Below, in pieces: positions 1 to 64,000 of a stretch of DNA of 64,000 bases (position 1 is the stretch's first letter; each line of letters opens with the position of its first letter). The stretch comes from Candidatus Obscuribacteraceae bacterium (lineage in GTDB: Bacteria > Cyanobacteriota > Vampirovibrionia > Obscuribacterales > Obscuribacteraceae): positions 125,462 through 189,461 of the forward strand of contig JBGASG010000010.1 of assembly GCA_044229845.1 (NCBI GenBank), written 5' to 3'. Under the pieces are notes generated by a model that made no database searches, was not told the origin of the DNA, and saw only the letters and a list, made by a program, of their open reading frames with translations. The position numbers and the translations under genes are program-made.

Positions 1-1
1 T

Positions 2-493
2 GCTGTCGTCGGTCAATTGCCCGATCAAACTGAGCACCGCCGATAGTTTGGCTTTGTTTTCGGCGATCAAAAGCGGAATATGATCCGCCTGCAATCGCTC
101 GAGCAAAATGCCGCGTGCCAGGTCGTTGTCTTCTTTATCAACGATGCCTTGCAGAGCCGGAATAGCAGCCGCTGAATTGCCGCGCGCCAGACTCTCGAGC
201 AGTTGCAGCGATAACTCTTTTTCTTTGAGTTCATGAATCTCGTGAATGGCCACTTCGATCAGATCTTCGTCCACGGCTGCTTCAGCAAAGCGAATCAGCT
301 CAGTGAAATTGCTGGTAGAAACCAGCAGCCGCAGCTGAATTTTGGCCGACTGCTCCTGGCGGAGCTTGGTCATTTCAGCGTTTTCCGGGACGGCATCCGC
401 CGTCTTTTTCAAAAGCTTGTTTCCAGCAGTCTCCAGTACACTCGTCGCCGCAGCGACAAGCCGGGTCACCGGATTATCTATTGATAGTTGCAT
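2..493 (-). CDS. Hypothetical alpha-helical protein, partial (runs off the window start)
   Basis: Own translation from ATG at 493: MQLSIDNPVTRLVAAATSVLETAGNKLLKK...; open to position 1. Not in the ORF track because it has no stop inside the window. Confidence 0.6.
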   Translation of the reverse strand, partial: MQLSIDNPVTRLVAAATSVLETAGNKLLKKTADAVPENAEMTKLRQEQSAKIQLRLLVSTSNFTELIRFAEAAVDEDLIEVAIHEIHELKEKELSLQLLESLARGNSAAAIPALQGIVDKEDNDLARGILLERLQADHIPLLIAENKAKLSAVLSLIGQLTDDS

Positions 494-789
494 ATTGCTA
501 CGCCCATAAGCCCACAGGGAAAGTTGTGGGAAGACCGCCGCTATTTGCTCAAATGTAGTTCAGGGACTGAGATTGCTCTAGGGTAAATGTACGTACTCGG
601 CGAGCCTAGATAATTAAATCTAATCCGGCGACAGACACCGGATTCCGCCAGGGACCTGGCTGGCCCAGCACTGGGCCGAGAGATGCTTTCTTGTCCGCGC
701 ACGGGGCCGGATTCGGAGAATCAGACATCGCAGCGTGCTGATGCGGCCACGTACGGGGCCAGCGAAAAAGAATTCGCTGGGGTCTGCTT

Positions 790-1551
790 CTAGATGCGAC
801 CAGCCATACGGAAGAGGTCGGAGAACGTATCGAAGATCACCGAGAACTTGCCACCGGAGGCGCCTTGCGAGAGGCGGGGCAGGTGCTCGATGGGAATCTC
901 GACTACTCTGAACCCATTGCGGGCGGTGCGGATGCACAGTTCTGCATCGACGAACGGCGTATGCGATTCCAGCTCAATTTTGTTGAGAATCGAGCGGCGG
1001 AACAGCTTGATCGAGTTCACATCTTTGAAGGAACTTCCGTAGCACAGACGCAACATCAGGTTGTAGACGCCCGATTGGAACTTGCGACGCGGCGGGTCAT
1101 TGCGGTGCACCCGCCAGCCGATGACCAGGTCGTGATTGAGCAGACCTTCCGCCATCTTGATCAGTTCTTTCGGCGCAAACTGATAGTCGCCGGGCAGAGA
1201 GAAGACGTATTCCATGCTGCCTGCATAATACAGTTCGCGAATCGTGCGTCCGAAGCCCTGGTTGACCTCGTGGTTGATGACCTTCAGTTTGGGGAATTTT
1301 TCCGCCAATCCGTGCAGGACGTTCAACGTGTTGTCTTTGCTGCCATCGTTGACGACGATGATTTCATAGTCGCCGCAGATTTCTTGCAAGAGACAGTCGG
1401 CATCTTGCACCAGCTTCGGTACCGTCGTCTCGTCGTTATAAGCCGGAATGATCACTGACACCGAAGATAGTGGCAGCACAAATCGGCTTTGCAGGAGAGC
1501 GCCTGTTCTTTGTGTTTGGTTAGGCATGACGTGGTCCGTTCCTTTGTACAT
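790..1551 (-). CDS. Glycosyltransferase family 2 (DPM1/ArnC-like)
   Basis: SVIIPAYND, EIIVVNDGSKDNT, NQGFG motifs; start could be ATG 1527. Confidence 0.9.
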   Translation of the reverse strand: MYKGTDHVMPNQTQRTGALLQSRFVLPLSSVSVIIPAYNDETTVPKLVQDADCLLQEICGDYEIIVVNDGSKDNTLNVLHGLAEKFPKLKVINHEVNQGFGRTIRELYYAGSMEYVFSLPGDYQFAPKELIKMAEGLLNHDLVIGWRVHRNDPPRRKFQSGVYNLMLRLCYGSSFKDVNSIKLFRRSILNKIELESHTPFVDAELCIRTARNGFRVVEIPIEHLPRLSQGASGGKFSVIFDTFSDLFRMAGRI

Positions 1552-1557
1552 CCAGTC

Positions 1558-2724
1558 TTACGGGGTGATGATCGGCTGTTGGGCCGGCTGCGGCACAAAT
1601 ATTCCGGAAGACTTGCGCGCCTTTTGACGCTGCAAAGCTTCACGTACTTCTTTGATTACCGTTTCGACTTCTTCGTCTGTCAGATGCGGATGCATCGGCA
1701 GACTCAAGATGGAATTAGCGGCGCGCTCGGTATGCGGCAGGTCGCCTTCTTTATAGCCGAGGTGTCGATACGCCAGCTGCAGGTGAGCCGGTATCGGGTA
1801 GTGAATGAGGGTTTGCACTCCACGCGCTGCCAGTTGTTTCTGCAGATCGTCGCGGTTTTCTGTGCGAATCACATAAAGGTGGTAGACGTTCGGAGCGCCC
1901 TGCACTTCATATGGTGCCACCACCACATCCATCAAACCTTCTGTGTATTTGTGGGCGATCGAGCGGCGTTTGTGATTCCACTGCGGCAAGAAAGGCAGCT
2001 GGGCGGCGAGAATCGCGGCTTGCATTTCATCGAGACGGCTGTTGATACCAATCTCGTCATGGTGGTAGCGCACGGTCTGTCCGTAATTGCGCAGCTTCAA
2101 GAGCTTCTGGTAGTCCTCTTCGGTCTGGCAGGCAACTGCGCCGCCATCACCGAAAGCGCCCAGGTTTTTGCTCGGGTAGAAGGAGAAAGCGCTGAAACGA
2201 CCGATGGAGCCGGCTTTGCGCATGTTGTAAGTAGCGCCAGTCGCCTGGGCGACGTCTTCAATAACCGGAATGCCATAGCGGTCGGCCAGTTCCATAAGAG
2301 GATCCATGTCCACCATCTGTCCGTAGAGGTGGACAGGCACAATGGCTTTGGTGCGCGACGTGATTTTGGCGGCGACTTTCGACACATCCATCACATAGGT
2401 TTGCGGATTGATGTCGACGAAAACCGGCTCGGCGTAGGCCATCGAGATGGCATTAATAGTAGGTACGGCCGTGTGGGCTACGGTAATCACCTGGTCGCCG
2501 GGATTGACGCCGGCGGCAGCCAGGGCAAGGTAAATCGCTTCGGTGCCGGAGGCGCAGCCGACGGCATAGGGAAGTCCCAGATAGGCGGCGAACTCTTCTT
2601 CGAAACGCTTGAGCTCCGGACCCAAGATGTAATGTCCGCTGTGCAAGACGCGCAGAACGGCGGTATCAATCTCAGCCTTGTAGGCCTGGTAGTGAGCCTT
2701 CAAATCGCCGAATGGTATGTTCAA
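1558..2724 (-). CDS. DegT/DnrJ/EryC1/StrS family PLP-dependent sugar aminotransferase
   Basis: SGTEA, VHLYG, EDVAQA, FSFYPSKNLGAFGDGG, NSRLDEMQAA motifs; likely TTG start at 2724 behind GAGGTG. Confidence 0.95.
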   Translation of the reverse strand: MNIPFGDLKAHYQAYKAEIDTAVLRVLHSGHYILGPELKRFEEEFAAYLGLPYAVGCASGTEAIYLALAAAGVNPGDQVITVAHTAVPTINAISMAYAEPVFVDINPQTYVMDVSKVAAKITSRTKAIVPVHLYGQMVDMDPLMELADRYGIPVIEDVAQATGATYNMRKAGSIGRFSAFSFYPSKNLGAFGDGGAVACQTEEDYQKLLKLRNYGQTVRYHHDEIGINSRLDEMQAAILAAQLPFLPQWNHKRRSIAHKYTEGLMDVVVAPYEVQGAPNVYHLYVIRTENRDDLQKQLAARGVQTLIHYPIPAHLQLAYRHLGYKEGDLPHTERAANSILSLPMHPHLTDEEVETVIKEVREALQRQKARKSSGIFVPQPAQQPIITP

Positions 2725-2942
2725 GCAAAACACCTCATAACGGGGCTCAGCCGCACACGTGGGCTGAAGTACATGACAATACTAGAGTAAGAAGGTATGA
2801 CCTGGAATTAAGCGCGGTTAACTGGTTCGAGCGCCTGTCAGGCGGCATCGTGCTAATATACGACGGACCTCGTTGAAAGCCGCACAGAGTGCGCCTTCAG
2901 ACCAGTTAGATGAGACATTTTTGAGATAAGCGAGAGCTAAGC

Positions 2943-4007
2943 GTGCCAGCTATTACGAAAAAAGATTTTGCCAATAAAACAGTGCTGATCACCGGCGGGA
3001 TGGGTTTTATCGGATCCAACCTGGCGATCAAGCTAGCCGAATTGGGCGCCAAAGTAACAATTCTCGACTCGATGATCCCCGACTACGGCGGCAACGAGTT
3101 TAACGTCGCCCCTATCGCCGATCAGATACGCATCAATTTTTGCGATATCCGAGATGAGTCGGCCGTCAACTATTTAGTGCGTGACAAAGACTACGTATTC
3201 CATCTGGCTGGGCAAGTTTGCCACCTGATGAGTCTCTACAACCCGTTCCCGGATATTGAAATGAATATCACGGGCACCGCAGTCTTGATGGAAGCGCTAC
3301 GCAAATTCAATAAAGAAGCGATTGTCGTCTATACCGGAACCCGCGGGCAGTACGGACCTTCGGTCAGCCTGCCGGTAAACGAAGAAGCCCCGACCAATCC
3401 CAAGGGCATCTACGAAATCTCCAATCTGACCGCTGAAAAAATCATTCGCGTCTACAACGACGTTCACGGCATTCGTTCGGTGCTGCTGCGTTTGAGCAAC
3501 ATTTACGGACCGCGTTCGCAAATGCTGCACTCGCGTTTTGGCGTGTGCAACTGGTTCGTCAGACTGGCAATGGACAACGCCAAACTGCAAGTCTTCGGAG
3601 ACGGCGGCATATTGCGCGATTTCCTGCATGTCGACGATTGCGTCGACGCGATCTTGCGCACCGCAGTTACACCAGCCTGCTACGGCGAAATCTACAACGT
3701 CGGTTCCGACATTCCGGTCAGCTTCCTTGAACTTGTGAAGACCATCATTGAAGTAGGTCAGCAAGGCAGCTGGGAATTCGCAGAATTCACCGCCGAGCGC
3801 AAAGCTCAGGAGCCGGGCGACTTCTATTCGGACATCACCAAGATCTCAAAAGCCACAGACTGGCGTCCGACCATCAGCCTGGCTGACGGCTTGAGAAACA
3901 CCTTCGAATACTATCGCCAGCATCGCGATCATTACTGGAAGGTAGAACCAGCTCAGGCAGCTGCGTCCTCCAAAGAGCCAGCCACTACATCTGGTGCTCG
4001 AAAGTAG
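2943..4007 (+). CDS. NAD-dependent epimerase/dehydratase (extended SDR)
   Basis: LITGGMGFIGS Rossmann motif, LRLSNIYGP, RDFLHVDD; the YxxxK position reads YEISN. Confidence 0.92.
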   Translation: MPAITKKDFANKTVLITGGMGFIGSNLAIKLAELGAKVTILDSMIPDYGGNEFNVAPIADQIRINFCDIRDESAVNYLVRDKDYVFHLAGQVCHLMSLYNPFPDIEMNITGTAVLMEALRKFNKEAIVVYTGTRGQYGPSVSLPVNEEAPTNPKGIYEISNLTAEKIIRVYNDVHGIRSVLLRLSNIYGPRSQMLHSRFGVCNWFVRLAMDNAKLQVFGDGGILRDFLHVDDCVDAILRTAVTPACYGEIYNVGSDIPVSFLELVKTIIEVGQQGSWEFAEFTAERKAQEPGDFYSDITKISKATDWRPTISLADGLRNTFEYYRQHRDHYWKVEPAQAAASSKEPATTSGARK

Positions 4008-4358
4008 ATTCTGAAAGCCGGAAGTCCTTATTTGCCGGCCGGCGTTTGAAACGTTGGATTTTACGCTCGATGGCGTTTTTCGCGTTTTCAATCGCTCGTT
4101 GTTCTGCCGAAAGCGGTACTTCTAGAGATGTATAGGATTCGTATGGATAGTAAATGTTCGTCATGTGCGCCTCTGGCGGACAGACCGTAGGGATTGTGTG
4201 GGCTGCTCGTTTCTATCCGGCTCTGCCAAATTTTTGACAAATCTCGGCGGGAAATACGGGGGCGTGGGAATTTCCCCACTGCGCAAGATTAGACCCGCGC
4301 CTATAGTGAAATTATTCCGTTCCGCACCGCAAGCTTCCTTTGGTTAGGAGAGAAAGCC

Positions 4359-5369
4359 ATGGGTTTTGATGGCGATTTGAAAGCACAACCGCAAGCAGAG
4401 AAAGGCGTTACTCCTTTAATGCTGGCTGACTTCGAAGGCGCGCCGCAAGGCAGGCAGGTAATGGTCCAGGTCGCCGATGCCGGCGATCAAGATGGACAGG
4501 GCCAGCAACCGCAAGGCGGCGGTGGACATGGATTCGGCAGCTGGCTCAAACGCCAGGGCGACAAGATTGGTCACGGCGCCAAGAAACTGGGCGGCGAAAT
4601 CAAAGAACAAGTGCAGAACATCGACCCAGACAAGGTCCAGGATGCTGCCAAGAAAGCAATCAATTCGGATGTCGGCAGAGCTGTAGTCGGTGGTGTCACC
4701 GGACAACAGACCGACGGCGCGGCAGGCGTCATCGGCACCGCCAGCAAGATTCTTTTTCCGCAAGCGCAGATTCTCAATATCGGCGGTCGCGAAATCGGCG
4801 GATTCGCATCTCGCAAGTTCGCTCTAGGGTTGCTGGAAGATCCGGCCAAGATGAGCCTGAAACTCGACGGCAACTTCGATATTCTCGACAACGATAAAAA
4901 CGGTTATATCAAACCCGACGAAGTCGACGGCAAAGCCGGTCTCACCGGGCTTCTCGATGACTCGCGTGGATTGGGTCCGATCCTGCAACGCGGATTCACC
5001 GCTTTCGCAAACCTCGATGGCAAGGATGCCGAGCTTGGTATCAGCCGCGGTGACGTCACAGCTCTCAAGCTGATCACCAACGCCGACCTGAGAAACAAAT
5101 ACATCGACGATCAAGCATCATCCTCGCGCCTCTACTGGGGCGGCGGCGGACTGGTTGCCAGTCTGGCCGGCACCGGTGCAGCCAAGTACTTCGCACCGGC
5201 CATGCTCGAGAAAGTCGGCGGCGCTAGAGTAGGTCTGGCGATTGCGGCCATCACCACGGTCAGCGCTTTCGTCGGCGGCATGTGGAAGAAACACAGCCTC
5301 AGCTCAGACTTCGCGCAAAAAGAAGAACAACTGAAATCCACATTCGAATCAATTAAAGCCGCCCTCTAA
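4359..5369 (+). CDS. Hypothetical protein with EF-hand-like loop and two C-terminal hydrophobic helices
   Basis: AGGAG RBS; DNDKNGYIKPDE EF-hand-like loop; Gly/Gln-rich N-terminus; Gly/Ala-rich hydrophobic C-terminal segments. Confidence 0.7.
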   Translation: MGFDGDLKAQPQAEKGVTPLMLADFEGAPQGRQVMVQVADAGDQDGQGQQPQGGGGHGFGSWLKRQGDKIGHGAKKLGGEIKEQVQNIDPDKVQDAAKKAINSDVGRAVVGGVTGQQTDGAAGVIGTASKILFPQAQILNIGGREIGGFASRKFALGLLEDPAKMSLKLDGNFDILDNDKNGYIKPDEVDGKAGLTGLLDDSRGLGPILQRGFTAFANLDGKDAELGISRGDVTALKLITNADLRNKYIDDQASSSRLYWGGGGLVASLAGTGAAKYFAPAMLEKVGGARVGLAIAAITTVSAFVGGMWKKHSLSSDFAQKEEQLKSTFESIKAAL

Positions 5370-5457
5370 TTCCCGGCAAGTTGCAGCTTTTAGCGTATTC
5401 TACTTATCGTACGGGCACGCCCTGATTCAGCGTGATTCGGGGAGCCCTGCCGGGAGA

Positions 5458-6963
5458 ATGCGCATGACATCTGAAGCAGCGGTGGAAGAACACAAGCAGG
5501 GGCATTTCAAAAAGTCTCTCGGTCTTGTCGATGCTGTGGCGGTCGTCGTCGGCTCCATGATCGGCTCAGGCATATTCATCGTTTCGGCAGAGACCGCACG
5601 TAATGTCGGCGCACCGGGTTTGGTGCTTCTCTGCTGGTTGCTGGCCGGACTGCTCACCATAGCTGGTGCCCTCTGTTATAGCGAGTTAGCCGGCATGTTT
5701 CCCAAAGCGGGCGGGCAGTACGTCTTCCTGCGCGAGGCTTACGGACCGCTGGCCGCGTTTCTATACGGCTGGACGCTGTTCGCCGTCATTCAGTGCGGCA
5801 CCATCGCCGCAGTCGCCGTCGCATTTGCAAAATTTCTAGGTTTCTTCATACCGCAATTCGTCTCCAACAACAATGTGCTGCTGGCGTATGCGCCCTGGGA
5901 CTGGAAGTTGACCACCCTGCAGGCGGTGGCAGTAGTGCTGATTGCCGGACTGACGGCTCTCAACTGCCGCGGCATCGAAGCCGCCAAGTTTATTCAGACC
6001 AGCTTCACGGTCACCAAAGTCTGTGCGCTGGCGGGTCTGATTGTTTTGGGATTGCTGGCATTCGACAAGCATTTCGGGATGCAAGTCAACTTCGACATGA
6101 GCACTTTCTTTGCTGCGCATGACGCCACCGGCACCCCGATTATCGGACTGAAACTGGCTACCGTACTAGGTCTGGCTATGGTCGGCGCACTCTTCTCGTG
6201 CGACGCGTGGAACAACATCACCTTTGCCGGCGAGGAAGTGAAGGACGCCGAAAAGATACTGCCAAAGAGCCTGGCTCTCGGTACCGGGCTGGTGATCATG
6301 ATTTATCTGCTGGCAAATATCGCCTACATGCTTTTGCTGCCCGTGCATGGCACCGAGAACGCCACCGAAGTCGTTGCGCGCGGCATCTCGCATGCAGCAG
6401 AAGACCGCGTGGGAACAGCCGCAGCCCAAATTCTCTTTGGCGATGCCGGCGGTGGCATTATGGCTGCCGCGATCATGATCTCGACCTTCGGTTGCGTCAA
6501 CGGTCTGATTCTGGCTGGTGCCCGGGTGTATTACGCGATGGCGAAGGACGGGCTGTTCTTCAAACGCGCCGGCGAACTGCACCCGAAGACCAACGTTCCG
6601 GTCTGGGGACTGATTATTCAGGGTATCTGGTCCGCCGCGCTCGCCACGTCCGGGACCTACAGCAAGCTTCTCGACTACGTTGTCTTCGCAGCTCTGCTGT
6701 TTTATGTGGTGACCGTGTTTGCGGTGTTCGTCCTCCGGAAAAATCGCCCGGACGTGCCCAGACCGTACAAAGTTATCGCCTATCCGTTACTGCCCGCCCT
6801 CTACTGCGTCTTCGCCCTGATCGTGATGGGCGGACTGCTGTTTGAAGAGTCCTCACGTGAATTCAGCTTGCGCGGGCTGGCTCTGATTGCCTCCGGCTTG
6901 CCGATTTACTTTCTTGCCAAGAAGTTCTTCAAGCCCGGAAACACGCCGCCACAGCCGAATTGA
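5458..6963 (+). CDS. APC family amino acid permease
   Basis: GSMIGSGIF, YSELAGMFPKAGGQYVFLREAYG, ARVYYAMAKDG; about 12 TM segments. Confidence 0.95.
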   Translation: MRMTSEAAVEEHKQGHFKKSLGLVDAVAVVVGSMIGSGIFIVSAETARNVGAPGLVLLCWLLAGLLTIAGALCYSELAGMFPKAGGQYVFLREAYGPLAAFLYGWTLFAVIQCGTIAAVAVAFAKFLGFFIPQFVSNNNVLLAYAPWDWKLTTLQAVAVVLIAGLTALNCRGIEAAKFIQTSFTVTKVCALAGLIVLGLLAFDKHFGMQVNFDMSTFFAAHDATGTPIIGLKLATVLGLAMVGALFSCDAWNNITFAGEEVKDAEKILPKSLALGTGLVIMIYLLANIAYMLLLPVHGTENATEVVARGISHAAEDRVGTAAAQILFGDAGGGIMAAAIMISTFGCVNGLILAGARVYYAMAKDGLFFKRAGELHPKTNVPVWGLIIQGIWSAALATSGTYSKLLDYVVFAALLFYVVTVFAVFVLRKNRPDVPRPYKVIAYPLLPALYCVFALIVMGGLLFEESSREFSLRGLALIASGLPIYFLAKKFFKPGNTPPQPN

Positions 6964-7098
6964 TGCTAAATTCGCTTGACATCACCAGCCCTCCTGGTTA
7001 AGCTGATGGCTGTACGATTACTATCCCCACCGTAGCGGTATAGATTCTTCAGGGCTCAAGCCCTGGGATGCGTTCTCGCACATGGCACTGGGTGCACC

Positions 7099-9042
7099 AT
7101 GGCCGAAGAATTCTCGAACGAACACAGACCTCGCCCGGTCCCACCGGCAGCGGCGGGAGCCAGCGCGCCCGTGCGCCCCTACGACGAAAACGTCATCATC
7201 GGGTCTAAAGTTGGCGACAAGTACGAGATTTTGGAAGTCGTCGGTCGCGGCAGCATGGGCATTGTCTACAAGGCCCGCCACGAGCTGATCGGCAAAATCG
7301 TCGCCGTGAAGATGTTGCGCTGGCAGCTGCTTTCCGATCAGCGCAGCAAGAAACGCTTCGAGCGCGAAGCCATCGCCAGCAGCCGCCTGGAACACCCAAA
7401 TATCATCGCTATCTACGATTTCGGGCTGACGCCCAGCAATCAGCCGTACATCGTCATGGACTTCGTGCAAGGCACCACGTTGCTGCACGTGCTGCGCAAA
7501 GAGCGCTCCATGGCGCCTGAACGAGCGGTGCGCGTTTTTTCTCAGGTGGCGGACGCCTTGCATCACGCCCACACTCGCGGCGTCATTCACCGCGACCTCA
7601 AGCCCGCTAACGTCATGCTGCTCGAGAAAAACGGACAAAGCGACTTCGTCAAAGTCGTCGATCTGGGCATCGCTAAAATCGCCTTCGGTGAAGATGCCGA
7701 ACCGGAAGCGCTCACCAAAACCAACGAAGTGTGCGGCAGCCCGCTGTACCTCAGTCCCGAGCAGTGCAAGCAACAACCGATGGATCCCCGGTCTGACATG
7801 TATTCGCTGGGCATCGTCATGTACGAGCTCCTGACGGGCGTGCCCGCTCTGCAAGGCTCAACCGTCTACGACACGCTCTATATGCACGTGCACAACAAAC
7901 CCAAGAGCTTCGCTGAAGTACGCCCCGACCTGAATATTCCCAAGAAGCTGGAAGAGATCGTTTTTCGCACCCTGGAGAAGGACCCCGGCGACCGCTTTCC
8001 GACCATGCAGGATCTGAAGCGCGAACTGGACACCATCTTTGGCTACCGCCATTCGGCGGAACATGCCATTCACGTGATTCCGCCCGAAGCGATGCTGTCC
8101 GCCGAGATGGTGCGCAAATTGAAGATTGCCGAGGGCGAACCGACGCCCTACATGCCGATCGAAGCGCTCAAGAAAGACTCCAGCGGGCGTATTCTTCCGC
8201 CAGAGACGCCCCGCCCATCCGCGCACGCTGAGACTATGGCCGAAACAGAAGCGCTCACACCTGATACTGCTCAGCGTGCCATGGAAGCCGCGGTACAGTC
8301 ATCTCGCCCAGCAGCACCGGCGGAAAATAAACGCAGCACGAGCAGCAACCACAGTGGCAAGAAACGAAACCGATCGAAGTCCGGCAGCCAATCGGTGGTG
8401 CCGCCGGTCAGCACCGGCCCTGATACCAAAACCATCATCCTCTCCGTAGTCAGCGCCGTCATCGCTACCGCGCTCACCATCGGCGTGATGCTCTACCTCA
8501 ATAAACCGCAACCCCAAGCGCAACAACCAAATCAGCCGGTCGCCACCGGCAATTCTCCGACTACCGATGAGGCCGCCGGCAGCAGCAGACCCGGACCCAA
8601 CGGCAAGTTGCGCATGAAACTTCCCGACGCAAACAAAACGCCGGAGACAGAGCCCGCAGAAACGCCGCCGGCGGTCACAGCCACACCGCCCGCGGTTACA
8701 ACCACGCCGGTGCGCAGCCCCGCCTCCAGCACGCCTCCCAAGACCGCAGAACCGCCGACCGCCCCCGTTAACTTAGCTACGCCGACGCCTCCAGAACCAG
8801 CGCCACCGATTACCAAACCGGCAGCAATCAGCAACTCTGAGGCCGGCAACCCGCCGCCGGCGGGCGGGCAAGACGTGCAGCTACCGTTGCCGGGGTCCAA
8901 GCCCGAGCGCAAAATCAGTAAAACAAAAACGACGCCATCACAGACGGTGACAGCATCGCCCAGCAAACCAAAACCAGCCGCTTCAGGCGGCTCCGGCGAA
9001 TCGGGTGACGCCTTCTTCGGCATCTTCCAGCAAGGCAAGTAG
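7099..9042 (+). CDS. Hanks-type Ser/Thr protein kinase with TM helix and Pro/Thr-rich C-terminal tail
   Basis: GRGSMG, VAVK, HRDLKPAN, DLG, GSPLYLSPEQ; TM IILSVVSAVIATALTIGVMLYL. Confidence 0.95.
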   Translation: MAEEFSNEHRPRPVPPAAAGASAPVRPYDENVIIGSKVGDKYEILEVVGRGSMGIVYKARHELIGKIVAVKMLRWQLLSDQRSKKRFEREAIASSRLEHPNIIAIYDFGLTPSNQPYIVMDFVQGTTLLHVLRKERSMAPERAVRVFSQVADALHHAHTRGVIHRDLKPANVMLLEKNGQSDFVKVVDLGIAKIAFGEDAEPEALTKTNEVCGSPLYLSPEQCKQQPMDPRSDMYSLGIVMYELLTGVPALQGSTVYDTLYMHVHNKPKSFAEVRPDLNIPKKLEEIVFRTLEKDPGDRFPTMQDLKRELDTIFGYRHSAEHAIHVIPPEAMLSAEMVRKLKIAEGEPTPYMPIEALKKDSSGRILPPETPRPSAHAETMAETEALTPDTAQRAMEAAVQSSRPAAPAENKRSTSSNHSGKKRNRSKSGSQSVVPPVSTGPDTKTIILSVVSAVIATALTIGVMLYLNKPQPQAQQPNQPVATGNSPTTDEAAGSSRPGPNGKLRMKLPDANKTPETEPAETPPAVTATPPAVTTTPVRSPASSTPPKTAEPPTAPVNLATPTPPEPAPPITKPAAISNSEAGNPPPAGGQDVQLPLPGSKPERKISKTKTTPSQTVTASPSKPKPAASGGSGESGDAFFGIFQQGK

Positions 9043-9046
9043 GAAC

Positions 9047-11518
9047 TCAGTAGCGAGTCTTTGCCGCTTCCACCGCGGCCTTTGCTGTAGCCAGCCGATC
9101 ACGTACACTCGCTAATACCCCCGGCGATACCACGCCGGCAGCTTCGGCATCAAGAGCCGACTCGCGGTTCCACAAAGCCAGGTCGTCGTCGAACTGTTTC
9201 TTCCGTCTGTAAATGTCAGATAGCTGCGTCGCCAGCTGCAAGCGACGTTCGAAGTCGCGCTCTTGCCCACGGCGCTTCACTTTGCGCAGCCGCACATCAA
9301 GGGCTTCTTTGAGGCTTGCGGCGGCAGCATCCAGATCGCCGCGCCTCAGCTGGCATCGCGCCAACTCGCCCCACCAGTATGACGGAACGTTCAATCTCTC
9401 GTGCTGCTGCGAGTCAACGAGCACCGCCTTCAGAACTGGTTCCGCTGCGCTGTACTGTTTCTTCGCAATCAAGGCTGCCGCTTTTTCGAGTTCTGTCCGT
9501 CCTGAAGTGATGCCTGCCTGCTCCGCTAGGGCACTTGTTTCCAACACGAGTTCCCTTTTGCCGAGGGCATTGTAGGCGCGACACAGATAATAGATGCAAG
9601 TCATCTGTATATCTTGAGAAACGTCTATCTTGGCGCGACGTGCTCGGAGAAACTCGTCACACAAGGGGCTTAACTCGTCGACAGCCCTGGCGAAGTCGCC
9701 GCGCGCATAGAGCGCCTCAGCGATATACAGCTTCGCACCAGCGGCTGTCGCCTTATCTTGGGGAAAGGCTTTCAGCCACTCGCCAGCAACAGCAATAACT
9801 TCGTCATTGCGCTGAAGCTTGGAGAGCAATAGCAGGTATTGTCCATATGCACGCAGCGCAAGTGCACTGTCTTTGCGAAAGGCATCGTTGGAATGAATAA
9901 GAACGCGCAAGTTGTCTGCCGCCCGCTCTTGATCCCCGAGTAGCGCGGGGACATGGGCGTTCCAGACCATGCCGGCCCAATAGTCTCGGGCGCTACGAAA
10001 TCGGTCTCCTTCCGCTCCGAAAAAGCGCTGCAAGTTATTGCCGTAAACCGCAACCAGCTTCAGCTTTAGCTGCCGATCATCATCGTCGGCTGTCTCAACC
10101 GCCTTCTCCAGACCCTCCAGATTCTCTAGCACCTCTTTGCGAACTTCCTTGCCGCGGTCCTCTTCAGACTTCAGGTAGAGATAGTCCAAGGAGGCGGTCC
10201 AGTACGCGACGCACTCGTCCAATGAAGATGAAGATGAGGAGAAACAGAGCACGCGTCTTTTTGCAGCGTCCAGAGCGCGCGCACGGTCTGAAGCTCCATT
10301 GAAAAACATCGCTGCCGACTGCAAATGATTCGCCTTCCGCTCAGCGTTCTCACTGTTCTCGGCACGCACCATTTCCAACCGCGCCGCCTCAGACAAAGAG
10401 GCGGCATCGCCCGACTGTTGCAGCGCGTCAATCAATTTATCGTTCAAAAACGCAGTCGCCCGCGCGTCTGGACACCAGGATGCTAGCTGTTTGAGGAGCA
10501 CCGCCCGTGCGGGTGGCACCACCAGCACTCCGGTTGCCAGGGCAGCTGTGAGAATCGCTAACTGCGCACGCATCGGCTTTTTCGGTGCCAGCGGTTGGCG
10601 TCTCCTTCGCCGCACACCCGCGGTGACAGCCTTGCCATCGAGGAAATTCTGCAAGTCGTTAGACAGCTCTTCCACCTGTTTATAACGATGATCCGGATCC
10701 TTTTCCAGACAGCGATAAACAATATTGGCGAGACTTTCGGGGACCTGCGCGGCGACGGGCAACACTGCGTCTGCTGTCTCGTGCTTCGAGAGCACTTCCA
10801 GCAGATTGTCGGACTGAAAAGGTTCGTGCCCGGCCAGCATTTCAAACAACACGCAACCCAATGCGTACACCTCGGAGCGCGCGTCCAATTGCTTTCCCTG
10901 GCACTGCTCGGGGCTCATGTATGCAGGGCTGCCGAGTACACTCCCCGTCTGAGTAAGCTTGCCGCCACCGTCCAACTGCTGCACTTTGGCAATACCAAAA
11001 TCAAGAAGCTTTGCGCACTCACCGGCATCGCTAGTGGTGGCGATCATGATATTGCCTGGTTTGATATCGCGATGCAAAATCCCTTGTTTGTGAGCCTCTG
11101 CAAGACCGGCACAGATATCGATCAGCAAGGCGCTCGACCAGCACGCATCCAGGGCTCCGGCTCGCGAGATGCGCGTCGCCAGACTTTCGCCTTCCAAATA
11201 CTCGATCACCATATAAGGTGACCGATCTTCGATCAATCCCATGTTGTAGACTTCGATTAGATGCTTGTGTTTCACCTGACAAAGTGTCCGCGCCTCCAGG
11301 CGAAAGCGCTGCAGTGCCGTTGGATCATTGAGGCTGTGGAGCAAAACCTTGACGGCGACGGGCCTGTCCATCGACAAGTTGTGCGCCCGATACACGGCAC
11401 TCATGCCGCCGCGCCCAAGCAGCGCATCGACACGATACCGCCCATCGAGGACGGTGCCGATTAAAGAATCTCCCACGCCGAGGGGAGCGTCATTGTCAGG
11501 CTCATCGACGCCAGTCAT
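9047..11518 (-). CDS. Ser/Thr protein kinase with TM and TPR-like helical C-terminus
   Basis: GRGGMS, VAVK, HRDIKPGN, DFG, GSPAYMSPEQ; Ala/Leu-rich helical repeats. Confidence 0.93.
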   Translation of the reverse strand: MTGVDEPDNDAPLGVGDSLIGTVLDGRYRVDALLGRGGMSAVYRAHNLSMDRPVAVKVLLHSLNDPTALQRFRLEARTLCQVKHKHLIEVYNMGLIEDRSPYMVIEYLEGESLATRISRAGALDACWSSALLIDICAGLAEAHKQGILHRDIKPGNIMIATTSDAGECAKLLDFGIAKVQQLDGGGKLTQTGSVLGSPAYMSPEQCQGKQLDARSEVYALGCVLFEMLAGHEPFQSDNLLEVLSKHETADAVLPVAAQVPESLANIVYRCLEKDPDHRYKQVEELSNDLQNFLDGKAVTAGVRRRRRQPLAPKKPMRAQLAILTAALATGVLVVPPARAVLLKQLASWCPDARATAFLNDKLIDALQQSGDAASLSEAARLEMVRAENSENAERKANHLQSAAMFFNGASDRARALDAAKRRVLCFSSSSSSLDECVAYWTASLDYLYLKSEEDRGKEVRKEVLENLEGLEKAVETADDDDRQLKLKLVAVYGNNLQRFFGAEGDRFRSARDYWAGMVWNAHVPALLGDQERAADNLRVLIHSNDAFRKDSALALRAYGQYLLLLSKLQRNDEVIAVAGEWLKAFPQDKATAAGAKLYIAEALYARGDFARAVDELSPLCDEFLRARRAKIDVSQDIQMTCIYYLCRAYNALGKRELVLETSALAEQAGITSGRTELEKAAALIAKKQYSAAEPVLKAVLVDSQQHERLNVPSYWWGELARCQLRRGDLDAAAASLKEALDVRLRKVKRRGQERDFERRLQLATQLSDIYRRKKQFDDDLALWNRESALDAEAAGVVSPGVLASVRDRLATAKAAVEAAKTRY

Positions 11519-11655
11519 TCGCGCCCTCCCGGGGCGGCAGTTGCTGCGGGCTAACTGTATCCATCATTAGCAACTGAATCTGAAAAAGTCTTGAAACCCC
11601 GAATGAATGTACAGCATAATGGCGCGGAGCAAATCTTCCGATCTGGCGATGCCTC

Positions 11656-13191
11656 TTGAGAATTTGTCTTCTATCGCGTGAATATCCCCCCGACACAGGT
11701 TGGGGCGGCATTGGCGCCTACACCTACCAGCACGCCCACGGTTTGAAGCGACTGGGGCACGATGTAGAAGTCGTGGCGCTGGCTAAGAAGGAAGTGAGCA
11801 GCGAGCACGAATTGCCACCGCTGGAAACCGAAGGCATAAAGGTGCATCGCGCGATCTGGGGACCGCTGCTTGAGGATCTCTCGTCGATCTGTTTGATTTC
11901 TCCGTATTCGCACTATGTGCTGAAGTGTTCGCTGGCGCTCTGGCAGAAGTTTCTCAAGCGTCATCGCGAATTGCCTTTTGATGTTGTAGAAGCGCCGGAA
12001 CATCTGGCCGAAGGCTTGTTTCCAGCGATGACTAAGATCTGTCCGCTGGTGGTCAGATTGCATACGCCACACTCCAAATTTGTGCAGGAGGGTTACCACA
12101 ATCTCGTGCCGTCCTTCGATCTGCATATGGTGTCAAATCTGGAACGAACGGCGATGCTGGAAGCCGATGTTCTCTCTTCCCCGAGCGTGGACCTGGCTCG
12201 CTATGTCGCATCTGATTGCGGATATAAGCTAGAGGACATCGAGATCGTCAGGAACCCGGTGGATGCCGATATCTTCTCGCCCGATGGACCGCGAGCAATT
12301 GCTGCCGACGGAGAGAAACCGGTGGTATTTTTCGCCGGTCGCCTGGAAGAACGCAAAGGTGTTTATGACCTGGTGACAGCAATTCCAACAGTGCTCACGT
12401 CCTGTCCGCAAGCGCGTTTCGTTTTCGTGGGCGCCGATACCAACACCGCCCGCGGTGAAGGCTCAGTCCTGGCAGAACTAAAAGAACGGCTGCAAGCCAG
12501 CAACTCACTGCAATCCGTCAACTTCGTCGGCAAGGTGCCGCTGTCGGAGATGGCTAACTATTACCGCTCAGCGGACATCTGCGTGGTTCCGTCGCTCTAT
12601 GACAATGCACCATATACGGTGCTGGAAGCGATGTCCTGCGGTAAGCCGATGGTCGGCTCTTCGGCGGGCGGAGTACCGGAGTACATTGTTCATGAAGAAA
12701 CGGGACTGATCGTCCCGACCAGCAACTCCGAAGAACTCGCGAAAGCAATCAGCACGCTTTTGACGAATAAAGAAATGCGCCTGGCTTACGGAGCTGCGGC
12801 GCGGCGTCGCATCATGAATAGCTTTGAGCGCAGCTTAATCGCCGGCGAAAATGCCCTCTACCGGAAAGCACCAGAGGAAGCTATTCAAGATTTCGTGACG
12901 ATGTTGATTGCCTATCACGAGTCATTGTCAGAGCTGATTTATAAGCATGCAGCGGGACTCAATCGCCGACGCTGGCAACAACTGCTGGCTCACCGCCCCA
13001 AGTTGGCTATCGCAAAGCTCGTGTTGAGTTTCTTCCAGGCAGCATCGAAAGTTCCGATACTCGGCAAGCCGGCGGAGAAAATGGCGCGCCGCCTTGAGGT
13101 GGGTGTCGAGAACAAAGAACGCGAGGCACAGGAGAAAATGCTCGAGCGGCTGTTTCTGCTGTTCGATCTGCCGGCTAAAGCTCGCAGCTAG
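11656..13191 (+). CDS. Glycosyltransferase family 4 (GT-B) with C-terminal extension
   Basis: MRICLLSREYPP..GGIG, FAGRLEERKG, PSLYDNAPYTVLEAMSCGKP. Confidence 0.92.
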   Translation: MRICLLSREYPPDTGWGGIGAYTYQHAHGLKRLGHDVEVVALAKKEVSSEHELPPLETEGIKVHRAIWGPLLEDLSSICLISPYSHYVLKCSLALWQKFLKRHRELPFDVVEAPEHLAEGLFPAMTKICPLVVRLHTPHSKFVQEGYHNLVPSFDLHMVSNLERTAMLEADVLSSPSVDLARYVASDCGYKLEDIEIVRNPVDADIFSPDGPRAIAADGEKPVVFFAGRLEERKGVYDLVTAIPTVLTSCPQARFVFVGADTNTARGEGSVLAELKERLQASNSLQSVNFVGKVPLSEMANYYRSADICVVPSLYDNAPYTVLEAMSCGKPMVGSSAGGVPEYIVHEETGLIVPTSNSEELAKAISTLLTNKEMRLAYGAAARRRIMNSFERSLIAGENALYRKAPEEAIQDFVTMLIAYHESLSELIYKHAAGLNRRRWQQLLAHRPKLAIAKLVLSFFQAASKVPILGKPAEKMARRLEVGVENKEREAQEKMLERLFLLFDLPAKARS

Positions 13192-13213
13192 GTAGGGCAC
13201 AAAAATCGCGCGC

Positions 13214-14491
13214 TCAGCGGGGCGCAGTTTCTTTCAGATGCTTGTAGAGCGTTTCGGCGACCAACTTATGCCCCGCCGGCGAATAATGGATGTGGTAGAA
13301 GAGCGGGCTCTCTTGCAGCGGCGCCAGCGATGGGAAGACCTCGTTCAGATTGACCACCTCGAACCCCTGGCTGGCGCCCAGCTTCTTCAGGTTGGCAATC
13401 TCTTGCAGATAAAAGAGCATGTTGTTGGGTGCCGGCAGCGGCGCCACGATCAGCCTGCCGCCCTGTGCGCGCACAGCATGGTTGAATCGGCGAAAAATCG
13501 CGGCGGTGATGTTGAAATTTTGATCGCTAGCCCACTGATACATCTGAAAGTCTGAATTGGGCACTCCTGTGTGTGCCGGATTGAAAGGTGCGGCATCGGC
13601 AGCCGCATGTTCGGCGTCGAGAGCAGTGACCACTTCCCGCTCAGGTTGCACCGTCTCTGGTGGCAGAGCTTTGCCTTTAGGCATAAATCGATTGAGCACG
13701 TCGTGTATGGGCTTGTAGTACTTGTTGCCGGCCATGTTCATGTCGGTCTTCGCAATCACGCCCCAGAGACGGCAGTTGCGCCGCAGCCAATCCAATTTTG
13801 TGAGCAGCCGAGCGTTGTCGCTGGCCAGGTATTTGTCCAGGTACGAGAAGTCGCTGACCAGCTCTCCTTCCGGTGTGATAGCGAAATAGGGACGCGGCGA
13901 CGGTTCCTTGCTTTCGGGCGTGCGGTTTTCGCCGGAGTCGAGCGCGTGGAAACAAACAATGGTGATGTCCGGTTCGTAGCCGGCTACATCGCGCAGCCAC
14001 TGGTAGTACTCCTGCCCTGTGCTGTACCCACCCATCCCGAAGTTGAGTACTTCGAATTTCTTGTTCGCCAATCCGGCGTTGAGCTTGTCTTCGAGCAAGC
14101 AGCTGAATCGGCTGGCAAATGGAACTTGCAGCGCTTCCGCATTCGAATCACCCAGTATGACGATGCGCGTGATGCCGGGCGGTTTGGCGACGCTGCGCGG
14201 AACGTCGTACATGCCGGCGGCATTGGTGCGCTCAGAAGAATAGCCCTCAGAGCGGAAGGTGATCGGCTGGCTCTCCAGATGTGTGTAGCCCAGCACATTG
14301 TCGATTTTCAAATACTCTTCTTCGCCGACATGCGCTGCGCGACAGATCAGTTCCAGCACAATCAGGCAAACCGGAATCAAAACAATCGCAATCAGCAATC
14401 CTTTCAACACCGCCCAGAGGACGCTCCTCGGCTGCAGCTCCGGATGCGGGCTGTGCGGCTTGACTGGTCGTTCTAGCACTATTCCTTTCAC
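13214..14491 (-). CDS. Membrane-anchored SGNH/GDSL-fold protein (AlgJ/AlgX-like O-acetyltransferase partner)
   Basis: N-terminal TM, ILGDS, NFGMGGY, C-terminal HYSPAGH; directly downstream of an MBOAT; start approximate (GTG 14491). Confidence 0.8.
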   Translation of the reverse strand: MKGIVLERPVKPHSPHPELQPRSVLWAVLKGLLIAIVLIPVCLIVLELICRAAHVGEEEYLKIDNVLGYTHLESQPITFRSEGYSSERTNAAGMYDVPRSVAKPPGITRIVILGDSNAEALQVPFASRFSCLLEDKLNAGLANKKFEVLNFGMGGYSTGQEYYQWLRDVAGYEPDITIVCFHALDSGENRTPESKEPSPRPYFAITPEGELVSDFSYLDKYLASDNARLLTKLDWLRRNCRLWGVIAKTDMNMAGNKYYKPIHDVLNRFMPKGKALPPETVQPEREVVTALDAEHAAADAAPFNPAHTGVPNSDFQMYQWASDQNFNITAAIFRRFNHAVRAQGGRLIVAPLPAPNNMLFYLQEIANLKKLGASQGFEVVNLNEVFPSLAPLQESPLFYHIHYSPAGHKLVAETLYKHLKETAPR

Positions 14492-14499
14492 ATGCACCC

Positions 14500-16011
14500 C
14501 TAGAACTGGAAGTAAATGAAGGGAACGGAGCGATGCGGCGCCAGGGCCACAATCATGAAGGCGCAAGCGGCAGCGAGCACGACACGAACGGCTATCGGTC
14601 TGGCGAGATCGCTGAAAAAGGGCAGTTCGACCGGTGCCGCAAGTTTCTCATCGCTCTGCTCATTGGCGCGCTCATACATCGAACGAGCAATGAAGACGCC
14701 ACCATAGAGGGTGCAGGCGACCGGCAGGACCGACTGCCAGAATTGCCGCCACAAAGACCCATCGACCAGCGAGGAGTGGGCGGGTCCGGTGACCAGTCCG
14801 GAGAAGATCTGCAAGCCCTGCGTCATGTTTTCACAGCGGAACAGATTGAATCCCAGGCAAGCAAAAATGAAGGTGGCTGCCACCGAAAGCAAGTGATAGG
14901 GCTGCGAGTTCCTGAGGGCAGTCAACGCAGGATTGGCGTTAACCAGCTTTTCGTAAAAACGGTGCACCACAAGACCGAAGCCGTGGAACATGCCGAAAGC
15001 GACGAAGTGCCACGCGGCGCCATGCCAGAGCCCGCAAAGAAACATGGTGATCAGCAGGTTGGCGGCCATCCAGAATTCGCCGCTGCGCGAACCACCCAGC
15101 GGAATGTACACGTAATCACGCAACCAGTTCGACAGAGTCATGTGCCAGCGCCGCCAGAAATCTTTGACGTTATTGGCGAGCAGGGGTAGATTGAAGTTTT
15201 CAGGCAACCTGTAACCGAGCACCAGCGCCGACCCTCGCCCGATGTCGGTATATCCGGAAAAATCGAAGTAGAGCTGACAGCAAAATGCGATGATGCAAAT
15301 CCAGGCATCCGGCAATGACATCGCCGTTGGTGCCTTATATCCGGCTTGCACGATCGCAGCCAGGTTGTCGCCGAGCACGACCTTTTTGAAAAGTCCCTGC
15401 AAAATCAGGATCAGTCCTTGCTGGAACATGGCGCCATCGAACTTTGCCGGCTCAGCAAGCTGGGGATCGAAGTCTTGAAAGCGCTTGATCGGCCCTGCGA
15501 TCTGCGATGGGAAGAAAGCCGCGAACACACCAAAGCGAATCGGATTTTTGATCGGCTTGGTGCCCTGGAAAATGTCCACCAGGTAGTGAATGAATTCGAA
15601 AACGAAAAACGAGATGCCCAGCGGAAGGATAATCGGCAGGTCTTCCATGCCGGTCGTCAGAGGCTTGCCGAGATGCGCCAGATGACTTACGAAGCCGCCC
15701 ATATTATTGAGCGCATCCAGTATGAAATTGGTGTATTTGAAGAGCGCCAAAAGCCCAAGATTTAGCGTGATGCCGCCAATCAGAACCAACCGCCGATAAG
15801 TTTTGGACTGCAGTCGCGCCAGGAGCAGCCCCAGCAAATATGTTGCGACCGTCATACCAATCAGCAATACGCCGCATATCTTCGACCAGCTCATGTAGAA
15901 AACATAGCTGGCGACCAGCAGAACGATTGCCTTCAGCTGGCGCGGCACGAGCCAATAAATGGCGAACACCGCAGGCAGAAAAAGCAGATATTCGAGGCTG
16001 TTGAAGAGCAT
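14500..16011 (-). CDS. MBOAT family O-acyltransferase (AlgI/DltB-like)
   Basis: MLFNS, LPLGISFFVFE, FFPSQIAGPIKR, DFSGYTDI, FWRRWH, GLWHGA, FIYFQF. Confidence 0.95.
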   Translation of the reverse strand: MLFNSLEYLLFLPAVFAIYWLVPRQLKAIVLLVASYVFYMSWSKICGVLLIGMTVATYLLGLLLARLQSKTYRRLVLIGGITLNLGLLALFKYTNFILDALNNMGGFVSHLAHLGKPLTTGMEDLPIILPLGISFFVFEFIHYLVDIFQGTKPIKNPIRFGVFAAFFPSQIAGPIKRFQDFDPQLAEPAKFDGAMFQQGLILILQGLFKKVVLGDNLAAIVQAGYKAPTAMSLPDAWICIIAFCCQLYFDFSGYTDIGRGSALVLGYRLPENFNLPLLANNVKDFWRRWHMTLSNWLRDYVYIPLGGSRSGEFWMAANLLITMFLCGLWHGAAWHFVAFGMFHGFGLVVHRFYEKLVNANPALTALRNSQPYHLLSVAATFIFACLGFNLFRCENMTQGLQIFSGLVTGPAHSSLVDGSLWRQFWQSVLPVACTLYGGVFIARSMYERANEQSDEKLAAPVELPFFSDLARPIAVRVVLAAACAFMIVALAPHRSVPFIYFQF

Positions 16012-16231
16012 CCGTGATTATTCCGCGCGCAACTCTCAAGACTAGTTCAGTTGCCGCTTGAAAACATTACGAACCATTTATGCTCATGTTTACAGTTCGC
16101 CACCAGAGACACCACATCCGGTGACGAAACGGCGGCAGATTGCCACTTTGTTACCTCAAGATCATGTTGGCTACCTGCCCAACCACTATGATCATTTGAA
16201 TCAGTTGTGAAGTGGGACAGCAGCTCAGCGC

Positions 16232-17437
16232 ATGCAGAAATTTCGCCTCGTGACGAGCAGACCCGTGGTCATCGCCGCCGTGTTGCTGGCGGTTGTCAAC
16301 GGATTGCTATATGCGACCAACCCTCTCTCGAAGGTCGACCCCGAACTCCTCATGGGCGCCCGCAGCTGGGCATGGTGGGCAGTTCAGGACTACAAAAAGG
16401 TTCAGCCTGATGTCGTCGTCACCGGGTCATCCATGGTGATGCACCCGCTCTGGCACCAGGAAGCCCAATACCGCCAGCAGAATGTCGAACTTATTGTCGA
16501 CCACAGGAGTCATTTCCTGGAGTCCTTTCTAGATAAAGCGACCGGCAAACCCGTAAAGGTCTTCAATTTTGGATTGCCTGGCGGCATGGCATCGGATGCA
16601 TTCATTACAGTGCGCGCGATTTCGCAGATGCCACAGCCAAAACCCAAGGTGGCTGTGATTTGTCTATGCGTGCGCGACATGATGGACAACAGCTTTGGGT
16701 GCGCGGCAACTTCACGTCATTACGATCTGTTTTCACGCCTGGCAGATACCAGCGATGTTGCTGAACTGGCAGTGCCCAAGCCACTCGACAAAGGTCGAGT
16801 TTTGCTGCGCGATGCGGTTTTCCTGAAGCGCAAGAACAAAGAGGTCAACGCTGTATTGACCGCAAAGACCCGCGAGATCGCCAGTAAAGCCTACAAACAT
16901 CTGCCGCCAAGTCCACTGGACAATGTTTCTCCCGAGAAATCAGTCAAGTTTGCATTCCAGAACGATGAGCTGGAGCAAGGCTTCTGGATCGCCAAGCCGA
17001 ATGTGCCTCGCTGGTATGTGGAAGCGAGCGCCGACTGCCGCAAGCGAATGCGGCGCACCAATGATGACGTGTTTAATAATCAAGTCGCGTTCTTGGACCT
17101 TTGTTTGAAAGAGTGCAAGCAAAACGGCATTGTGCCGGTGCTGGTCAATATGCCTACTTCGCCGGTGATGAAACAGGTACTGAAGCCCGGCATGTACGAA
17201 CGCCACATGAATGCATTGACTGCGATGGCAAAGAAATGGAACGTCGAGTTGATCGACGCCAACCAGGATATATACACAGCTGAAGACTTCACGGATTGGG
17301 CCCATATGCACGCCACAGGCGGCCAAAAGGCGTTTGGAATCATCGGTCGTGCCCTTGCTGCCAATACGGTGGCTGTAAAACAGCTCTCCGCCTCGTCGCA
17401 AGTGGCAACCACAAAGGAGGCTGGTCATGCTTTTTAA
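16232..17437 (+). CDS. SGNH-like membrane-anchored protein (DltD/DUF1574-like MBOAT partner)
   Basis: N-terminal TM, VTGSS, FNFGLPG, DWAH (DxxH); overlaps the start of the following MBOAT. Confidence 0.75.
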   Translation: MQKFRLVTSRPVVIAAVLLAVVNGLLYATNPLSKVDPELLMGARSWAWWAVQDYKKVQPDVVVTGSSMVMHPLWHQEAQYRQQNVELIVDHRSHFLESFLDKATGKPVKVFNFGLPGGMASDAFITVRAISQMPQPKPKVAVICLCVRDMMDNSFGCAATSRHYDLFSRLADTSDVAELAVPKPLDKGRVLLRDAVFLKRKNKEVNAVLTAKTREIASKAYKHLPPSPLDNVSPEKSVKFAFQNDELEQGFWIAKPNVPRWYVEASADCRKRMRRTNDDVFNNQVAFLDLCLKECKQNGIVPVLVNMPTSPVMKQVLKPGMYERHMNALTAMAKKWNVELIDANQDIYTAEDFTDWAHMHATGGQKAFGIIGRALAANTVAVKQLSASSQVATTKEAGHAF

Positions 17438-18908
17438 CAGCCTCACTTATCTGATCTTCTTGCCCGTGACAGTCGCACTTTACTGGCTGATTCCATTCAA
17501 ACTGCGCACTCCGCTGCTGATCGTGGCCAGCTACGTGTTCTACATGTCGTGGAAACCAATCTACGGCTTGCTGCTGTTGGCGCTAACCGTAATCAACTAC
17601 TTGTTCGGGCTGGCCATTCATAAATACGAGTCGAAGAAGAAGAGCATTCTTGTCGGTGCGCTGGTTGCCAACCTCGGCATGCTGGCTTACTTCAAGTACA
17701 CATATTTCCTGCGCGATACCGCCAACGGTGCAATGTCCTTGCTGGGACCCAACGCCCCGCAATTGCCACCGATTGCCTGGGAGATTTTCCTGCCCCTGGG
17801 CATTTCGTTCTTCGTGTTCGAATTTATCCATTACGTCGTGGACGTCCACAATGGACATCAGCCCGTGCGCAAGTTCCTCGACTTCGCGCTGTTTGCCAGT
17901 TTCTTCCCGACGCAGCTCGCCGGTCCTATCAAACGCTTCCAGGACTTCATTCCGCAATTGTTGTCGCCACGCAAATTAACCAGCAGCGACTTCGATGAAG
18001 CCATTGATTTGATTATGCTCGGTCTATTCAAGAAAGTGGTGCTCGCCGACAACATCGCCCTGGTCGTCAACCGCTGCTATGCCAACTGGCAGCTGCTCAA
18101 CGGCGTCGACATGTGGCTTGCTGCCTGGGCATTCGCCTTCCAGGTCTACTACGACTTCTCCGGCTACACTGATATCGCCCGCGGTTCAGCATTGCTTTTC
18201 GGCTTCAAAGTGCCGATCAACTTCAACTTGCCGTACATGGCCGGTTCCATTTCGGACTACTGGCGCCGGTGGCACATCTCGCTCTCGCTCTGGATTCGCG
18301 ACTACCTGTTTATCCCACTTGGGGGAAATAAGAAAGGTCCCTGGCTGGCTTGCTTCAACGTTTTCGTCACCATGGCACTGGCGGGACTGTGGCACGGCGC
18401 GGCTGATCACTTCGTAGCCTTTGGCGTCGTCATCGGCGCCATGATGGTGATTCATCGCCTCTGGCGCTTCGCTGTCGAGAAGAGCTCCCTGCTCACACAA
18501 ATAGTATCGACGCAAGCCTTCCATGTATTTGCGATTCTTCTGACGTTCAACTCGTTCATGTTCTGCATGGCGACATTCCGCGCGCCCAACGTGCCAACCG
18601 GACTCGCTATCTGGAACAAGATGCTCTTCATCCCGGACATCATGTCGGGAACGTGGCATCTGCAGCCGACCATACTGCGGACAGCGGAGTCACCCTTGTT
18701 CCAAATATTGCCTGTCTTGTTATTGGCTTGCTACCTGGCACAGGCTGGACTGTATGGCTTTGCGAAAGCAACCGGCAAGGATGATGCAAAACAGCCTGCC
18801 GTGCCCCTGCCCCGCTTCCTGAAGCCGGTGTACATCGCAGCCGTGACAATTCTGCTGATCCTGTTCTCGCCGCAAATCACGCCGCAATTCATCTACTACC
18901 AATTCTGA
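17427..18908 (+). CDS. MBOAT family O-acyltransferase (AlgI/DltB-like), paralog of 14500..16011
   Basis: LPLGISFFVFE, FFPTQLAGPIKR, DFSGYTDI, YWRRWH, GLWHGA, FIYYQF. Confidence 0.95.
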   Translation: MLFNSLTYLIFLPVTVALYWLIPFKLRTPLLIVASYVFYMSWKPIYGLLLLALTVINYLFGLAIHKYESKKKSILVGALVANLGMLAYFKYTYFLRDTANGAMSLLGPNAPQLPPIAWEIFLPLGISFFVFEFIHYVVDVHNGHQPVRKFLDFALFASFFPTQLAGPIKRFQDFIPQLLSPRKLTSSDFDEAIDLIMLGLFKKVVLADNIALVVNRCYANWQLLNGVDMWLAAWAFAFQVYYDFSGYTDIARGSALLFGFKVPINFNLPYMAGSISDYWRRWHISLSLWIRDYLFIPLGGNKKGPWLACFNVFVTMALAGLWHGAADHFVAFGVVIGAMMVIHRLWRFAVEKSSLLTQIVSTQAFHVFAILLTFNSFMFCMATFRAPNVPTGLAIWNKMLFIPDIMSGTWHLQPTILRTAESPLFQILPVLLLACYLAQAGLYGFAKATGKDDAKQPAVPLPRFLKPVYIAAVTILLILFSPQITPQFIYYQF

Positions 18909-18929
18909 TTCGGTGCAGGGAGTTAGGCG

Positions 18930-20651
18930 ATGCAAACTATCGTTCAAACACCGAGTGGACTTGTTGCAGCTAGCAACTCGTCAAATGCACCAACAGGTCG
19001 GAGACACATCAACTGCCTAACCTCACTCCGAATTTTCCCTGCCATCATTGTGATTCTCTTTCACGCCGGGGAACACTTCCCGTGCATACGCGGGTGCTTG
19101 AATCACGTTGCTGTCACTCAAGTAATGAGTTTCTTCTTTGTACTTTCAGGTTTCATTCTGACCCTGAATTACCCCCGAATTGATGGCTTCAAAGCGACCA
19201 TGTCCTTCTATGTCGCGCGTGTCGCTCGCGTATGGCCTGCGCACGTAATCTGTCTGCTCCTACTCATCGGGCTGATTCCTGAAGCCTTCAAGCTCACTTC
19301 GGCATCTCTTCCGAAGTTTCTCGCCAATATCACACTCACACATGCTTGGTGGCCAAACTGGCAATACTACTTTTCGTTCAACGCTCCTTCCTGGAGCAAC
19401 TCCACTGACATGGTGTTGTACTTAGCCTTCCCTCTCTTGCTCGTCGGTTTAAGCAACAGCAAGAAGCGTTGGTTGGTGGCGGCGACAGTTATTGGTTTGA
19501 CGGCTACCGCGATAGCGGTCTGTAATGTCCTGCACTTGCCTGAATTCTCGCCAACTGACCCTTCGAGTCAGGGGATATTGTATGTTCAACCACTAACGCG
19601 CTTGCTCGAATTTGCGATTGGCATGTCAGCCGCCCTCCTATTCACTAAGTGGACTTCAAGATGGGATTTGGGCACAGCAAAGACAACTATTCTTGAGTGT
19701 ACGATTCTAGGTGTGGTGGCATTGTTGAACCTCACGAGTTCCTCCATTAGAGTTGCCTCGGTGCCATTCCTTGGAGAACCTGGTGGATACTGGCTCCAAA
19801 ACAGTGGACTCCCAGTCTTTGGACTCGCCGCGCTATTTATGTGCCTCGCGACCGAGAAGGGATTGATCGCAAAGTCGCTCAACTCAAGAGTTTTTGTGAC
19901 ACTCGGAGAACTCAGCTTTGCTATATACATGTTGCACTCGGTGATGCTGGCTCATCACGGAATCAACAACCCAAAGGCAGACGGACCCAGCGACTTCTTT
20001 CTCTACTTAATTGTGCTGTTGGTAAGTGCGCACCTTTTGTGGAGACTTGCGGAGCGTCCAATGCGAAGAATCATTTTGTCAATCGGCACCTTCTGGCTTA
20101 ACCTTAACTCTTCGAATCGCCAAGTCCACGAAGCTGGAAGTAGGGCGAAGTCCTCGGGCGTCTCAATTTGGCTGATAGCAGAATGCGCACTACTGGTAGT
20201 GCTAATTTACTGCTCCATGCCCACCTTGACCTGCATTTCTAAGGCACAAGCCGAACGCTCAGCTCCTTTGGCGCAAGTCAAGGACATTGCCTACTCCCCG
20301 TTCCTAAAATTGAAGAGTGCCGTGGCCAGAACCTCTGGAAGAAGCTCCACTCTCGAACTGATCTGGGAATCCACAAGATCGCAAAACCCCAACTTTCTAA
20401 TCGTCGCGGACGTACTCGATGCTTCAAAACAAACCATCGGGCACACATCGTACATGCAGGACCTGCGGCTTGTAAGAGTCAATCCTGGAGACTTGTGGAT
20501 TGAGCGCGTCAACATAGGGACTGCTGCTGGGACTGCCGCCAAGTACTTCTCAATAAAGGTGCTACAGCGAAAGCGAAACGTCATAAGCCCTGATACCAGC
20601 GGACAACCCGGCCCCCAACCTCAAACCATACTTGTCCCGATTACCTTCTAA
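18930..20651 (+). CDS. Acyltransferase family 3 (OafA/YrhL-like) with C-terminal soluble domain
   Basis: LTSLR...VILFH, FFVLSGFIL, RVARVWP, NAPSWS, LGELSFAIYMLH, ERPMR. Confidence 0.9.
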   Translation: MQTIVQTPSGLVAASNSSNAPTGRRHINCLTSLRIFPAIIVILFHAGEHFPCIRGCLNHVAVTQVMSFFFVLSGFILTLNYPRIDGFKATMSFYVARVARVWPAHVICLLLLIGLIPEAFKLTSASLPKFLANITLTHAWWPNWQYYFSFNAPSWSNSTDMVLYLAFPLLLVGLSNSKKRWLVAATVIGLTATAIAVCNVLHLPEFSPTDPSSQGILYVQPLTRLLEFAIGMSAALLFTKWTSRWDLGTAKTTILECTILGVVALLNLTSSSIRVASVPFLGEPGGYWLQNSGLPVFGLAALFMCLATEKGLIAKSLNSRVFVTLGELSFAIYMLHSVMLAHHGINNPKADGPSDFFLYLIVLLVSAHLLWRLAERPMRRIILSIGTFWLNLNSSNRQVHEAGSRAKSSGVSIWLIAECALLVVLIYCSMPTLTCISKAQAERSAPLAQVKDIAYSPFLKLKSAVARTSGRSSTLELIWESTRSQNPNFLIVADVLDASKQTIGHTSYMQDLRLVRVNPGDLWIERVNIGTAAGTAAKYFSIKVLQRKRNVISPDTSGQPGPQPQTILVPITF

Positions 20652-20656
20652 TTGCC

Positions 20657-22789
20657 ATGACCAACGACGGAAAAGAGCTTAGGCTCGGTCCTGGAACCGT
20701 AATCGACAATCGATTCGAAATTGTCGCGTTTCTCGGTGCAGGCGGAATGGGCTCGGTCTATCGAGCCAGACAACTGGAATTCAATCGTGATGTCGCAATC
20801 AAATTTCTGCATCGCCGATTTTGCGAGGACGTCTCAGCCGTAAAGAGATTTCAAAGAGAAGCCAAAATCGTTGCCAAGCTTCAGCACAAGAACATACTAA
20901 CGGCATACGCATTTGGAGGTTTCGAAGGACACATCTATTTAGCGACAGAGTTCGTCGGAGGGCGCTCGCTCGGGGCAATGATCCACGAACGGGGTCCAAT
21001 TCCACCCGAGCAAGCACTTCCGCTGTTAGTGGACATCTGTGATGCGATGCAGTACGCGCACCAACAAGACGTTTTGCACCGAGATCTGAAACCAGACAAT
21101 GTACTAATCGTTGCTGAGCCCGGTAAATCTGCCACGGCAAAGGTGCTGGACTTCGGTCTTTCCAAACTACTTGGGTCGAATAATGCAGGAAAACTGACAC
21201 GGACGGGAGAAGTAGTTGGAGACCCCCGCTACATGAGCCCGGAACAATGCCAAGGACAAAGGTTGGACGAAAGATCCGATATCTACTCGTTTGGTTGCCT
21301 GATGTATGAGGTTCTTTCTGGAGTGTGGCCTTTCGAAAGAGATGATGCTGTGGCAATCATGCAGTGTCACCTTTCGCACCAACCAGAATCGTTTGCTCGT
21401 CGCTTGGGATTGCCGTTGGCGCTGGAGGCGATCTGTTTCACGGCAATGTCCAAAAGGCCCAACGACAGATTTGAGTCATTTGACGCGTTGAGCAAACACC
21501 TGAAAGACGTTCTGGCAAATCCCAATCTGACCATAGCAATGCCATCAAGGCACGGAGCGAGACCCAAGCTAGCAATTCGGCCATTAGCACTGGCTTCAGT
21601 GCTAATTTCGATAGTGGCGGGAATCGCCTTGCTGGCATTTGCACCCCCGGACATATGGCTCGCCCGCATACAAAATGCTCTACCCACAGACACTAAAACC
21701 AACTTGGAAAATTCCCTCAAGCTCGCCGCATTCCACTTCGGAAGAGGCGACCTAGAAGAGTCTGCTAGCTTGTACACGAGCGCACAGCATTTAGCAGAAG
21801 AGCTACGAAACGATGAAGCCTCCCTGCTGAGTACATCAGGTTTGGTGTCGGTGCGTGTTCAACAGCACGACGACAAGGAGGTCGTTTCCACTTGCGAACT
21901 GCTGCTTGCTGAGGGAGTGCAGCTTTTGAAAGGACCTGGCGCGCCAGCAGAAACTGCAAACAGTGCCATCAGAAATGGAGTATCCGAGCTAATAAGGCTG
22001 AATCCGAGTGAAGCATTGCCACTCTCCCGTGAGCTTGCCGATCTATACAAAGCTCGAAAATTGAATGGTGATGCAAGAAAGATACTGGAACTGATCGCAC
22101 CAGTCGGCGGAGACGTGGAGCGAGCCAACAACTATTTCGCGCTTGGACAACTCGCTCTTCAGGATGCCGACAAGACGGCTGCGGCCTCGTACTTCGACCG
22201 GGCTATCTCTACCGCTCCTGGAGGCTCTTATAGAATGTTAATCATGCAGCTAGTCGGCTCCGCACTGATGACAGCCGGCGACTTCAAAAGTGCTTTGGAA
22301 TATTGGAAAAAATTGGAAGTCGATGTAAAAGGAAAAGCGTATCCCGGGCGTTCTCAGCTGTACATGTGCATGGGTGACTGCTACGCAAACCTTCATGAAC
22401 TTCCGCCGGCAAGGGATTTCTATAGCGCTGCGGTTTCTATTGAGGAGCAAAAGCAAACTCCCTCTTACGCCATTCTTGTTCCCAGCGTTCATGGTGCGGG
22501 GCTGAGTGAATTCGCTCTTGCTGACTTTGCAAGCGCCGAGCAGTCTTTCAAAAAAGAGATTCAAATACTGGAGAGTCAGCCCTCGAAAGACGAGAGGCAG
22601 CTCATACAGGCAATGTCAATGCTCGGTGACTCTCTGACTTTTCAAAAGCGGGAGCAAGATGCCCATACACAATTTGAACGAGCTCTAGAATTGATTCAAA
22701 ATTCGAGAGCCGGAGCTGGACTCGAATCAATTCGTCAAAGTTTGGTTCAGAAGCTGGCACGAACCAGCGCCACCAGCGCTGGACACTGA
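20657..22789 (+). CDS. Ser/Thr protein kinase with TM and TPR repeats
   Basis: GAGGMG, VAIK, HRDLKPDN, DFG, GDPRYMSPEQ; TPR-like repeats after the TM. Confidence 0.93.
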   Translation: MTNDGKELRLGPGTVIDNRFEIVAFLGAGGMGSVYRARQLEFNRDVAIKFLHRRFCEDVSAVKRFQREAKIVAKLQHKNILTAYAFGGFEGHIYLATEFVGGRSLGAMIHERGPIPPEQALPLLVDICDAMQYAHQQDVLHRDLKPDNVLIVAEPGKSATAKVLDFGLSKLLGSNNAGKLTRTGEVVGDPRYMSPEQCQGQRLDERSDIYSFGCLMYEVLSGVWPFERDDAVAIMQCHLSHQPESFARRLGLPLALEAICFTAMSKRPNDRFESFDALSKHLKDVLANPNLTIAMPSRHGARPKLAIRPLALASVLISIVAGIALLAFAPPDIWLARIQNALPTDTKTNLENSLKLAAFHFGRGDLEESASLYTSAQHLAEELRNDEASLLSTSGLVSVRVQQHDDKEVVSTCELLLAEGVQLLKGPGAPAETANSAIRNGVSELIRLNPSEALPLSRELADLYKARKLNGDARKILELIAPVGGDVERANNYFALGQLALQDADKTAAASYFDRAISTAPGGSYRMLIMQLVGSALMTAGDFKSALEYWKKLEVDVKGKAYPGRSQLYMCMGDCYANLHELPPARDFYSAAVSIEEQKQTPSYAILVPSVHGAGLSEFALADFASAEQSFKKEIQILESQPSKDERQLIQAMSMLGDSLTFQKREQDAHTQFERALELIQNSRAGAGLESIRQSLVQKLARTSATSAGH

Positions 22790-22795
22790 GAATTC

Positions 22796-25165
22796 TCAGT
22801 GCCCCGGAGAATCGCCGCTCCTGATGAGATTTGGCATGTATTTTTTTTCAATGTCGTGCCAGCTTGACTCTGCCTGTCCCGCGCGTCTAGCTGCCGCATG
22901 TGCATCTCTGCAATGCTTATCATCGTACTGAGCTTCAGCGTCGTGAAGCAGCGGAGAACGGTCGATAATCAACGCTCTCTCATACACCCTCGCAGCATCC
23001 GCCCACCTGCCTAGCTTAGTCATCGATACGGCTAGCGAGCGCAGAGAGTAGAGTTGCTGATGCGCCAACTCGACTGCCTCCTTCTGATTCGCTGCCACTG
23101 ATGACATAGCCACCAGAATCTCATATCGATGAGCGAAGGTTTTCGACGCAGTATCGAACTGCCCCGTGTTGACTTGGGAATTCCCCAGTGCCAAAAGCAA
23201 CTTTACCAGGTAAGGATTCGCTTCCGCCTCGGGATGCTCCGTTTTCTTCCAGGCTGCCATCGCCGCTTCGAATGCTTGCCGAGCCTCCAAAGCATGCCCT
23301 TGCTTCACCAAGATATCGCCTTTAGTGTTGAAGATTGCCACTTCGCTCAAATAGCTTTTCTGCGCAGACCTATTTGCAAATCCTGCAGCCTGATTCGCAT
23401 ACTTCAGAGCTTGATCATATTTTCCGGCATTGAGAAACAGCGCAGCAGCATTGTTGCAGACGCTGGCACGCGCATTATCGGTCTTGCTTAAACTAATGGC
23501 TTCATCTAAATAGCTTTGAGCGTTTGGAAAGTTTCCTTGACTAACGTCAACGGCGGCGTGATTGTATAAGTACCGAAGAGCAAGCTCCTCACTCTTCGGA
23601 GTGGTCGTGATCAGGCTCAACAGCTTTTGCGCTTTCAAATTTTGTTGGCGATTTTTATACACTTCGACAAGTGGAACAATCTCATTCTCGACGCTCTCAC
23701 CAGATGCGATGGCAGCTTTTGCCGCAAGAACTCTTTGCAGTCGCGTGTCCACGATATCGCTAGCGAGGCCAGTTTTTACCAATTGCGTCCCGTGCTTTAT
23801 TACTTGATTTGCTGCTGTCCAGTTATCATCCAGCTTGTTCTTATTCACATATTCGGCAGCTTCGTACCACGAGTTGAATTTGTCGATTTCTTGCTTGTTT
23901 TGCTCAGGAAGTTCTGCAATTTCGGCCAAAGCTGTCAGATGCGGCAGAACCTCCGTTCTCCGCTGATGCTTGTCGAGAACGGTAGCCAATTTGCGGTGCG
24001 CTTCAATCGCTTGCTCGAGTGTCGAGTTTTGCTTGTCGGCAACAACTTTGTTGTAGTAATCGATTTGCAGATTGTCGAAGTTGACGTAAAGCCATCCGGC
24101 TCCCGCCGCAGCAAGCAACACTGCCACCAGAATACCGATGTGCATCTTGGTGTAATGCCGCCGTTTCCTCGCAGGCTTTTGCTGGCTGATGCGCACGACA
24201 GTGGTGCTGTTGCGATTGATGCTGGCGAGTGCTCCAACCACTTCGTTCATTGTTTGAAAGCGGTTGTCCGGATCCTTCTCCAGACACTTAGCGATGATTC
24301 GCTCCAGATCAAGCGATACCTCCTGCCCCGGCATGGCTTCCGAGAGAAGCGGCGGTTTCTCCTGCAATTGCAGATACATGGTGGCAAGCGGCGTCTCACC
24401 TTCAAGAGGCGGATCGCCGACAATTATCTCGAACATCACACTGCCGAATGAATAGATGTCCGACCGCGCATCCAGCGGTCGCCCCGTGCACTGCTCCGGG
24501 CTCATGTAGGCAGGCGTTCCAAACACTGCGCCGGCACGCGTCAACTGCTGAACCTGCTCGCCTTCGTGGGGCATCAATTTTGCGATACCGAAGTCGACCA
24601 GTTTTACAACATCATCTTCGGCGCTTTCAAATTCGTGCACCAGCATGATGTTGCTCGGTTTGAGATCGCGGTGAACGATGCCCTGTGAGTGCGCATGTTC
24701 CAGAGCTGCTGCGGTTTGCCTGAAGATCGGCAAAGCCCGATCGACCGGCACGCGTTTGTCCTCACGAAGTATCTCGTCAAGACTGATGCCCTCGAGATAA
24801 TCCATCACCAGATACACGCCCAGCTCCGAAGCGTTGAATGCGTAGACCTGAATGATGTTGGGATGCTTGAGTTGGCTGATTGCTTTCGCTTCGTACTGGA
24901 AGCGTTGCAGCGCCTCGTGCGATGCGACGCTTCCTTTGAGCAGCATCTTCACAGCCACGATGCGGTCGAGGAAAAGATCTTTCGCTTTGTAGACGACGCT
25001 CATGCCGCCCTTGCCGAGCAGCGAGATTATCTCGTATCGCTCGTCGATTGTGGACCCAACTTGACCAAGAATGTCTTGCTCAGACTGACGCTGACCATCA
25101 GCCCGGGTAACATCTTGTTCTTGATCGGAAATCGACGTCATGTCGGTTGGTTCCTCGGGATCCAC
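22796..25165 (-). CDS. Ser/Thr protein kinase with TM and TPR repeats
   Basis: GKGGMS, VAVK, HRDLKPSN, DFG, GTPAYMSPEQ; TM IGILVAVLLAAAGAGWLY. Confidence 0.93.
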   Translation of the reverse strand: MDPEEPTDMTSISDQEQDVTRADGQRQSEQDILGQVGSTIDERYEIISLLGKGGMSVVYKAKDLFLDRIVAVKMLLKGSVASHEALQRFQYEAKAISQLKHPNIIQVYAFNASELGVYLVMDYLEGISLDEILREDKRVPVDRALPIFRQTAAALEHAHSQGIVHRDLKPSNIMLVHEFESAEDDVVKLVDFGIAKLMPHEGEQVQQLTRAGAVFGTPAYMSPEQCTGRPLDARSDIYSFGSVMFEIIVGDPPLEGETPLATMYLQLQEKPPLLSEAMPGQEVSLDLERIIAKCLEKDPDNRFQTMNEVVGALASINRNSTTVVRISQQKPARKRRHYTKMHIGILVAVLLAAAGAGWLYVNFDNLQIDYYNKVVADKQNSTLEQAIEAHRKLATVLDKHQRRTEVLPHLTALAEIAELPEQNKQEIDKFNSWYEAAEYVNKNKLDDNWTAANQVIKHGTQLVKTGLASDIVDTRLQRVLAAKAAIASGESVENEIVPLVEVYKNRQQNLKAQKLLSLITTTPKSEELALRYLYNHAAVDVSQGNFPNAQSYLDEAISLSKTDNARASVCNNAAALFLNAGKYDQALKYANQAAGFANRSAQKSYLSEVAIFNTKGDILVKQGHALEARQAFEAAMAAWKKTEHPEAEANPYLVKLLLALGNSQVNTGQFDTASKTFAHRYEILVAMSSVAANQKEAVELAHQQLYSLRSLAVSMTKLGRWADAARVYERALIIDRSPLLHDAEAQYDDKHCRDAHAAARRAGQAESSWHDIEKKYMPNLIRSGDSPGH

Positions 25166-25543
25166 TTTAGCCGTTCCCCAAACGTAGCGCTGTCCAGCAT
25201 CGCCCGCGGTGCCAGCTGCATGGTACCGGCCATGATGCCCAAAAGCAACAGCCGCACCGTGAACAGATGGCTAGGTTATCAGCCACCAGCTATGTTCACC
25301 GCACTGCAATGGCTGGAGCGGGCTCCAGCACTTCCTCTTCCAATCTTCACTCCTGCGGACCCAACCCTAGCAACCCGGGTCCTTAGCATGAGGAGTTAAA
25401 TCCACTATGCCAGCTCGGAGTCAATTTGGCAATTGGAAAGCGACCAGCCGTGTCGTTTGCGAGTTTCACCACTGCGCAATTCGCGACTTTATCAGAACAA
25501 CCGGGCACAATAGAAACAGATTCAGAGCGCAGGAGAGTTGCGC

Positions 25544-26902
25544 ATGCCGCAAATCGAAACTGGTGACTCAGAAAAGAAGCGCGATAGTCGAGACAGCGAC
25601 CATGTTGTTACTTCACACAAGGTCGCTGGAGAAAGCATCAGTGGCGAGCCGATGGCTCCCGCCTACGAGCCGAAGTTCAAGTCATTCTCGAGCGTAGCCA
25701 AGCAAGGTGTCGATCAGGTTTTGCACACTGTATCCCAGTTTTGCATTGAGGACAAGGAGCAAGGCAAGCTCATAACCGCCAATGGTGAAAAGTCAGCTTG
25801 GGAGCCAAGACCGTCGTTTATGGAGGGACTCAGGCAAGCAGTCCAGGGGCGTTCAAGAAACGAGGCAGAACTCCGCCAAGCGGAGTTTTCCATTGCGTAC
25901 ATGACTAGAAAGGCCGCTCAATTCTTCCAGGATGCTTCTAGCGACCTTGTAGATGGACTCAAACGATGCTTTGGACAGGAAAGCTCTAGCGAAAAGATGA
26001 CTGAGAGCCAGGAGTCAGCTTCTGACCGAGGTGAACCAGCTGTTCCCGCCGCCGAGCAGAGTACACCTACGCCGTCAGGAATAACTGATCAATCTCTGAC
26101 TGGAATTTCTGAAACTCCGAGCGTCCCAAATCAGGCTGCTCAGAGCGAATCTAGTCATCAAAACCCAGACGGGATGCGGCAAGCTGACTTGCGCGACACC
26201 GTCGATGGCGTCCTAATTGCTCAAGAACCTTCGCAAACTGGCAGTAACTGGCTGAACGAAAAATGGATTCAGGGTGAAGCCAGGAAACTGCTGGACGTGA
26301 CAAAGCAAGTGAAAGACAAGTACCTTTATGAAGAAAGTGGAAGTCTTCATCAAGTGCACAGCGTGCCCGAAGCGGTCATCTCCAACTACAGAGCTCTGCT
26401 GAACTCGCCAAAGCGCGACCAGGGTGAATTTCACACCGCGATCGCCCGCAAGCATGAAGACGGGAAGCCCGATATGCTGATGGCTTCGCCGACCTTCTTC
26501 ACGCATGGAACCAAATTGCTTATTCCGGACCGAACCCCAGACCGAAAACTGCGATTACTGCCTTACGAGCTTCATCTGTCCCCCGATATTCAGTCATTCG
26601 GCAAGGACTTCAAAGTTGAGACTTTGATGCACACGCATCCACACACCTCGGATAAGGAGCTGGATCCCAACTCTTTTAGCGGCCCCGACAAGGATCAAGC
26701 TGACTCATTCCAGAACCAAACCTCGACGACTGTCAGAAGTTTCCTGCTTACACCAGACAACAAGCTTTTGGTCTATGTGCCCAGAGAGAAACAAGCCAAC
26801 CCAAGTGGGGAGGAAGTTGGCGTCTTTCTACCGGACGGGTCCTTCAAGATTACCAATGAGAGATACAAGAAAGAATTCTCGCCCTTCTCCAAAGCAAACT
26901 AA
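25544..26902 (+). CDS. Array effector A1: shared N-terminal region plus C-terminal JAB/MPN-like (DUF4329/Tox-JAB-type) domain
   Basis: ATG 25544 after AGGAG; N-terminus homologous to A2/A3; C-terminal YEESG...HTHP...FSGPD...FLLTPDNKLLVYVP. Confidence 0.75.
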   Translation: MPQIETGDSEKKRDSRDSDHVVTSHKVAGESISGEPMAPAYEPKFKSFSSVAKQGVDQVLHTVSQFCIEDKEQGKLITANGEKSAWEPRPSFMEGLRQAVQGRSRNEAELRQAEFSIAYMTRKAAQFFQDASSDLVDGLKRCFGQESSSEKMTESQESASDRGEPAVPAAEQSTPTPSGITDQSLTGISETPSVPNQAAQSESSHQNPDGMRQADLRDTVDGVLIAQEPSQTGSNWLNEKWIQGEARKLLDVTKQVKDKYLYEESGSLHQVHSVPEAVISNYRALLNSPKRDQGEFHTAIARKHEDGKPDMLMASPTFFTHGTKLLIPDRTPDRKLRLLPYELHLSPDIQSFGKDFKVETLMHTHPHTSDKELDPNSFSGPDKDQADSFQNQTSTTVRSFLLTPDNKLLVYVPREKQANPSGEEVGVFLPDGSFKITNERYKKEFSPFSKAN

Positions 26903-26950
26903 TTCTACTGGAGACATCACCTGTATTTTCGAGAGCCTATCGATTGGTAC

Positions 26951-27448
26951 ATGCTGGTCTGTGTCGTGCTGTCCCTTGCGCTGTGCAGGGATTGCTGCTT
27001 CCTGATGGCCGTTGGTTTTTTCTCTCTGGCATCCAAGGCTTGTACTCTTCTGCTTTTTGGAAAAAGGTCGCAAATCAATCCTTGGGCGGTTCGATTTGCA
27101 ATTGGTCTTTTGCTGGGCGCCTGCAATGCGGCTGCGGTCGATCGACTTCTATGCCTGTGGGCGGACTTTGGGAAATTTGCTCATTTAGACGCTCTTGACG
27201 CCTACTTAGGATCGCTTACAAATCTTCTTCCCGCAGCGCTCGTCGAAGTGTTTCTAATATCGGTGGTTCCATTCGTCGTGTGGTGCGTGTTGGTCGGGTC
27301 CGATTTGTTAATCTTAGCCTTGCTTCGGAGATGTTCGTTTAGGCTCGTGTCTGCACTTTGCCTGATAAATCTGCCCCTCACCCTCTGGGTGGTGACAATA
27401 TTGGTCTGGGTACCCATGCATGGACATCGAGTATCCACCTATGACTGA
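26951..27448 (+). CDS. Array partner B1: small multi-TM membrane protein, candidate immunity protein
   Basis: About 4 hydrophobic segments; directly downstream of A1; possible upstream in-frame CTG start at 26921 behind GGAG. Confidence 0.55.
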   Translation: MLVCVVLSLALCRDCCFLMAVGFFSLASKACTLLLFGKRSQINPWAVRFAIGLLLGACNAAAVDRLLCLWADFGKFAHLDALDAYLGSLTNLLPAALVEVFLISVVPFVVWCVLVGSDLLILALLRRCSFRLVSALCLINLPLTLWVVTILVWVPMHGHRVSTYD

Positions 27449-27584
27449 GATACAGTTCGTATCCGCTCCCAGCAAGCATCGGACACACAGGCAAAGAAAG
27501 AGTTCTGCGAGGCCCGGATCGCTCCAGTGTCACCGCATGCGGTATCACGCGGATCGGCAAACACCGGCAGACAGAGAGCAAAGC

Positions 27585-27923
27585 ATCAATGCGGCAAAGC
27601 ACACGTTAAGTGCAGACGCCTGCAAATCTCAACCACAAAAGATTCGTTTCCTCATCCGCCATCGCCGCCCCCGATGGCTCCACTCGCACACCGCGTCGGC
27701 CAGATCAACTAGATCATCCGGGACGGAGAAAGCCCGAACTGGGGCTGGGGTGAGCAGATTACCAGGAATGTAGGCTATCCACGTATCGACCGGCGGAAGA
27801 CATATCGCACCAGAATACGGGTTGATGAAAGGGCTGAGACAGGCTGAGCCCGGTTCGGCAATTTGCTCCAAGCCGGCTCCCTACAAACATCGGGATCTGG
27901 CGCCAATCTATAGATTCCAGTTC
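27585..27923 (-). pseudogene. Deleted remnant of gene X (32265..32936) and its upstream region
   Basis: Encodes PPVDTWIAYI and VPDDLVDLADA as in X; lacks about 370 bp of internal sequence and the RBS/ATG segment. Confidence 0.85.
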
Positions 27924-28013
27924 GCGAGTTCACCAATGGGCACTTCGCGACATTATCAGAACAACCGGGCACAATAGAGATAGGGACAGATTCACAGTGC
28001 AGGAGAGTTGCGC

Positions 28014-29186
28014 ATGCCGCAAATCGAAACTGGTGACTCCGGAAAGACGCGCGACAGTCGAGATGTCGACCATGTTACTTCACACAAGGTCGCTGGAGAA
28101 AGCATCAGCGGTGAGCCGATGGCGCCCGCCTACGAGCCGAAGTTCAAGTCATTCTCTGGTATAGCCAAGCAAGGCGTAGACCAGGTTTTGCACACTGTGT
28201 CCCAGTTCTGCATTGAGGACAAGGAGCAAGGCAAGCTCATAACGGCCACTGGAGAAAAGCCAGCATACGAGCCAAGACCCTCATTCCTGGAAGGATTGAA
28301 GCAAGCGGTACAGGGGCATTCGAAGGAAGAGGCTGACCGTCTTCAAGCTGAATTCTCGATCGCTTACATGACCAGAAAGGCGACTCAATTCTTTCAAGAT
28401 GCCTCGGGCAGCATCGTTAGCGGATTTCAGCGATGCGTAGGTTTGGATGACTCAAATCAGAAAAATTCAGTAAAGCAAAACCTGGGCCTCGATCAGGAAA
28501 CTGGACAGCAAACGATAACCATCGGCAAGAGAACATATCCAGCGTCTGACATAACCGGCCAATCTCTGGCGCAGATGTCTGATGTCCCAAATCAAACAGT
28601 GCCCGACGAATTGGAACATCGCAAGTTCGACTCCGGTGGAAAATGGATTTCAGCTTACCAAATTGATTACTCTGGGAAGAAGCCATTTTCGGGTGCGCCA
28701 GATGATGTCTTTGTGATCACAGCCGAGGGCCATCCGGGAAAACTGATGAAAGAGAGTCGACTTTGGGTTTTGGATGGCGAGCGGCTAAGCCTCCACACCC
28801 TTTCCGCGCTTGTTGTACACCTGCCAGAGCGGCGCTTTTTTCCATCGGGGCGACGTCTGTTGCTTGTGAATGCATGCAAGAGCGGAAAGTCTGTCGAAAG
28901 TTCAGGCGATGAAATGATCGAGCCAGGAATCTCGGGACGAAGTGCTGCAGCTCAGTTGGCAGTATTGTCCGACAGTTGGACTATTGGCGCGGCCGGTGAT
29001 ATCAATTCAGATACTGGTGAGGTTTACACGATAGGAAACCTGGGGCAACACGTTCCATCGAAATGGATATTATTCGATCCCAAAGGAATCCCTCGCTTGG
29101 AATTCGGCGCAAAAATGACAGAGGAAGATTGGCAAAGAGCCGAATCTCTGTCCCGAAAGAAGTTGGACTGGGCGGAGCAGCGCTAA
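28014..29186 (+). CDS. Array effector A2: shared N-terminal region plus caspase/C80-like cysteine-peptidase-type domain
   Basis: VFVITAEGHPG...LLLVNACKSG...AAAQLA...KWILFDP pattern; ATG 28014 after AGGAG. Confidence 0.7.
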   Translation: MPQIETGDSGKTRDSRDVDHVTSHKVAGESISGEPMAPAYEPKFKSFSGIAKQGVDQVLHTVSQFCIEDKEQGKLITATGEKPAYEPRPSFLEGLKQAVQGHSKEEADRLQAEFSIAYMTRKATQFFQDASGSIVSGFQRCVGLDDSNQKNSVKQNLGLDQETGQQTITIGKRTYPASDITGQSLAQMSDVPNQTVPDELEHRKFDSGGKWISAYQIDYSGKKPFSGAPDDVFVITAEGHPGKLMKESRLWVLDGERLSLHTLSALVVHLPERRFFPSGRRLLLVNACKSGKSVESSGDEMIEPGISGRSAAAQLAVLSDSWTIGAAGDINSDTGEVYTIGNLGQHVPSKWILFDPKGIPRLEFGAKMTEEDWQRAESLSRKKLDWAEQR

Positions 29187-29929
29187 TGGCAGGGGCGATT
29201 GCCATCACGGATGATTTCAACGAAGCCTACCCATGCGAAGACTCTTGGGCTGCAGTGTTCGTCCTTCCCGCTATCGTAACCACCGTGCCGTTCATGTTGC
29301 TATTACCGTCTGTTCAGGCTTTCGCTTCGCCCTTTTGTGAACTGTCGTACCCGGTTACTTTCATTTGCTGCATTCCTTGGCTAAGGCATATTTTGAGGGC
29401 TGCGCGTTTCTTGCTTTTTTCGTCAGACTTGACGGCAGTCGCCAGGTTTTTCTCCATGCTCGCCATCGCGGGTCTCGCCTTCAATGCATTAGTCCAAATC
29501 GCATCTGGAATACTATTCGACATCGCACGCCATCAATTAGGACCTGTTTTCCACGAGGACAATTTCGTCCAAACGATGGTGTTTGTCGTGCTGGCTGTAG
29601 TGGGATCTTTTTATGGCACGTGCTACTTGGTTCACAGAATCAAACAACAGAGATTGTTGTCGGTGAGTTCGGAGATTGGCACCTCGACTATCCTTTTCTT
29701 GGCATCAATACTTCCAGCTGCTTCAATATTTGTCGTCTATCTTGCCGCAGAGCATATCCCTAGTTTGGCCGGAGTAATCCGCGCTGTGGGAAGTAGTTCC
29801 ATCACCTACATTTACTACTTCGGTCTGGCTTTGTCTTACCTTATGACTTTCGGTGGACTCAAGCTAGTCAGCGCGGATCGGCAAGCATCGGCAGAAAGCA
29901 AGGCATCAATCCGGCAAAGCACACGCTAA
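29186..29929 (+). CDS. Array partner B2: about 6-TM membrane protein, candidate immunity protein
   Basis: TAATG stop/start overlap with A2; hydrophobic; homologous to B3 (YYFGLALSYLMTFGGLKL). Confidence 0.75.
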   Translation: MAGAIAITDDFNEAYPCEDSWAAVFVLPAIVTTVPFMLLLPSVQAFASPFCELSYPVTFICCIPWLRHILRAARFLLFSSDLTAVARFFSMLAIAGLAFNALVQIASGILFDIARHQLGPVFHEDNFVQTMVFVVLAVVGSFYGTCYLVHRIKQQRLLSVSSEIGTSTILFLASILPAASIFVVYLAAEHIPSLAGVIRAVGSSSITYIYYFGLALSYLMTFGGLKLVSADRQASAESKASIRQSTR

Positions 29930-30244
29930 GTGCAGACGCCTGCAAATCTCAACCACAAAAGATTCGTTTCCTCATCCGCCATCGCCGCCCCCGATGGCTC
30001 CACTCGCACACCGCGTCGGCCAGATCAACTAGATCAATCCGGGACGGAGAAAGCCCGAACTGGGGCTGGGGTGAGCAGATTACCAGGAATGTAGGCTATC
30101 CACGTATCGACCGGCGGAAGACATATCGCACCAGAATACGGGTTGATGAAAGGGCTGAGACAGGCTGAGCCCGGTTCGGCAATTTGCTCCAAGCCGGCTC
30201 CCTACAAACATCGGGATCTGGCGCCAATCTATAGATTCCAGTTC
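29906..30244 (-). pseudogene. Second deleted remnant of gene X
   Basis: Nearly identical to the 27585..27923 remnant; one extra A near 30036. Confidence 0.85.
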
Positions 30245-30334
30245 GCGAGTTCACCAATGGGCACTTCGCGACATTATCAGAACAACCGGGCACAATAGAG
30301 ATAGGGACAGATTCACAGTGCAGGAGAGTTGCGC

Positions 30335-31525
30335 ATGCCGCAAATCGAAACTGGTGACTCCGGAAAGACGCGCGACAGTCGAGATGTCGACCATGTTACT
30401 TCACACAAGGTCGCTGGAGAAAGCATCAGCGGTGAGCCGATGGCGCCCGCCTACGAGCCGAAGTTCAAGTCATTCTCTGGTATAGCCAAGCAAGGCGTAG
30501 ACCAGGTTTTGCACACTGTGTCCCAGTTCTGCATTGAGGACAAGGAGCAAGGCAAGCTCATAACGGCCACTGGAGAAAAGCCAGCATACGAGCCAAGACC
30601 CTCATTCCTGGAAGGATTGAAGCAAGCGGTACAGGGGCATTCGAAGGAAGAGGCTGATCGTCTTCAAGCTGAATTCTCGATCGCTTACATGACCAGAAAG
30701 GCGACTCAACTCTTTCAAGATGCCTCGGGCAGCATCGTTGACGGATTTCAGCGCTGCTTCGGCTTGGAGAACAAGAGCGCCAAGAATGCAGGGGCGCAAA
30801 ACCTGGGCGTCGATCAGGAAACTGGACAGCAAACGATAACCATAGGCAAGAGAACATATCCAGCGTCTGACATAACCGGGCAGTCTCTGGCGCAGATGTC
30901 TGATGTCCCAAATCAAACAGTGCCAGACGAATTGGAACATCGCAAGTTCGACGCCGGTGGAAAATGGATTTCAGCTAACCACATAGATTACTCGGAGAAA
31001 AATCCATTTTCTGGTGCGCCGGATGATGTGTTCGTCATCAGTGCCGAGGGACATGCTGGAAGGCTCATGAAGGGAAATCCGACACCTTGGGTTGGCCCTC
31101 TAATTGGCGGTTTCGTTCCCGGCGAGCGCCTGAGTTACCATACGCTGGCAGCGCTGATAAACCACTTACCTGAACGGAGATTTTTCCCGTCGGGCAGACG
31201 GCTAATTCTGGTAAACGCTTGCGAAAGCGGCCAAGCCGTCGAGAGTGAGCCCAACGAACTAATCGAGCCGGGATTTTCTAAGCGGAGCGCGGCTGCGCAA
31301 CTGGCTTTAATGTCTAACAGTTGGACCATTGGCGCAGTTGGCCCTATTGAGGGTGATACTGGTAAAGCCTACAGACCGAATTTGACAGGCGAGCACGTCC
31401 CATCGAAATGGATATTGTTCGATCCTAAAGGGAATGCTCGCTTGGAATTCGGCTCAAAAATGACAGAGGAAGATTGGGCAAAAGCAGAGTCTTTAGCCCG
31501 AAAAAAACTGGACTGGGCACAGTAG
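30335..31525 (+). CDS. Array effector A3: paralog of A2 with caspase/C80-like domain
   Basis: First ~125 aa identical to A2; VFVISAEGHAG...LILVNACESG...KWILFDP. Confidence 0.7.
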   Translation: MPQIETGDSGKTRDSRDVDHVTSHKVAGESISGEPMAPAYEPKFKSFSGIAKQGVDQVLHTVSQFCIEDKEQGKLITATGEKPAYEPRPSFLEGLKQAVQGHSKEEADRLQAEFSIAYMTRKATQLFQDASGSIVDGFQRCFGLENKSAKNAGAQNLGVDQETGQQTITIGKRTYPASDITGQSLAQMSDVPNQTVPDELEHRKFDAGGKWISANHIDYSEKNPFSGAPDDVFVISAEGHAGRLMKGNPTPWVGPLIGGFVPGERLSYHTLAALINHLPERRFFPSGRRLILVNACESGQAVESEPNELIEPGFSKRSAAAQLALMSNSWTIGAVGPIEGDTGKAYRPNLTGEHVPSKWILFDPKGNARLEFGSKMTEEDWAKAESLARKKLDWAQ

Positions 31526-31535
31526 GACCACCCCT

Positions 31536-32288
31536 ATGCCGGAAACAGTTGCCATCACAGATAACTGCACCGAACCGTGTTATCCATCTGAGATTGCGTG
31601 GACGACAGTGCTCGGACTTCCCGGTTTGGTAGCTCTCGTGCCCTTTGTGTTGCTATTGCCAGCTGTTCAGGCTTTCGCTCATGAATTCGCCTACGGCAAG
31701 ATACCAGATCTGGTCATTATCATGTGCTTCATCCCTTGGCTCAGACATGTTTTGACGACTGCCCGCTTCTTACTTTTTCACTCAGGTGAAACGGCAGTCT
31801 CCAGGCTTTGTTCCTGGCTCGCGATCGCGGGTCTTGCCTTAAATGCCTACATTCAAATCGCAAGCGGCGTAGTTTTCGATCTCGCTTGGCGAATTCTAGG
31901 AACAGTTATCACTGAAGAAAATTCTGTTCAAATTATGGTGCTTGTCGCATTGGGTGTATTGGGAGCTTGCTTTGGCAGTTGGTACCTGGCACACACCATC
32001 AGACAACAGCGATCTTTGTCGATGAACTCGGAGATAGCGACCTCGACAATGTTGTTTTTGGCATCGATACTCCCAGGTGCCTCTGTATTTGCCTTGGCTC
32101 TTGTCGCGAATTTTGTCCCAGGAGTGGTCGAGATATGGCGCACTGTCGGACCTCGCTCCATCGTCTACGCTTATTACTTCGGCCTAGCTTTGTCTTACCT
32201 CATGACTTTCGGCGGACTCAAGCTGATCAGCGTGGGTCGGCAAGCATCGGGACACGGCGCAGCATCAATCCGGCAAAGCACACGCTAA
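31536..32288 (+). CDS. Array partner B3: about 6-TM membrane protein, candidate immunity protein
   Basis: Starts 10 nt after the A3 stop; paralog of B2. Confidence 0.75.
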   Translation: MPETVAITDNCTEPCYPSEIAWTTVLGLPGLVALVPFVLLLPAVQAFAHEFAYGKIPDLVIIMCFIPWLRHVLTTARFLLFHSGETAVSRLCSWLAIAGLALNAYIQIASGVVFDLAWRILGTVITEENSVQIMVLVALGVLGACFGSWYLAHTIRQQRSLSMNSEIATSTMLFLASILPGASVFALALVANFVPGVVEIWRTVGPRSIVYAYYFGLALSYLMTFGGLKLISVGRQASGHGAASIRQSTR

Positions 32289-32936
32289 GTGCAAGCTCCG
32301 GCAAATCTCAACGACAAACGGATTGGTCTCCTCATCCGCCCAGCGCAGACTCCCGGATGGCTCCACTCGCACGCCGGCATCGGCAAGATCAACCAGATCA
32401 TCCGGCACCCAACTGAGGAGAAAGCCAGAACTGAGGCTGGGGTGAGCATTTCCGGAGATATAGGCTATCCAGGTATCGACCGGCGGGAAATTTTCCACAT
32501 CGAAGAAACCACCAGAACCCATCATGGCTGCGCCATCCCACATGCTGAGGGCGGGTTCGAAATAGATAAGCGAGCCCCGAGCACCATCAGCGAGCGATAA
32601 ATCGGCGCCACGATCCCTGAGACACTCGCTGCGGCTGGCTGCCACGCGTGCCATCTCCTCACACAACAACGCATCTGTGAGACTCAACAAGCGTCCCGGC
32701 TCGGTGAAAACGAAACGGCGCAAAGGCGCACCTTGCTTGTGTGCCGACTTCTCGATCAGGCGCCACTGGCGTTCCATGTTGCGGACGTCCAGTCCGGCAA
32801 ATTTCTCAAAGAATGACCGGTCGCTAAAGCCGGGCGTCGAATCGCACGCCAGGACCGACATATCGCACCAGGCGACGGTTTCGTGAAAGGGCTGAGACAG
32901 GTCGAGCCCCGGTTCGGCAATTTGCTGCTGGACCAT
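32265..32936 (-). CDS. Hypothetical protein X (GFFDVENFPPVDTW motif), intact copy
   Basis: AGGAGG RBS, then ATG at 32936 (MVQQQIAEPG...); 223 aa; convergent 24-nt overlap with B3. Confidence 0.7.
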   Translation of the reverse strand: MVQQQIAEPGLDLSQPFHETVAWCDMSVLACDSTPGFSDRSFFEKFAGLDVRNMERQWRLIEKSAHKQGAPLRRFVFTEPGRLLSLTDALLCEEMARVAASRSECLRDRGADLSLADGARGSLIYFEPALSMWDGAAMMGSGGFFDVENFPPVDTWIAYISGNAHPSLSSGFLLSWVPDDLVDLADAGVRVEPSGSLRWADEETNPFVVEICRSLHLACALPD

Positions 32937-33033
32937 GACAAAGCCTCCTATCCAAGCCGGCTCCCGACAAACATCGGGATCTGGCGCCAGTCTAGAGTTT
33001 CCTGCGAGGTCCGGATTCCAGTTCAATTATAGG

Positions 33034-34128
33034 TTATGAATGGGGCGTTCTGAAATGTGCATTGTAGGTGCCGAACCCGACATAAACTGCCAGTGTAATC
33101 AGTGAAACCCAGATTACGGCACACCTCAGCATCCGACTGCGATCTTCAGGAAGCACCAGGCGCTTGCCGATCGGATCGACAAGAAGAGCAGCGCTGAGCA
33201 GACTTTGCCGGGTCAACTCCAGCAGTTTTGTGCCACCCAGCAGCAGGAGCCAGAACGGCGCCAATACCAGCGCAGAGAGAAACGCCAGCAGTTCAAACAG
33301 ACCGAATTTCTTGTCCTTGTCCACCGCCGTATCAGCCCACGTCGGCGCCAGCATGTTGAACAACATGAATATCGGCGCAAGAACGATGACCGGCACCGCC
33401 ACTACGGCGCCGATCGCAACGATGGCTGCCAGCACGAATGCTCTCAGAGCATTGAAGAGCGGATTGCGGTTCTGCAGAACTTGAAGCAAATTCTGTTGCG
33501 CATTAGTGGAAGTTGGATTGAGGCGCAATGCTTCCAGAAAGAAGTCGAGTCCCTTCTCATTCTCCCCACGGGCAAACGCGCATATTCCTTTGTTGATATG
33601 CAAGTAGTCGTGTTCGGGATTGATAGCCAGAGCCTGGTCAAGAAACACTTCCGCTTCGTCGTGACGCTTCAGTTCTATCAACGCGATCGACGCCATCGAT
33701 AGAGAACGCAAGTGCCGCGGATCGACAGCCAAACCGGCACGCGCGCGCGTGAGCGTTTCATCCCACTGCTCTCTCGCACGGGCTACGTAAGCGTAAGTGC
33801 CATGGTTAGCCGCCTCCTGAGGATTGAGCCGCAACGCTTCTTTGATAGCTGCCTCAGCCTCGTTCAATTGCTTCTGATGGACATGCGCTTCCGCAAGCAC
33901 ATAGTGGCTCAGGTAGTTCTCCGGATTCAGTCGCACAGCAGCGCGACCAGCCTCCACCGCCGGTCCGTACTTCCCTTGTGCCGTCAAAATGAAGCCGAGC
34001 AAAATCTGTGCGTCGGCATCTTCGGGATACTCCGCAATAAAGAGCTGAATCTCGCGCTCGGCTTCGCGGTCCCGACCGATTGAATGCAGCGTCCGCGCTC
34101 GTTCGTAGCGGCTGGCGTCGGTGTTCAC
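33034..34128 (-). CDS. TPR-repeat protein with C-terminal TM helices
   Basis: Repeated A(V/L)RLNP / ALAINP TPR turns; three hydrophobic C-terminal segments. Confidence 0.85.
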   Translation of the reverse strand: MNTDASRYERARTLHSIGRDREAEREIQLFIAEYPEDADAQILLGFILTAQGKYGPAVEAGRAAVRLNPENYLSHYVLAEAHVHQKQLNEAEAAIKEALRLNPQEAANHGTYAYVARAREQWDETLTRARAGLAVDPRHLRSLSMASIALIELKRHDEAEVFLDQALAINPEHDYLHINKGICAFARGENEKGLDFFLEALRLNPTSTNAQQNLLQVLQNRNPLFNALRAFVLAAIVAIGAVVAVPVIVLAPIFMLFNMLAPTWADTAVDKDKKFGLFELLAFLSALVLAPFWLLLLGGTKLLELTRQSLLSAALLVDPIGKRLVLPEDRSRMLRCAVIWVSLITLAVYVGFGTYNAHFRTPHS

Positions 34129-34139
34129 CGTGCAGCGAT

Positions 34140-35300
34140 TTACTTGTTGAATGCCTGTCTGATCGCCGACGACATCTTCCAGATTTTGGTATCAGTCATG
34201 GCTTTGATCTGTTCTTGCAGCCGCGCATTCTCATCGCGGTAGTAGCGCAGCTCATCCTGCAAGCGCGCCATCTCTTCGTAGAAGGTGTTGGACTCCGCAT
34301 TGGCTGCCGCATCTGCCTGGTTGGGAAACTCGATGCGATAACGGTGTTGGCGACCCATCGGCGTCAGTTTCACGAACTTGTCGTTGAACAAGTTTTTCTT
34401 CAGCGGTTCGCCGGTACGAATATCATTCAATGGTGGCACATGATATTCGCCCGCTTTGGCATTGGAGAACATCGGTGCCCAGGGCACCACATTTTCGAAG
34501 TGATAGTGCGTCACTTGCGACTTGCGCGTGGAAAGCGAGTCAATGATAGCCTCGCCGCCGTGCAGCAGGTTTGCCGACCAGAGCAAGAATTCGCCTTTCT
34601 TCAACGTCAACTTGTGACGTTCGAAACCATTCTCTTGAGCGATGCTTTTAATACTCTGCTCGTAGAGTTTGTATTTGTGCATGGTGCGCGGGTTGTCCCA
34701 GGAGTTGGGACCTTCCCACGGCGCATCGGGATAGACGTACTCTTCCGCGATACCCATATCGTAGTAGTCGAACTCCGGCAGCTTGTGGCTGCCTGGGAAG
34801 TAGTGCAAGGGACCTTGCTTCAACGTAATATCTTCCAACGCTACCCACGCCGCGGCCATGAATCCGCGCGGCAACGAGCTGAAGTGAATAACATCGCTGT
34901 GGGTGGCTTGCTCAGTTCCACGCACGAAATTGAGCGTCTGGAACGGAATCGGCTCGCGACCATAGAGCAAACGCAGGATAGACAGAACTTTTTCGTGTGC
35001 GGCCACATCTTTGACCGCTTCGCATACACGCCACGCATCCTGATAACGACCGTCTTCGATCTTGTCCCAGACGTGCTCTTGAATCATGCGCGCGTGGGTT
35101 TCGTCGACGATCGATTCGGTGATAACGAGGTAGCCGTCTTCGCGATACTTGCGAATCAATTCCTTTTCGGTGGCGCTCAACGGACGGGCATCAATCAACC
35201 GATTGAACACCGGCGAATCCACCCACGGTCCCTGGAACGCGTCGTCGCGAGCGACCGGTGCCGCGTCCACAGCCGATGTAGTGCAGGACATTGATTGCAT
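34140..35300 (-). CDS. Phytanoyl-CoA dioxygenase (PhyH) family 2OG-Fe(II) oxygenase with coiled-coil tail
   Basis: HSD, WVALED, GPLHYFPGSH, LLHGG...RKS motifs. Confidence 0.88.
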   Translation of the reverse strand: MQSMSCTTSAVDAAPVARDDAFQGPWVDSPVFNRLIDARPLSATEKELIRKYREDGYLVITESIVDETHARMIQEHVWDKIEDGRYQDAWRVCEAVKDVAAHEKVLSILRLLYGREPIPFQTLNFVRGTEQATHSDVIHFSSLPRGFMAAAWVALEDITLKQGPLHYFPGSHKLPEFDYYDMGIAEEYVYPDAPWEGPNSWDNPRTMHKYKLYEQSIKSIAQENGFERHKLTLKKGEFLLWSANLLHGGEAIIDSLSTRKSQVTHYHFENVVPWAPMFSNAKAGEYHVPPLNDIRTGEPLKKNLFNDKFVKLTPMGRQHRYRIEFPNQADAAANAESNTFYEEMARLQDELRYYRDENARLQEQIKAMTDTKIWKMSSAIRQAFNK

Positions 35301-35577
35301 GCGAAATCCTCAAATCCTAGACGAGGCGCCCCTTGGGCTTTCGTCGCACTATATAGTAGTGCGTCGCGACGCCGGATCGGCACCACTTTAGATCATTCAC
35401 ACAATCCCAACGCGCGCCCGTTTCGGATACCTCAGCAATTACAGGAACTTCATGCTCCTGCGAGGCCCAAGATGAGCCAACGCTAAGAAATGTAGTGCGA
35501 TTGTCACCAGTCAGCGGCGCGCCGAGGCATCCCGTCGATATGATGAACACCGTAATGGCGCTTCACGGGCTCAGCTC

Positions 35578-36651
35578 ATGCACACAACCACTTCATACCA
35601 GCAACGAATTCGCCGCGCAGCTCTGGCACTGCTGGCAGTGTCGTTACTTCCGCTCTCTACTGCGAACGTTGCGCTGGCAGCGAACGGACAACCGCTGCAA
35701 GGAAACGCCAGCGTCAATTCCGAAGCGCTGAGATTGACGCGCGGCAAACCGAGACTCCAGTCGTCAGCTGAGCAGCAAGAGGTGGTTCCAGACAGTGGTC
35801 CGATGGAACTCGGTGCGCAGGACAACAATGGTTTCTTGCAAGAGCAAAAGCCATCCACCGCAGTTGACCTCGGTGCCTTCCAGACTGCGCCCCTGAATGG
35901 CAACGCCAACAACACCACGTTACCAGGCAAGGGCACGAGCACAAGCCGCGTGCAACTCCTGTCAGACTACGACATCGAATTGATAGTGGACAGCTCGTCG
36001 TCCATGAACGAAGACGATTGCCCTGGTGGCCTCTCGCGCTGGAACTGGTGCGGAATGCAGGCGACTGAGCTGGCTCGACAAATCTCGCCTTTCGCCCGGC
36101 GCGGGTTGACGATCACCACATTTGCAGCCAAGTATTACGTCTTCGAAAATTCCAGTCCGGCAGGCATAGCCGAGCTCTTCTCCAATAAATTTTTCCGCAT
36201 CGGCACGCGGCTGGCTGAGCCGCTGGATAACCGGTTGAACTCGTTTTTCAGTCGGCGTGGTCCCGGTTCCAAACCACTGTTGATCGCAGTAATCACAGAC
36301 GGACTACCTCATCCCAAAGAGGAACCGCAGATGGTGATCAATACTTTGATTCAGGCAACTCATCAGATGAAGAGCCCCAATGAAGTCACGATTGTCTTCT
36401 TCCAGATCGGGGCGGATGATCTGAAAGGACGCGCATTCCTCAGTTATCTCGATACGTCTCTCGTCAGTCAAGGCGCCCGTTTCGACATGGTGCGCACTAT
36501 TCCTTTCAATCACCTGATGCAAGTTGGGTTAGCTCAATCACTCGTCGAATCAATTCAAGAATTCGCCGCGCGCAATCGCCCGGCAAGCCGTCCCGCAGCA
36601 GCCGCCGCCGCCAGCAAGCCACGCGCCAAGCCGAAACGCGCCGGACACTAG
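35578..36651 (+). CDS. Secreted vWA-domain protein
   Basis: Signal peptide; MIDAS motif DSSSSM, GTRL, VITDG, FFQIG. Confidence 0.85.
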   Translation: MHTTTSYQQRIRRAALALLAVSLLPLSTANVALAANGQPLQGNASVNSEALRLTRGKPRLQSSAEQQEVVPDSGPMELGAQDNNGFLQEQKPSTAVDLGAFQTAPLNGNANNTTLPGKGTSTSRVQLLSDYDIELIVDSSSSMNEDDCPGGLSRWNWCGMQATELARQISPFARRGLTITTFAAKYYVFENSSPAGIAELFSNKFFRIGTRLAEPLDNRLNSFFSRRGPGSKPLLIAVITDGLPHPKEEPQMVINTLIQATHQMKSPNEVTIVFFQIGADDLKGRAFLSYLDTSLVSQGARFDMVRTIPFNHLMQVGLAQSLVESIQEFAARNRPASRPAAAAAASKPRAKPKRAGH

Positions 36652-37046
36652 TCTTGCCAATTTTCGACTTTCAGACCCGGAACTCGGCCGAACTCTTTAA
36701 CGTTATGGGTGATCACTGTCAGTCCGCGCGCTTTAGCCTGCCCCGCCAACAGCACATCATAGGGTCCGATCGGAGTACCGGCATTCGAGAGGAACGCCCG
36801 TATCTCGCCAGCCTCTCGCGCGTCTTCCTTATCAAACTCAACGACTTGAAAAAGTAGCGCATCAAAAATGTCTAGATTGTGTTTGACTCTTTTGCTTTTA
36901 TACGCGCCGAAGAAAAGTTCATGGGCTACGATTGAAGAAATAACTACATCTGCGGGCGGTACCTTCCGCACGCGCCGAGAGATCTTCGAATCCGAATCCT
37001 TCAGCAGTGCAATAACAGCGTTGGCGTCTAGGATGTATCGCATCAA
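36648..37046 (-). CDS. vapC: VapC PIN-domain toxin
   Basis: YILDAN, HEL, GPYDVLLAGQA, THNVKEF. Confidence 0.95.
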   Translation of the reverse strand: MMRYILDANAVIALLKDSDSKISRRVRKVPPADVVISSIVAHELFFGAYKSKRVKHNLDIFDALLFQVVEFDKEDAREAGEIRAFLSNAGTPIGPYDVLLAGQAKARGLTVITHNVKEFGRVPGLKVENWQD

Positions 37047-37288
37047 TCGAACAAGGAATCCAACTCTGGGCGCTCTTGCTGTTGGATGGGTTCCTTTACC
37101 GCCGCTGCACAGTCGTCATCTAACTTACCGGCGAGCACCGTAAGCCACGACCAGTCTGCTGGAATAGGTTCAAGAATCACGGTGCTACCGTGGCGCCGGA
37201 TGCGAACCGTCTCGCAATCAAACCGGAAGTCTTTGGGCAATCTTATGGCCTGCGAACGCCCGGACCAGAATACCTTTGCCGTTTCCAT
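37043..37288 (-). CDS. vapB: VapB antitoxin (AbrB/MazE-type)
   Basis: METAKVFWSGRSQAIRLPKDFRF; 4-nt overlap with vapC. Confidence 0.95.
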   Translation of the reverse strand: METAKVFWSGRSQAIRLPKDFRFDCETVRIRRHGSTVILEPIPADWSWLTVLAGKLDDDCAAAVKEPIQQQERPELDSLFD

Positions 37289-37307
37289 CGGCCTTCCTCC
37301 GCCTTGC

Positions 37308-37326
37308 TATATACCAATAGTATATA
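37308..37326. promoter_or_regulatory. Probable vapBC autoregulatory operator (inverted repeat)
   Basis: TATATAC-caata-GTATATA perfect 7-bp inverted repeat just upstream of the vapB GGAGG RBS. Confidence 0.7.
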
Positions 37327-37359
37327 CCACGAGGCATCCGTTCCGGGCTGTTCGTCGAT

Positions 37360-38109
37360 CTATTGCCCCGCCATTTCGCGGAAGTTCTCTGCGTACATGC
37401 GAACTCCGCTTAGGATGGCGTTAATACCTTCCGTGCCCATCACCGACCCGCGAGCCTCGTTGCTGAGTTGCCCGATGTCCGTATTGCGCAAGACTTGCTG
37501 TATGCACCAGGTGCCATATTCACCGCTATTCTCAGCAAATTTAGCCTCATCTTCGGTGATACCTATGGCGCAAAAAACACCAAAGACGCCGGACGGCAAC
37601 TGGTACAAAGTATCCGGCGCTTCGTCAGCGTACCAGACAACCATGTTGGTAAGCAGCGATGGCAGTGTCACCGAGTGTGGTGACTTCATTTCGAGAATCA
37701 AACCGGGACTGAGCGTGCCTGAATAGCTGAGCAGATACGAGCACAACCGCCGCAATTGCCTGATCGGCCACAAAGATGGCTTGCTGGACTTGATCATCAG
37801 CTCGCAGCCAAATCCAGAAACTTCATCAGGTTTTTCTTGAAACCACGGATTGCTCAATCCGGACGTGACATAAACCCAGTGATCCCGTCCGGGCACAGGC
37901 GGGTGCGCGAGAATCGGAATCACCTGGTCCGCGATGGACTGGGTGATCATCCGGAAGCCGCTGTCTGGCTTGAATTCCGGGTCCGGCACGTCAGGCGGGG
38001 AGTAGTTGCGAGGAATCGGAAGAAACGTCTCGCCCAGTAGATCCGCGTAGATTTTGTTGCGCTCTTTCCAGGCGCTGCGCAGCAGTTTCTTATGGGCGGT
38101 CTTGCTCAA
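37360..38109 (-). CDS. Suppressor-of-fused (SuFu) family protein
   Basis: WVYVTSGLS, GFGCEL, WP, GITEDE motifs; starts 2 nt after the lepA stop. Confidence 0.8.
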   Translation of the reverse strand: MSKTAHKKLLRSAWKERNKIYADLLGETFLPIPRNYSPPDVPDPEFKPDSGFRMITQSIADQVIPILAHPPVPGRDHWVYVTSGLSNPWFQEKPDEVSGFGCELMIKSSKPSLWPIRQLRRLCSYLLSYSGTLSPGLILEMKSPHSVTLPSLLTNMVVWYADEAPDTLYQLPSGVFGVFCAIGITEDEAKFAENSGEYGTWCIQQVLRNTDIGQLSNEARGSVMGTEGINAILSGVRMYAENFREMAGQ

Positions 38110-38111
38110 AG

Positions 38112-39956
38112 CTATTCCTCTTCGAGTTTAAGCAAAGCCATAAATGCTTCCTGAGGGATATCGATCTTGCCGACGGACTTCATCCGTTTCTTACCTTCTT
38201 TTTGCTTCTCCAAAAGTTTGCGCTTACGAGATATGTCGCCGCCGTAGCACTTCGCCAGAACATTCTTGCGCTGCGCCGAAATGGTTTCGCGAGCCACAAT
38301 CTTGCCGCCAATCGCCGCCTGCACCGGCACCTCGAACAGTTGTCGGGGAATCAGCTTCTTGAGTTTCTCAGCCAGCATGCGACCGTACGCCGCCGCGCGT
38401 TCATGGTGAACGATCGCCGAAAGCGCGTCGACCGGCTCGCCGCCGATCAGGATATCCAGCTTGACCAGCCGCGATTCGCGATACTCTTTGAAGTGGTAAT
38501 CGAGACTTGCATATCCGCGAGAACGCGACTTAAGTTGATCGAAAAAGTCGGTGATGATCTCAGCCAGCGGCAATTCGTAATGCAGCATGGCGCGGCGGGG
38601 ATCGAGATATTTCATGTCGATGAAGATGCCGCGTCGGCTCTGAGCGAGATCCATGAGCGGTCCCACATACTCGTTCGGCACCAGTATGCTCGCCTCTACA
38701 TAGGGTTCCTCAATCATCTCTCGATAGTTGGGGTCGGGCAGACGCGCGGGGTTGTCTACCATGAGGATAGACCCATCCGTTTTAGTGACGCGATACACCA
38801 CCGACGGTGCCGTCGTGATCAGGGTGAGTTGGTACTCGCGCTCCAGGCGCTCCTGCACGATTTCCATGTGCAGCAAGCCTAGAAAGCCGCATCTAAAGCC
38901 AAAGCCGAGCGCTTCGGACGTTTCCGGCTCGTAAAAGAGCGAAGCGTCGTTCAACGTCAGTTTCTCAAAAGCTTCGCGCAGGTCACCGTATTGATCGTTG
39001 TCGACCGGGTAAATGCCGGCAAACACCATGGGCTTGGCCGGGCGATAGCCGGGCAAAGCTTCCATTGCCGGTGCGTCGGAGTGCGTGATCGTGTCACCGA
39101 CGAGCGTCGCCACGTCTTTAATGGCCGCGGCTAGATAACCCACTTCTCCGACGCCGATTTCGTCGGTCTTCACCTGCTGCGGGCGCAAAAAGCCCAGTTC
39201 GGTAATTTCGAAGTCTTTGTTGTTCGCCATAAAGCGAATCTTGTCGCCGAACTTGACGCCACCATCGACGACCCGGAAGTAGACGATGATGCCGCGATAG
39301 CTATCGTAGTAACTGTCGAAGATCAGCGCTCGGAACGGTCTGCTGGCAGTGTTTGCCGGGGGAGGCATGTACTGCACAATCGCCTCCAAGACATCTTGTA
39401 TGCCGATACCGTTCTTGGCACTGGTCAGCACCGCATGTGATGCATCGACGAGCAGCACATCCTCAATCTCCTTGCGCATCACTTCCGGCTCAGCGGATGG
39501 CAGGTCAATCTTGTTGATGACGGGGACAATCTCCAGACCGTTATCAATAGCCAGCGTGACATTGGCAAGAGTCTGCGCTTCCACACCCTGGGTGGCGTCG
39601 ACGATCAGAAGCGCGCCTTCGCAGGCTGCCAGGCTGCGCGACACTTCGTAACCAAAATCTACGTGTCCTGGTGTATCGATTAAGTTAAGAACGTATGTTT
39701 TCCCGTCCTTGGCTTTGTACTCCATGCGGGCGGCTTGGGCTTTGATGGTGATGCCGCGTTCGCGCTCGATATCCATCGTATCGAGCACCTGCTCTTGCAT
39801 GTCGCGCTTCGAAATCGTGCCTGTAAACTCCAGCAATCGATCGGCGAGCGTCGACTTGCCATGATCGATGTGCGCGATAATTGAGAAATTCCGGATAAAT
39901 GTCGGGTCTGTCGGCACCGAAAGTTGAACTCGTTTTAACGGAGTAAGCCCGGACAA
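38112..39956 (-). CDS. lepA: Elongation factor 4 (LepA)
   Basis: [57 protein letters not shown]; true start may be about 10 codons downstream. Confidence 0.98.
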
Positions 39957-40047
39957 CGCGCCAACGCGTCGCCCCTCGGTATATTATCAGCCCAGACCCG
40001 CACTCTCTGCCATTCAACACAATAGGTTCATTAGGAGTAATAGTCCG

Positions 40048-42021
40048 ATGGCACATCCATTTCTTGAAGCGCTGGAAAAACGCCCACTGCTGGGCGATGG
40101 CGCGATGGGCACGCTGCTCTATGCACGCGGCGCATCGCCGGAGACCAGCTTCGAGAAAATGAATCTGGACCACCAGGATATGGTTCAGCAGGTTCACATT
40201 GATTACATCAATGCCGGTGCCGAGGTAATCCAGACCAATTCGTTTGCCGGCAACCGTTACCGTCTGGCGTCCTACGGACTGGAAAAGGACGTTGTCTGGT
40301 CGTCAAACGTCTGGGCAGCCAAGGTTGCAAGAAACGCCCGAGAAATCGCCGGGATGCCCGTTTTCGTCGCCGGATCCGTCGGTCCGACGGGCAAGTTGCT
40401 GGCGCCCATCGGCGACATCTCTAAGTCTGAGCTGGAAGACGCCTTCAAAGAACAGATGGAAGGTCTCCTGGCAGGGGGCGTCGACCTCTTTGTCCTGGAG
40501 TCGATGGGCAACATCGTTGAGTTGACCACGGCAGTGCGGGCGGCGCGCAAACTCTCCAAATTGCCGGTCGTGGCTCAAATGACGTTCACCACCGAAGGCT
40601 CCTCGGTTTTCGGCACCCATCCCGAAGACTTGCTGAGGCTCTTAGATGAGCTTGGCGACGAGCGTCCCGACGTGCTGGGCATCAACTGCGGAGCCGGTCC
40701 GGGACCAGTTCTTGAAACATTGAAACGCATCGGATCTGCCGTCGCCGGGCGTGGCATGACGCCGGACCAGGTTTATTTGTCAGCCTTACCCAATGCCGGT
40801 TTGCCGGGCCGGGTCGGTCAACGGTTTATGTATGTGGCGCGTCCGGACTACTGCGCGACATTCGTCAAGCCTTACATAGAAGCAGGCGCCCGCTTTATCG
40901 GCGGTTGCTGCGGGACGACGCCCGAGCACATCAAAGCGATGCGCGTCGAACTCGACAAATATCTGCAAGCCAATCAGAAACACCCGACGCCGAAGGAATT
41001 TCCGGTCTCTATACCTGAAATTCAACATATTGCCGACCTGCAACCGACGACCGGCGATGTCAAAGACCCGGTCAAAGAACCGCCTCTCAACCTGGAGTTC
41101 AGCGGACTGTCCTCAAGACTGAAAACCAACGATCCAAAAAACTTCTTCATCAGCGTCGAATTAGATCCGCCGCGCGGAGCTGTTCCACGCAAGCTCTTGC
41201 AGGCAGCAGAGATGGTGCGCGACTCAGGAGCCGACACGATCAATGTCGGCGACAGCCCGATGGCCAAAGTGCGCATGTCATCGATGGCCACCTGCCTTTT
41301 GATTCAACAGAAGGTCGGCATCGAAACCATCATTCACTTCACGACGCGCGACCGCAATTTGATGGGCATGCAGGCTGACTTGCTCGGTTGCCAGGCTCTG
41401 GGCATCCGCAATGTAATCGCGCTCACCGGCGACCCGCCCAGCGTCGGCAACTACGCGCACGCCACGGCAGTCTACGATGTTGATTCGGTCGGTCTGATAA
41501 AGATCATCAATCAGCTCAATCGCGGCGTTGATATCGGGGGTAATACCATTGGGTCGCCCACTTCGCTTTCGATTGCCTGCGCTCTCAATCCGACAGCCGA
41601 AAATCGGGCCATGGAGAAGGAACGCCTGGCGCAGAAAATCGGCGCCGGCGCGCACGTAATCATGACCCAGCCAATCTATCAGCTCAGCGATCTGACGGAT
41701 TTTCTGGATGACTTCGGCAAGGTTGAAATACCGATATTGGTCGGCATCATGCCTCTCAACAGCTTCAAGCACGCCGAATACCTGCACAACGAAGTCCCCG
41801 GCATCACTATCCCCGATGATGTGCGCGAAGCCATGCGCACAGCGGGAGATGAAGGCGCTCGTGTCGGTGTCGAACTTTCAGAGAAACTGATCGAAGAGAT
41901 AAGACACCTGATCGCGGGTATTTATATCGTGCCATCCTTTGGTCGCTACGACGACATCTGCGGGATGGTGAGGCGGTTAAAAGCGGGCGTGCATGCGGCT
42001 CAACCTAAAGCTCTCACATAA
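40048..42021 (+). CDS. Bifunctional homocysteine S-methyltransferase / 5,10-methylenetetrahydrofolate reductase (YitJ-like)
   Basis: DGAMGT, GINC, GGCCGTTPEHI, then VELDPPRG, RDRNL, TGDPP, MTQP. Confidence 0.93.
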   Translation: MAHPFLEALEKRPLLGDGAMGTLLYARGASPETSFEKMNLDHQDMVQQVHIDYINAGAEVIQTNSFAGNRYRLASYGLEKDVVWSSNVWAAKVARNAREIAGMPVFVAGSVGPTGKLLAPIGDISKSELEDAFKEQMEGLLAGGVDLFVLESMGNIVELTTAVRAARKLSKLPVVAQMTFTTEGSSVFGTHPEDLLRLLDELGDERPDVLGINCGAGPGPVLETLKRIGSAVAGRGMTPDQVYLSALPNAGLPGRVGQRFMYVARPDYCATFVKPYIEAGARFIGGCCGTTPEHIKAMRVELDKYLQANQKHPTPKEFPVSIPEIQHIADLQPTTGDVKDPVKEPPLNLEFSGLSSRLKTNDPKNFFISVELDPPRGAVPRKLLQAAEMVRDSGADTINVGDSPMAKVRMSSMATCLLIQQKVGIETIIHFTTRDRNLMGMQADLLGCQALGIRNVIALTGDPPSVGNYAHATAVYDVDSVGLIKIINQLNRGVDIGGNTIGSPTSLSIACALNPTAENRAMEKERLAQKIGAGAHVIMTQPIYQLSDLTDFLDDFGKVEIPILVGIMPLNSFKHAEYLHNEVPGITIPDDVREAMRTAGDEGARVGVELSEKLIEEIRHLIAGIYIVPSFGRYDDICGMVRRLKAGVHAAQPKALT

Positions 42022-43453
42022 AGCCTTTATCCTGATCGGCGTTCCGCTCGCCTTCCAGCTCATTTTTGCATTCACGCTTTTTCTGCTTTTGCGCCAGGCA
42101 GAGCATGAGATATACGTGGAATTCAATCGCCGCGCCATCATCGCGGAATGCAACAGCTTGATGCGCAGTTTTCTGGAATCGGTGCAATACGTGTACGCGG
42201 TGCAGCACTCCGAAGACACCGATGTCTATTTGCGCAAGTACGAAGAAGTAGCAAATCAACAGATACCCATGCAGTTTCGCACGTTAAAACTGCTCGTTCA
42301 GGACAGCCCCGATCAGGTACACATCGTCGAAGATCTCGAAAAGACCTCGGGCAAGATCACAACTCTCTTCGTGAAAGCGCGAGACTTGATCGAAAGCAAA
42401 TCCAAGCCGATTGAGCTGGCTCGCACACGTCAGGATCTGTCGGACAGTGTCAAAGACTTGATCACTACTCTGAAAGCGTTCACACAAGAGCAGGAAGATG
42501 CTGAACGAAAGCGTCCCGACACTCAGATCAAAGTGCGCCACTTGTTGCAACGGTTCATGATGTTTGCCGTCGTATTCAACATTATTTTGGCGATTGCTCT
42601 GGCACGATTCTTCAACGAAGGAACTACAAAACGCCTGGGCGTCTTGATGAACAACACCAACCGCCTGGCTGAGAACAAAGAACTAAATCCACTGCTCGTG
42701 GGCAGCGATGAACTGGCGCATCTGGACAAGACGTTTCACGACATGGCTGATGCCTTGAAGGAAGCGGCGCGGCGAAAACAAGAACTGGTGGCCATGGTAT
42801 CGCACGATCTGCGCACACCTTTGACCTCGGTGCAGGCGTCATTGACACTGCTGGGCGCAGGCGCTCTGGGAGGACTTTCCGAAAAGGCGCAGAAAGAAGT
42901 CAACGTAGCCGAAAACAATACAACCCGCCTGATCAATTTGATTAATGACCTGCTCGACATCGAGAAAATGGAGGCCGGCAAACTGAAGATGTCACCGCAA
43001 ATGACACCACTGATGCCGATCTTAGAACGCGCTTACGAAGGTGCTGATGCCTTCGCCGGGCAGCACGACATCACCGTCGAGATGCCAAATACATCCCTGA
43101 CAGTCTACGCCGATGGCGATCGCATCGTGCAGGTGCTGGTCAATTTGCTCTCCAACGCCATCAAGTTCTCGCCGTCCGATACCTTTGTGAGTGTGACCGT
43201 TGAGCAACAGGATGACTGGGTGGAAGTGCGCATCACCGATCGCGGACGAGGCATACCGCCAACTCACATCACATCTATCTTTCAGCGCTTCCAGCAAGTG
43301 GAGGCAGCCGACGGCCAACGCGCGCGAGGCACCGGGCTCGGGCTGGCAATTTGCAAGGCGATCATCGAAGGACATGGTGGCACAATCGGTGTCGAGAGCC
43401 AGGAAGGACACGGCAGTCAATTCTGGTTCAAGTTGCCGGCCAGCCCAGTTTAG
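41993..43453 (+). CDS. Sensor histidine kinase (2 TM, HAMP, HisKA, HATPase)
   Basis: SHDLRTPL H-box, NLLSNAIKF, DRGRG, GTGLGL. Confidence 0.95.
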   Translation: MRLNLKLSHKAFILIGVPLAFQLIFAFTLFLLLRQAEHEIYVEFNRRAIIAECNSLMRSFLESVQYVYAVQHSEDTDVYLRKYEEVANQQIPMQFRTLKLLVQDSPDQVHIVEDLEKTSGKITTLFVKARDLIESKSKPIELARTRQDLSDSVKDLITTLKAFTQEQEDAERKRPDTQIKVRHLLQRFMMFAVVFNIILAIALARFFNEGTTKRLGVLMNNTNRLAENKELNPLLVGSDELAHLDKTFHDMADALKEAARRKQELVAMVSHDLRTPLTSVQASLTLLGAGALGGLSEKAQKEVNVAENNTTRLINLINDLLDIEKMEAGKLKMSPQMTPLMPILERAYEGADAFAGQHDITVEMPNTSLTVYADGDRIVQVLVNLLSNAIKFSPSDTFVSVTVEQQDDWVEVRITDRGRGIPPTHITSIFQRFQQVEAADGQRARGTGLGLAICKAIIEGHGGTIGVESQEGHGSQFWFKLPASPV

Positions 43454-43463
43454 GTCGAAAGCA

Positions 43464-44141
43464 TCATTTCTCCAGCTTGTAGCCTATGCCATGGACAGTT
43501 TTTATGATCGATGAAGGGGCTTCCGGAGAGATTTTTTTCCGCAGGGTTTTGATGTAGGTATATACCGTGTCGATCGAAGAATCCGACTCCGAATTCCAAA
43601 CTCGATCTAAAAGCGCGTCAGGACTGAATACTTCGCCCGGATGGCGCATGAAAAACTCCAAAAGTGCAAACTCTTTGGGCAGGAGTTGAATCGGCTGCCC
43701 TTCTTTCGTCAGTTCATGGGCCGCAGTGTCGAGCACCAACCCTTTGGCTTCCAGCGTGTTGCCCGGACCGCTGATATTGGCCGGGCGCCTGAGTAACGCA
43801 CGAATGCGAGCGGACAACTCTTTTAGATGAAACGGCTTGGTGATGTAGTCATCGGCACCGGAATCCAGTCCCTGCAGCTTATCGGTTATCGTGTCTTTGC
43901 CGGTCAGCATGATGATGGGAGTGGTACCACCAGCGGAGCGAAACTGCTGGCACACATCGATGCCGGTTATGTGCGGCAGGTCCCAATCGAGAATCACCAG
44001 TTCATACTTGTAGAACTTGAGCCGCTGGGCTGCCTCCTTACCGTCGGCAACAGCTTCTACTTCATGCTGCTCGAAGGAAAGCCACTCCTTGACTCTTCCT
44101 TGCAGATCCAGATCGTCCTCGACAACCAGAATTTTCGCCAT
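43464..44141 (-). CDS. OmpR-family response regulator
   Basis: ILVVEDD, LDWDLP, GADDYITKPF, TVHGIGY; start ATG 44141. Confidence 0.95.
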   Translation of the reverse strand: MAKILVVEDDLDLQGRVKEWLSFEQHEVEAVADGKEAAQRLKFYKYELVILDWDLPHITGIDVCQQFRSAGGTTPIIMLTGKDTITDKLQGLDSGADDYITKPFHLKELSARIRALLRRPANISGPGNTLEAKGLVLDTAAHELTKEGQPIQLLPKEFALLEFFMRHPGEVFSPDALLDRVWNSESDSSIDTVYTYIKTLRKKISPEAPSSIIKTVHGIGYKLEK

Positions 44142-44224
44142 GACCGACTCCGTTATCCCGCCCATGATAGCAAACACGGCGCTCCGTCCTATCAGCCAGC
44201 GGGTATGAAATAGTCAGCCCGACG

Positions 44225-45943
44225 GTGCATTTGATGTCCAGATCTAAGTTTCCAGTATTGCTTTTAGGCACCTTGACTGCGCTTCTGCTGATCACGGCGT
44301 GCGGTTCAATCGATAGCGGAGATCGCTGGGATCGCGGGTATCGCTTGCGCTTCTGGCAAAAATTCAAGCTCGATGGAGAGACCGACTTCGTACGAGGACG
44401 TTACGCCAGCGCTCGCGACCTGTGGCAGGAGGCGGTGCGGCAGGCCGAAGCCATGGGACAAGACAACTTCCGCATCGGCATCTCACTTTATGATGTGGCA
44501 CTGGCGCAAAGTATGTTGCAGCAGCCGCAAGACGCGATCAGCTCGCTGCAGAGAGCACGCAGCATCTTCGAACATCAACTGCAGACGAAACTTTCAGCGT
44601 CGCAAAAAGTAGAGATGACGCACGAACTGGCTAATACATGGGCGCTCTTGGGACAAATGCAAGCAGCTGTCGAAGACAGGGAAGCGGCAGAGAGATCCTT
44701 TGCGCAAGCCAACCAATTATACGGCAGTCTGTCTGACAGATATGATAGCGATCCCGTTTTGCGCCGCGAGCATGCAGAGTCTATGGCCAGTCTGGCCATG
44801 CTCGATCTGTCGATGGACAAACGGCAGGACGCTGAACGCTACTTCCAGGAGGCTATGCCGCTGGCCGAAGCTTCATTTTCATCACCGACCGCGCTGGATA
44901 ACCTCAAGCGCGGTTACGCCAGTTTGATGAAAGTCACCGCCCGCGATGACGAAGCACAAAAAATGGTTCCGGATGATCCACGAATTGCCGAGCTTCTCAA
45001 ACAAGTTGACGAAGCAGCCGACGACAATGACTGGGGCAGGCAAACGCAAGCCGCGCAAGAGGCACTACGCGTCGCGCGCACATCCAACTTTCCGGAGCTC
45101 ACAGAAGCGCAGACGCTGACATCGCTGATCTTGCCTTTTGCCGCCCGCGGGCACTACGGACAGGCTGAAGAATACGCCAACCGCGCCACGCAGTTGCGCA
45201 AGCAGGTGCGCGCGCAACACGACGGGCTGGCTGATCACCTGCAAGCCGTCACGGTGCGCGCTTATATAGAATCGCAGCAGTATGCAAAAGCAATGCCGAT
45301 TTTGCTCGAACAGATTGTCTGGCGCGAGAACAATCTCAGCGATCAGAAATTGCGCGTCACCGAAACGGCAGCCGATCTGGCACAGTGTTATGCGCGCCTG
45401 GGAGAAACTCAAAAAGCCGCTCCGCTTATTCAACGCTGCCTGCAAGCGCTGGAAAAGCGAAAAAACGCCAAAGGCAGGCGCCAGTACGTTCTCGCCAGAG
45501 TGGCGGACGCCTACATAGCAGGGGGCGACTACGCCAGAGCAATGCCGCTTTTGCAAGAGTTGCAGTCGCTGCCGATTGGAAAGCGAGGCGATAAGCAGTT
45601 TCGTCAGGCAGAAAGATTCATGTTGCTCGCCGACTGCGAAAAAGGGCTGAAGCAATACGCTCAGGCAAACGGACACTACCAGCAGGCTTTCAACATATTG
45701 CAATCCGCCAATCGCACCGTAGCCGGTGCCTGCTGCGCCCGCTGGGCAGACTTGAAGCATCGGCAAAACGACGATGCCGGAGCCGATCAACTCTACGCCA
45801 GAGCACTCAAGCTGTTGGACAATAAAGATCAGGACGCACAACAGAAAATCATCGAGCGCATCATTCCAGACTACTGCACCGTCCTGCAGGCGCTGGGAAA
45901 AGATGACCAGTGCGAGCAAATCAAGGCTTCAGCGAGTCGATGA
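44225..45943 (+). CDS. TPR-repeat protein, probable lipoprotein
   Basis: Hydrophobic N-terminus ending in an ITAC lipobox-like motif; TPR-like helices. Confidence 0.8.
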   Translation: MHLMSRSKFPVLLLGTLTALLLITACGSIDSGDRWDRGYRLRFWQKFKLDGETDFVRGRYASARDLWQEAVRQAEAMGQDNFRIGISLYDVALAQSMLQQPQDAISSLQRARSIFEHQLQTKLSASQKVEMTHELANTWALLGQMQAAVEDREAAERSFAQANQLYGSLSDRYDSDPVLRREHAESMASLAMLDLSMDKRQDAERYFQEAMPLAEASFSSPTALDNLKRGYASLMKVTARDDEAQKMVPDDPRIAELLKQVDEAADDNDWGRQTQAAQEALRVARTSNFPELTEAQTLTSLILPFAARGHYGQAEEYANRATQLRKQVRAQHDGLADHLQAVTVRAYIESQQYAKAMPILLEQIVWRENNLSDQKLRVTETAADLAQCYARLGETQKAAPLIQRCLQALEKRKNAKGRRQYVLARVADAYIAGGDYARAMPLLQELQSLPIGKRGDKQFRQAERFMLLADCEKGLKQYAQANGHYQQAFNILQSANRTVAGACCARWADLKHRQNDDAGADQLYARALKLLDNKDQDAQQKIIERIIPDYCTVLQALGKDDQCEQIKASASR

Positions 45944-46715
45944 ACCTGAAAGTCGCATCCTTATGTTTGTCTCTGGCTGCAGGAAACAGCTTATGGCAGG
46001 CACCTTCACACAGCACCAGCTCTTTCCGTCCTTGCGCTGAGGCAAACATCTCTTCAGAGTTCCAGTGAGGCACAGTGAAGTCGGCCGTGCCATGAATGAA
46101 AAGCAGCGGCGGATGCTCCTTCCCGGCCAGCACCGCGCGATTGTCTAGAGCATCGGGCACCAGTGAGGAATGAGCAAGAAACGGAACGTGATGCGAGACG
46201 ACCTTGCGCAACGAACTGAATCCTGATTGCAGGATGACCCCCAGACAGGGGCGGCGATCCATGACCTGACAGGTGACCGCGCCACCAATCGATTGTCCGT
46301 ACAAGATAATCGCTTCAGGCGCGTAGCCCAGCCCATCACGAACATAGTCGTAGGCTGAAAAACCGTCTTCAACAACGGACTCGACATTAGGCATGCCGAC
46401 CGTGTTACCAACGCTGTTGCCGTAGCCCCGATAGTCGTAAGCCAGCACGGAGACATTCTCGCTCTCCAACAGATTTTCGATCAGCCACTTGATGTCATCG
46501 AGATTGCCGGCATTACCATGGTTGATCAGCACTATATACGGTGCTTGCTGACGTTGAAACAGCCAACCTTGCATCAGGGTTCCATCTACGGCTTTGATGT
46601 AGACATCCTTTTTCTGAACGCCCGCCAGCTCGATGACCCCACGAACTTTTCTGCGAGGCCAGAATATGAAGTGCCGGTATATCGTGCTGACTGATCCGTT
46701 CAGTTTGAATGCCAT
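45921..46715 (-). CDS. Alpha/beta hydrolase (ABHD12/13/17-like)
   Basis: HGNAGN, DYRGYG, GQSIG nucleophile, HGTAD, H; likely start ATG 46715. Confidence 0.9.
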   Translation of the reverse strand: MAFKLNGSVSTIYRHFIFWPRRKVRGVIELAGVQKKDVYIKAVDGTLMQGWLFQRQQAPYIVLINHGNAGNLDDIKWLIENLLESENVSVLAYDYRGYGNSVGNTVGMPNVESVVEDGFSAYDYVRDGLGYAPEAIILYGQSIGGAVTCQVMDRRPCLGVILQSGFSSLRKVVSHHVPFLAHSSLVPDALDNRAVLAGKEHPPLLFIHGTADFTVPHWNSEEMFASAQGRKELVLCEGACHKLFPAARDKHKDATFRFIDSLKP

Positions 46716-46722
46716 AGTCCGA

Positions 46723-47910
46723 TTATAGCGATTGTTCGAAGGCCGGATCGAGCTCAACAGCTCGGCGATAGTCCTGCTCGGCTCGCGCAAACTCACCAAT
46801 TTCTTTGAGGGCCAGCGAACGATAGAAATACCCCTGCGCATCATCCGGAGCCAGCTCTATGGCTTTATCCAGGTCCTCGATGGCCCGGTAAAACCGGCGC
46901 TGCTGAACATAGGCTCCGGCGCGCCAGAGCAGAGCTTCGCGGTTGTTCTGGTCATGCTCGAGAACGCGCGTCAAATCGTCGATCGCCTCAGGCATGCGCT
47001 CGCGCATGAAATAAGCGCCCGCTCGCTGCAGATATCCGTCTCCCTCGCCATAATCAGGATCTATATTGAGGCATTCGTTGAAATCTTCGATAGCCTCGCG
47101 ATGACGCCCCATCGCAGCCAGCAACAGACCGCGCGAATAGTAGAGGTCCTCATCCGTCTGCCGCAGCGATATCGCCCGGTCGAAGTCATCGAGCGCCGGC
47201 TCGTTCATCCCCATGTTGGCATACGAGTGGGCTCGAAAAGAATAAGCCATCCAGTAGGTGGGATCGCGCCCGATTGCCACAGTGCACGCGTCGACAGCGG
47301 CCGTGTATTCGCCTCTGTCGATCAGCTTGCGCGCCTCTTCCATGTGCAGATTTGCCTCATGGTGCAGCATGTCGTCGGCTCGCGCAATCAGCACAATCGG
47401 TCCGCGCGGAGTGCGAATCACGATCGGATCGCTCGGATCAAATCCGCAGTAAGCCTCGAAATGATGCGTGCCGGCCAGTGACGAATCCAGGATGCCAGTG
47501 CTGCCGGGGTCGATGGCCATCACTTGCTCTCGTCCCTTGAGCGCCGCGCGCAGTCCTTCCTCCTCGCTGACCGTAGCCATCCATGATTCCTTGCCGCGGG
47601 CCGATACCGCCAGACGATTTAACGTCACTCTCATGCGCACAGGCTGAGAGTTCTTCAAAAGATCCGTGGCCTTGCCGTACACACTGCGAGCGTGTCGCAC
47701 CACGGGCAGAGCCACCACCAGAGCCCCGGCCCAGACGGAAGCCGCATAAATGATTACCGTCCAGACCCGCATAACGTCAAAGACGCAGAACAACGCCGCG
47801 GTAACCAAAAGAGCGACACTAAGGTAAATCGCCGCGGTCCGCAACCGCCGGCGATAGTGCGGGCGAAGTTCACTGTGGACAGAGAATTTCGCCTTCTTCT
47901 CGTTGCTCAT
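46723..47910 (-). CDS. Membrane protein with C-terminal TPR repeats
   Basis: Two N-terminal TMs; repeats such as AIEDFNECLNIDP and AIEDLDKAIELAP; 4-nt overlap with metH. Confidence 0.85.
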   Translation of the reverse strand: MSNEKKAKFSVHSELRPHYRRRLRTAAIYLSVALLVTAALFCVFDVMRVWTVIIYAASVWAGALVVALPVVRHARSVYGKATDLLKNSQPVRMRVTLNRLAVSARGKESWMATVSEEEGLRAALKGREQVMAIDPGSTGILDSSLAGTHHFEAYCGFDPSDPIVIRTPRGPIVLIARADDMLHHEANLHMEEARKLIDRGEYTAAVDACTVAIGRDPTYWMAYSFRAHSYANMGMNEPALDDFDRAISLRQTDEDLYYSRGLLLAAMGRHREAIEDFNECLNIDPDYGEGDGYLQRAGAYFMRERMPEAIDDLTRVLEHDQNNREALLWRAGAYVQQRRFYRAIEDLDKAIELAPDDAQGYFYRSLALKEIGEFARAEQDYRRAVELDPAFEQSL

Positions 47911-50900
47911 GTTGTCCGCTGCGCCGCCGGGTTTTTGTAGATGTTGAAGTACTTCGCTTCCGGATGACAGACCACGATGGCCGAAGTACTCTGCTCAGGG
48001 ACGATATGAAACTCTTCAGTTAAACTTACCCCGATGCGCTCGGGTTCCAACAGCTGGAAGAGCTGAACCTGATCTTCCAGATTGGGGCAAGCCGGATAAC
48101 CAAAACTGTAGCGGGAGCCGCGGTAGCCCTGGTTCAACAGTTTCGCCACGTCGGAGGAGTCCTCAGCCGACAGCCCCAGTTCCGCGCGTATCCGTTTGTG
48201 CATCACTTCGGCAAGCGCTTCGGCAGTTTCCACAGACAATCCATGGAAATAGAGGTAGTCCGAATACTGGTCGGACTTGAACAGTTTCTCGCTATAGTCC
48301 GAAGCCTGGGCACCGACCGTGACTATCTGCGCCGGCAGCACGTCCATGACACCCTCATCGACCGAGGCAAAGTAATCGGCAATGCAGAGGTGGCGACCGT
48401 GATCCTGGCGCGGGAATGAGAAGCGCACCCACTCGGTCTTTTGATCTTCGCGATAGACAATCAGGTCGTTGTCTTTTGATTGCACCGGGAAGTAGCCATA
48501 GACAACCTTCGGTATCAGCAAGTTTTCTTCGATTGCCTGTTTCTTCAAGCGCGCCAGCACCGGGCGCACCTTCTCGTTCAGCAAAGCCTCGTACTCGGCA
48601 TCCGGCATCTCACCCTGGCGCACTCGCCATTGCCCGCGAATCAGAACATTCTCGTTCAGATAGGGGAAGACATCAGCGACCGGTATGTCTTCGACCACGC
48701 GCGAACCCCAGAATGGCGGAGTAACAACCGGCACACCGCGTTTAACATCGGAGCGCCTGGTATTGCTGGTGGTGACGACCGGAACTTCGGGGGCTTTGCC
48801 GGTTTTGCCGTTTCGGTCACCGTCAGCGGCCCCCACGGGTTGCTCGGCTCCATTTCGCTTGTCGCCATTGGCGGTGATGCCCGCGAATTCAGCCAGTCCG
48901 GCCTCGCCTTTGTTGGCCAGCGCCTCCATATACTTGAGGTCATCGAAAGCATCTTGGCCGTAGACGACCAGTCCGTCGTAGACGTCGCGGCAGTCTTCCT
49001 CGACGTACCGCCGGGTGAGAGCGGCACCGCCCAGGACCACGGGGATTTTTATGCCGCGATCGTTGAGAATTTCCAGATTCTCCTTCATGATCACCGTCGA
49101 TTTGACCAGCAACCCGCTCATACCTATGCAATCAGCTTTATGTTCTTGCGCCGCGGCGATGATGTTTTCGATCGGCTGCTTGATGCCCAGGTTCAAGACC
49201 CGGTAGCCGTTGTTGGTGAGAATGATATCGACCAGGTTTTTGCCGATGTCGTGCACGTCGCCCTTGACCGTGGCTAGAACCATCGTGCCGCGCGTGGCGC
49301 CTTCGACTTTTTCCATGAAAGGTTCGAGGTAAGAAACAGCCGCTTTCATTGTTTCTGCAGATTGCAGCACAAAAGGCAACTGCATCTTGCCGGAACCGAA
49401 CAGGTCGCCGACCACTTTCATACCGTCCAGCAAAATCTCATTGATGATGGCCAGGGGTGCATACTTCTCCATAGCCTTGGCCAGGTCTTTTTCCAGATCT
49501 ACACGATCGCCGTCGATAATGCGCTGCTTCAGCACCTCCTCGACAGGCAAGTTGCTGTCGATTTTCTTTGGTCCGCCACCTTCTTTTTTCTTGGCTTTGT
49601 AGAAATCGAGCAGTGTGAAGAGCGGATCGTAATCAGGCGTTCGTTCATCGAAGATCAGCTTGCGATGGAACTCGCGCTCTTCTTCGGCAATTTTGTAGAG
49701 CGGCAGAATTTTCTGCGCGTGCACGATCGCCATATCCAGGCCCGCTTCCACTGCGTAATGCAGAAACACCGAATTGAGCACGTGGCGAATCGATGGATTG
49801 AAACCGAACGAGATGTTGCTGACACCGAGGATGGTTTTGACCCCGGGCAACTCTTGCTTGATACGGCGAATACCCTCCAGTGTCTCCATGCCGAGGCGCC
49901 GGTCATCTTCGTTGCCGGTGGACAACGTAAAGGTCAGGGCATCGAAGATCAGATCTTCGGGCTTCATTCCCTGCTCCATGCACAGCAAAAGAATGCGCTT
50001 GGCGATTTCAAATTTCTTCTCGGCAGTCTTCGCCATGCCCGCTTCGTCGATAGTCAGCGCAATCGCAGCGGCACCAAACCGGCGAATCAACTCAACCTTC
50101 TTGAGCATCTTATCGACGCCATCTTCCAGGTTGATAGAGTTGACGATTGCCCGTCCGGCAATCAGCTCCAGCGAAGCCGCCAGCACGGGAAACTCAGTCG
50201 TATCGACGACCAACGGCAGTTGAGACTCTGTGTTCAGCCGCTTGATATATGTGGTCATATCGCGCACTTCATTGCGACCCACGTAGGCAGTGCAAACGTC
50301 GATCATGTGGGAGCCTTCGCGCTCTTGCGCGCGAGCCATGGCCACCATGCCGTCCCAGTCTTCGACTTCCAGCAACTCTTTAAATTTCTTGCTGCCGTTG
50401 GTGTTGGCGCGCTCGCCAACCAGAAGTGGTGGCACATCTATAGTCAGGGGCACCGCAGTGTACAGGCTGCAAACCGAAGGCAGTTCGGTGATCTGGCGTT
50501 TTTTCGGTTCGACATGTCCGACCACTTCGCAAACGCGTTTTAAGTGCTCGGGAGTGGTGCCGCAGCAACCGCCGATGATGTTGACACCTTCCTTCTGGAC
50601 AAAGTGCTTGAGCGCATTGGCCAGATCATCCGGCGTCAATTTGTAGACGGTCTGCCCGCCGACGTTCTCAGGCAGCCCGGCATTGGGCAACACGGAGACG
50701 TACTTCCTGGAGTTTTCGCAAAGATGGCGGATCGGATCCATCATCTCGGCAGGACCGGTTGCGCAGTTCATGCCGATCACGTCAATATCGAACGGCGAAA
50801 GCGCCGTCAACGCCGCCGAGATATCAGAGCCCGTGAGCATGGTGCCCAGAGGCGGTGCCTCGATCGTGAACTGACAAATCACGGGCACGCGCCGCCCGAT

Positions 50901-51443
50901 CACCTTGAAGTACTCTTCCATAGCCACAATTGCGGCTTTGCATTGCAGCAGGTCTTGCCCGGTTTCGAATTGCAGCACGTCGGCGCCGCCGTCCACGAGT
51001 CCGCGCACCTGCTCGTAGTACGCGTCCTTCATATCTTTGAAGGTGATGTGTCCGAGCGACGGCAGCTTTGTGGTAGGTCCGATAGAGCCTGAGACGAAAC
51101 AACGGCGTCCACCGGTGGAATAGTCGCCGGCTACACCGCGGGCCAGTTCTGCCGCCTTCTTGTTCAACTCATAGGCGCGATCGGCAATGCCGAATTCGGC
51201 AAGCACTACAGGCGATCCGCCGAACGTGTCGGTTTCGACGACATCACAGCCGGCCGCGAAATACTGGCTGTGAATCTCAGCAATTACATCCGGGCGGCTC
51301 TCAACTAATATCTCCGGGCAGTTCTCGAGTCCCTGGTAGTCGTCCAGCGATAGATCATATTTATGAATAGACGTCCCCATAGCGCCATCAAAGATGACCA
51401 CTTTTTCGCGCAAAAGGCTCAGGAATGGACTCGTCATGCGCAC
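47907..51443 (-). CDS. metH: Cobalamin-dependent methionine synthase
   Basis: DGAMGT, GGCCGTTP, GERANTNGSK, KGDVHDIGKN, RYSFGYPACP. Confidence 0.98.
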   Translation of the reverse strand: MRMTSPFLSLLREKVVIFDGAMGTSIHKYDLSLDDYQGLENCPEILVESRPDVIAEIHSQYFAAGCDVVETDTFGGSPVVLAEFGIADRAYELNKKAAELARGVAGDYSTGGRRCFVSGSIGPTTKLPSLGHITFKDMKDAYYEQVRGLVDGGADVLQFETGQDLLQCKAAIVAMEEYFKVIGRRVPVICQFTIEAPPLGTMLTGSDISAALTALSPFDIDVIGMNCATGPAEMMDPIRHLCENSRKYVSVLPNAGLPENVGGQTVYKLTPDDLANALKHFVQKEGVNIIGGCCGTTPEHLKRVCEVVGHVEPKKRQITELPSVCSLYTAVPLTIDVPPLLVGERANTNGSKKFKELLEVEDWDGMVAMARAQEREGSHMIDVCTAYVGRNEVRDMTTYIKRLNTESQLPLVVDTTEFPVLAASLELIAGRAIVNSINLEDGVDKMLKKVELIRRFGAAAIALTIDEAGMAKTAEKKFEIAKRILLLCMEQGMKPEDLIFDALTFTLSTGNEDDRRLGMETLEGIRRIKQELPGVKTILGVSNISFGFNPSIRHVLNSVFLHYAVEAGLDMAIVHAQKILPLYKIAEEEREFHRKLIFDERTPDYDPLFTLLDFYKAKKKEGGGPKKIDSNLPVEEVLKQRIIDGDRVDLEKDLAKAMEKYAPLAIINEILLDGMKVVGDLFGSGKMQLPFVLQSAETMKAAVSYLEPFMEKVEGATRGTMVLATVKGDVHDIGKNLVDIILTNNGYRVLNLGIKQPIENIIAAAQEHKADCIGMSGLLVKSTVIMKENLEILNDRGIKIPVVLGGAALTRRYVEEDCRDVYDGLVVYGQDAFDDLKYMEALANKGEAGLAEFAGITANGDKRNGAEQPVGAADGDRNGKTGKAPEVPVVTTSNTRRSDVKRGVPVVTPPFWGSRVVEDIPVADVFPYLNENVLIRGQWRVRQGEMPDAEYEALLNEKVRPVLARLKKQAIEENLLIPKVVYGYFPVQSKDNDLIVYREDQKTEWVRFSFPRQDHGRHLCIADYFASVDEGVMDVLPAQIVTVGAQASDYSEKLFKSDQYSDYLYFHGLSVETAEALAEVMHKRIRAELGLSAEDSSDVAKLLNQGYRGSRYSFGYPACPNLEDQVQLFQLLEPERIGVSLTEEFHIVPEQSTSAIVVCHPEAKYFNIYKNPAAQRTT

Positions 51444-51459
51444 GATCCTAACTTAAAAG

Positions 51460-51600
51460 CACCCGCCCGTCGCCCATTTGTGTACCGCCTTCGAGCGGAC
51501 CCCTGCCGTTTCATCCTTGGGAAGAGGTCCCGGAATCAGCAGGGTCCGAAATGTCCGCCAGGCAGCCGCCGGGGGCAATTTCACAAAACTAACACGCCGT
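51460..51600 (-). promoter_or_regulatory. Structured metH leader, candidate cis-regulatory RNA
   Basis: Long hairpin 51496-51548, closing pair 51477-51482/51582-51587 and mutually exclusive pairings of GCGGAC (51495-51500). Confidence 0.4.
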
Positions 51601-51807
51601 TTCACAACTCTGACACACACCACCTGTAATCTAGCAGCGTGGAAGTTTTCCACGTCGCCCCCACCCTGATATGAGCTTTTCGGACTACCGACTGAATCGG
51701 TCTAACAGCTGATAACCAGCACTGCAGACGATTTAATCTAGTTTCCCAAAAGATTTCATTTACCAATCCCCCAGATGTAGTGTATATAAGAGGCTTAGGA
51801 GGTTGTC

Positions 51808-52353
51808 ATGCTTCCCCTGTCCCGCCCCCACTTACTAATTATCGGAATCGGCGCTGCGATACTCGCTTCGTCTTTGCCTTGCAAGGCAGATGAAATGACC
51901 AATGCCGAGATTCTTCGCCGCAAGGCTTCGATCCGCTACACCACCGGTTATACGAAGACTGTTGGTTGGGAAAAAGGTCTGGTCGATGGCGACTCCAACC
52001 TGGGGCACTGGCACTGGAGCCCGATGATCAACTATCAACAAGGCTACCGCAAAGTACCGGCCGGACAGAGCCAGAAGACGACCCAGCTCGCTCAGCGCCC
52101 GCAAGGCGGCATCTATGTCAAACCGACCAAAGTGGCATTGCCGCAGCGCCATTACGACTGGAGCTACCTCAAGAAGTATCAACGCCGCACCACCACCGAC
52201 ACCTCGGTCGTGTTGACTGCGCACCAACCCAACAATGCCGAACCGGTTGAAGCCAAAGCCTACGGCGGCGGTTACGGCGATTGCAACGCGAAGATTCGCG
52301 CCTCAAAAGATTCACTTGCCAACAAGGAAGTGTCCGGACGCCTACTAAAATAA
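51808..52353 (+). CDS. Hypothetical secreted protein
   Basis: AGGAGG RBS, signal peptide, basic/aromatic mature part (HWHWSP). Confidence 0.7.
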   Translation: MLPLSRPHLLIIGIGAAILASSLPCKADEMTNAEILRRKASIRYTTGYTKTVGWEKGLVDGDSNLGHWHWSPMINYQQGYRKVPAGQSQKTTQLAQRPQGGIYVKPTKVALPQRHYDWSYLKKYQRRTTTDTSVVLTAHQPNNAEPVEAKAYGGGYGDCNAKIRASKDSLANKEVSGRLLK

Positions 52354-52452
52354 TATGCTGAAGCTCGCCGAAAAGCCGAGGCATAGGACCTGACCCTAAG
52401 CAATCGAATCAGAAACAGAGCAACCTGGGCAACGCCTTTCGGCGCGGTCATC

Positions 52453-53595
52453 ATGTTGCTCGTTTTTGTTTTGGCAACTGCTGAGACTCTCGCTGCACCG
52501 CCGGAGAGGGCGCAACCCAAGCCGAAAGTACCTCAGAAAGTGGACGGCATCACGTTGCCGCCGGGATTCAAGATCGAGGTCTATGCCGACAACGTACCAG
52601 GGGCCCGCTCGCTGGCGCTCAGTCCATCAGGTGTTCTGTTCGTCGGCACGCGCGATGCCGACGGCAAAGTCTATGCAGTGCTGGACCGCAACAAAGACAA
52701 CATAGCCGACGATGTAAAAGTGATCGCGCAAGGCTTGAACTCGCCCAACGGCGTAGCACTGCGCGACAAAGCTCTCTATGTGGCGGAAATCAATCGCATC
52801 TCCCGCTACGACAATATCGAATCCCAGCTCGACAAGCCGCCCAAGCCGGTTGTCGTCTTCGACAAACTGCCCAGCGACACACACCATGGCTGGAAATACA
52901 TCGCTTTCGGTCCCGACGGTTGGCTCTACGTCCCGGTGGGCGCGCCCTGCAATGTCTGCCTCAAACAAGATCCCCGTTACGCCAGCCTGATGCGCGTCAA
53001 TCTGGAGACGGGGCAGAGCGAAGTCTACGCGCACGGCATCCGCAACACGGTCGGCTTTTCCTGGCACCCGACCACGCACCATTTGTGGTTCACCGACAAC
53101 GGGCGCGATTGGCTGGGAGATAACTCACCGCCCGACGAGCTGAATGAAGCTCCTAAAGCCGGCATGCACTTCGGATTTCCGTTTTGCCACGCCGGCACCA
53201 TACTTGATCCCGAGTTCGGCAAGGGGCACACCTGCAAAGAGTACACACCGCCCGTGGTGAAACTTGGACCGCACGTCGCCGCGCTGGGGCTGAAGTTTTA
53301 CACAGGCAGCATGTTTCCTGCCCAGTACAAAGGACGAATCTTTATCGCCGAGCACGGCTCGTGGAACCGCACCACTCCGCTGGGTTATCGCATCACCATG
53401 GTCAGCTTTCCGCCCGGACAGCCGCCGCAATACGAAGTGTTTGCTCAGGGTTGGCTGAACAAGGGCTTCCTGGGCGTCAGCCGTCCATTCGGTCGCCCGG
53501 TGGATGTATTGGTGATGCCCGATGGTGCGCTTTTAGTTTCTGACGACCTGTCCGGCAGAATTTACCGCATCAGCTACGCCGGCTCGCCTCAGTGA
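52453..53595 (+). CDS. Glucose/sorbosone dehydrogenase family (PQQ-type beta-propeller), secreted
   Basis: LPPGFKIEVYA, GAPCNVC, GIRNTVG, FIAEHGSWNR, GRPVDV. Confidence 0.9.
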   Translation: MLLVFVLATAETLAAPPERAQPKPKVPQKVDGITLPPGFKIEVYADNVPGARSLALSPSGVLFVGTRDADGKVYAVLDRNKDNIADDVKVIAQGLNSPNGVALRDKALYVAEINRISRYDNIESQLDKPPKPVVVFDKLPSDTHHGWKYIAFGPDGWLYVPVGAPCNVCLKQDPRYASLMRVNLETGQSEVYAHGIRNTVGFSWHPTTHHLWFTDNGRDWLGDNSPPDELNEAPKAGMHFGFPFCHAGTILDPEFGKGHTCKEYTPPVVKLGPHVAALGLKFYTGSMFPAQYKGRIFIAEHGSWNRTTPLGYRITMVSFPPGQPPQYEVFAQGWLNKGFLGVSRPFGRPVDVLVMPDGALLVSDDLSGRIYRISYAGSPQ

Positions 53596-54710
53596 TGCTG
53601 GCTGAAAACAACGAAGAATATGATGCAAGCAAGCAGGAGTCCGATGATGATGATCGGTATCGGCGGTTTAGGACGCTCCGGAGGCAATTGCTTGAGCTTC
53701 GAAATGCCAGGCAGAGTCACAGAGGAAGTCATTTTGCCGGAAAGCGACAGCGCCACCGATTCCAGATCGCGCTTCAGATCGGACACTGATTGATAGCGTG
53801 CGTCCGGGTCCTTCTCCATCGCCTGGAAGGCTATGTTGCTCAGCTGCTCAGGTATGTAGAGATCGGGGCGAGTTTCATCAAGGGCCTTCGGCTTTTCTTT
53901 GACTTGCATCTGCATGGTTTCCAGCACGCTGCTGCCGACCAGCGGTGCCGAGCCGCTCAGCATCTCGTACATGACGCAGCCGATCGAATAGATGTCCGAG
54001 CGACTATCCAGCGGATGCCCCTGGGTTTGTTCAGGGCTCATGTACAAGGGAGTTCCCAGCACATCTCCAAATTGCGTCAGGTCACCGCGATTGGTGCCGG
54101 GCTCGCCACGAATTTTTGCAAAGCCGAGATCGAACATCTTCACGACGTCGGTATCATTGGCCGTTTCCACCAGCATAATGTTGCCCGGCTTGATGTCACG
54201 GTGAATAATCTTCTGATTGTGCATGTGAGCAACCGCTTCACAGACCTGGGTGAGGATTTTGACGCAGCGCTTCACCCCGACACGCCCTTCTTTCTTGAGA
54301 ACTTTAAGCAGCGTCTCGCCTTCTAAAAAGTCCATCACGATATAGGGCTGGCCACTGCGGGCGGTGCCAACTTCGTGCATACCGATGATGTTGACGTGCA
54401 CCATCTTGATTCCAGCTGATGCCTCGCGCGAGAAACGTGCCGTCAGCTCTGCGTCTTCGACCAGCTCCTGCTTGAGCATTTTGACGGCGACGATCTGCTG
54501 AGTGTAGACGTTGCGTGCGCGATATACGACACTCATACCGCCGCGTCCGACTACCGAAGTAATTTCGTACTTGCCATCCAGCACTGAACCCACATGCGGG
54601 TCTGGAATGACCGGTATAAGCATCTGCCCGTCGCGTGCGCAAACCCGCTCGCCAGCTGTGTATTGCGTCTGGCAAGCAGGACAAACAAAGGTTTTTATTT
54701 CAGCTGGAAT
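53589..54710 (-). CDS. Ser/Thr protein kinase with N-terminal Cys-rich ribbon and C-terminal TM
   Basis: GRGGMS, HRDIKPGN, DLG, GTPLYMSPEQ; frame is open upstream of ATG 54623 through CPAC...CARDG to ATT 54710 (extended start is inferred). Confidence 0.88.
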   Translation of the reverse strand: MPAEIKTFVCPACQTQYTAGERVCARDGQMLIPVIPDPHVGSVLDGKYEITSVVGRGGMSVVYRARNVYTQQIVAVKMLKQELVEDAELTARFSREASAGIKMVHVNIIGMHEVGTARSGQPYIVMDFLEGETLLKVLKKEGRVGVKRCVKILTQVCEAVAHMHNQKIIHRDIKPGNIMLVETANDTDVVKMFDLGFAKIRGEPGTNRGDLTQFGDVLGTPLYMSPEQTQGHPLDSRSDIYSIGCVMYEMLSGSAPLVGSSVLETMQMQVKEKPKALDETRPDLYIPEQLSNIAFQAMEKDPDARYQSVSDLKRDLESVALSLSGKMTSSVTLPGISKLKQLPPERPKPPIPIIIIGLLLACIIFFVVFSQHH

Positions 54711-54773
54711 CTGCTAAACCGCCTAACCCGCCCGGACCATAATAGCCCAATTTTGAGCCCAGTCCAGTAACGG

Positions 54774-55400
54774 CTAATTTTCGGTGCCGGTTTCTCCACT
54801 GGTAGTGGTCATGCCACTTTCGCCGGCTGTGGTAGTGGTGAACACGCCAGTAGTCATGGCGCCCATGCCCGTGGTGGTCGTTGTCGGGTCACTGTTGCCT
54901 GCGCTTCCGGAGTTGCCTCCAGTCGTGAATGAGTTACCAATCAAGTCATCGGATGCCATCACCCAGGTAATGGGATAGGTCTGCTTGGCTTTGAGCTCCA
55001 CACCATTCGGGACAATCGCCGCAACGAGAAACGGCGGATGCACCGTCACCGACGTCTGCACCGTCACCTCGCCATCGACCTGTCCCCCGAAGGGTTTGGC
55101 CGGCAGCGGATCGCGCACTGTCTCCCAAACTAGAATGGGTGAGTTGATCGAGATGTTTCCAGCGCACTGAGCGCGTTTGCGGCTCACCACCGCTTCCGCC
55201 CGTTTTTTGGGTTCTGCGTTGGCAATTGCACTGGGCGGACCATTCGCCGCCGCGCGCGCCGCATCTCGACAAAGTTCGCTGTTGAATGCCGAACCGATAA
55301 TCAGCGTGCCAATGTCAAAGAGAATCAGGATCACCGGGATCAGTGCAATCAGCCCAACCAAAAGTTCCGTTATCGATTGAGCGCGGGCACGCGTTTTCAT
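54774..55400 (-). CDS. TadE-like pseudopilin with Thr/Gly-rich tail
   Basis: RAQSITE followed by a hydrophobic helix, RDAARAAA; start ATG 55400. Confidence 0.75.
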   Translation of the reverse strand: MKTRARAQSITELLVGLIALIPVILILFDIGTLIIGSAFNSELCRDAARAAANGPPSAIANAEPKKRAEAVVSRKRAQCAGNISINSPILVWETVRDPLPAKPFGGQVDGEVTVQTSVTVHPPFLVAAIVPNGVELKAKQTYPITWVMASDDLIGNSFTTGGNSGSAGNSDPTTTTTGMGAMTTGVFTTTTAGESGMTTTSGETGTEN

Positions 55401-55566
55401 TGAAAAACCGCTCCGAGAAGGTCGGGCCTCCCTATCAATATTCCCGATTCTTGTATCTTTCTTGCTAAAAAATAGCGCTGGGACAGCCCCTCCGACAAGG
55501 GCGCCAATATGCTTGAAAACGGCTACTGGTGGCATAAATGATGTGTTGTCCTCTGGAAGTGCCCGT

Positions 55567-57996
55567 GTGAGCGACGAAAAACAGCCGCCGCAACCAAATT
55601 TGCGTGAGCCGGATCTGGTGATCTCCACTCCGCCGGAAATCGCTACTTCGCTGCCCTCTGAAATCGCCGAACAGACCGAGGACGAAAATAAACTGGTTGG
55701 CACGGTAGTTATGGACCGGTATCTCGTGCAGTCAATCGCGGGACGCGGCGGCATGAGCGTCGTGTATAAGTCTCTGCACTTGCTGCTCAAACGCCCGATC
55801 GCACTGAAAACACTGCACAAACAGCTATCCAACCAGGCGAAACACATTCAGCGCTTCAAGGTGGAAGCGCAGGCAGCAAGCAGACTATCGCATGAGAACA
55901 TCGTTTCGGTTTACGACTTCGGCGTGCTCACCAACGATTGCGCCTTTCTGGCCATGGAATACGTGGAAGGACGCCAGCTGGCGGAGATCATCCACAAAGA
56001 AAGGCACTTTCAGCTGGAGCGGGCGATCGAGCTGACGATTCAGTGCTGCAATGCCTTGCAGCACGCACACGACAACGGCGTCGTGCACCGTGACTTGAAA
56101 CCCAGCAACGTGATTATCACTCACAAAGATAAAGGCGTTGAGTCCGTCAAGATAGTCGACTTCGGCATCGCCAAAGTTTGGGAGGACGATCAGCAATTGA
56201 CACGCACCGGCGAGACCGTCGGCAGTCCACCCTACATGAGTCCCGAGCAATGCCGCGGCGACGAAAATTTAGATGCTCGCAGCGACATCTACTCGCTTGG
56301 TTGCCTGTTCTACGAAATGCTCTGCGGCAAGGCACCGCTAACGGGCGGCACCGTATATGAAACCATTCACAAACAGATCAACGAAATGCCGCGCAGCATA
56401 TCCCACACCCGCGACGATATCAAAGCCGTTGCGGAAGTCGATGATGTCTTGCTCAAGGCACTGTCCAAAAACCCGGACGCCCGCTATCAATCGATGGAGG
56501 AGTTCAAAGAAGCACTGATCAAACTGCGTACTCAGGTGCATGGACATCAATCCATCGCCGACAAACTGTCCACTAAAGTTTCGGTATTGAGCAGGCGGTA
56601 TTTGGCGGGACGGCAAGGCAACTATAAACCGCTGAAAGCAGGGCTCCTTTGCCTGGCACTGTGTGCAGCCGGAGTGGGCGGACTCAACTACTTGCAGACA
56701 CAGGTTGCCGAAGCACCATCCGCCAATCCGCCTGCAATCGAGCTACAGCTGCCGGATACCGGCGAAAGCTATGAAAAGACTTTTGACACCCGGATGCAAG
56801 TTGCACGAGGTCTCATGGATCGGGGCAAACCCGCGATTAACGAATTGGAAGCGGCTTCGACTGCTGCTTTGACGGCGTTCGGAGAACAGGACGGTCGGTA
56901 TTTGCAGGCGTTGCAATTTCTCAAATCTGAATACTCCCTCGCCAATCGGGAAAAAGAGGCTCAGGCAGTACAGTCTGAAATACAGCGCATCGATCGGTTT
57001 CTCATTCCACTGGGTGATCCGCTCGGAAACAGCGCCCGCATTCAAGACCTGATTATAAAACAACAGTCCGACCCGACCAACAAAACCATCGCACACGATC
57101 TGATTGTCACTTTGACCAATCAGGCGCAGATTTTGAGGCTTGCCGGTCGGCACGAAGAATCTAAAAGGGATGCCCTGCAAGCGATCGCTTTAGCCGAGAA
57201 ACACTTCCCGGGAGATAGCCTGTCCATCCGCTCCCGCATCGTCCTGGCAGGTGAACTGCGCTCCGAAGGACGCCGCGACCTGGCATCGCTCGAATACAAA
57301 AAGATAGCCGCTCTTGGCCAACAGGCAAAATCCACAGAAGCGGTGCAGGGACTGTCCGCCTACGCGCTCGCCGAAGACGACTACTATGCCAATAGATCCG
57401 CAGATGCGCTGCGGCGCCACCGCGAAGCAATCCAACACTTTCGCAAATTTTACGCAGGCCCCTCGCCCCAAGAAGCCGATGCCACAGAGGGTCTGGCCAA
57501 AACACTGGCTGCTACTGGTGACTTCGCAGGCGCCGAGAAGAATATGCTGGCCGCCATAGACATGAGTCGCACAGTGGAGGGTCCGCGCAACATCACACTC
57601 GGAAAGCGCACTCTAAACCTGGGCTGGATCTACATGAAGAGCAAGAACTGGCCTAAAGCAGAGTCCACGCTGAAACAGGCTATGGACATTCTTTATCGCA
57701 ACAGCCTGGGCGACTCGCTGGCTATGGCGCGCGCCGCAGCGCAGCTGGGGCACGTTTACTACTTTCAAAACAAATACGATCTGGCAGAGCCATACCTGAA
57801 GCAAGCGATCGTGCTGTTTGCCCGCAACGACCGCCACGAGAAAGAGGAGTACTGGAAATCCTTGCCGGCGGAGTTCGGCGAAAGCGCCCAGCGGTTGCTC
57901 GACATTTACAACAAACAAAAGCGCTACAAAGACATAACCAAACTGAACGAGCTGGTCAAGAAGGCTCGCTTCGAAGCACAGTCCAAGCAACAGTAG
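55567..57996 (+). CDS. Ser/Thr protein kinase with TM and TPR repeats
   Basis: GRGGMS, IALK, HRDLKPSN, DFG, GSPPYMSPEQ; TPR C-terminus; start approximate. Confidence 0.93.
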   Translation: MSDEKQPPQPNLREPDLVISTPPEIATSLPSEIAEQTEDENKLVGTVVMDRYLVQSIAGRGGMSVVYKSLHLLLKRPIALKTLHKQLSNQAKHIQRFKVEAQAASRLSHENIVSVYDFGVLTNDCAFLAMEYVEGRQLAEIIHKERHFQLERAIELTIQCCNALQHAHDNGVVHRDLKPSNVIITHKDKGVESVKIVDFGIAKVWEDDQQLTRTGETVGSPPYMSPEQCRGDENLDARSDIYSLGCLFYEMLCGKAPLTGGTVYETIHKQINEMPRSISHTRDDIKAVAEVDDVLLKALSKNPDARYQSMEEFKEALIKLRTQVHGHQSIADKLSTKVSVLSRRYLAGRQGNYKPLKAGLLCLALCAAGVGGLNYLQTQVAEAPSANPPAIELQLPDTGESYEKTFDTRMQVARGLMDRGKPAINELEAASTAALTAFGEQDGRYLQALQFLKSEYSLANREKEAQAVQSEIQRIDRFLIPLGDPLGNSARIQDLIIKQQSDPTNKTIAHDLIVTLTNQAQILRLAGRHEESKRDALQAIALAEKHFPGDSLSIRSRIVLAGELRSEGRRDLASLEYKKIAALGQQAKSTEAVQGLSAYALAEDDYYANRSADALRRHREAIQHFRKFYAGPSPQEADATEGLAKTLAATGDFAGAEKNMLAAIDMSRTVEGPRNITLGKRTLNLGWIYMKSKNWPKAESTLKQAMDILYRNSLGDSLAMARAAAQLGHVYYFQNKYDLAEPYLKQAIVLFARNDRHEKEEYWKSLPAEFGESAQRLLDIYNKQKRYKDITKLNELVKKARFEAQSKQQ

Positions 57997-59163
57997 CTAT
58001 TTTGTCGCCAGCGTTCTCGTGCGGATTTTGGAAAGCGCGGTATCCAGATCGTGTATCAGGTCTTCCGCGTCTTCGATGCCGACCGACAAACGCACCAGAG
58101 TGTCGGTGATGCCACGCGCTTCTCGCTCTTCCTTGGGGATGCTGGCATGCGTCATGGTCGCCGGATGCCCGATCAAAGACTCGACGCCGCCGAGGCTTTC
58201 AGCCAGGGCAAACAGCTTGGTGTGATTGAGCAGCGCTTTGGCATCTTCGATAGTGCCCTTCACCATCAGCGATACCATACCGCCGAATCCTTCCATTTGC
58301 GACTTGGCCAGATCATGCTGCGGGTGCGAGGGAAGCCCCGGATAAATGACTTTCTCTACAGAAGGATGTTTGTCGAGAAACTGGGCAACGGCGAGCGCAT
58401 TTTTCTCATGCTGCTGCATGCGAATCGCCAGGGTCTTCAAACCACGCAGAACCAGCCAGGAATCAAACGGTCCGGGCACGGCTCCGACAGCATTCTGGTG
58501 GAACTTGAGAGTTTCGTACAGGTCTTCATTGCTGGTGATGATGGCACCACCGACGACATCGCTGTGCCCGCCCAGATATTTGGTCGTGCTATGAACTACG
58601 ACATCGACTCCCATATCCAGCGGTTTCTGGAAATAAGAACTGGCGAAAGTGTTGTCGACGACGCTGATCAGTTTCTTGGCTTTCGCCAGTTTTACAAACG
58701 CTTTGATGTCAGCCAGGCGCAGCATCGGGTTGGTCGGCGTTTCCAGCCAGATCATCTTGGTGTTTGGCTTGCAGGCTTTCTCGGCATTGGCCACATCGCG
58801 AGAATCTATGAATGTGAACTCGACGCCGTAACGCTTGAAGACCTTGTCGAAGATTCTGTAGGTGCCTCCGTACACGTCATCGCCAACCACCACATGATCG
58901 CCCTGCGAAAGCAAGTTCATCACCGTGTTGGTAGCAGCCAGTCCGGAGGCAAATGCCAATCCGAACTTGCCATTCTCCAGAGACGCCAGACACGATTCCA
59001 GAGCGCTGCGGGTCGGGTTTTGCGTGCGGGCATACTCAAAACCCTTGTGCTTGCCCAGCTCGTCCTGAACGTAAGTGGAAGTCTGGTAGATGGGCGTAAT
59101 GATCGCTCCGGTGGCGGGATCTGCATCCTGTCCAACGTGAATGGCTTTAGTTGAGAATTTCAC
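57997..59163 (-). CDS. Cystathionine gamma-lyase/synthase (Cys/Met PLP-dependent enzyme)
   Basis: YARTQNPT, YGGT, ETPTNP, DNTF, HSTTKYLGGHSD, SLGGVESL; GTG start 59163. Confidence 0.95.
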   Translation of the reverse strand: MKFSTKAIHVGQDADPATGAIITPIYQTSTYVQDELGKHKGFEYARTQNPTRSALESCLASLENGKFGLAFASGLAATNTVMNLLSQGDHVVVGDDVYGGTYRIFDKVFKRYGVEFTFIDSRDVANAEKACKPNTKMIWLETPTNPMLRLADIKAFVKLAKAKKLISVVDNTFASSYFQKPLDMGVDVVVHSTTKYLGGHSDVVGGAIITSNEDLYETLKFHQNAVGAVPGPFDSWLVLRGLKTLAIRMQQHEKNALAVAQFLDKHPSVEKVIYPGLPSHPQHDLAKSQMEGFGGMVSLMVKGTIEDAKALLNHTKLFALAESLGGVESLIGHPATMTHASIPKEEREARGITDTLVRLSVGIEDAEDLIHDLDTALSKIRTRTLATK

Positions 59164-59200
59164 TTGCTTACCTTTTGTGTACTGCGGGGTGTAACCAGGG

Positions 59201-60631
59201 CTACAGCTTAACCGCCATCGGCGTGCTTGACTCTGTGGTCGAGCTGCCTCCGGAGCTGTTGCGGGTGGAGATGAACTCACGCAAGTGAGCCATCATGTCA
59301 AACTTAGTGAGAACACCGACGGCGCGGTTTTCATCGGTTACCACTACCAGCGGTGTGCCGAGGCGGAAAGCTTTGTAGACCTGCTCGATTTCCGTGTTCT
59401 TCTCGTATTGCGGGAATGGTCTGCCCATCACCGAGTTGATCGGCACTGTTGATGGATCTTTGCGCTCGTAGACTACTTGCATCGTGATTACGTCGTTGAG
59501 CGAGCCGACACTCTGCCCGCCTTCCGCGACCACCGGCAACTGGTCGATTTGATACTCCTGCATCAGTTCGATGCCGCGCTGCACGGGATCGCCCGGCTTA
59601 ACGGTGACCATGGTGGGAATCTTGCTGCGCTTGGCTTTGCGCTCGAGCAGATCGCTTACATAGAAGCTCGACTCGGATGAAGGCATAAAGCCATTAGCGC
59701 GCATCCATTCGTCGGAGAACATCTTGCTCAGGTAACCGCGTCCGCCATCGGGCAGCAGCACGACCATTACGTCTTTGTCGCTCAATTGCTGGGCGACACC
59801 GAGCGCAGCGTGCATGGCCGTGCCGGACGAGCCGCCGACCAGAATGCCTTCTTCACGAGCCAGGCGGCGCGCCATAACAAACGAGTCTTTGTCGCCGACG
59901 CGAATAATCTCATCGATTAGCTTCAGGTCGACATTGCGCGGAATGAAGTCTTCCCCGATGCCTTCCACTTTGTAGGCGCCGGGCATGTCGCCGGAGTATA
60001 TTGACCCTTCAGGGTCGACACCGATGACTTTGATCTTCGGGTTCTTTTCTTTGAGATAACGACCGATACCGCAGATGGTGCCACCAGTGCCGACGCCGGC
60101 CACAAAGTGGGTGATCTTGCCCTCCGTGGCTTCCCAGATCTCAGGTCCGGTGCTGCCAATATGGGCTTGCGGGTTGTTGGGATTGGCAAACTGGTTGGGT
60201 TGGAAAGCGCCGGGAATTTCGTTGGTCAGTTTGTTGGCTACCGAGTAATAGCTTTCCGGCGAAGCGGCAGTGACGCTGGTCGGCACAATCACCACTTCAG
60301 CGCCATAGGCCTTCAATAGATTGATCTTCTCTTGCGCGACTTTGTCGGGCACAACCAGTATGCAGCGATAGCCTTTAACAGCGGCAATCTGCGCCAGTCC
60401 GGTACCGGTGTTGCCGGAGGTCGGCTCGATAATCGTGCCGCCCGGCTTCAACAAACCTTCGCGCTCGGCCGCCTCAATCATTTTTAAAGCGGGTCTGTCT
60501 TTGACAGATCCGCCCGGATTGAAGGCCTCGACTTTCGCCAGCACGAGCGGCTTCAGCCCGGCTGCCAATTTGTTGATCTTGACCAGGGGCGTGTGTCCGA
60601 CGGTCTCCAAAATGGAATTGGAATACTTCAC
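59201..60631 (-). CDS. cbs: Cystathionine beta-synthase with C-terminal CBS domains
   Basis: NPGGSVKDR, EPTSGNTG, GVGTGGT, VEGIGED, PDGGRGYLSK plus CBS pair; GTG start behind GGAGG. Confidence 0.93.
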   Translation of the reverse strand: MKYSNSILETVGHTPLVKINKLAAGLKPLVLAKVEAFNPGGSVKDRPALKMIEAAEREGLLKPGGTIIEPTSGNTGTGLAQIAAVKGYRCILVVPDKVAQEKINLLKAYGAEVVIVPTSVTAASPESYYSVANKLTNEIPGAFQPNQFANPNNPQAHIGSTGPEIWEATEGKITHFVAGVGTGGTICGIGRYLKEKNPKIKVIGVDPEGSIYSGDMPGAYKVEGIGEDFIPRNVDLKLIDEIIRVGDKDSFVMARRLAREEGILVGGSSGTAMHAALGVAQQLSDKDVMVVLLPDGGRGYLSKMFSDEWMRANGFMPSSESSFYVSDLLERKAKRSKIPTMVTVKPGDPVQRGIELMQEYQIDQLPVVAEGGQSVGSLNDVITMQVVYERKDPSTVPINSVMGRPFPQYEKNTEIEQVYKAFRLGTPLVVVTDENRAVGVLTKFDMMAHLREFISTRNSSGGSSTTESSTPMAVKL

Positions 60632-60789
60632 CGCTGTTGGGCCTCCATTACAATAGTCCCGGATTACGCTCTGAGAGATATCCTCGAAATGCAAATTATA
60701 TCGATGTTTTGGGCATTTCCCCGATAATATGCAGTAAATGAGCGCCGCATGAAACGCGCATCAGGTGGTTTCCACGGGGTTTTAAAACT

Positions 60790-62349
60790 ATGGCCGATGA
60801 AAAGTACATCTTCAAGCCTCAAGACCTGGCGAGCTTCTCGCCGGCTGCGGCGCTTGGACAGCCCGGACAGTTCCCCTACACGCGCGGCGTGCATGCGGAC
60901 ATGTACCGCTCCAAGCACTGGACGATGCGCCAGTATGCCGGGTTCGGGTCCGCTGAAGAAACCAACGAGCGCTTTCGCTATCTCTTGGCAAACGGACAGA
61001 CTGGATTGTCGGTCGCCTTCGATCTCCCTACACAGATGGGCTACGACAGTGACGACCCGATGTGCAACGGCGAAGTAGGCAAGACCGGCGTCGCCATCGA
61101 CAGCCTCGAAGATATGGAACGCCTCTTTCAGGACATCGATCTCGCGCGCGTCTCGACATCGATGACCATCAACGCCACCAGCAGCATTTTGCTCAGCATG
61201 TACCGGGCGGTCGGCATGAAACAGGGCGTGCCGGCCAACAAACTGCGCGGGACAATACAAAACGATATCCTCAAAGAGTACGAAGCGCGCAACACCTACA
61301 TCTTTCCGCCGGCACAGTCCATGCGTTTGATCACCAACATCTTCGCTTACTGCGCAGAAGAAATGCCGCTCTGGAACACCATCTCCATCAGCGGCTACCA
61401 TATTCGTGAAGCGGGAGCGACTGCCGTTCAAGAGTTGGCATTCACATTCGCCAACGCCTGCGCCTACGTGAAAGCGGCAATTGAGAGCGGACTGGACGTA
61501 GACACCTTCGCTCCCCAGCTCTCATTCTTCTTTGTCGCCCAAATGGATCTCTTTGAAGAGGTGGCTAAGTTTCGTGCCGCTCGCCGCATCTGGGCGCACA
61601 TAATGAAGGATCGCTTCGGCGCCAAAAACCCGAAATCGATGATGCTGCGGTATCACGTGCAGACTGCCGGTTCCAGTCTCACACAGCAGCAGCCGGACAA
61701 CAACATCATCCGCACAGCCATCGAAGCGATGGCTGCCGTGCTGGGCGGCGCGCAATCGCTGCACACCAACTCAAAGGATGAAGCGCTCGCCTTGCCGACA
61801 CCGGCATCGGCTCTGACGGCTCTGCGCACTCAACAAATCATAGCCCAGGAAACTGGTGTCACCAACGTTGTCGATCCATTCGGTGGTTCTTATTTCATCG
61901 AAGACCTGACAAACAAGGTGGAGAAGGAAGTCTACGATTACTTAGAACGCATCGACAAGATGGGCGGCGCCATCGCCGCCATCGAAGCCGGCTACATTCA
62001 GAAAGAGATTCAGGAATCGGCGTTCAACTATCACACCAGCGTTGAAAGCAAACATCGCGTGGTGGTCGGCGTCAATGAATTCATCGATCAGGTGCCGGAA
62101 GCAATTCCAATTCAGCGCGTCGACCCGGCAATTGAGAAGAAACAGAAAGAAAAACTGGCGAAGCTCAAAGCGTCTCGCGACAACAAGCTGGTCACCGACA
62201 AGTTGGCGAAACTGGAAGAAGCCGCCAAAGGCGATACGAACCTGATCCCGCTGATTGCCGATGCGGTCGAATCTTATGCCACCGTCGGCGAGATCAGCAA
62301 CACCATGCGCCGCGCGTTCGGCAAGTTTCGTCCCCCGCAAACGCTCTAA
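60790..62349 (+). CDS. Methylmalonyl-CoA mutase, stand-alone substrate-binding subunit
   Basis: [41 protein letters not shown]; no DxHxxG B12-binding domain. Confidence 0.92.
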
Positions 62350-62366
62350 AGCGCGACGCGCCGAAA

Positions 62367-63965
62367 TCAAGAGGCGTCGGCGTCATCGGCATCCGCTGCA
62401 GCGTCGTCCGTATCGGCTGCGTCGGCAAGGCGGGGGTCCAGTTCCATGGCGCGTTGCATGTCGGTGCGGGCCGCGTTTTCGTTTCCCAGCTTGGCGCTGG
62501 CCAGCCCTCGCAAGTAATAGGCTTCGGCGAAGTCGTGCTTCAAGTCGATCGCCTTTGAGTAATCACCGACCGACTTTTCGAACTCGCCTTTGTCGGCGTG
62601 CACTGTGCCCAGATTGAAATGCACTTCCGGCGCATCGTGGTGTTGGTCCAGCGCCTCGCTTAAGCGGGCGATGGCGTCGTCGTGCCGGCCTTCCTGCACG
62701 AGAGCCGTGCTCAGGTTGCAGTAATGCATGACGTTGTCTGGATTGATTTCGATGGCGGTTTCGAAGTCCTTGATGGCTTCTTCGTAGTTGCCTGACTGGT
62801 AGTGCAAGGCACCGCGCTTGGCATACGCATCGTCCGATTCTTTGAGTGCCACCATTTTCTCGACATCTTGAATCGCCTGGTCCATTTTGCCCAGCTTGCG
62901 ATAGACGGCGGCGCGCTGCGAATAAGCTTCTTCCAGGGTTGAATCCAGGCGGATGGCTTCAGTGAAGTGATCGATCGCACTTTCATCTTCACCGAGTATG
63001 GAGTACAGAGCGCCACAATGCACTCGCGCCTCCGCCAGTCGCGGATTGAGGCGAATCACCTGCTCCAGGTCGTCGACTGCTTTCTGTGTTTCTCCAGTTT
63101 GCGCATAAGCGGCAGCGCGATTGACGAAAATCTTGAAGTTGGTCGGGTCTAATTCCGCCGCGCGATTTAAGTCATGAATGGCGCGCGGCACTTTGCCGTT
63201 TCTGATCAGAGCGATTGCGCGGTGCAAAAGCGCCGCCGGAAAGTCAGCCTTCAACTTGACCGATTGCTCGAAGTCTTCCAGGGCGGCATCATGCTCACCC
63301 AGTTCGTCGCGCGCCACGCCGCGCACGAAATATGCTTCAGCGAAATTTGGATTGATGCGCAAGACCTGATTGCAATCAGCAATTGCTTCCTGGAACTTGC
63401 CCAGTTCGCTGTAGCAAAAGCCCCTGTGCCAGTAGGCGTTCAGGTTGTCCGGCTGCGAAACAATTGCTTCGTCGAGGTCGGCAATCGCTCGTCGGTATTG
63501 TCGCAACGAACTGTACGCCTGCCCGCGCATCAAAAGCGAATTGGCATCGCCGGGAGCCAGCTGCAACGCGATGTTGAAGTTGTCGATCGCCAGTTCGTGC
63601 TCAGCCAGCTCGCCATACGCAAAGCCTCGCCCAAAGTAGGCTTCAACAAATTCCGGCGACAGGCGAATCGCCTCGTGATAATCGTTGATCGCTTCTTCGA
63701 AATGTTTGAGCTGCGCATGGCAGAGGGCGCGACGGTAGTGCGCGTTGGCGCGCTCGGGCTGCAAGCGAATCACCTGGGTGAAGTCACCGACCGCATCTTC
63801 ATAGGCTGCGTTGATGCTGTTGGCTAAACCACGCAAATAGTGAGCTTCTACTAATTCTGGATCCAGACCGATGGACCGATTGAAGGCATGCAACGCTCTT
63901 TTCGGATCGCCACTTTCCAGATAGCCGATGCCTCGCTTAAGATGCTCGAGTGCCTTTAGATTCAT
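62367..63965 (-). CDS. All-TPR repeat protein (about 14 repeats)
   Basis: Regular 34-aa repeats of the form AY..RG.....G....AI.D...AI.L.P. Confidence 0.92.
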   Translation of the reverse strand: MNLKALEHLKRGIGYLESGDPKRALHAFNRSIGLDPELVEAHYLRGLANSINAAYEDAVGDFTQVIRLQPERANAHYRRALCHAQLKHFEEAINDYHEAIRLSPEFVEAYFGRGFAYGELAEHELAIDNFNIALQLAPGDANSLLMRGQAYSSLRQYRRAIADLDEAIVSQPDNLNAYWHRGFCYSELGKFQEAIADCNQVLRINPNFAEAYFVRGVARDELGEHDAALEDFEQSVKLKADFPAALLHRAIALIRNGKVPRAIHDLNRAAELDPTNFKIFVNRAAAYAQTGETQKAVDDLEQVIRLNPRLAEARVHCGALYSILGEDESAIDHFTEAIRLDSTLEEAYSQRAAVYRKLGKMDQAIQDVEKMVALKESDDAYAKRGALHYQSGNYEEAIKDFETAIEINPDNVMHYCNLSTALVQEGRHDDAIARLSEALDQHHDAPEVHFNLGTVHADKGEFEKSVGDYSKAIDLKHDFAEAYYLRGLASAKLGNENAARTDMQRAMELDPRLADAADTDDAAADADDADAS

Positions 63966-64000
63966 GTTACTCAGTTTGCTCTGCTCGGATGCCGGTAGTG

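What the first reader, a model, noticed from the sequence alone, without database searches (positions are those of the whole stretch)
25459..33024. Tandem array of effector + membrane-partner cassettes: candidate undescribed polymorphic toxin system
Seen: three tandem units share the same leader and RBS. Their first genes share about 140 N-terminal aa (MPQIETGDS...EPKFKSFS...HTVSQFCIEDKEQGKLITA...QAEFSIAYMTRKA) plus a short IT(D/G)QSL...VPNQ motif near aa 190-200, then switch to unrelated C-terminal domains. Each is followed immediately by a hydrophobic gene, and the partner type changes with the C-terminal domain: B2 and B3 are homologous and go with the peptidase-like domain, while B1 is different and goes with the JAB-like domain. 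Known: constant N-terminus, swappable toxic C-terminus and adjacent cognate immunity gene define polymorphic toxin systems. Inference: this is such a system. Unlike orphan-CT arrays (rhs, cdi, mafB), every unit is full length with its own leader.
Basis: partly seen in the sequence, partly recalled or inferred. Interest (0 to 1): 0.88.

Follow-up and report, generated by a model that had tools for sequence, protein, structure and literature searches.

The report
Swappable toxin-like genes in sludge bacterium
An uncultured, non-photosynthetic relative of cyanobacteria carries a family of genes with one constant front end and swappable enzyme-like back ends, mostly beside small membrane-protein genes, which looks like an undescribed bacterial weapon system whose export route and toxicity are untested.

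Summary
The array is real: three A+B units, each seen at single-copy depth in three independent sludge studies. The shared ~130-aa N-terminal domain matches no Pfam or NCBIfam family. It defines a family with 8 copies in this genome, 12 in a same-genus Obscuribacterales genome, and weaker relatives in 27 of 103 family genomes (0 of 297 outside). It is fused to JAB-like, caspase-like (CPD-fold) and other enzyme-like C-termini that were swapped repeatedly. Eight of ten JAB/CPD loci abut a small polytopic membrane gene (background 3%).

Corrections: the array holds two C-terminal types, not three. A2/A3 carry Glu where relatives carry the catalytic His. Spacers are deleted remnants of a flanking gene. 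Cognate toxin-partner pairing is only weakly supported. No signal peptide or orphan cassettes were found.

Best reading (0.6): it works like a polymorphic toxin system with membrane immunity partners. No T3SS, T6SS, WXG100 or sheath marker was found, but a near-universal chromosomal VirB4/VirD4 pair is a candidate exporter (unlinked by evidence). Toxicity, protection and export are untested. New variant of a known kind; no earlier scan note covers it.

The parts
25465..25543 (+). Leader of unit 1: shared leader, promoter-like GGGCACAAT (25503-25511), AGGAG site (25531-25535)
   Evidence: (D9, D5)
25544..26902 (+). A1, 452 aa: constant N-domain (~aa 20-135), linker, JAB-like C-terminal domain (HTHP..S..D)
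   Evidence: (DUF4329 E=0.025, below cut-off)
26951..27448 (+). B1, 165 aa polytopic membrane protein, candidate partner of A1
   Evidence: purifying selection vs G069 orthologue, omega 0.15
27544..27918 (-). Remnant of gene C with about 370 nt deleted internally (spacer 1)
   Evidence: blastn, 74-80% identity to 32226-33002
27920..28013 (+). Leader of unit 2
28014..29186 (+). A2, 390 aa: constant N-domain, linker, caspase-like (CPD-fold) C-terminal domain with Cys kept and Glu at the usual His position
29186..29929 (+). B2, 247 aa polytopic membrane protein; start overlaps the A2 stop (TAATG)
29872..30239 (-). Remnant of gene C (spacer 2), nearly identical to spacer 1
   Evidence: (D2, D7, D20)
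30241..30334 (+). Leader of unit 3, identical to leader 2
   Evidence: D2, D5, D9
30335..31525 (+). A3, 396 aa: N-domain near-identical to A2, divergent allele of the CPD-fold domain
31536..32288 (+). B3, 250 aa polytopic membrane protein, 59% identical to B2
32265..33026 (-). Gene C, up to 253 aa, conserved flanking gene of no known family; its 3' end supplies the repeat that bounds the units
   Evidence: 40% paralogue on contig C1; omega 0.02

Best explanation
A lineage-restricted family that works like a polymorphic toxin system. Step 1 (shown): a constant ~130-aa N-terminal domain is joined to interchangeable enzyme-like C-terminal domains by recombination in the linker, and the C-terminal domain usually travels with an adjacent small membrane gene. 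Step 2 (shown for this site): tandem stacking arose by recombination through the leader/N-domain and the 3' end of gene C, placing a divergent CPD+B allele behind an existing one. Step 3 (inferred): the N-domain is a Sec-independent export or chaperone-binding tag. Step 4 (inferred): the C-terminal domains damage competing bacteria, probably at the envelope, and the inner-membrane B proteins protect the producer and kin. Step 5 (speculative): the exporter is the chromosomal VirB4/VirD4 machine, with Tad pili as the alternative.
For: 8 copies among 42,166 six-frame ORFs of the genome, next best E=1.1; 12 loci in G069; 35 true members among 36 hits in 1.84 billion representatives. P0009/P0011 are 90-96% identical over the first 150 aa, then CPD vs JAB. 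On the N-domain tree of 40 rows the C-terminal class changes 17 times (minimum 5); well-supported branches force at least 6 changes for JAB and 4 for CPD (classes assigned by eye). JAB motif H-x-H-P..S..D invariant in 14 of 14, with DUF4329/Toxin-JAB1 look-alikes; both JAB and caspase-like domains are listed polymorphic-toxin domains in PMC3482391. A3 C-terminus matches CPD folds: TcdB CPD E=0.002, T6SS effector Tce1 Z 6.8, rmsd 3.4, 121 aligned. 8 of 10 JAB/CPD loci abut an 80-310 aa polytopic gene vs 30 of 895 background genes. A2/A3: N-domain dS 0.01, C-domain dS about 2, B dS 0.68. Distant members carry lysozyme-like and Cys/His amidase-like motifs with small 2-TM neighbours (by eye). Broken copies are frequent. 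VirB4-like ATPase in 98 of 103 family genomes and VirD4-like in 89 of 103.
Against: No toxicity, export or protection data. A2/A3 and five relatives have Glu at the His position, so protease activity is doubtful. Fold scores are middling (Z under 8; no Foldseek hit under E=0.001; model pLDDT 59), and Pfam JAB hits are below cut-off. Partner specificity is weak: B1 vs another JAB partner z=1.8, B3 vs another CPD partner z=3.5, while one partner family flanks both a JAB and a tandem-CPD gene (z about 12). 3 of 8 partners are convergent; 0 of 3 long members have such a partner. The nearest structural match, Tce1, was not antibacterial and lacks an immunity gene (PMC13323088). The tag is found in only 27 of 103 family genomes while VirB4 is in 98, so co-occurrence does not link them. 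The lysozyme and amidase labels got no library support.
Confidence: 0.6

Rival explanations
1. Exported effectors aimed at eukaryotes (algal or protist prey or grazers), deployed in parallel like Amoebophilus APD effectors; the neighbouring membrane genes are accessory or incidental, not immunity.
For: CPD fold resembles Tce1/Tce2, TcdB and RtxA domains; Tce2 inhibits yeast, not E. coli (PMC13323088). Other members carry annexin repeats (Pfam E=2e-9), weak C70/C39 peptidase hits and kinase-like or lyase-like motifs (by eye). All units are full length, as for parallel effectors (PMC3482391 section 37). The related predator Vampirovibrio is proposed to use a T4SS on Chlorella (PMC4451040).
Against: Strong enrichment of adjacent small membrane genes, translational coupling A2-B2, B diverging with or faster than the C-domain, and cell-wall-enzyme-like motifs in distant members.
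Confidence: 0.2
2. Non-exported two-gene modules: a variable membrane sensor (B) controls a cytoplasmic JAB or caspase-like enzyme (A) for signalling or anti-phage defence, the N-domain being a shared regulatory domain.
For: No signal peptide, no known trafficking domain; membrane partners are unusual for cytoplasmic toxins; 2 of 6 family sites in the genome lie within 300 nt of Ser/Thr kinase-TPR genes; long kinase-like members are followed by kinase-like genes.
Against: Repeated swapping among unrelated folds, including cell-wall-enzyme-like ones, and allelic stacking fit an arsenal better; partners belong to several unrelated families. PADLOC was not searched.
Confidence: 0.13
3. A drifting duplicated gene pair with no conflict role; the array is a by-product of unequal crossing-over.
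For: Several copies are broken; no comparison has omega above 1.
Against: All A and B comparisons show purifying selection (omega 0.09-0.44); multiple independent domain swaps; partner enrichment.
Confidence: 0.07

Closest known systems
Polymorphic toxins with lineage-specific N-terminal domains (Neisseria MafB-N, Microscilla-N, Amoebophilus APD1/APD2; PMC3482391 section 37, read)
   Same: Lineage-restricted constant N-domain, variable C-terminal enzyme domains, several full-length copies per genome.
   Different: Those carry a signal peptide (MafB also an upstream MafA anchor and orphan cassettes); here no signal peptide, no upstream anchor gene, no orphan cassette found, and partners are polytopic membrane proteins.
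Tox-JAB-2 (DUF4329) and Tox-JAB-1 toxin domains (PMC3482391, passages)
   Same: E..HxH..S..D motif at the C-terminus; DUF4329 E=1e-5 in one relative, Atlas look-alikes.
   Different: Known ones follow RHS repeats and pair with Imm-NTF2-2 or the lipoprotein Imm65; Pfam scores here are below cut-off and partners are 4-6 TM proteins.
Tox-Caspase / C80-type cysteine protease domains; P. aeruginosa T6SS effectors Tce1 and Tce2 (PMC13323088, passages)
   Same: CPD fold, invariant Cys in 10 of 10 single-domain members.
   Different: A2/A3 have Glu at the His position; no T6SS marker found; Tce1/2 lack immunity genes and are not antibacterial.
Xanthomonadales bacteria-killing T4SS effectors (PMC6759196, PMC11253643; search listing and abstract start only)
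   Same: Possible T4SS delivery of varied toxic domains through one shared recognition domain.
   Different: There the shared domain is C-terminal; here it is N-terminal, and the ATPases here score best against conjugative CD1110/CD1115-type models (below cut-off). Delivery is not shown.

Membership tests
Polymorphic toxin systems (PMC3482391) | Constant N-terminal region with C-terminal domains exchanged by recombination | tested here: met
Polymorphic toxin systems (PMC3482391) | C-terminal domains belong to toxin folds with intact catalytic residues | tested here: inconclusive
   JAB motif intact in A1; CPD fold in A3 at middling scores, with Glu at the His position
Polymorphic toxin systems (PMC3482391) | Linked immunity gene that changes with the toxin domain | tested here: inconclusive
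   adjacency 8 of 10 vs 30 of 895; cognate specificity weak or contradicted
Polymorphic toxin systems (PMC3482391) | N-terminal signal or domain of a known secretion pathway | tested here: not met
   no hydrophobic signal; no Pfam family over the N-domain in 36 proteins; no NCBIfam hit for A1/A3; no FHIPEP, VipB, sheath or WXG100 match in this 88%-complete genome
Classical cassette-bearing systems (Rhs, CDI, MafB) | Standalone orphan C-terminal cassettes | tested here: not met
   tblastn of A1-A3 against the genome finds C-terminal matches only in genes that also carry the N-domain
Polymorphic toxin systems (PMC3482391) | Toxicity to competitors neutralised by the partner | not testable with these tools
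   needs bench work
T4SS-delivered effectors | T4SS ATPases (VirB4, VirD4) encoded by the host | tested here: met
   (superfamily level; below curated cut-offs of NCBIfam subfamilies)
T4SS-delivered effectors | Substrate signal recognised by the coupling protein | not tested
   no test of N-domain against the VirD4-like protein was run
C80 / CPD cysteine proteases | His-Cys dyad on the caspase-like fold | tested here: not met
   A2/A3 keep Cys but have Glu at the aligned His position; other family members keep both
JAB/MPN+ metalloenzymes | E..HxH..S..D metal-binding motif | tested here: met
   (His-to-Ser spacing longer than usual; usual spacing recalled)

The most novel reading that the evidence does not exclude
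The N-domain is an N-terminal substrate tag for a vertically inherited, order-wide VirB4/VirD4 type IV machine of Obscuribacterales, making this a polymorphic toxin system delivered by a domesticated conjugation-type apparatus, with polytopic membrane immunity proteins, and implying that these uncultured bacteria are contact-dependent killers.
Probability: 0.25. Interest if true: 0.88.

Novelty: new variant of a known kind. Interest (0 to 1): 0.7.

Why it matters
Obscuribacterales occur in sludge and bioreactors (this stretch is held by 14 DNA runs from 8 studies) and the searches here found no account of their weapons. The family supplies a new candidate export tag, new partner families and testable toxin-partner pairs. 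If the tag is read by the conserved VirB4/VirD4 pair, it would be an exception to the statement in PMC3482391 that classical polymorphic toxins do not use T4SS, and it would bear on whether antagonism or predation is widespread in the non-photosynthetic sister group of cyanobacteria.

Tried and rejected
Complex prediction of the A3 C-domain with B3: no answer, score 0.00, partner fold uncertain; no evidence either way. Fold search of the N-domain model (pLDDT 73, pTM 0.41): only generic helical-hairpin matches, best Z 6.0. Profile searches of solved-structure sequences with the CPD, JAB, amidase-like and lysozyme-like alignments: nothing significant. PHROGs: 1 weak hit in 18 proteins. Metagenome scans: 8 pattern stretches, none confirmed; 4 matches, all unrelated chance hits. 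P0029 dropped as a repeat-protein false hit. SulA and NS4A hits on B3 are below cut-off and were rejected. Sigma-70 promoter and terminator scans at chance level. PF03135 and PF12696 searches were negative, which at first suggested no T4SS; overturned that. Assembly artefact rejected. RNA run X15 has low-depth contigs over parts of A2, B2, A3, B3 and C and none over A1/B1; contigs cannot show transcription. Literature searches found no description of this family; subscription journals are mostly not covered and Additional file 1 of PMC3482391 was not read. Earlier scan notes: nothing relevant. A C-domain-only alignment including the more distant CPD relative was not made, so the A3 model rests on a full-length alignment.
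Full report
Observation. The window holds three tandem units at 25.5-32.3 kb, spaced 2467 and 2321 nt. Each has a shared leader with an AGGAG site, a soluble gene A (452, 390, 396 aa) and a hydrophobic gene B (165, 247, 250 aa). A1 shares residues 1-135 with A2/A3 and then diverges; A2 and A3 share their C-terminal domain at 73%, so the array has two C-terminal types. B2 and B3 are 59% identical; B1 is unrelated. Both spacers are copies of the reverse-strand flanking gene C (32265-33026) lacking about 370 internal nt, so the repeated unit is leader-A-B-C remnant.

Not an artefact. Of 24 runs listed, 14 DNA runs from 8 studies hold at least half of the sampled words, all from sludge, digester, fermentation or bioreactor samples. 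In the three DNA runs laid, the unique segments of all three units sit at flank depth and the duplicated spacer at about twice that; no contig spans the array. The family name Obscuribacteraceae is my recall; the tools call it f1.

How the array arose. Between A2 and A3 the N-domain has dS 0.011, the linker 0.28, the C-domain about 2.0, and B2/B3 0.68. Spacer 2 and the start of A3 are near-identical to spacer 1 and the start of A2. The C-domain and B of unit 3 are therefore an old allele placed behind a shared front end, most simply by unequal recombination through the 3' end of gene C and the leader (inference). All A and B comparisons show purifying selection (omega 0.09-0.44), none above 1.

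The family. A profile of the N-domain finds 8 genes among 42,166 six-frame ORFs of this genome, next best E=1.1, and 12 loci in G069. It finds matches in 27 of 103 same-family genomes and 0 of 297 genomes of 11 other families; outside g1 and one g19 genome most matches cover only the helical part. A profile of that part gave 22 of 72 and 0 of 178. A search of 1.84 billion representatives gave 36 hits, one a false repeat protein. No Pfam family covers the N-domain in these 36, and A1/A3 have no NCBIfam or PHROG match. The model shows a low-confidence first 50 residues, a small beta element and a helical hairpin, with no informative fold match. There is no signal peptide.

C-terminal domains. 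A1 and 13 relatives share an invariant HxHP..S..D motif and a nearly invariant upstream Glu; DUF4329 and Prok-JAB hits are below cut-off and the Atlas gives DUF4329 and Toxin-JAB1 clusters at 0.91-0.92. The A3 model (pLDDT 59) matches cysteine protease domains: TcdB CPD E=0.002 with nothing under 0.001; Tce1 Z 6.8, TcdA CPD 6.0, RtxA CPD 5.3; Atlas lead Peptidase_C80 in 13% of one cluster. These scores are middling but point to one fold. Cys is invariant in 10 of 10 single-domain members, yet A2, A3 and five distinct relatives (plus the G069 A2 orthologue) carry Glu where others carry His, so activity is open. Other members carry tandem CPD domains, annexin repeats, and papain-like, kinase-like, lyase-like, metallopeptidase-like, lysozyme-like or amidase-like motifs; these labels are by eye from recalled motifs, with at most weak Pfam support (C70 E=0.05, C39 E=4e-4, DUF6782 E=0.002).

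Swapping. P0009 and P0011 are 90-96% identical over 150 residues and then carry CPD and JAB domains; P0010/P0019 and A1/A2 behave alike. On an N-domain tree of 40 rows the class changes 17 times against a minimum of 5 and a shuffled mean of 22; supported branches force at least 6 changes for JAB and 4 for CPD. Left out were seven fragments, the false hit and P0047. A short L(I/L)A(Q/D/N) linker motif occurs in 21 of 39 members against 6.7 in shuffles, but the pattern was chosen after seeing the sequences.

Partners. Of 13 loci with DNA in the two genomes, 8 of 10 JAB/CPD loci and 0 of 3 long members abut an 80-310 aa polytopic gene, against 30 of 895 comparable soluble genes (criterion set after inspection; A2/A3 are not independent). 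Five are co-directional, three convergent. Against strict cognate pairing: among the 12 partners compared only B2/B3 and one other pair are clearly homologous, and that pair flanks a JAB gene and a tandem-CPD gene; B3 and another CPD partner align end to end but at z=3.5; B1 and another JAB partner score z=1.8. B3 has only six relatives in the protein collection; one presumed allele pair is discordant.

Export. No FHIPEP, VipB, phage sheath or WXG100 match was found in this 88%-complete genome. It does encode two Tad clusters, two secretins and a PilT-like ATPase, two VirB4-like ATPases and VirD4-like ATPases. The VirB4-like gene lies among housekeeping genes, downstream of two large membrane genes I read as VirB6-like by eye. 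It matches at E under 1e-100 in 98 of 103 family genomes, 3 of 3 of the sister family and 0 of 294 others; the VirD4-like domain in 89 of 103. Nothing links these to the A proteins, and they could serve DNA transfer. A GGG(T/C/A)A(T/C)A motif lies 34-47 nt before the start in 8 of 11 core members (by eye) and within the scanned window in 5 of 12 distant ones, against 2-3% of genes here; it may mark only that these genes have their own promoters.

Literature. PMC3482391 (passages and section 37) lists Tox-JAB and Tox-Caspase domains, describes lineage-specific N-domains that follow signal peptides, and states that classical polymorphic toxins do not appear to use T3SS or T4SS. PMC13323088 (passages) reports Tce1/Tce2 as non-antibacterial, without immunity genes, Tce2 toxic to yeast. 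PMC4451040 (passages) proposes T4SS-based predation by Vampirovibrio. PMC6759196 and PMC11253643 were seen as listing and abstract start only. Seven searches found no description of this family; Additional file 1 of PMC3482391 was not read.

Verdict. The system works like a polymorphic toxin system (0.6), with eukaryote-directed effectors (0.2), an intracellular sensor-enzyme module (0.13) and drift (0.07) as rivals. It is not filed under any classical class, because no known trafficking signal and no orphan cassette were found. Novelty: new variant of a known kind. Interest 0.7; 0.88 if the N-domain proves to be a tag for the conserved type IV machine (probability 0.25).

Noticed in passing
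L090:4257-16220 (G000 C17 20254-32220) and L091:1089-3911: Chromosomal VirB4-like gene with two large membrane genes upstream, among housekeeping genes; 73-86% identical orthologues in nearly all family genomes; a second paralogue on C13. An order-wide type IV-like machine not found in print.
   Followed up: partly
L098 (G000 C18 238264-245336): Two adjacent VirD4-like genes with long low-complexity N-termini, conserved in 89 of 103 family genomes, next to two very large repetitive proteins.
   Followed up: partly
L087, L088, L085, L086, L089: Two Tad pilus clusters, two CpaC-type secretins and a PilT-like ATPase.
   Followed up: no
window 22796-25165 and 20657-22789: The Ser/Thr kinase-TM-TPR gene beside the array is 96-100% identical to its G069 orthologue in the kinase part but 35-65% in the TPR part; the next kinase is replaced by an inverted paralogue in G069. 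The genome has 102 kinase-like ORFs.
   Followed up: partly
L032:7631-11187 vs window 13214-16011: G069 has a kinase, a JAB-type family gene and a convergent 4-TM gene at a site where this window has other genes: a second variable site about 10 kb from the array.
   Followed up: partly
L036:4641-10396, L043:5144-13076, L038: Long family members ending in kinase-like domains are followed by soluble kinase-like genes, possibly decoy-type partners.
   Followed up: no
G000 C3 260318-261798, C19 301064-302345; L001:5851-6903; L039: Several family copies are broken: frameshift, split gene, in-frame loss of the JAB core, truncation.
   Followed up: partly
window 37360-38109: SUFU-domain gene (Pfam E=6e-16) 4 kb from the array; SuFu domains are listed among immunity proteins in PMC3482391.
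   Followed up: no
window 36648-37288: Two small overlapping genes that look like a PIN-domain toxin-antitoxin pair (by eye).
   Followed up: no
window 32265-33026: Gene C is strongly conserved (omega 0.02), has no Pfam or NCBIfam match and one 40% paralogue on contig C1.
   Followed up: partly
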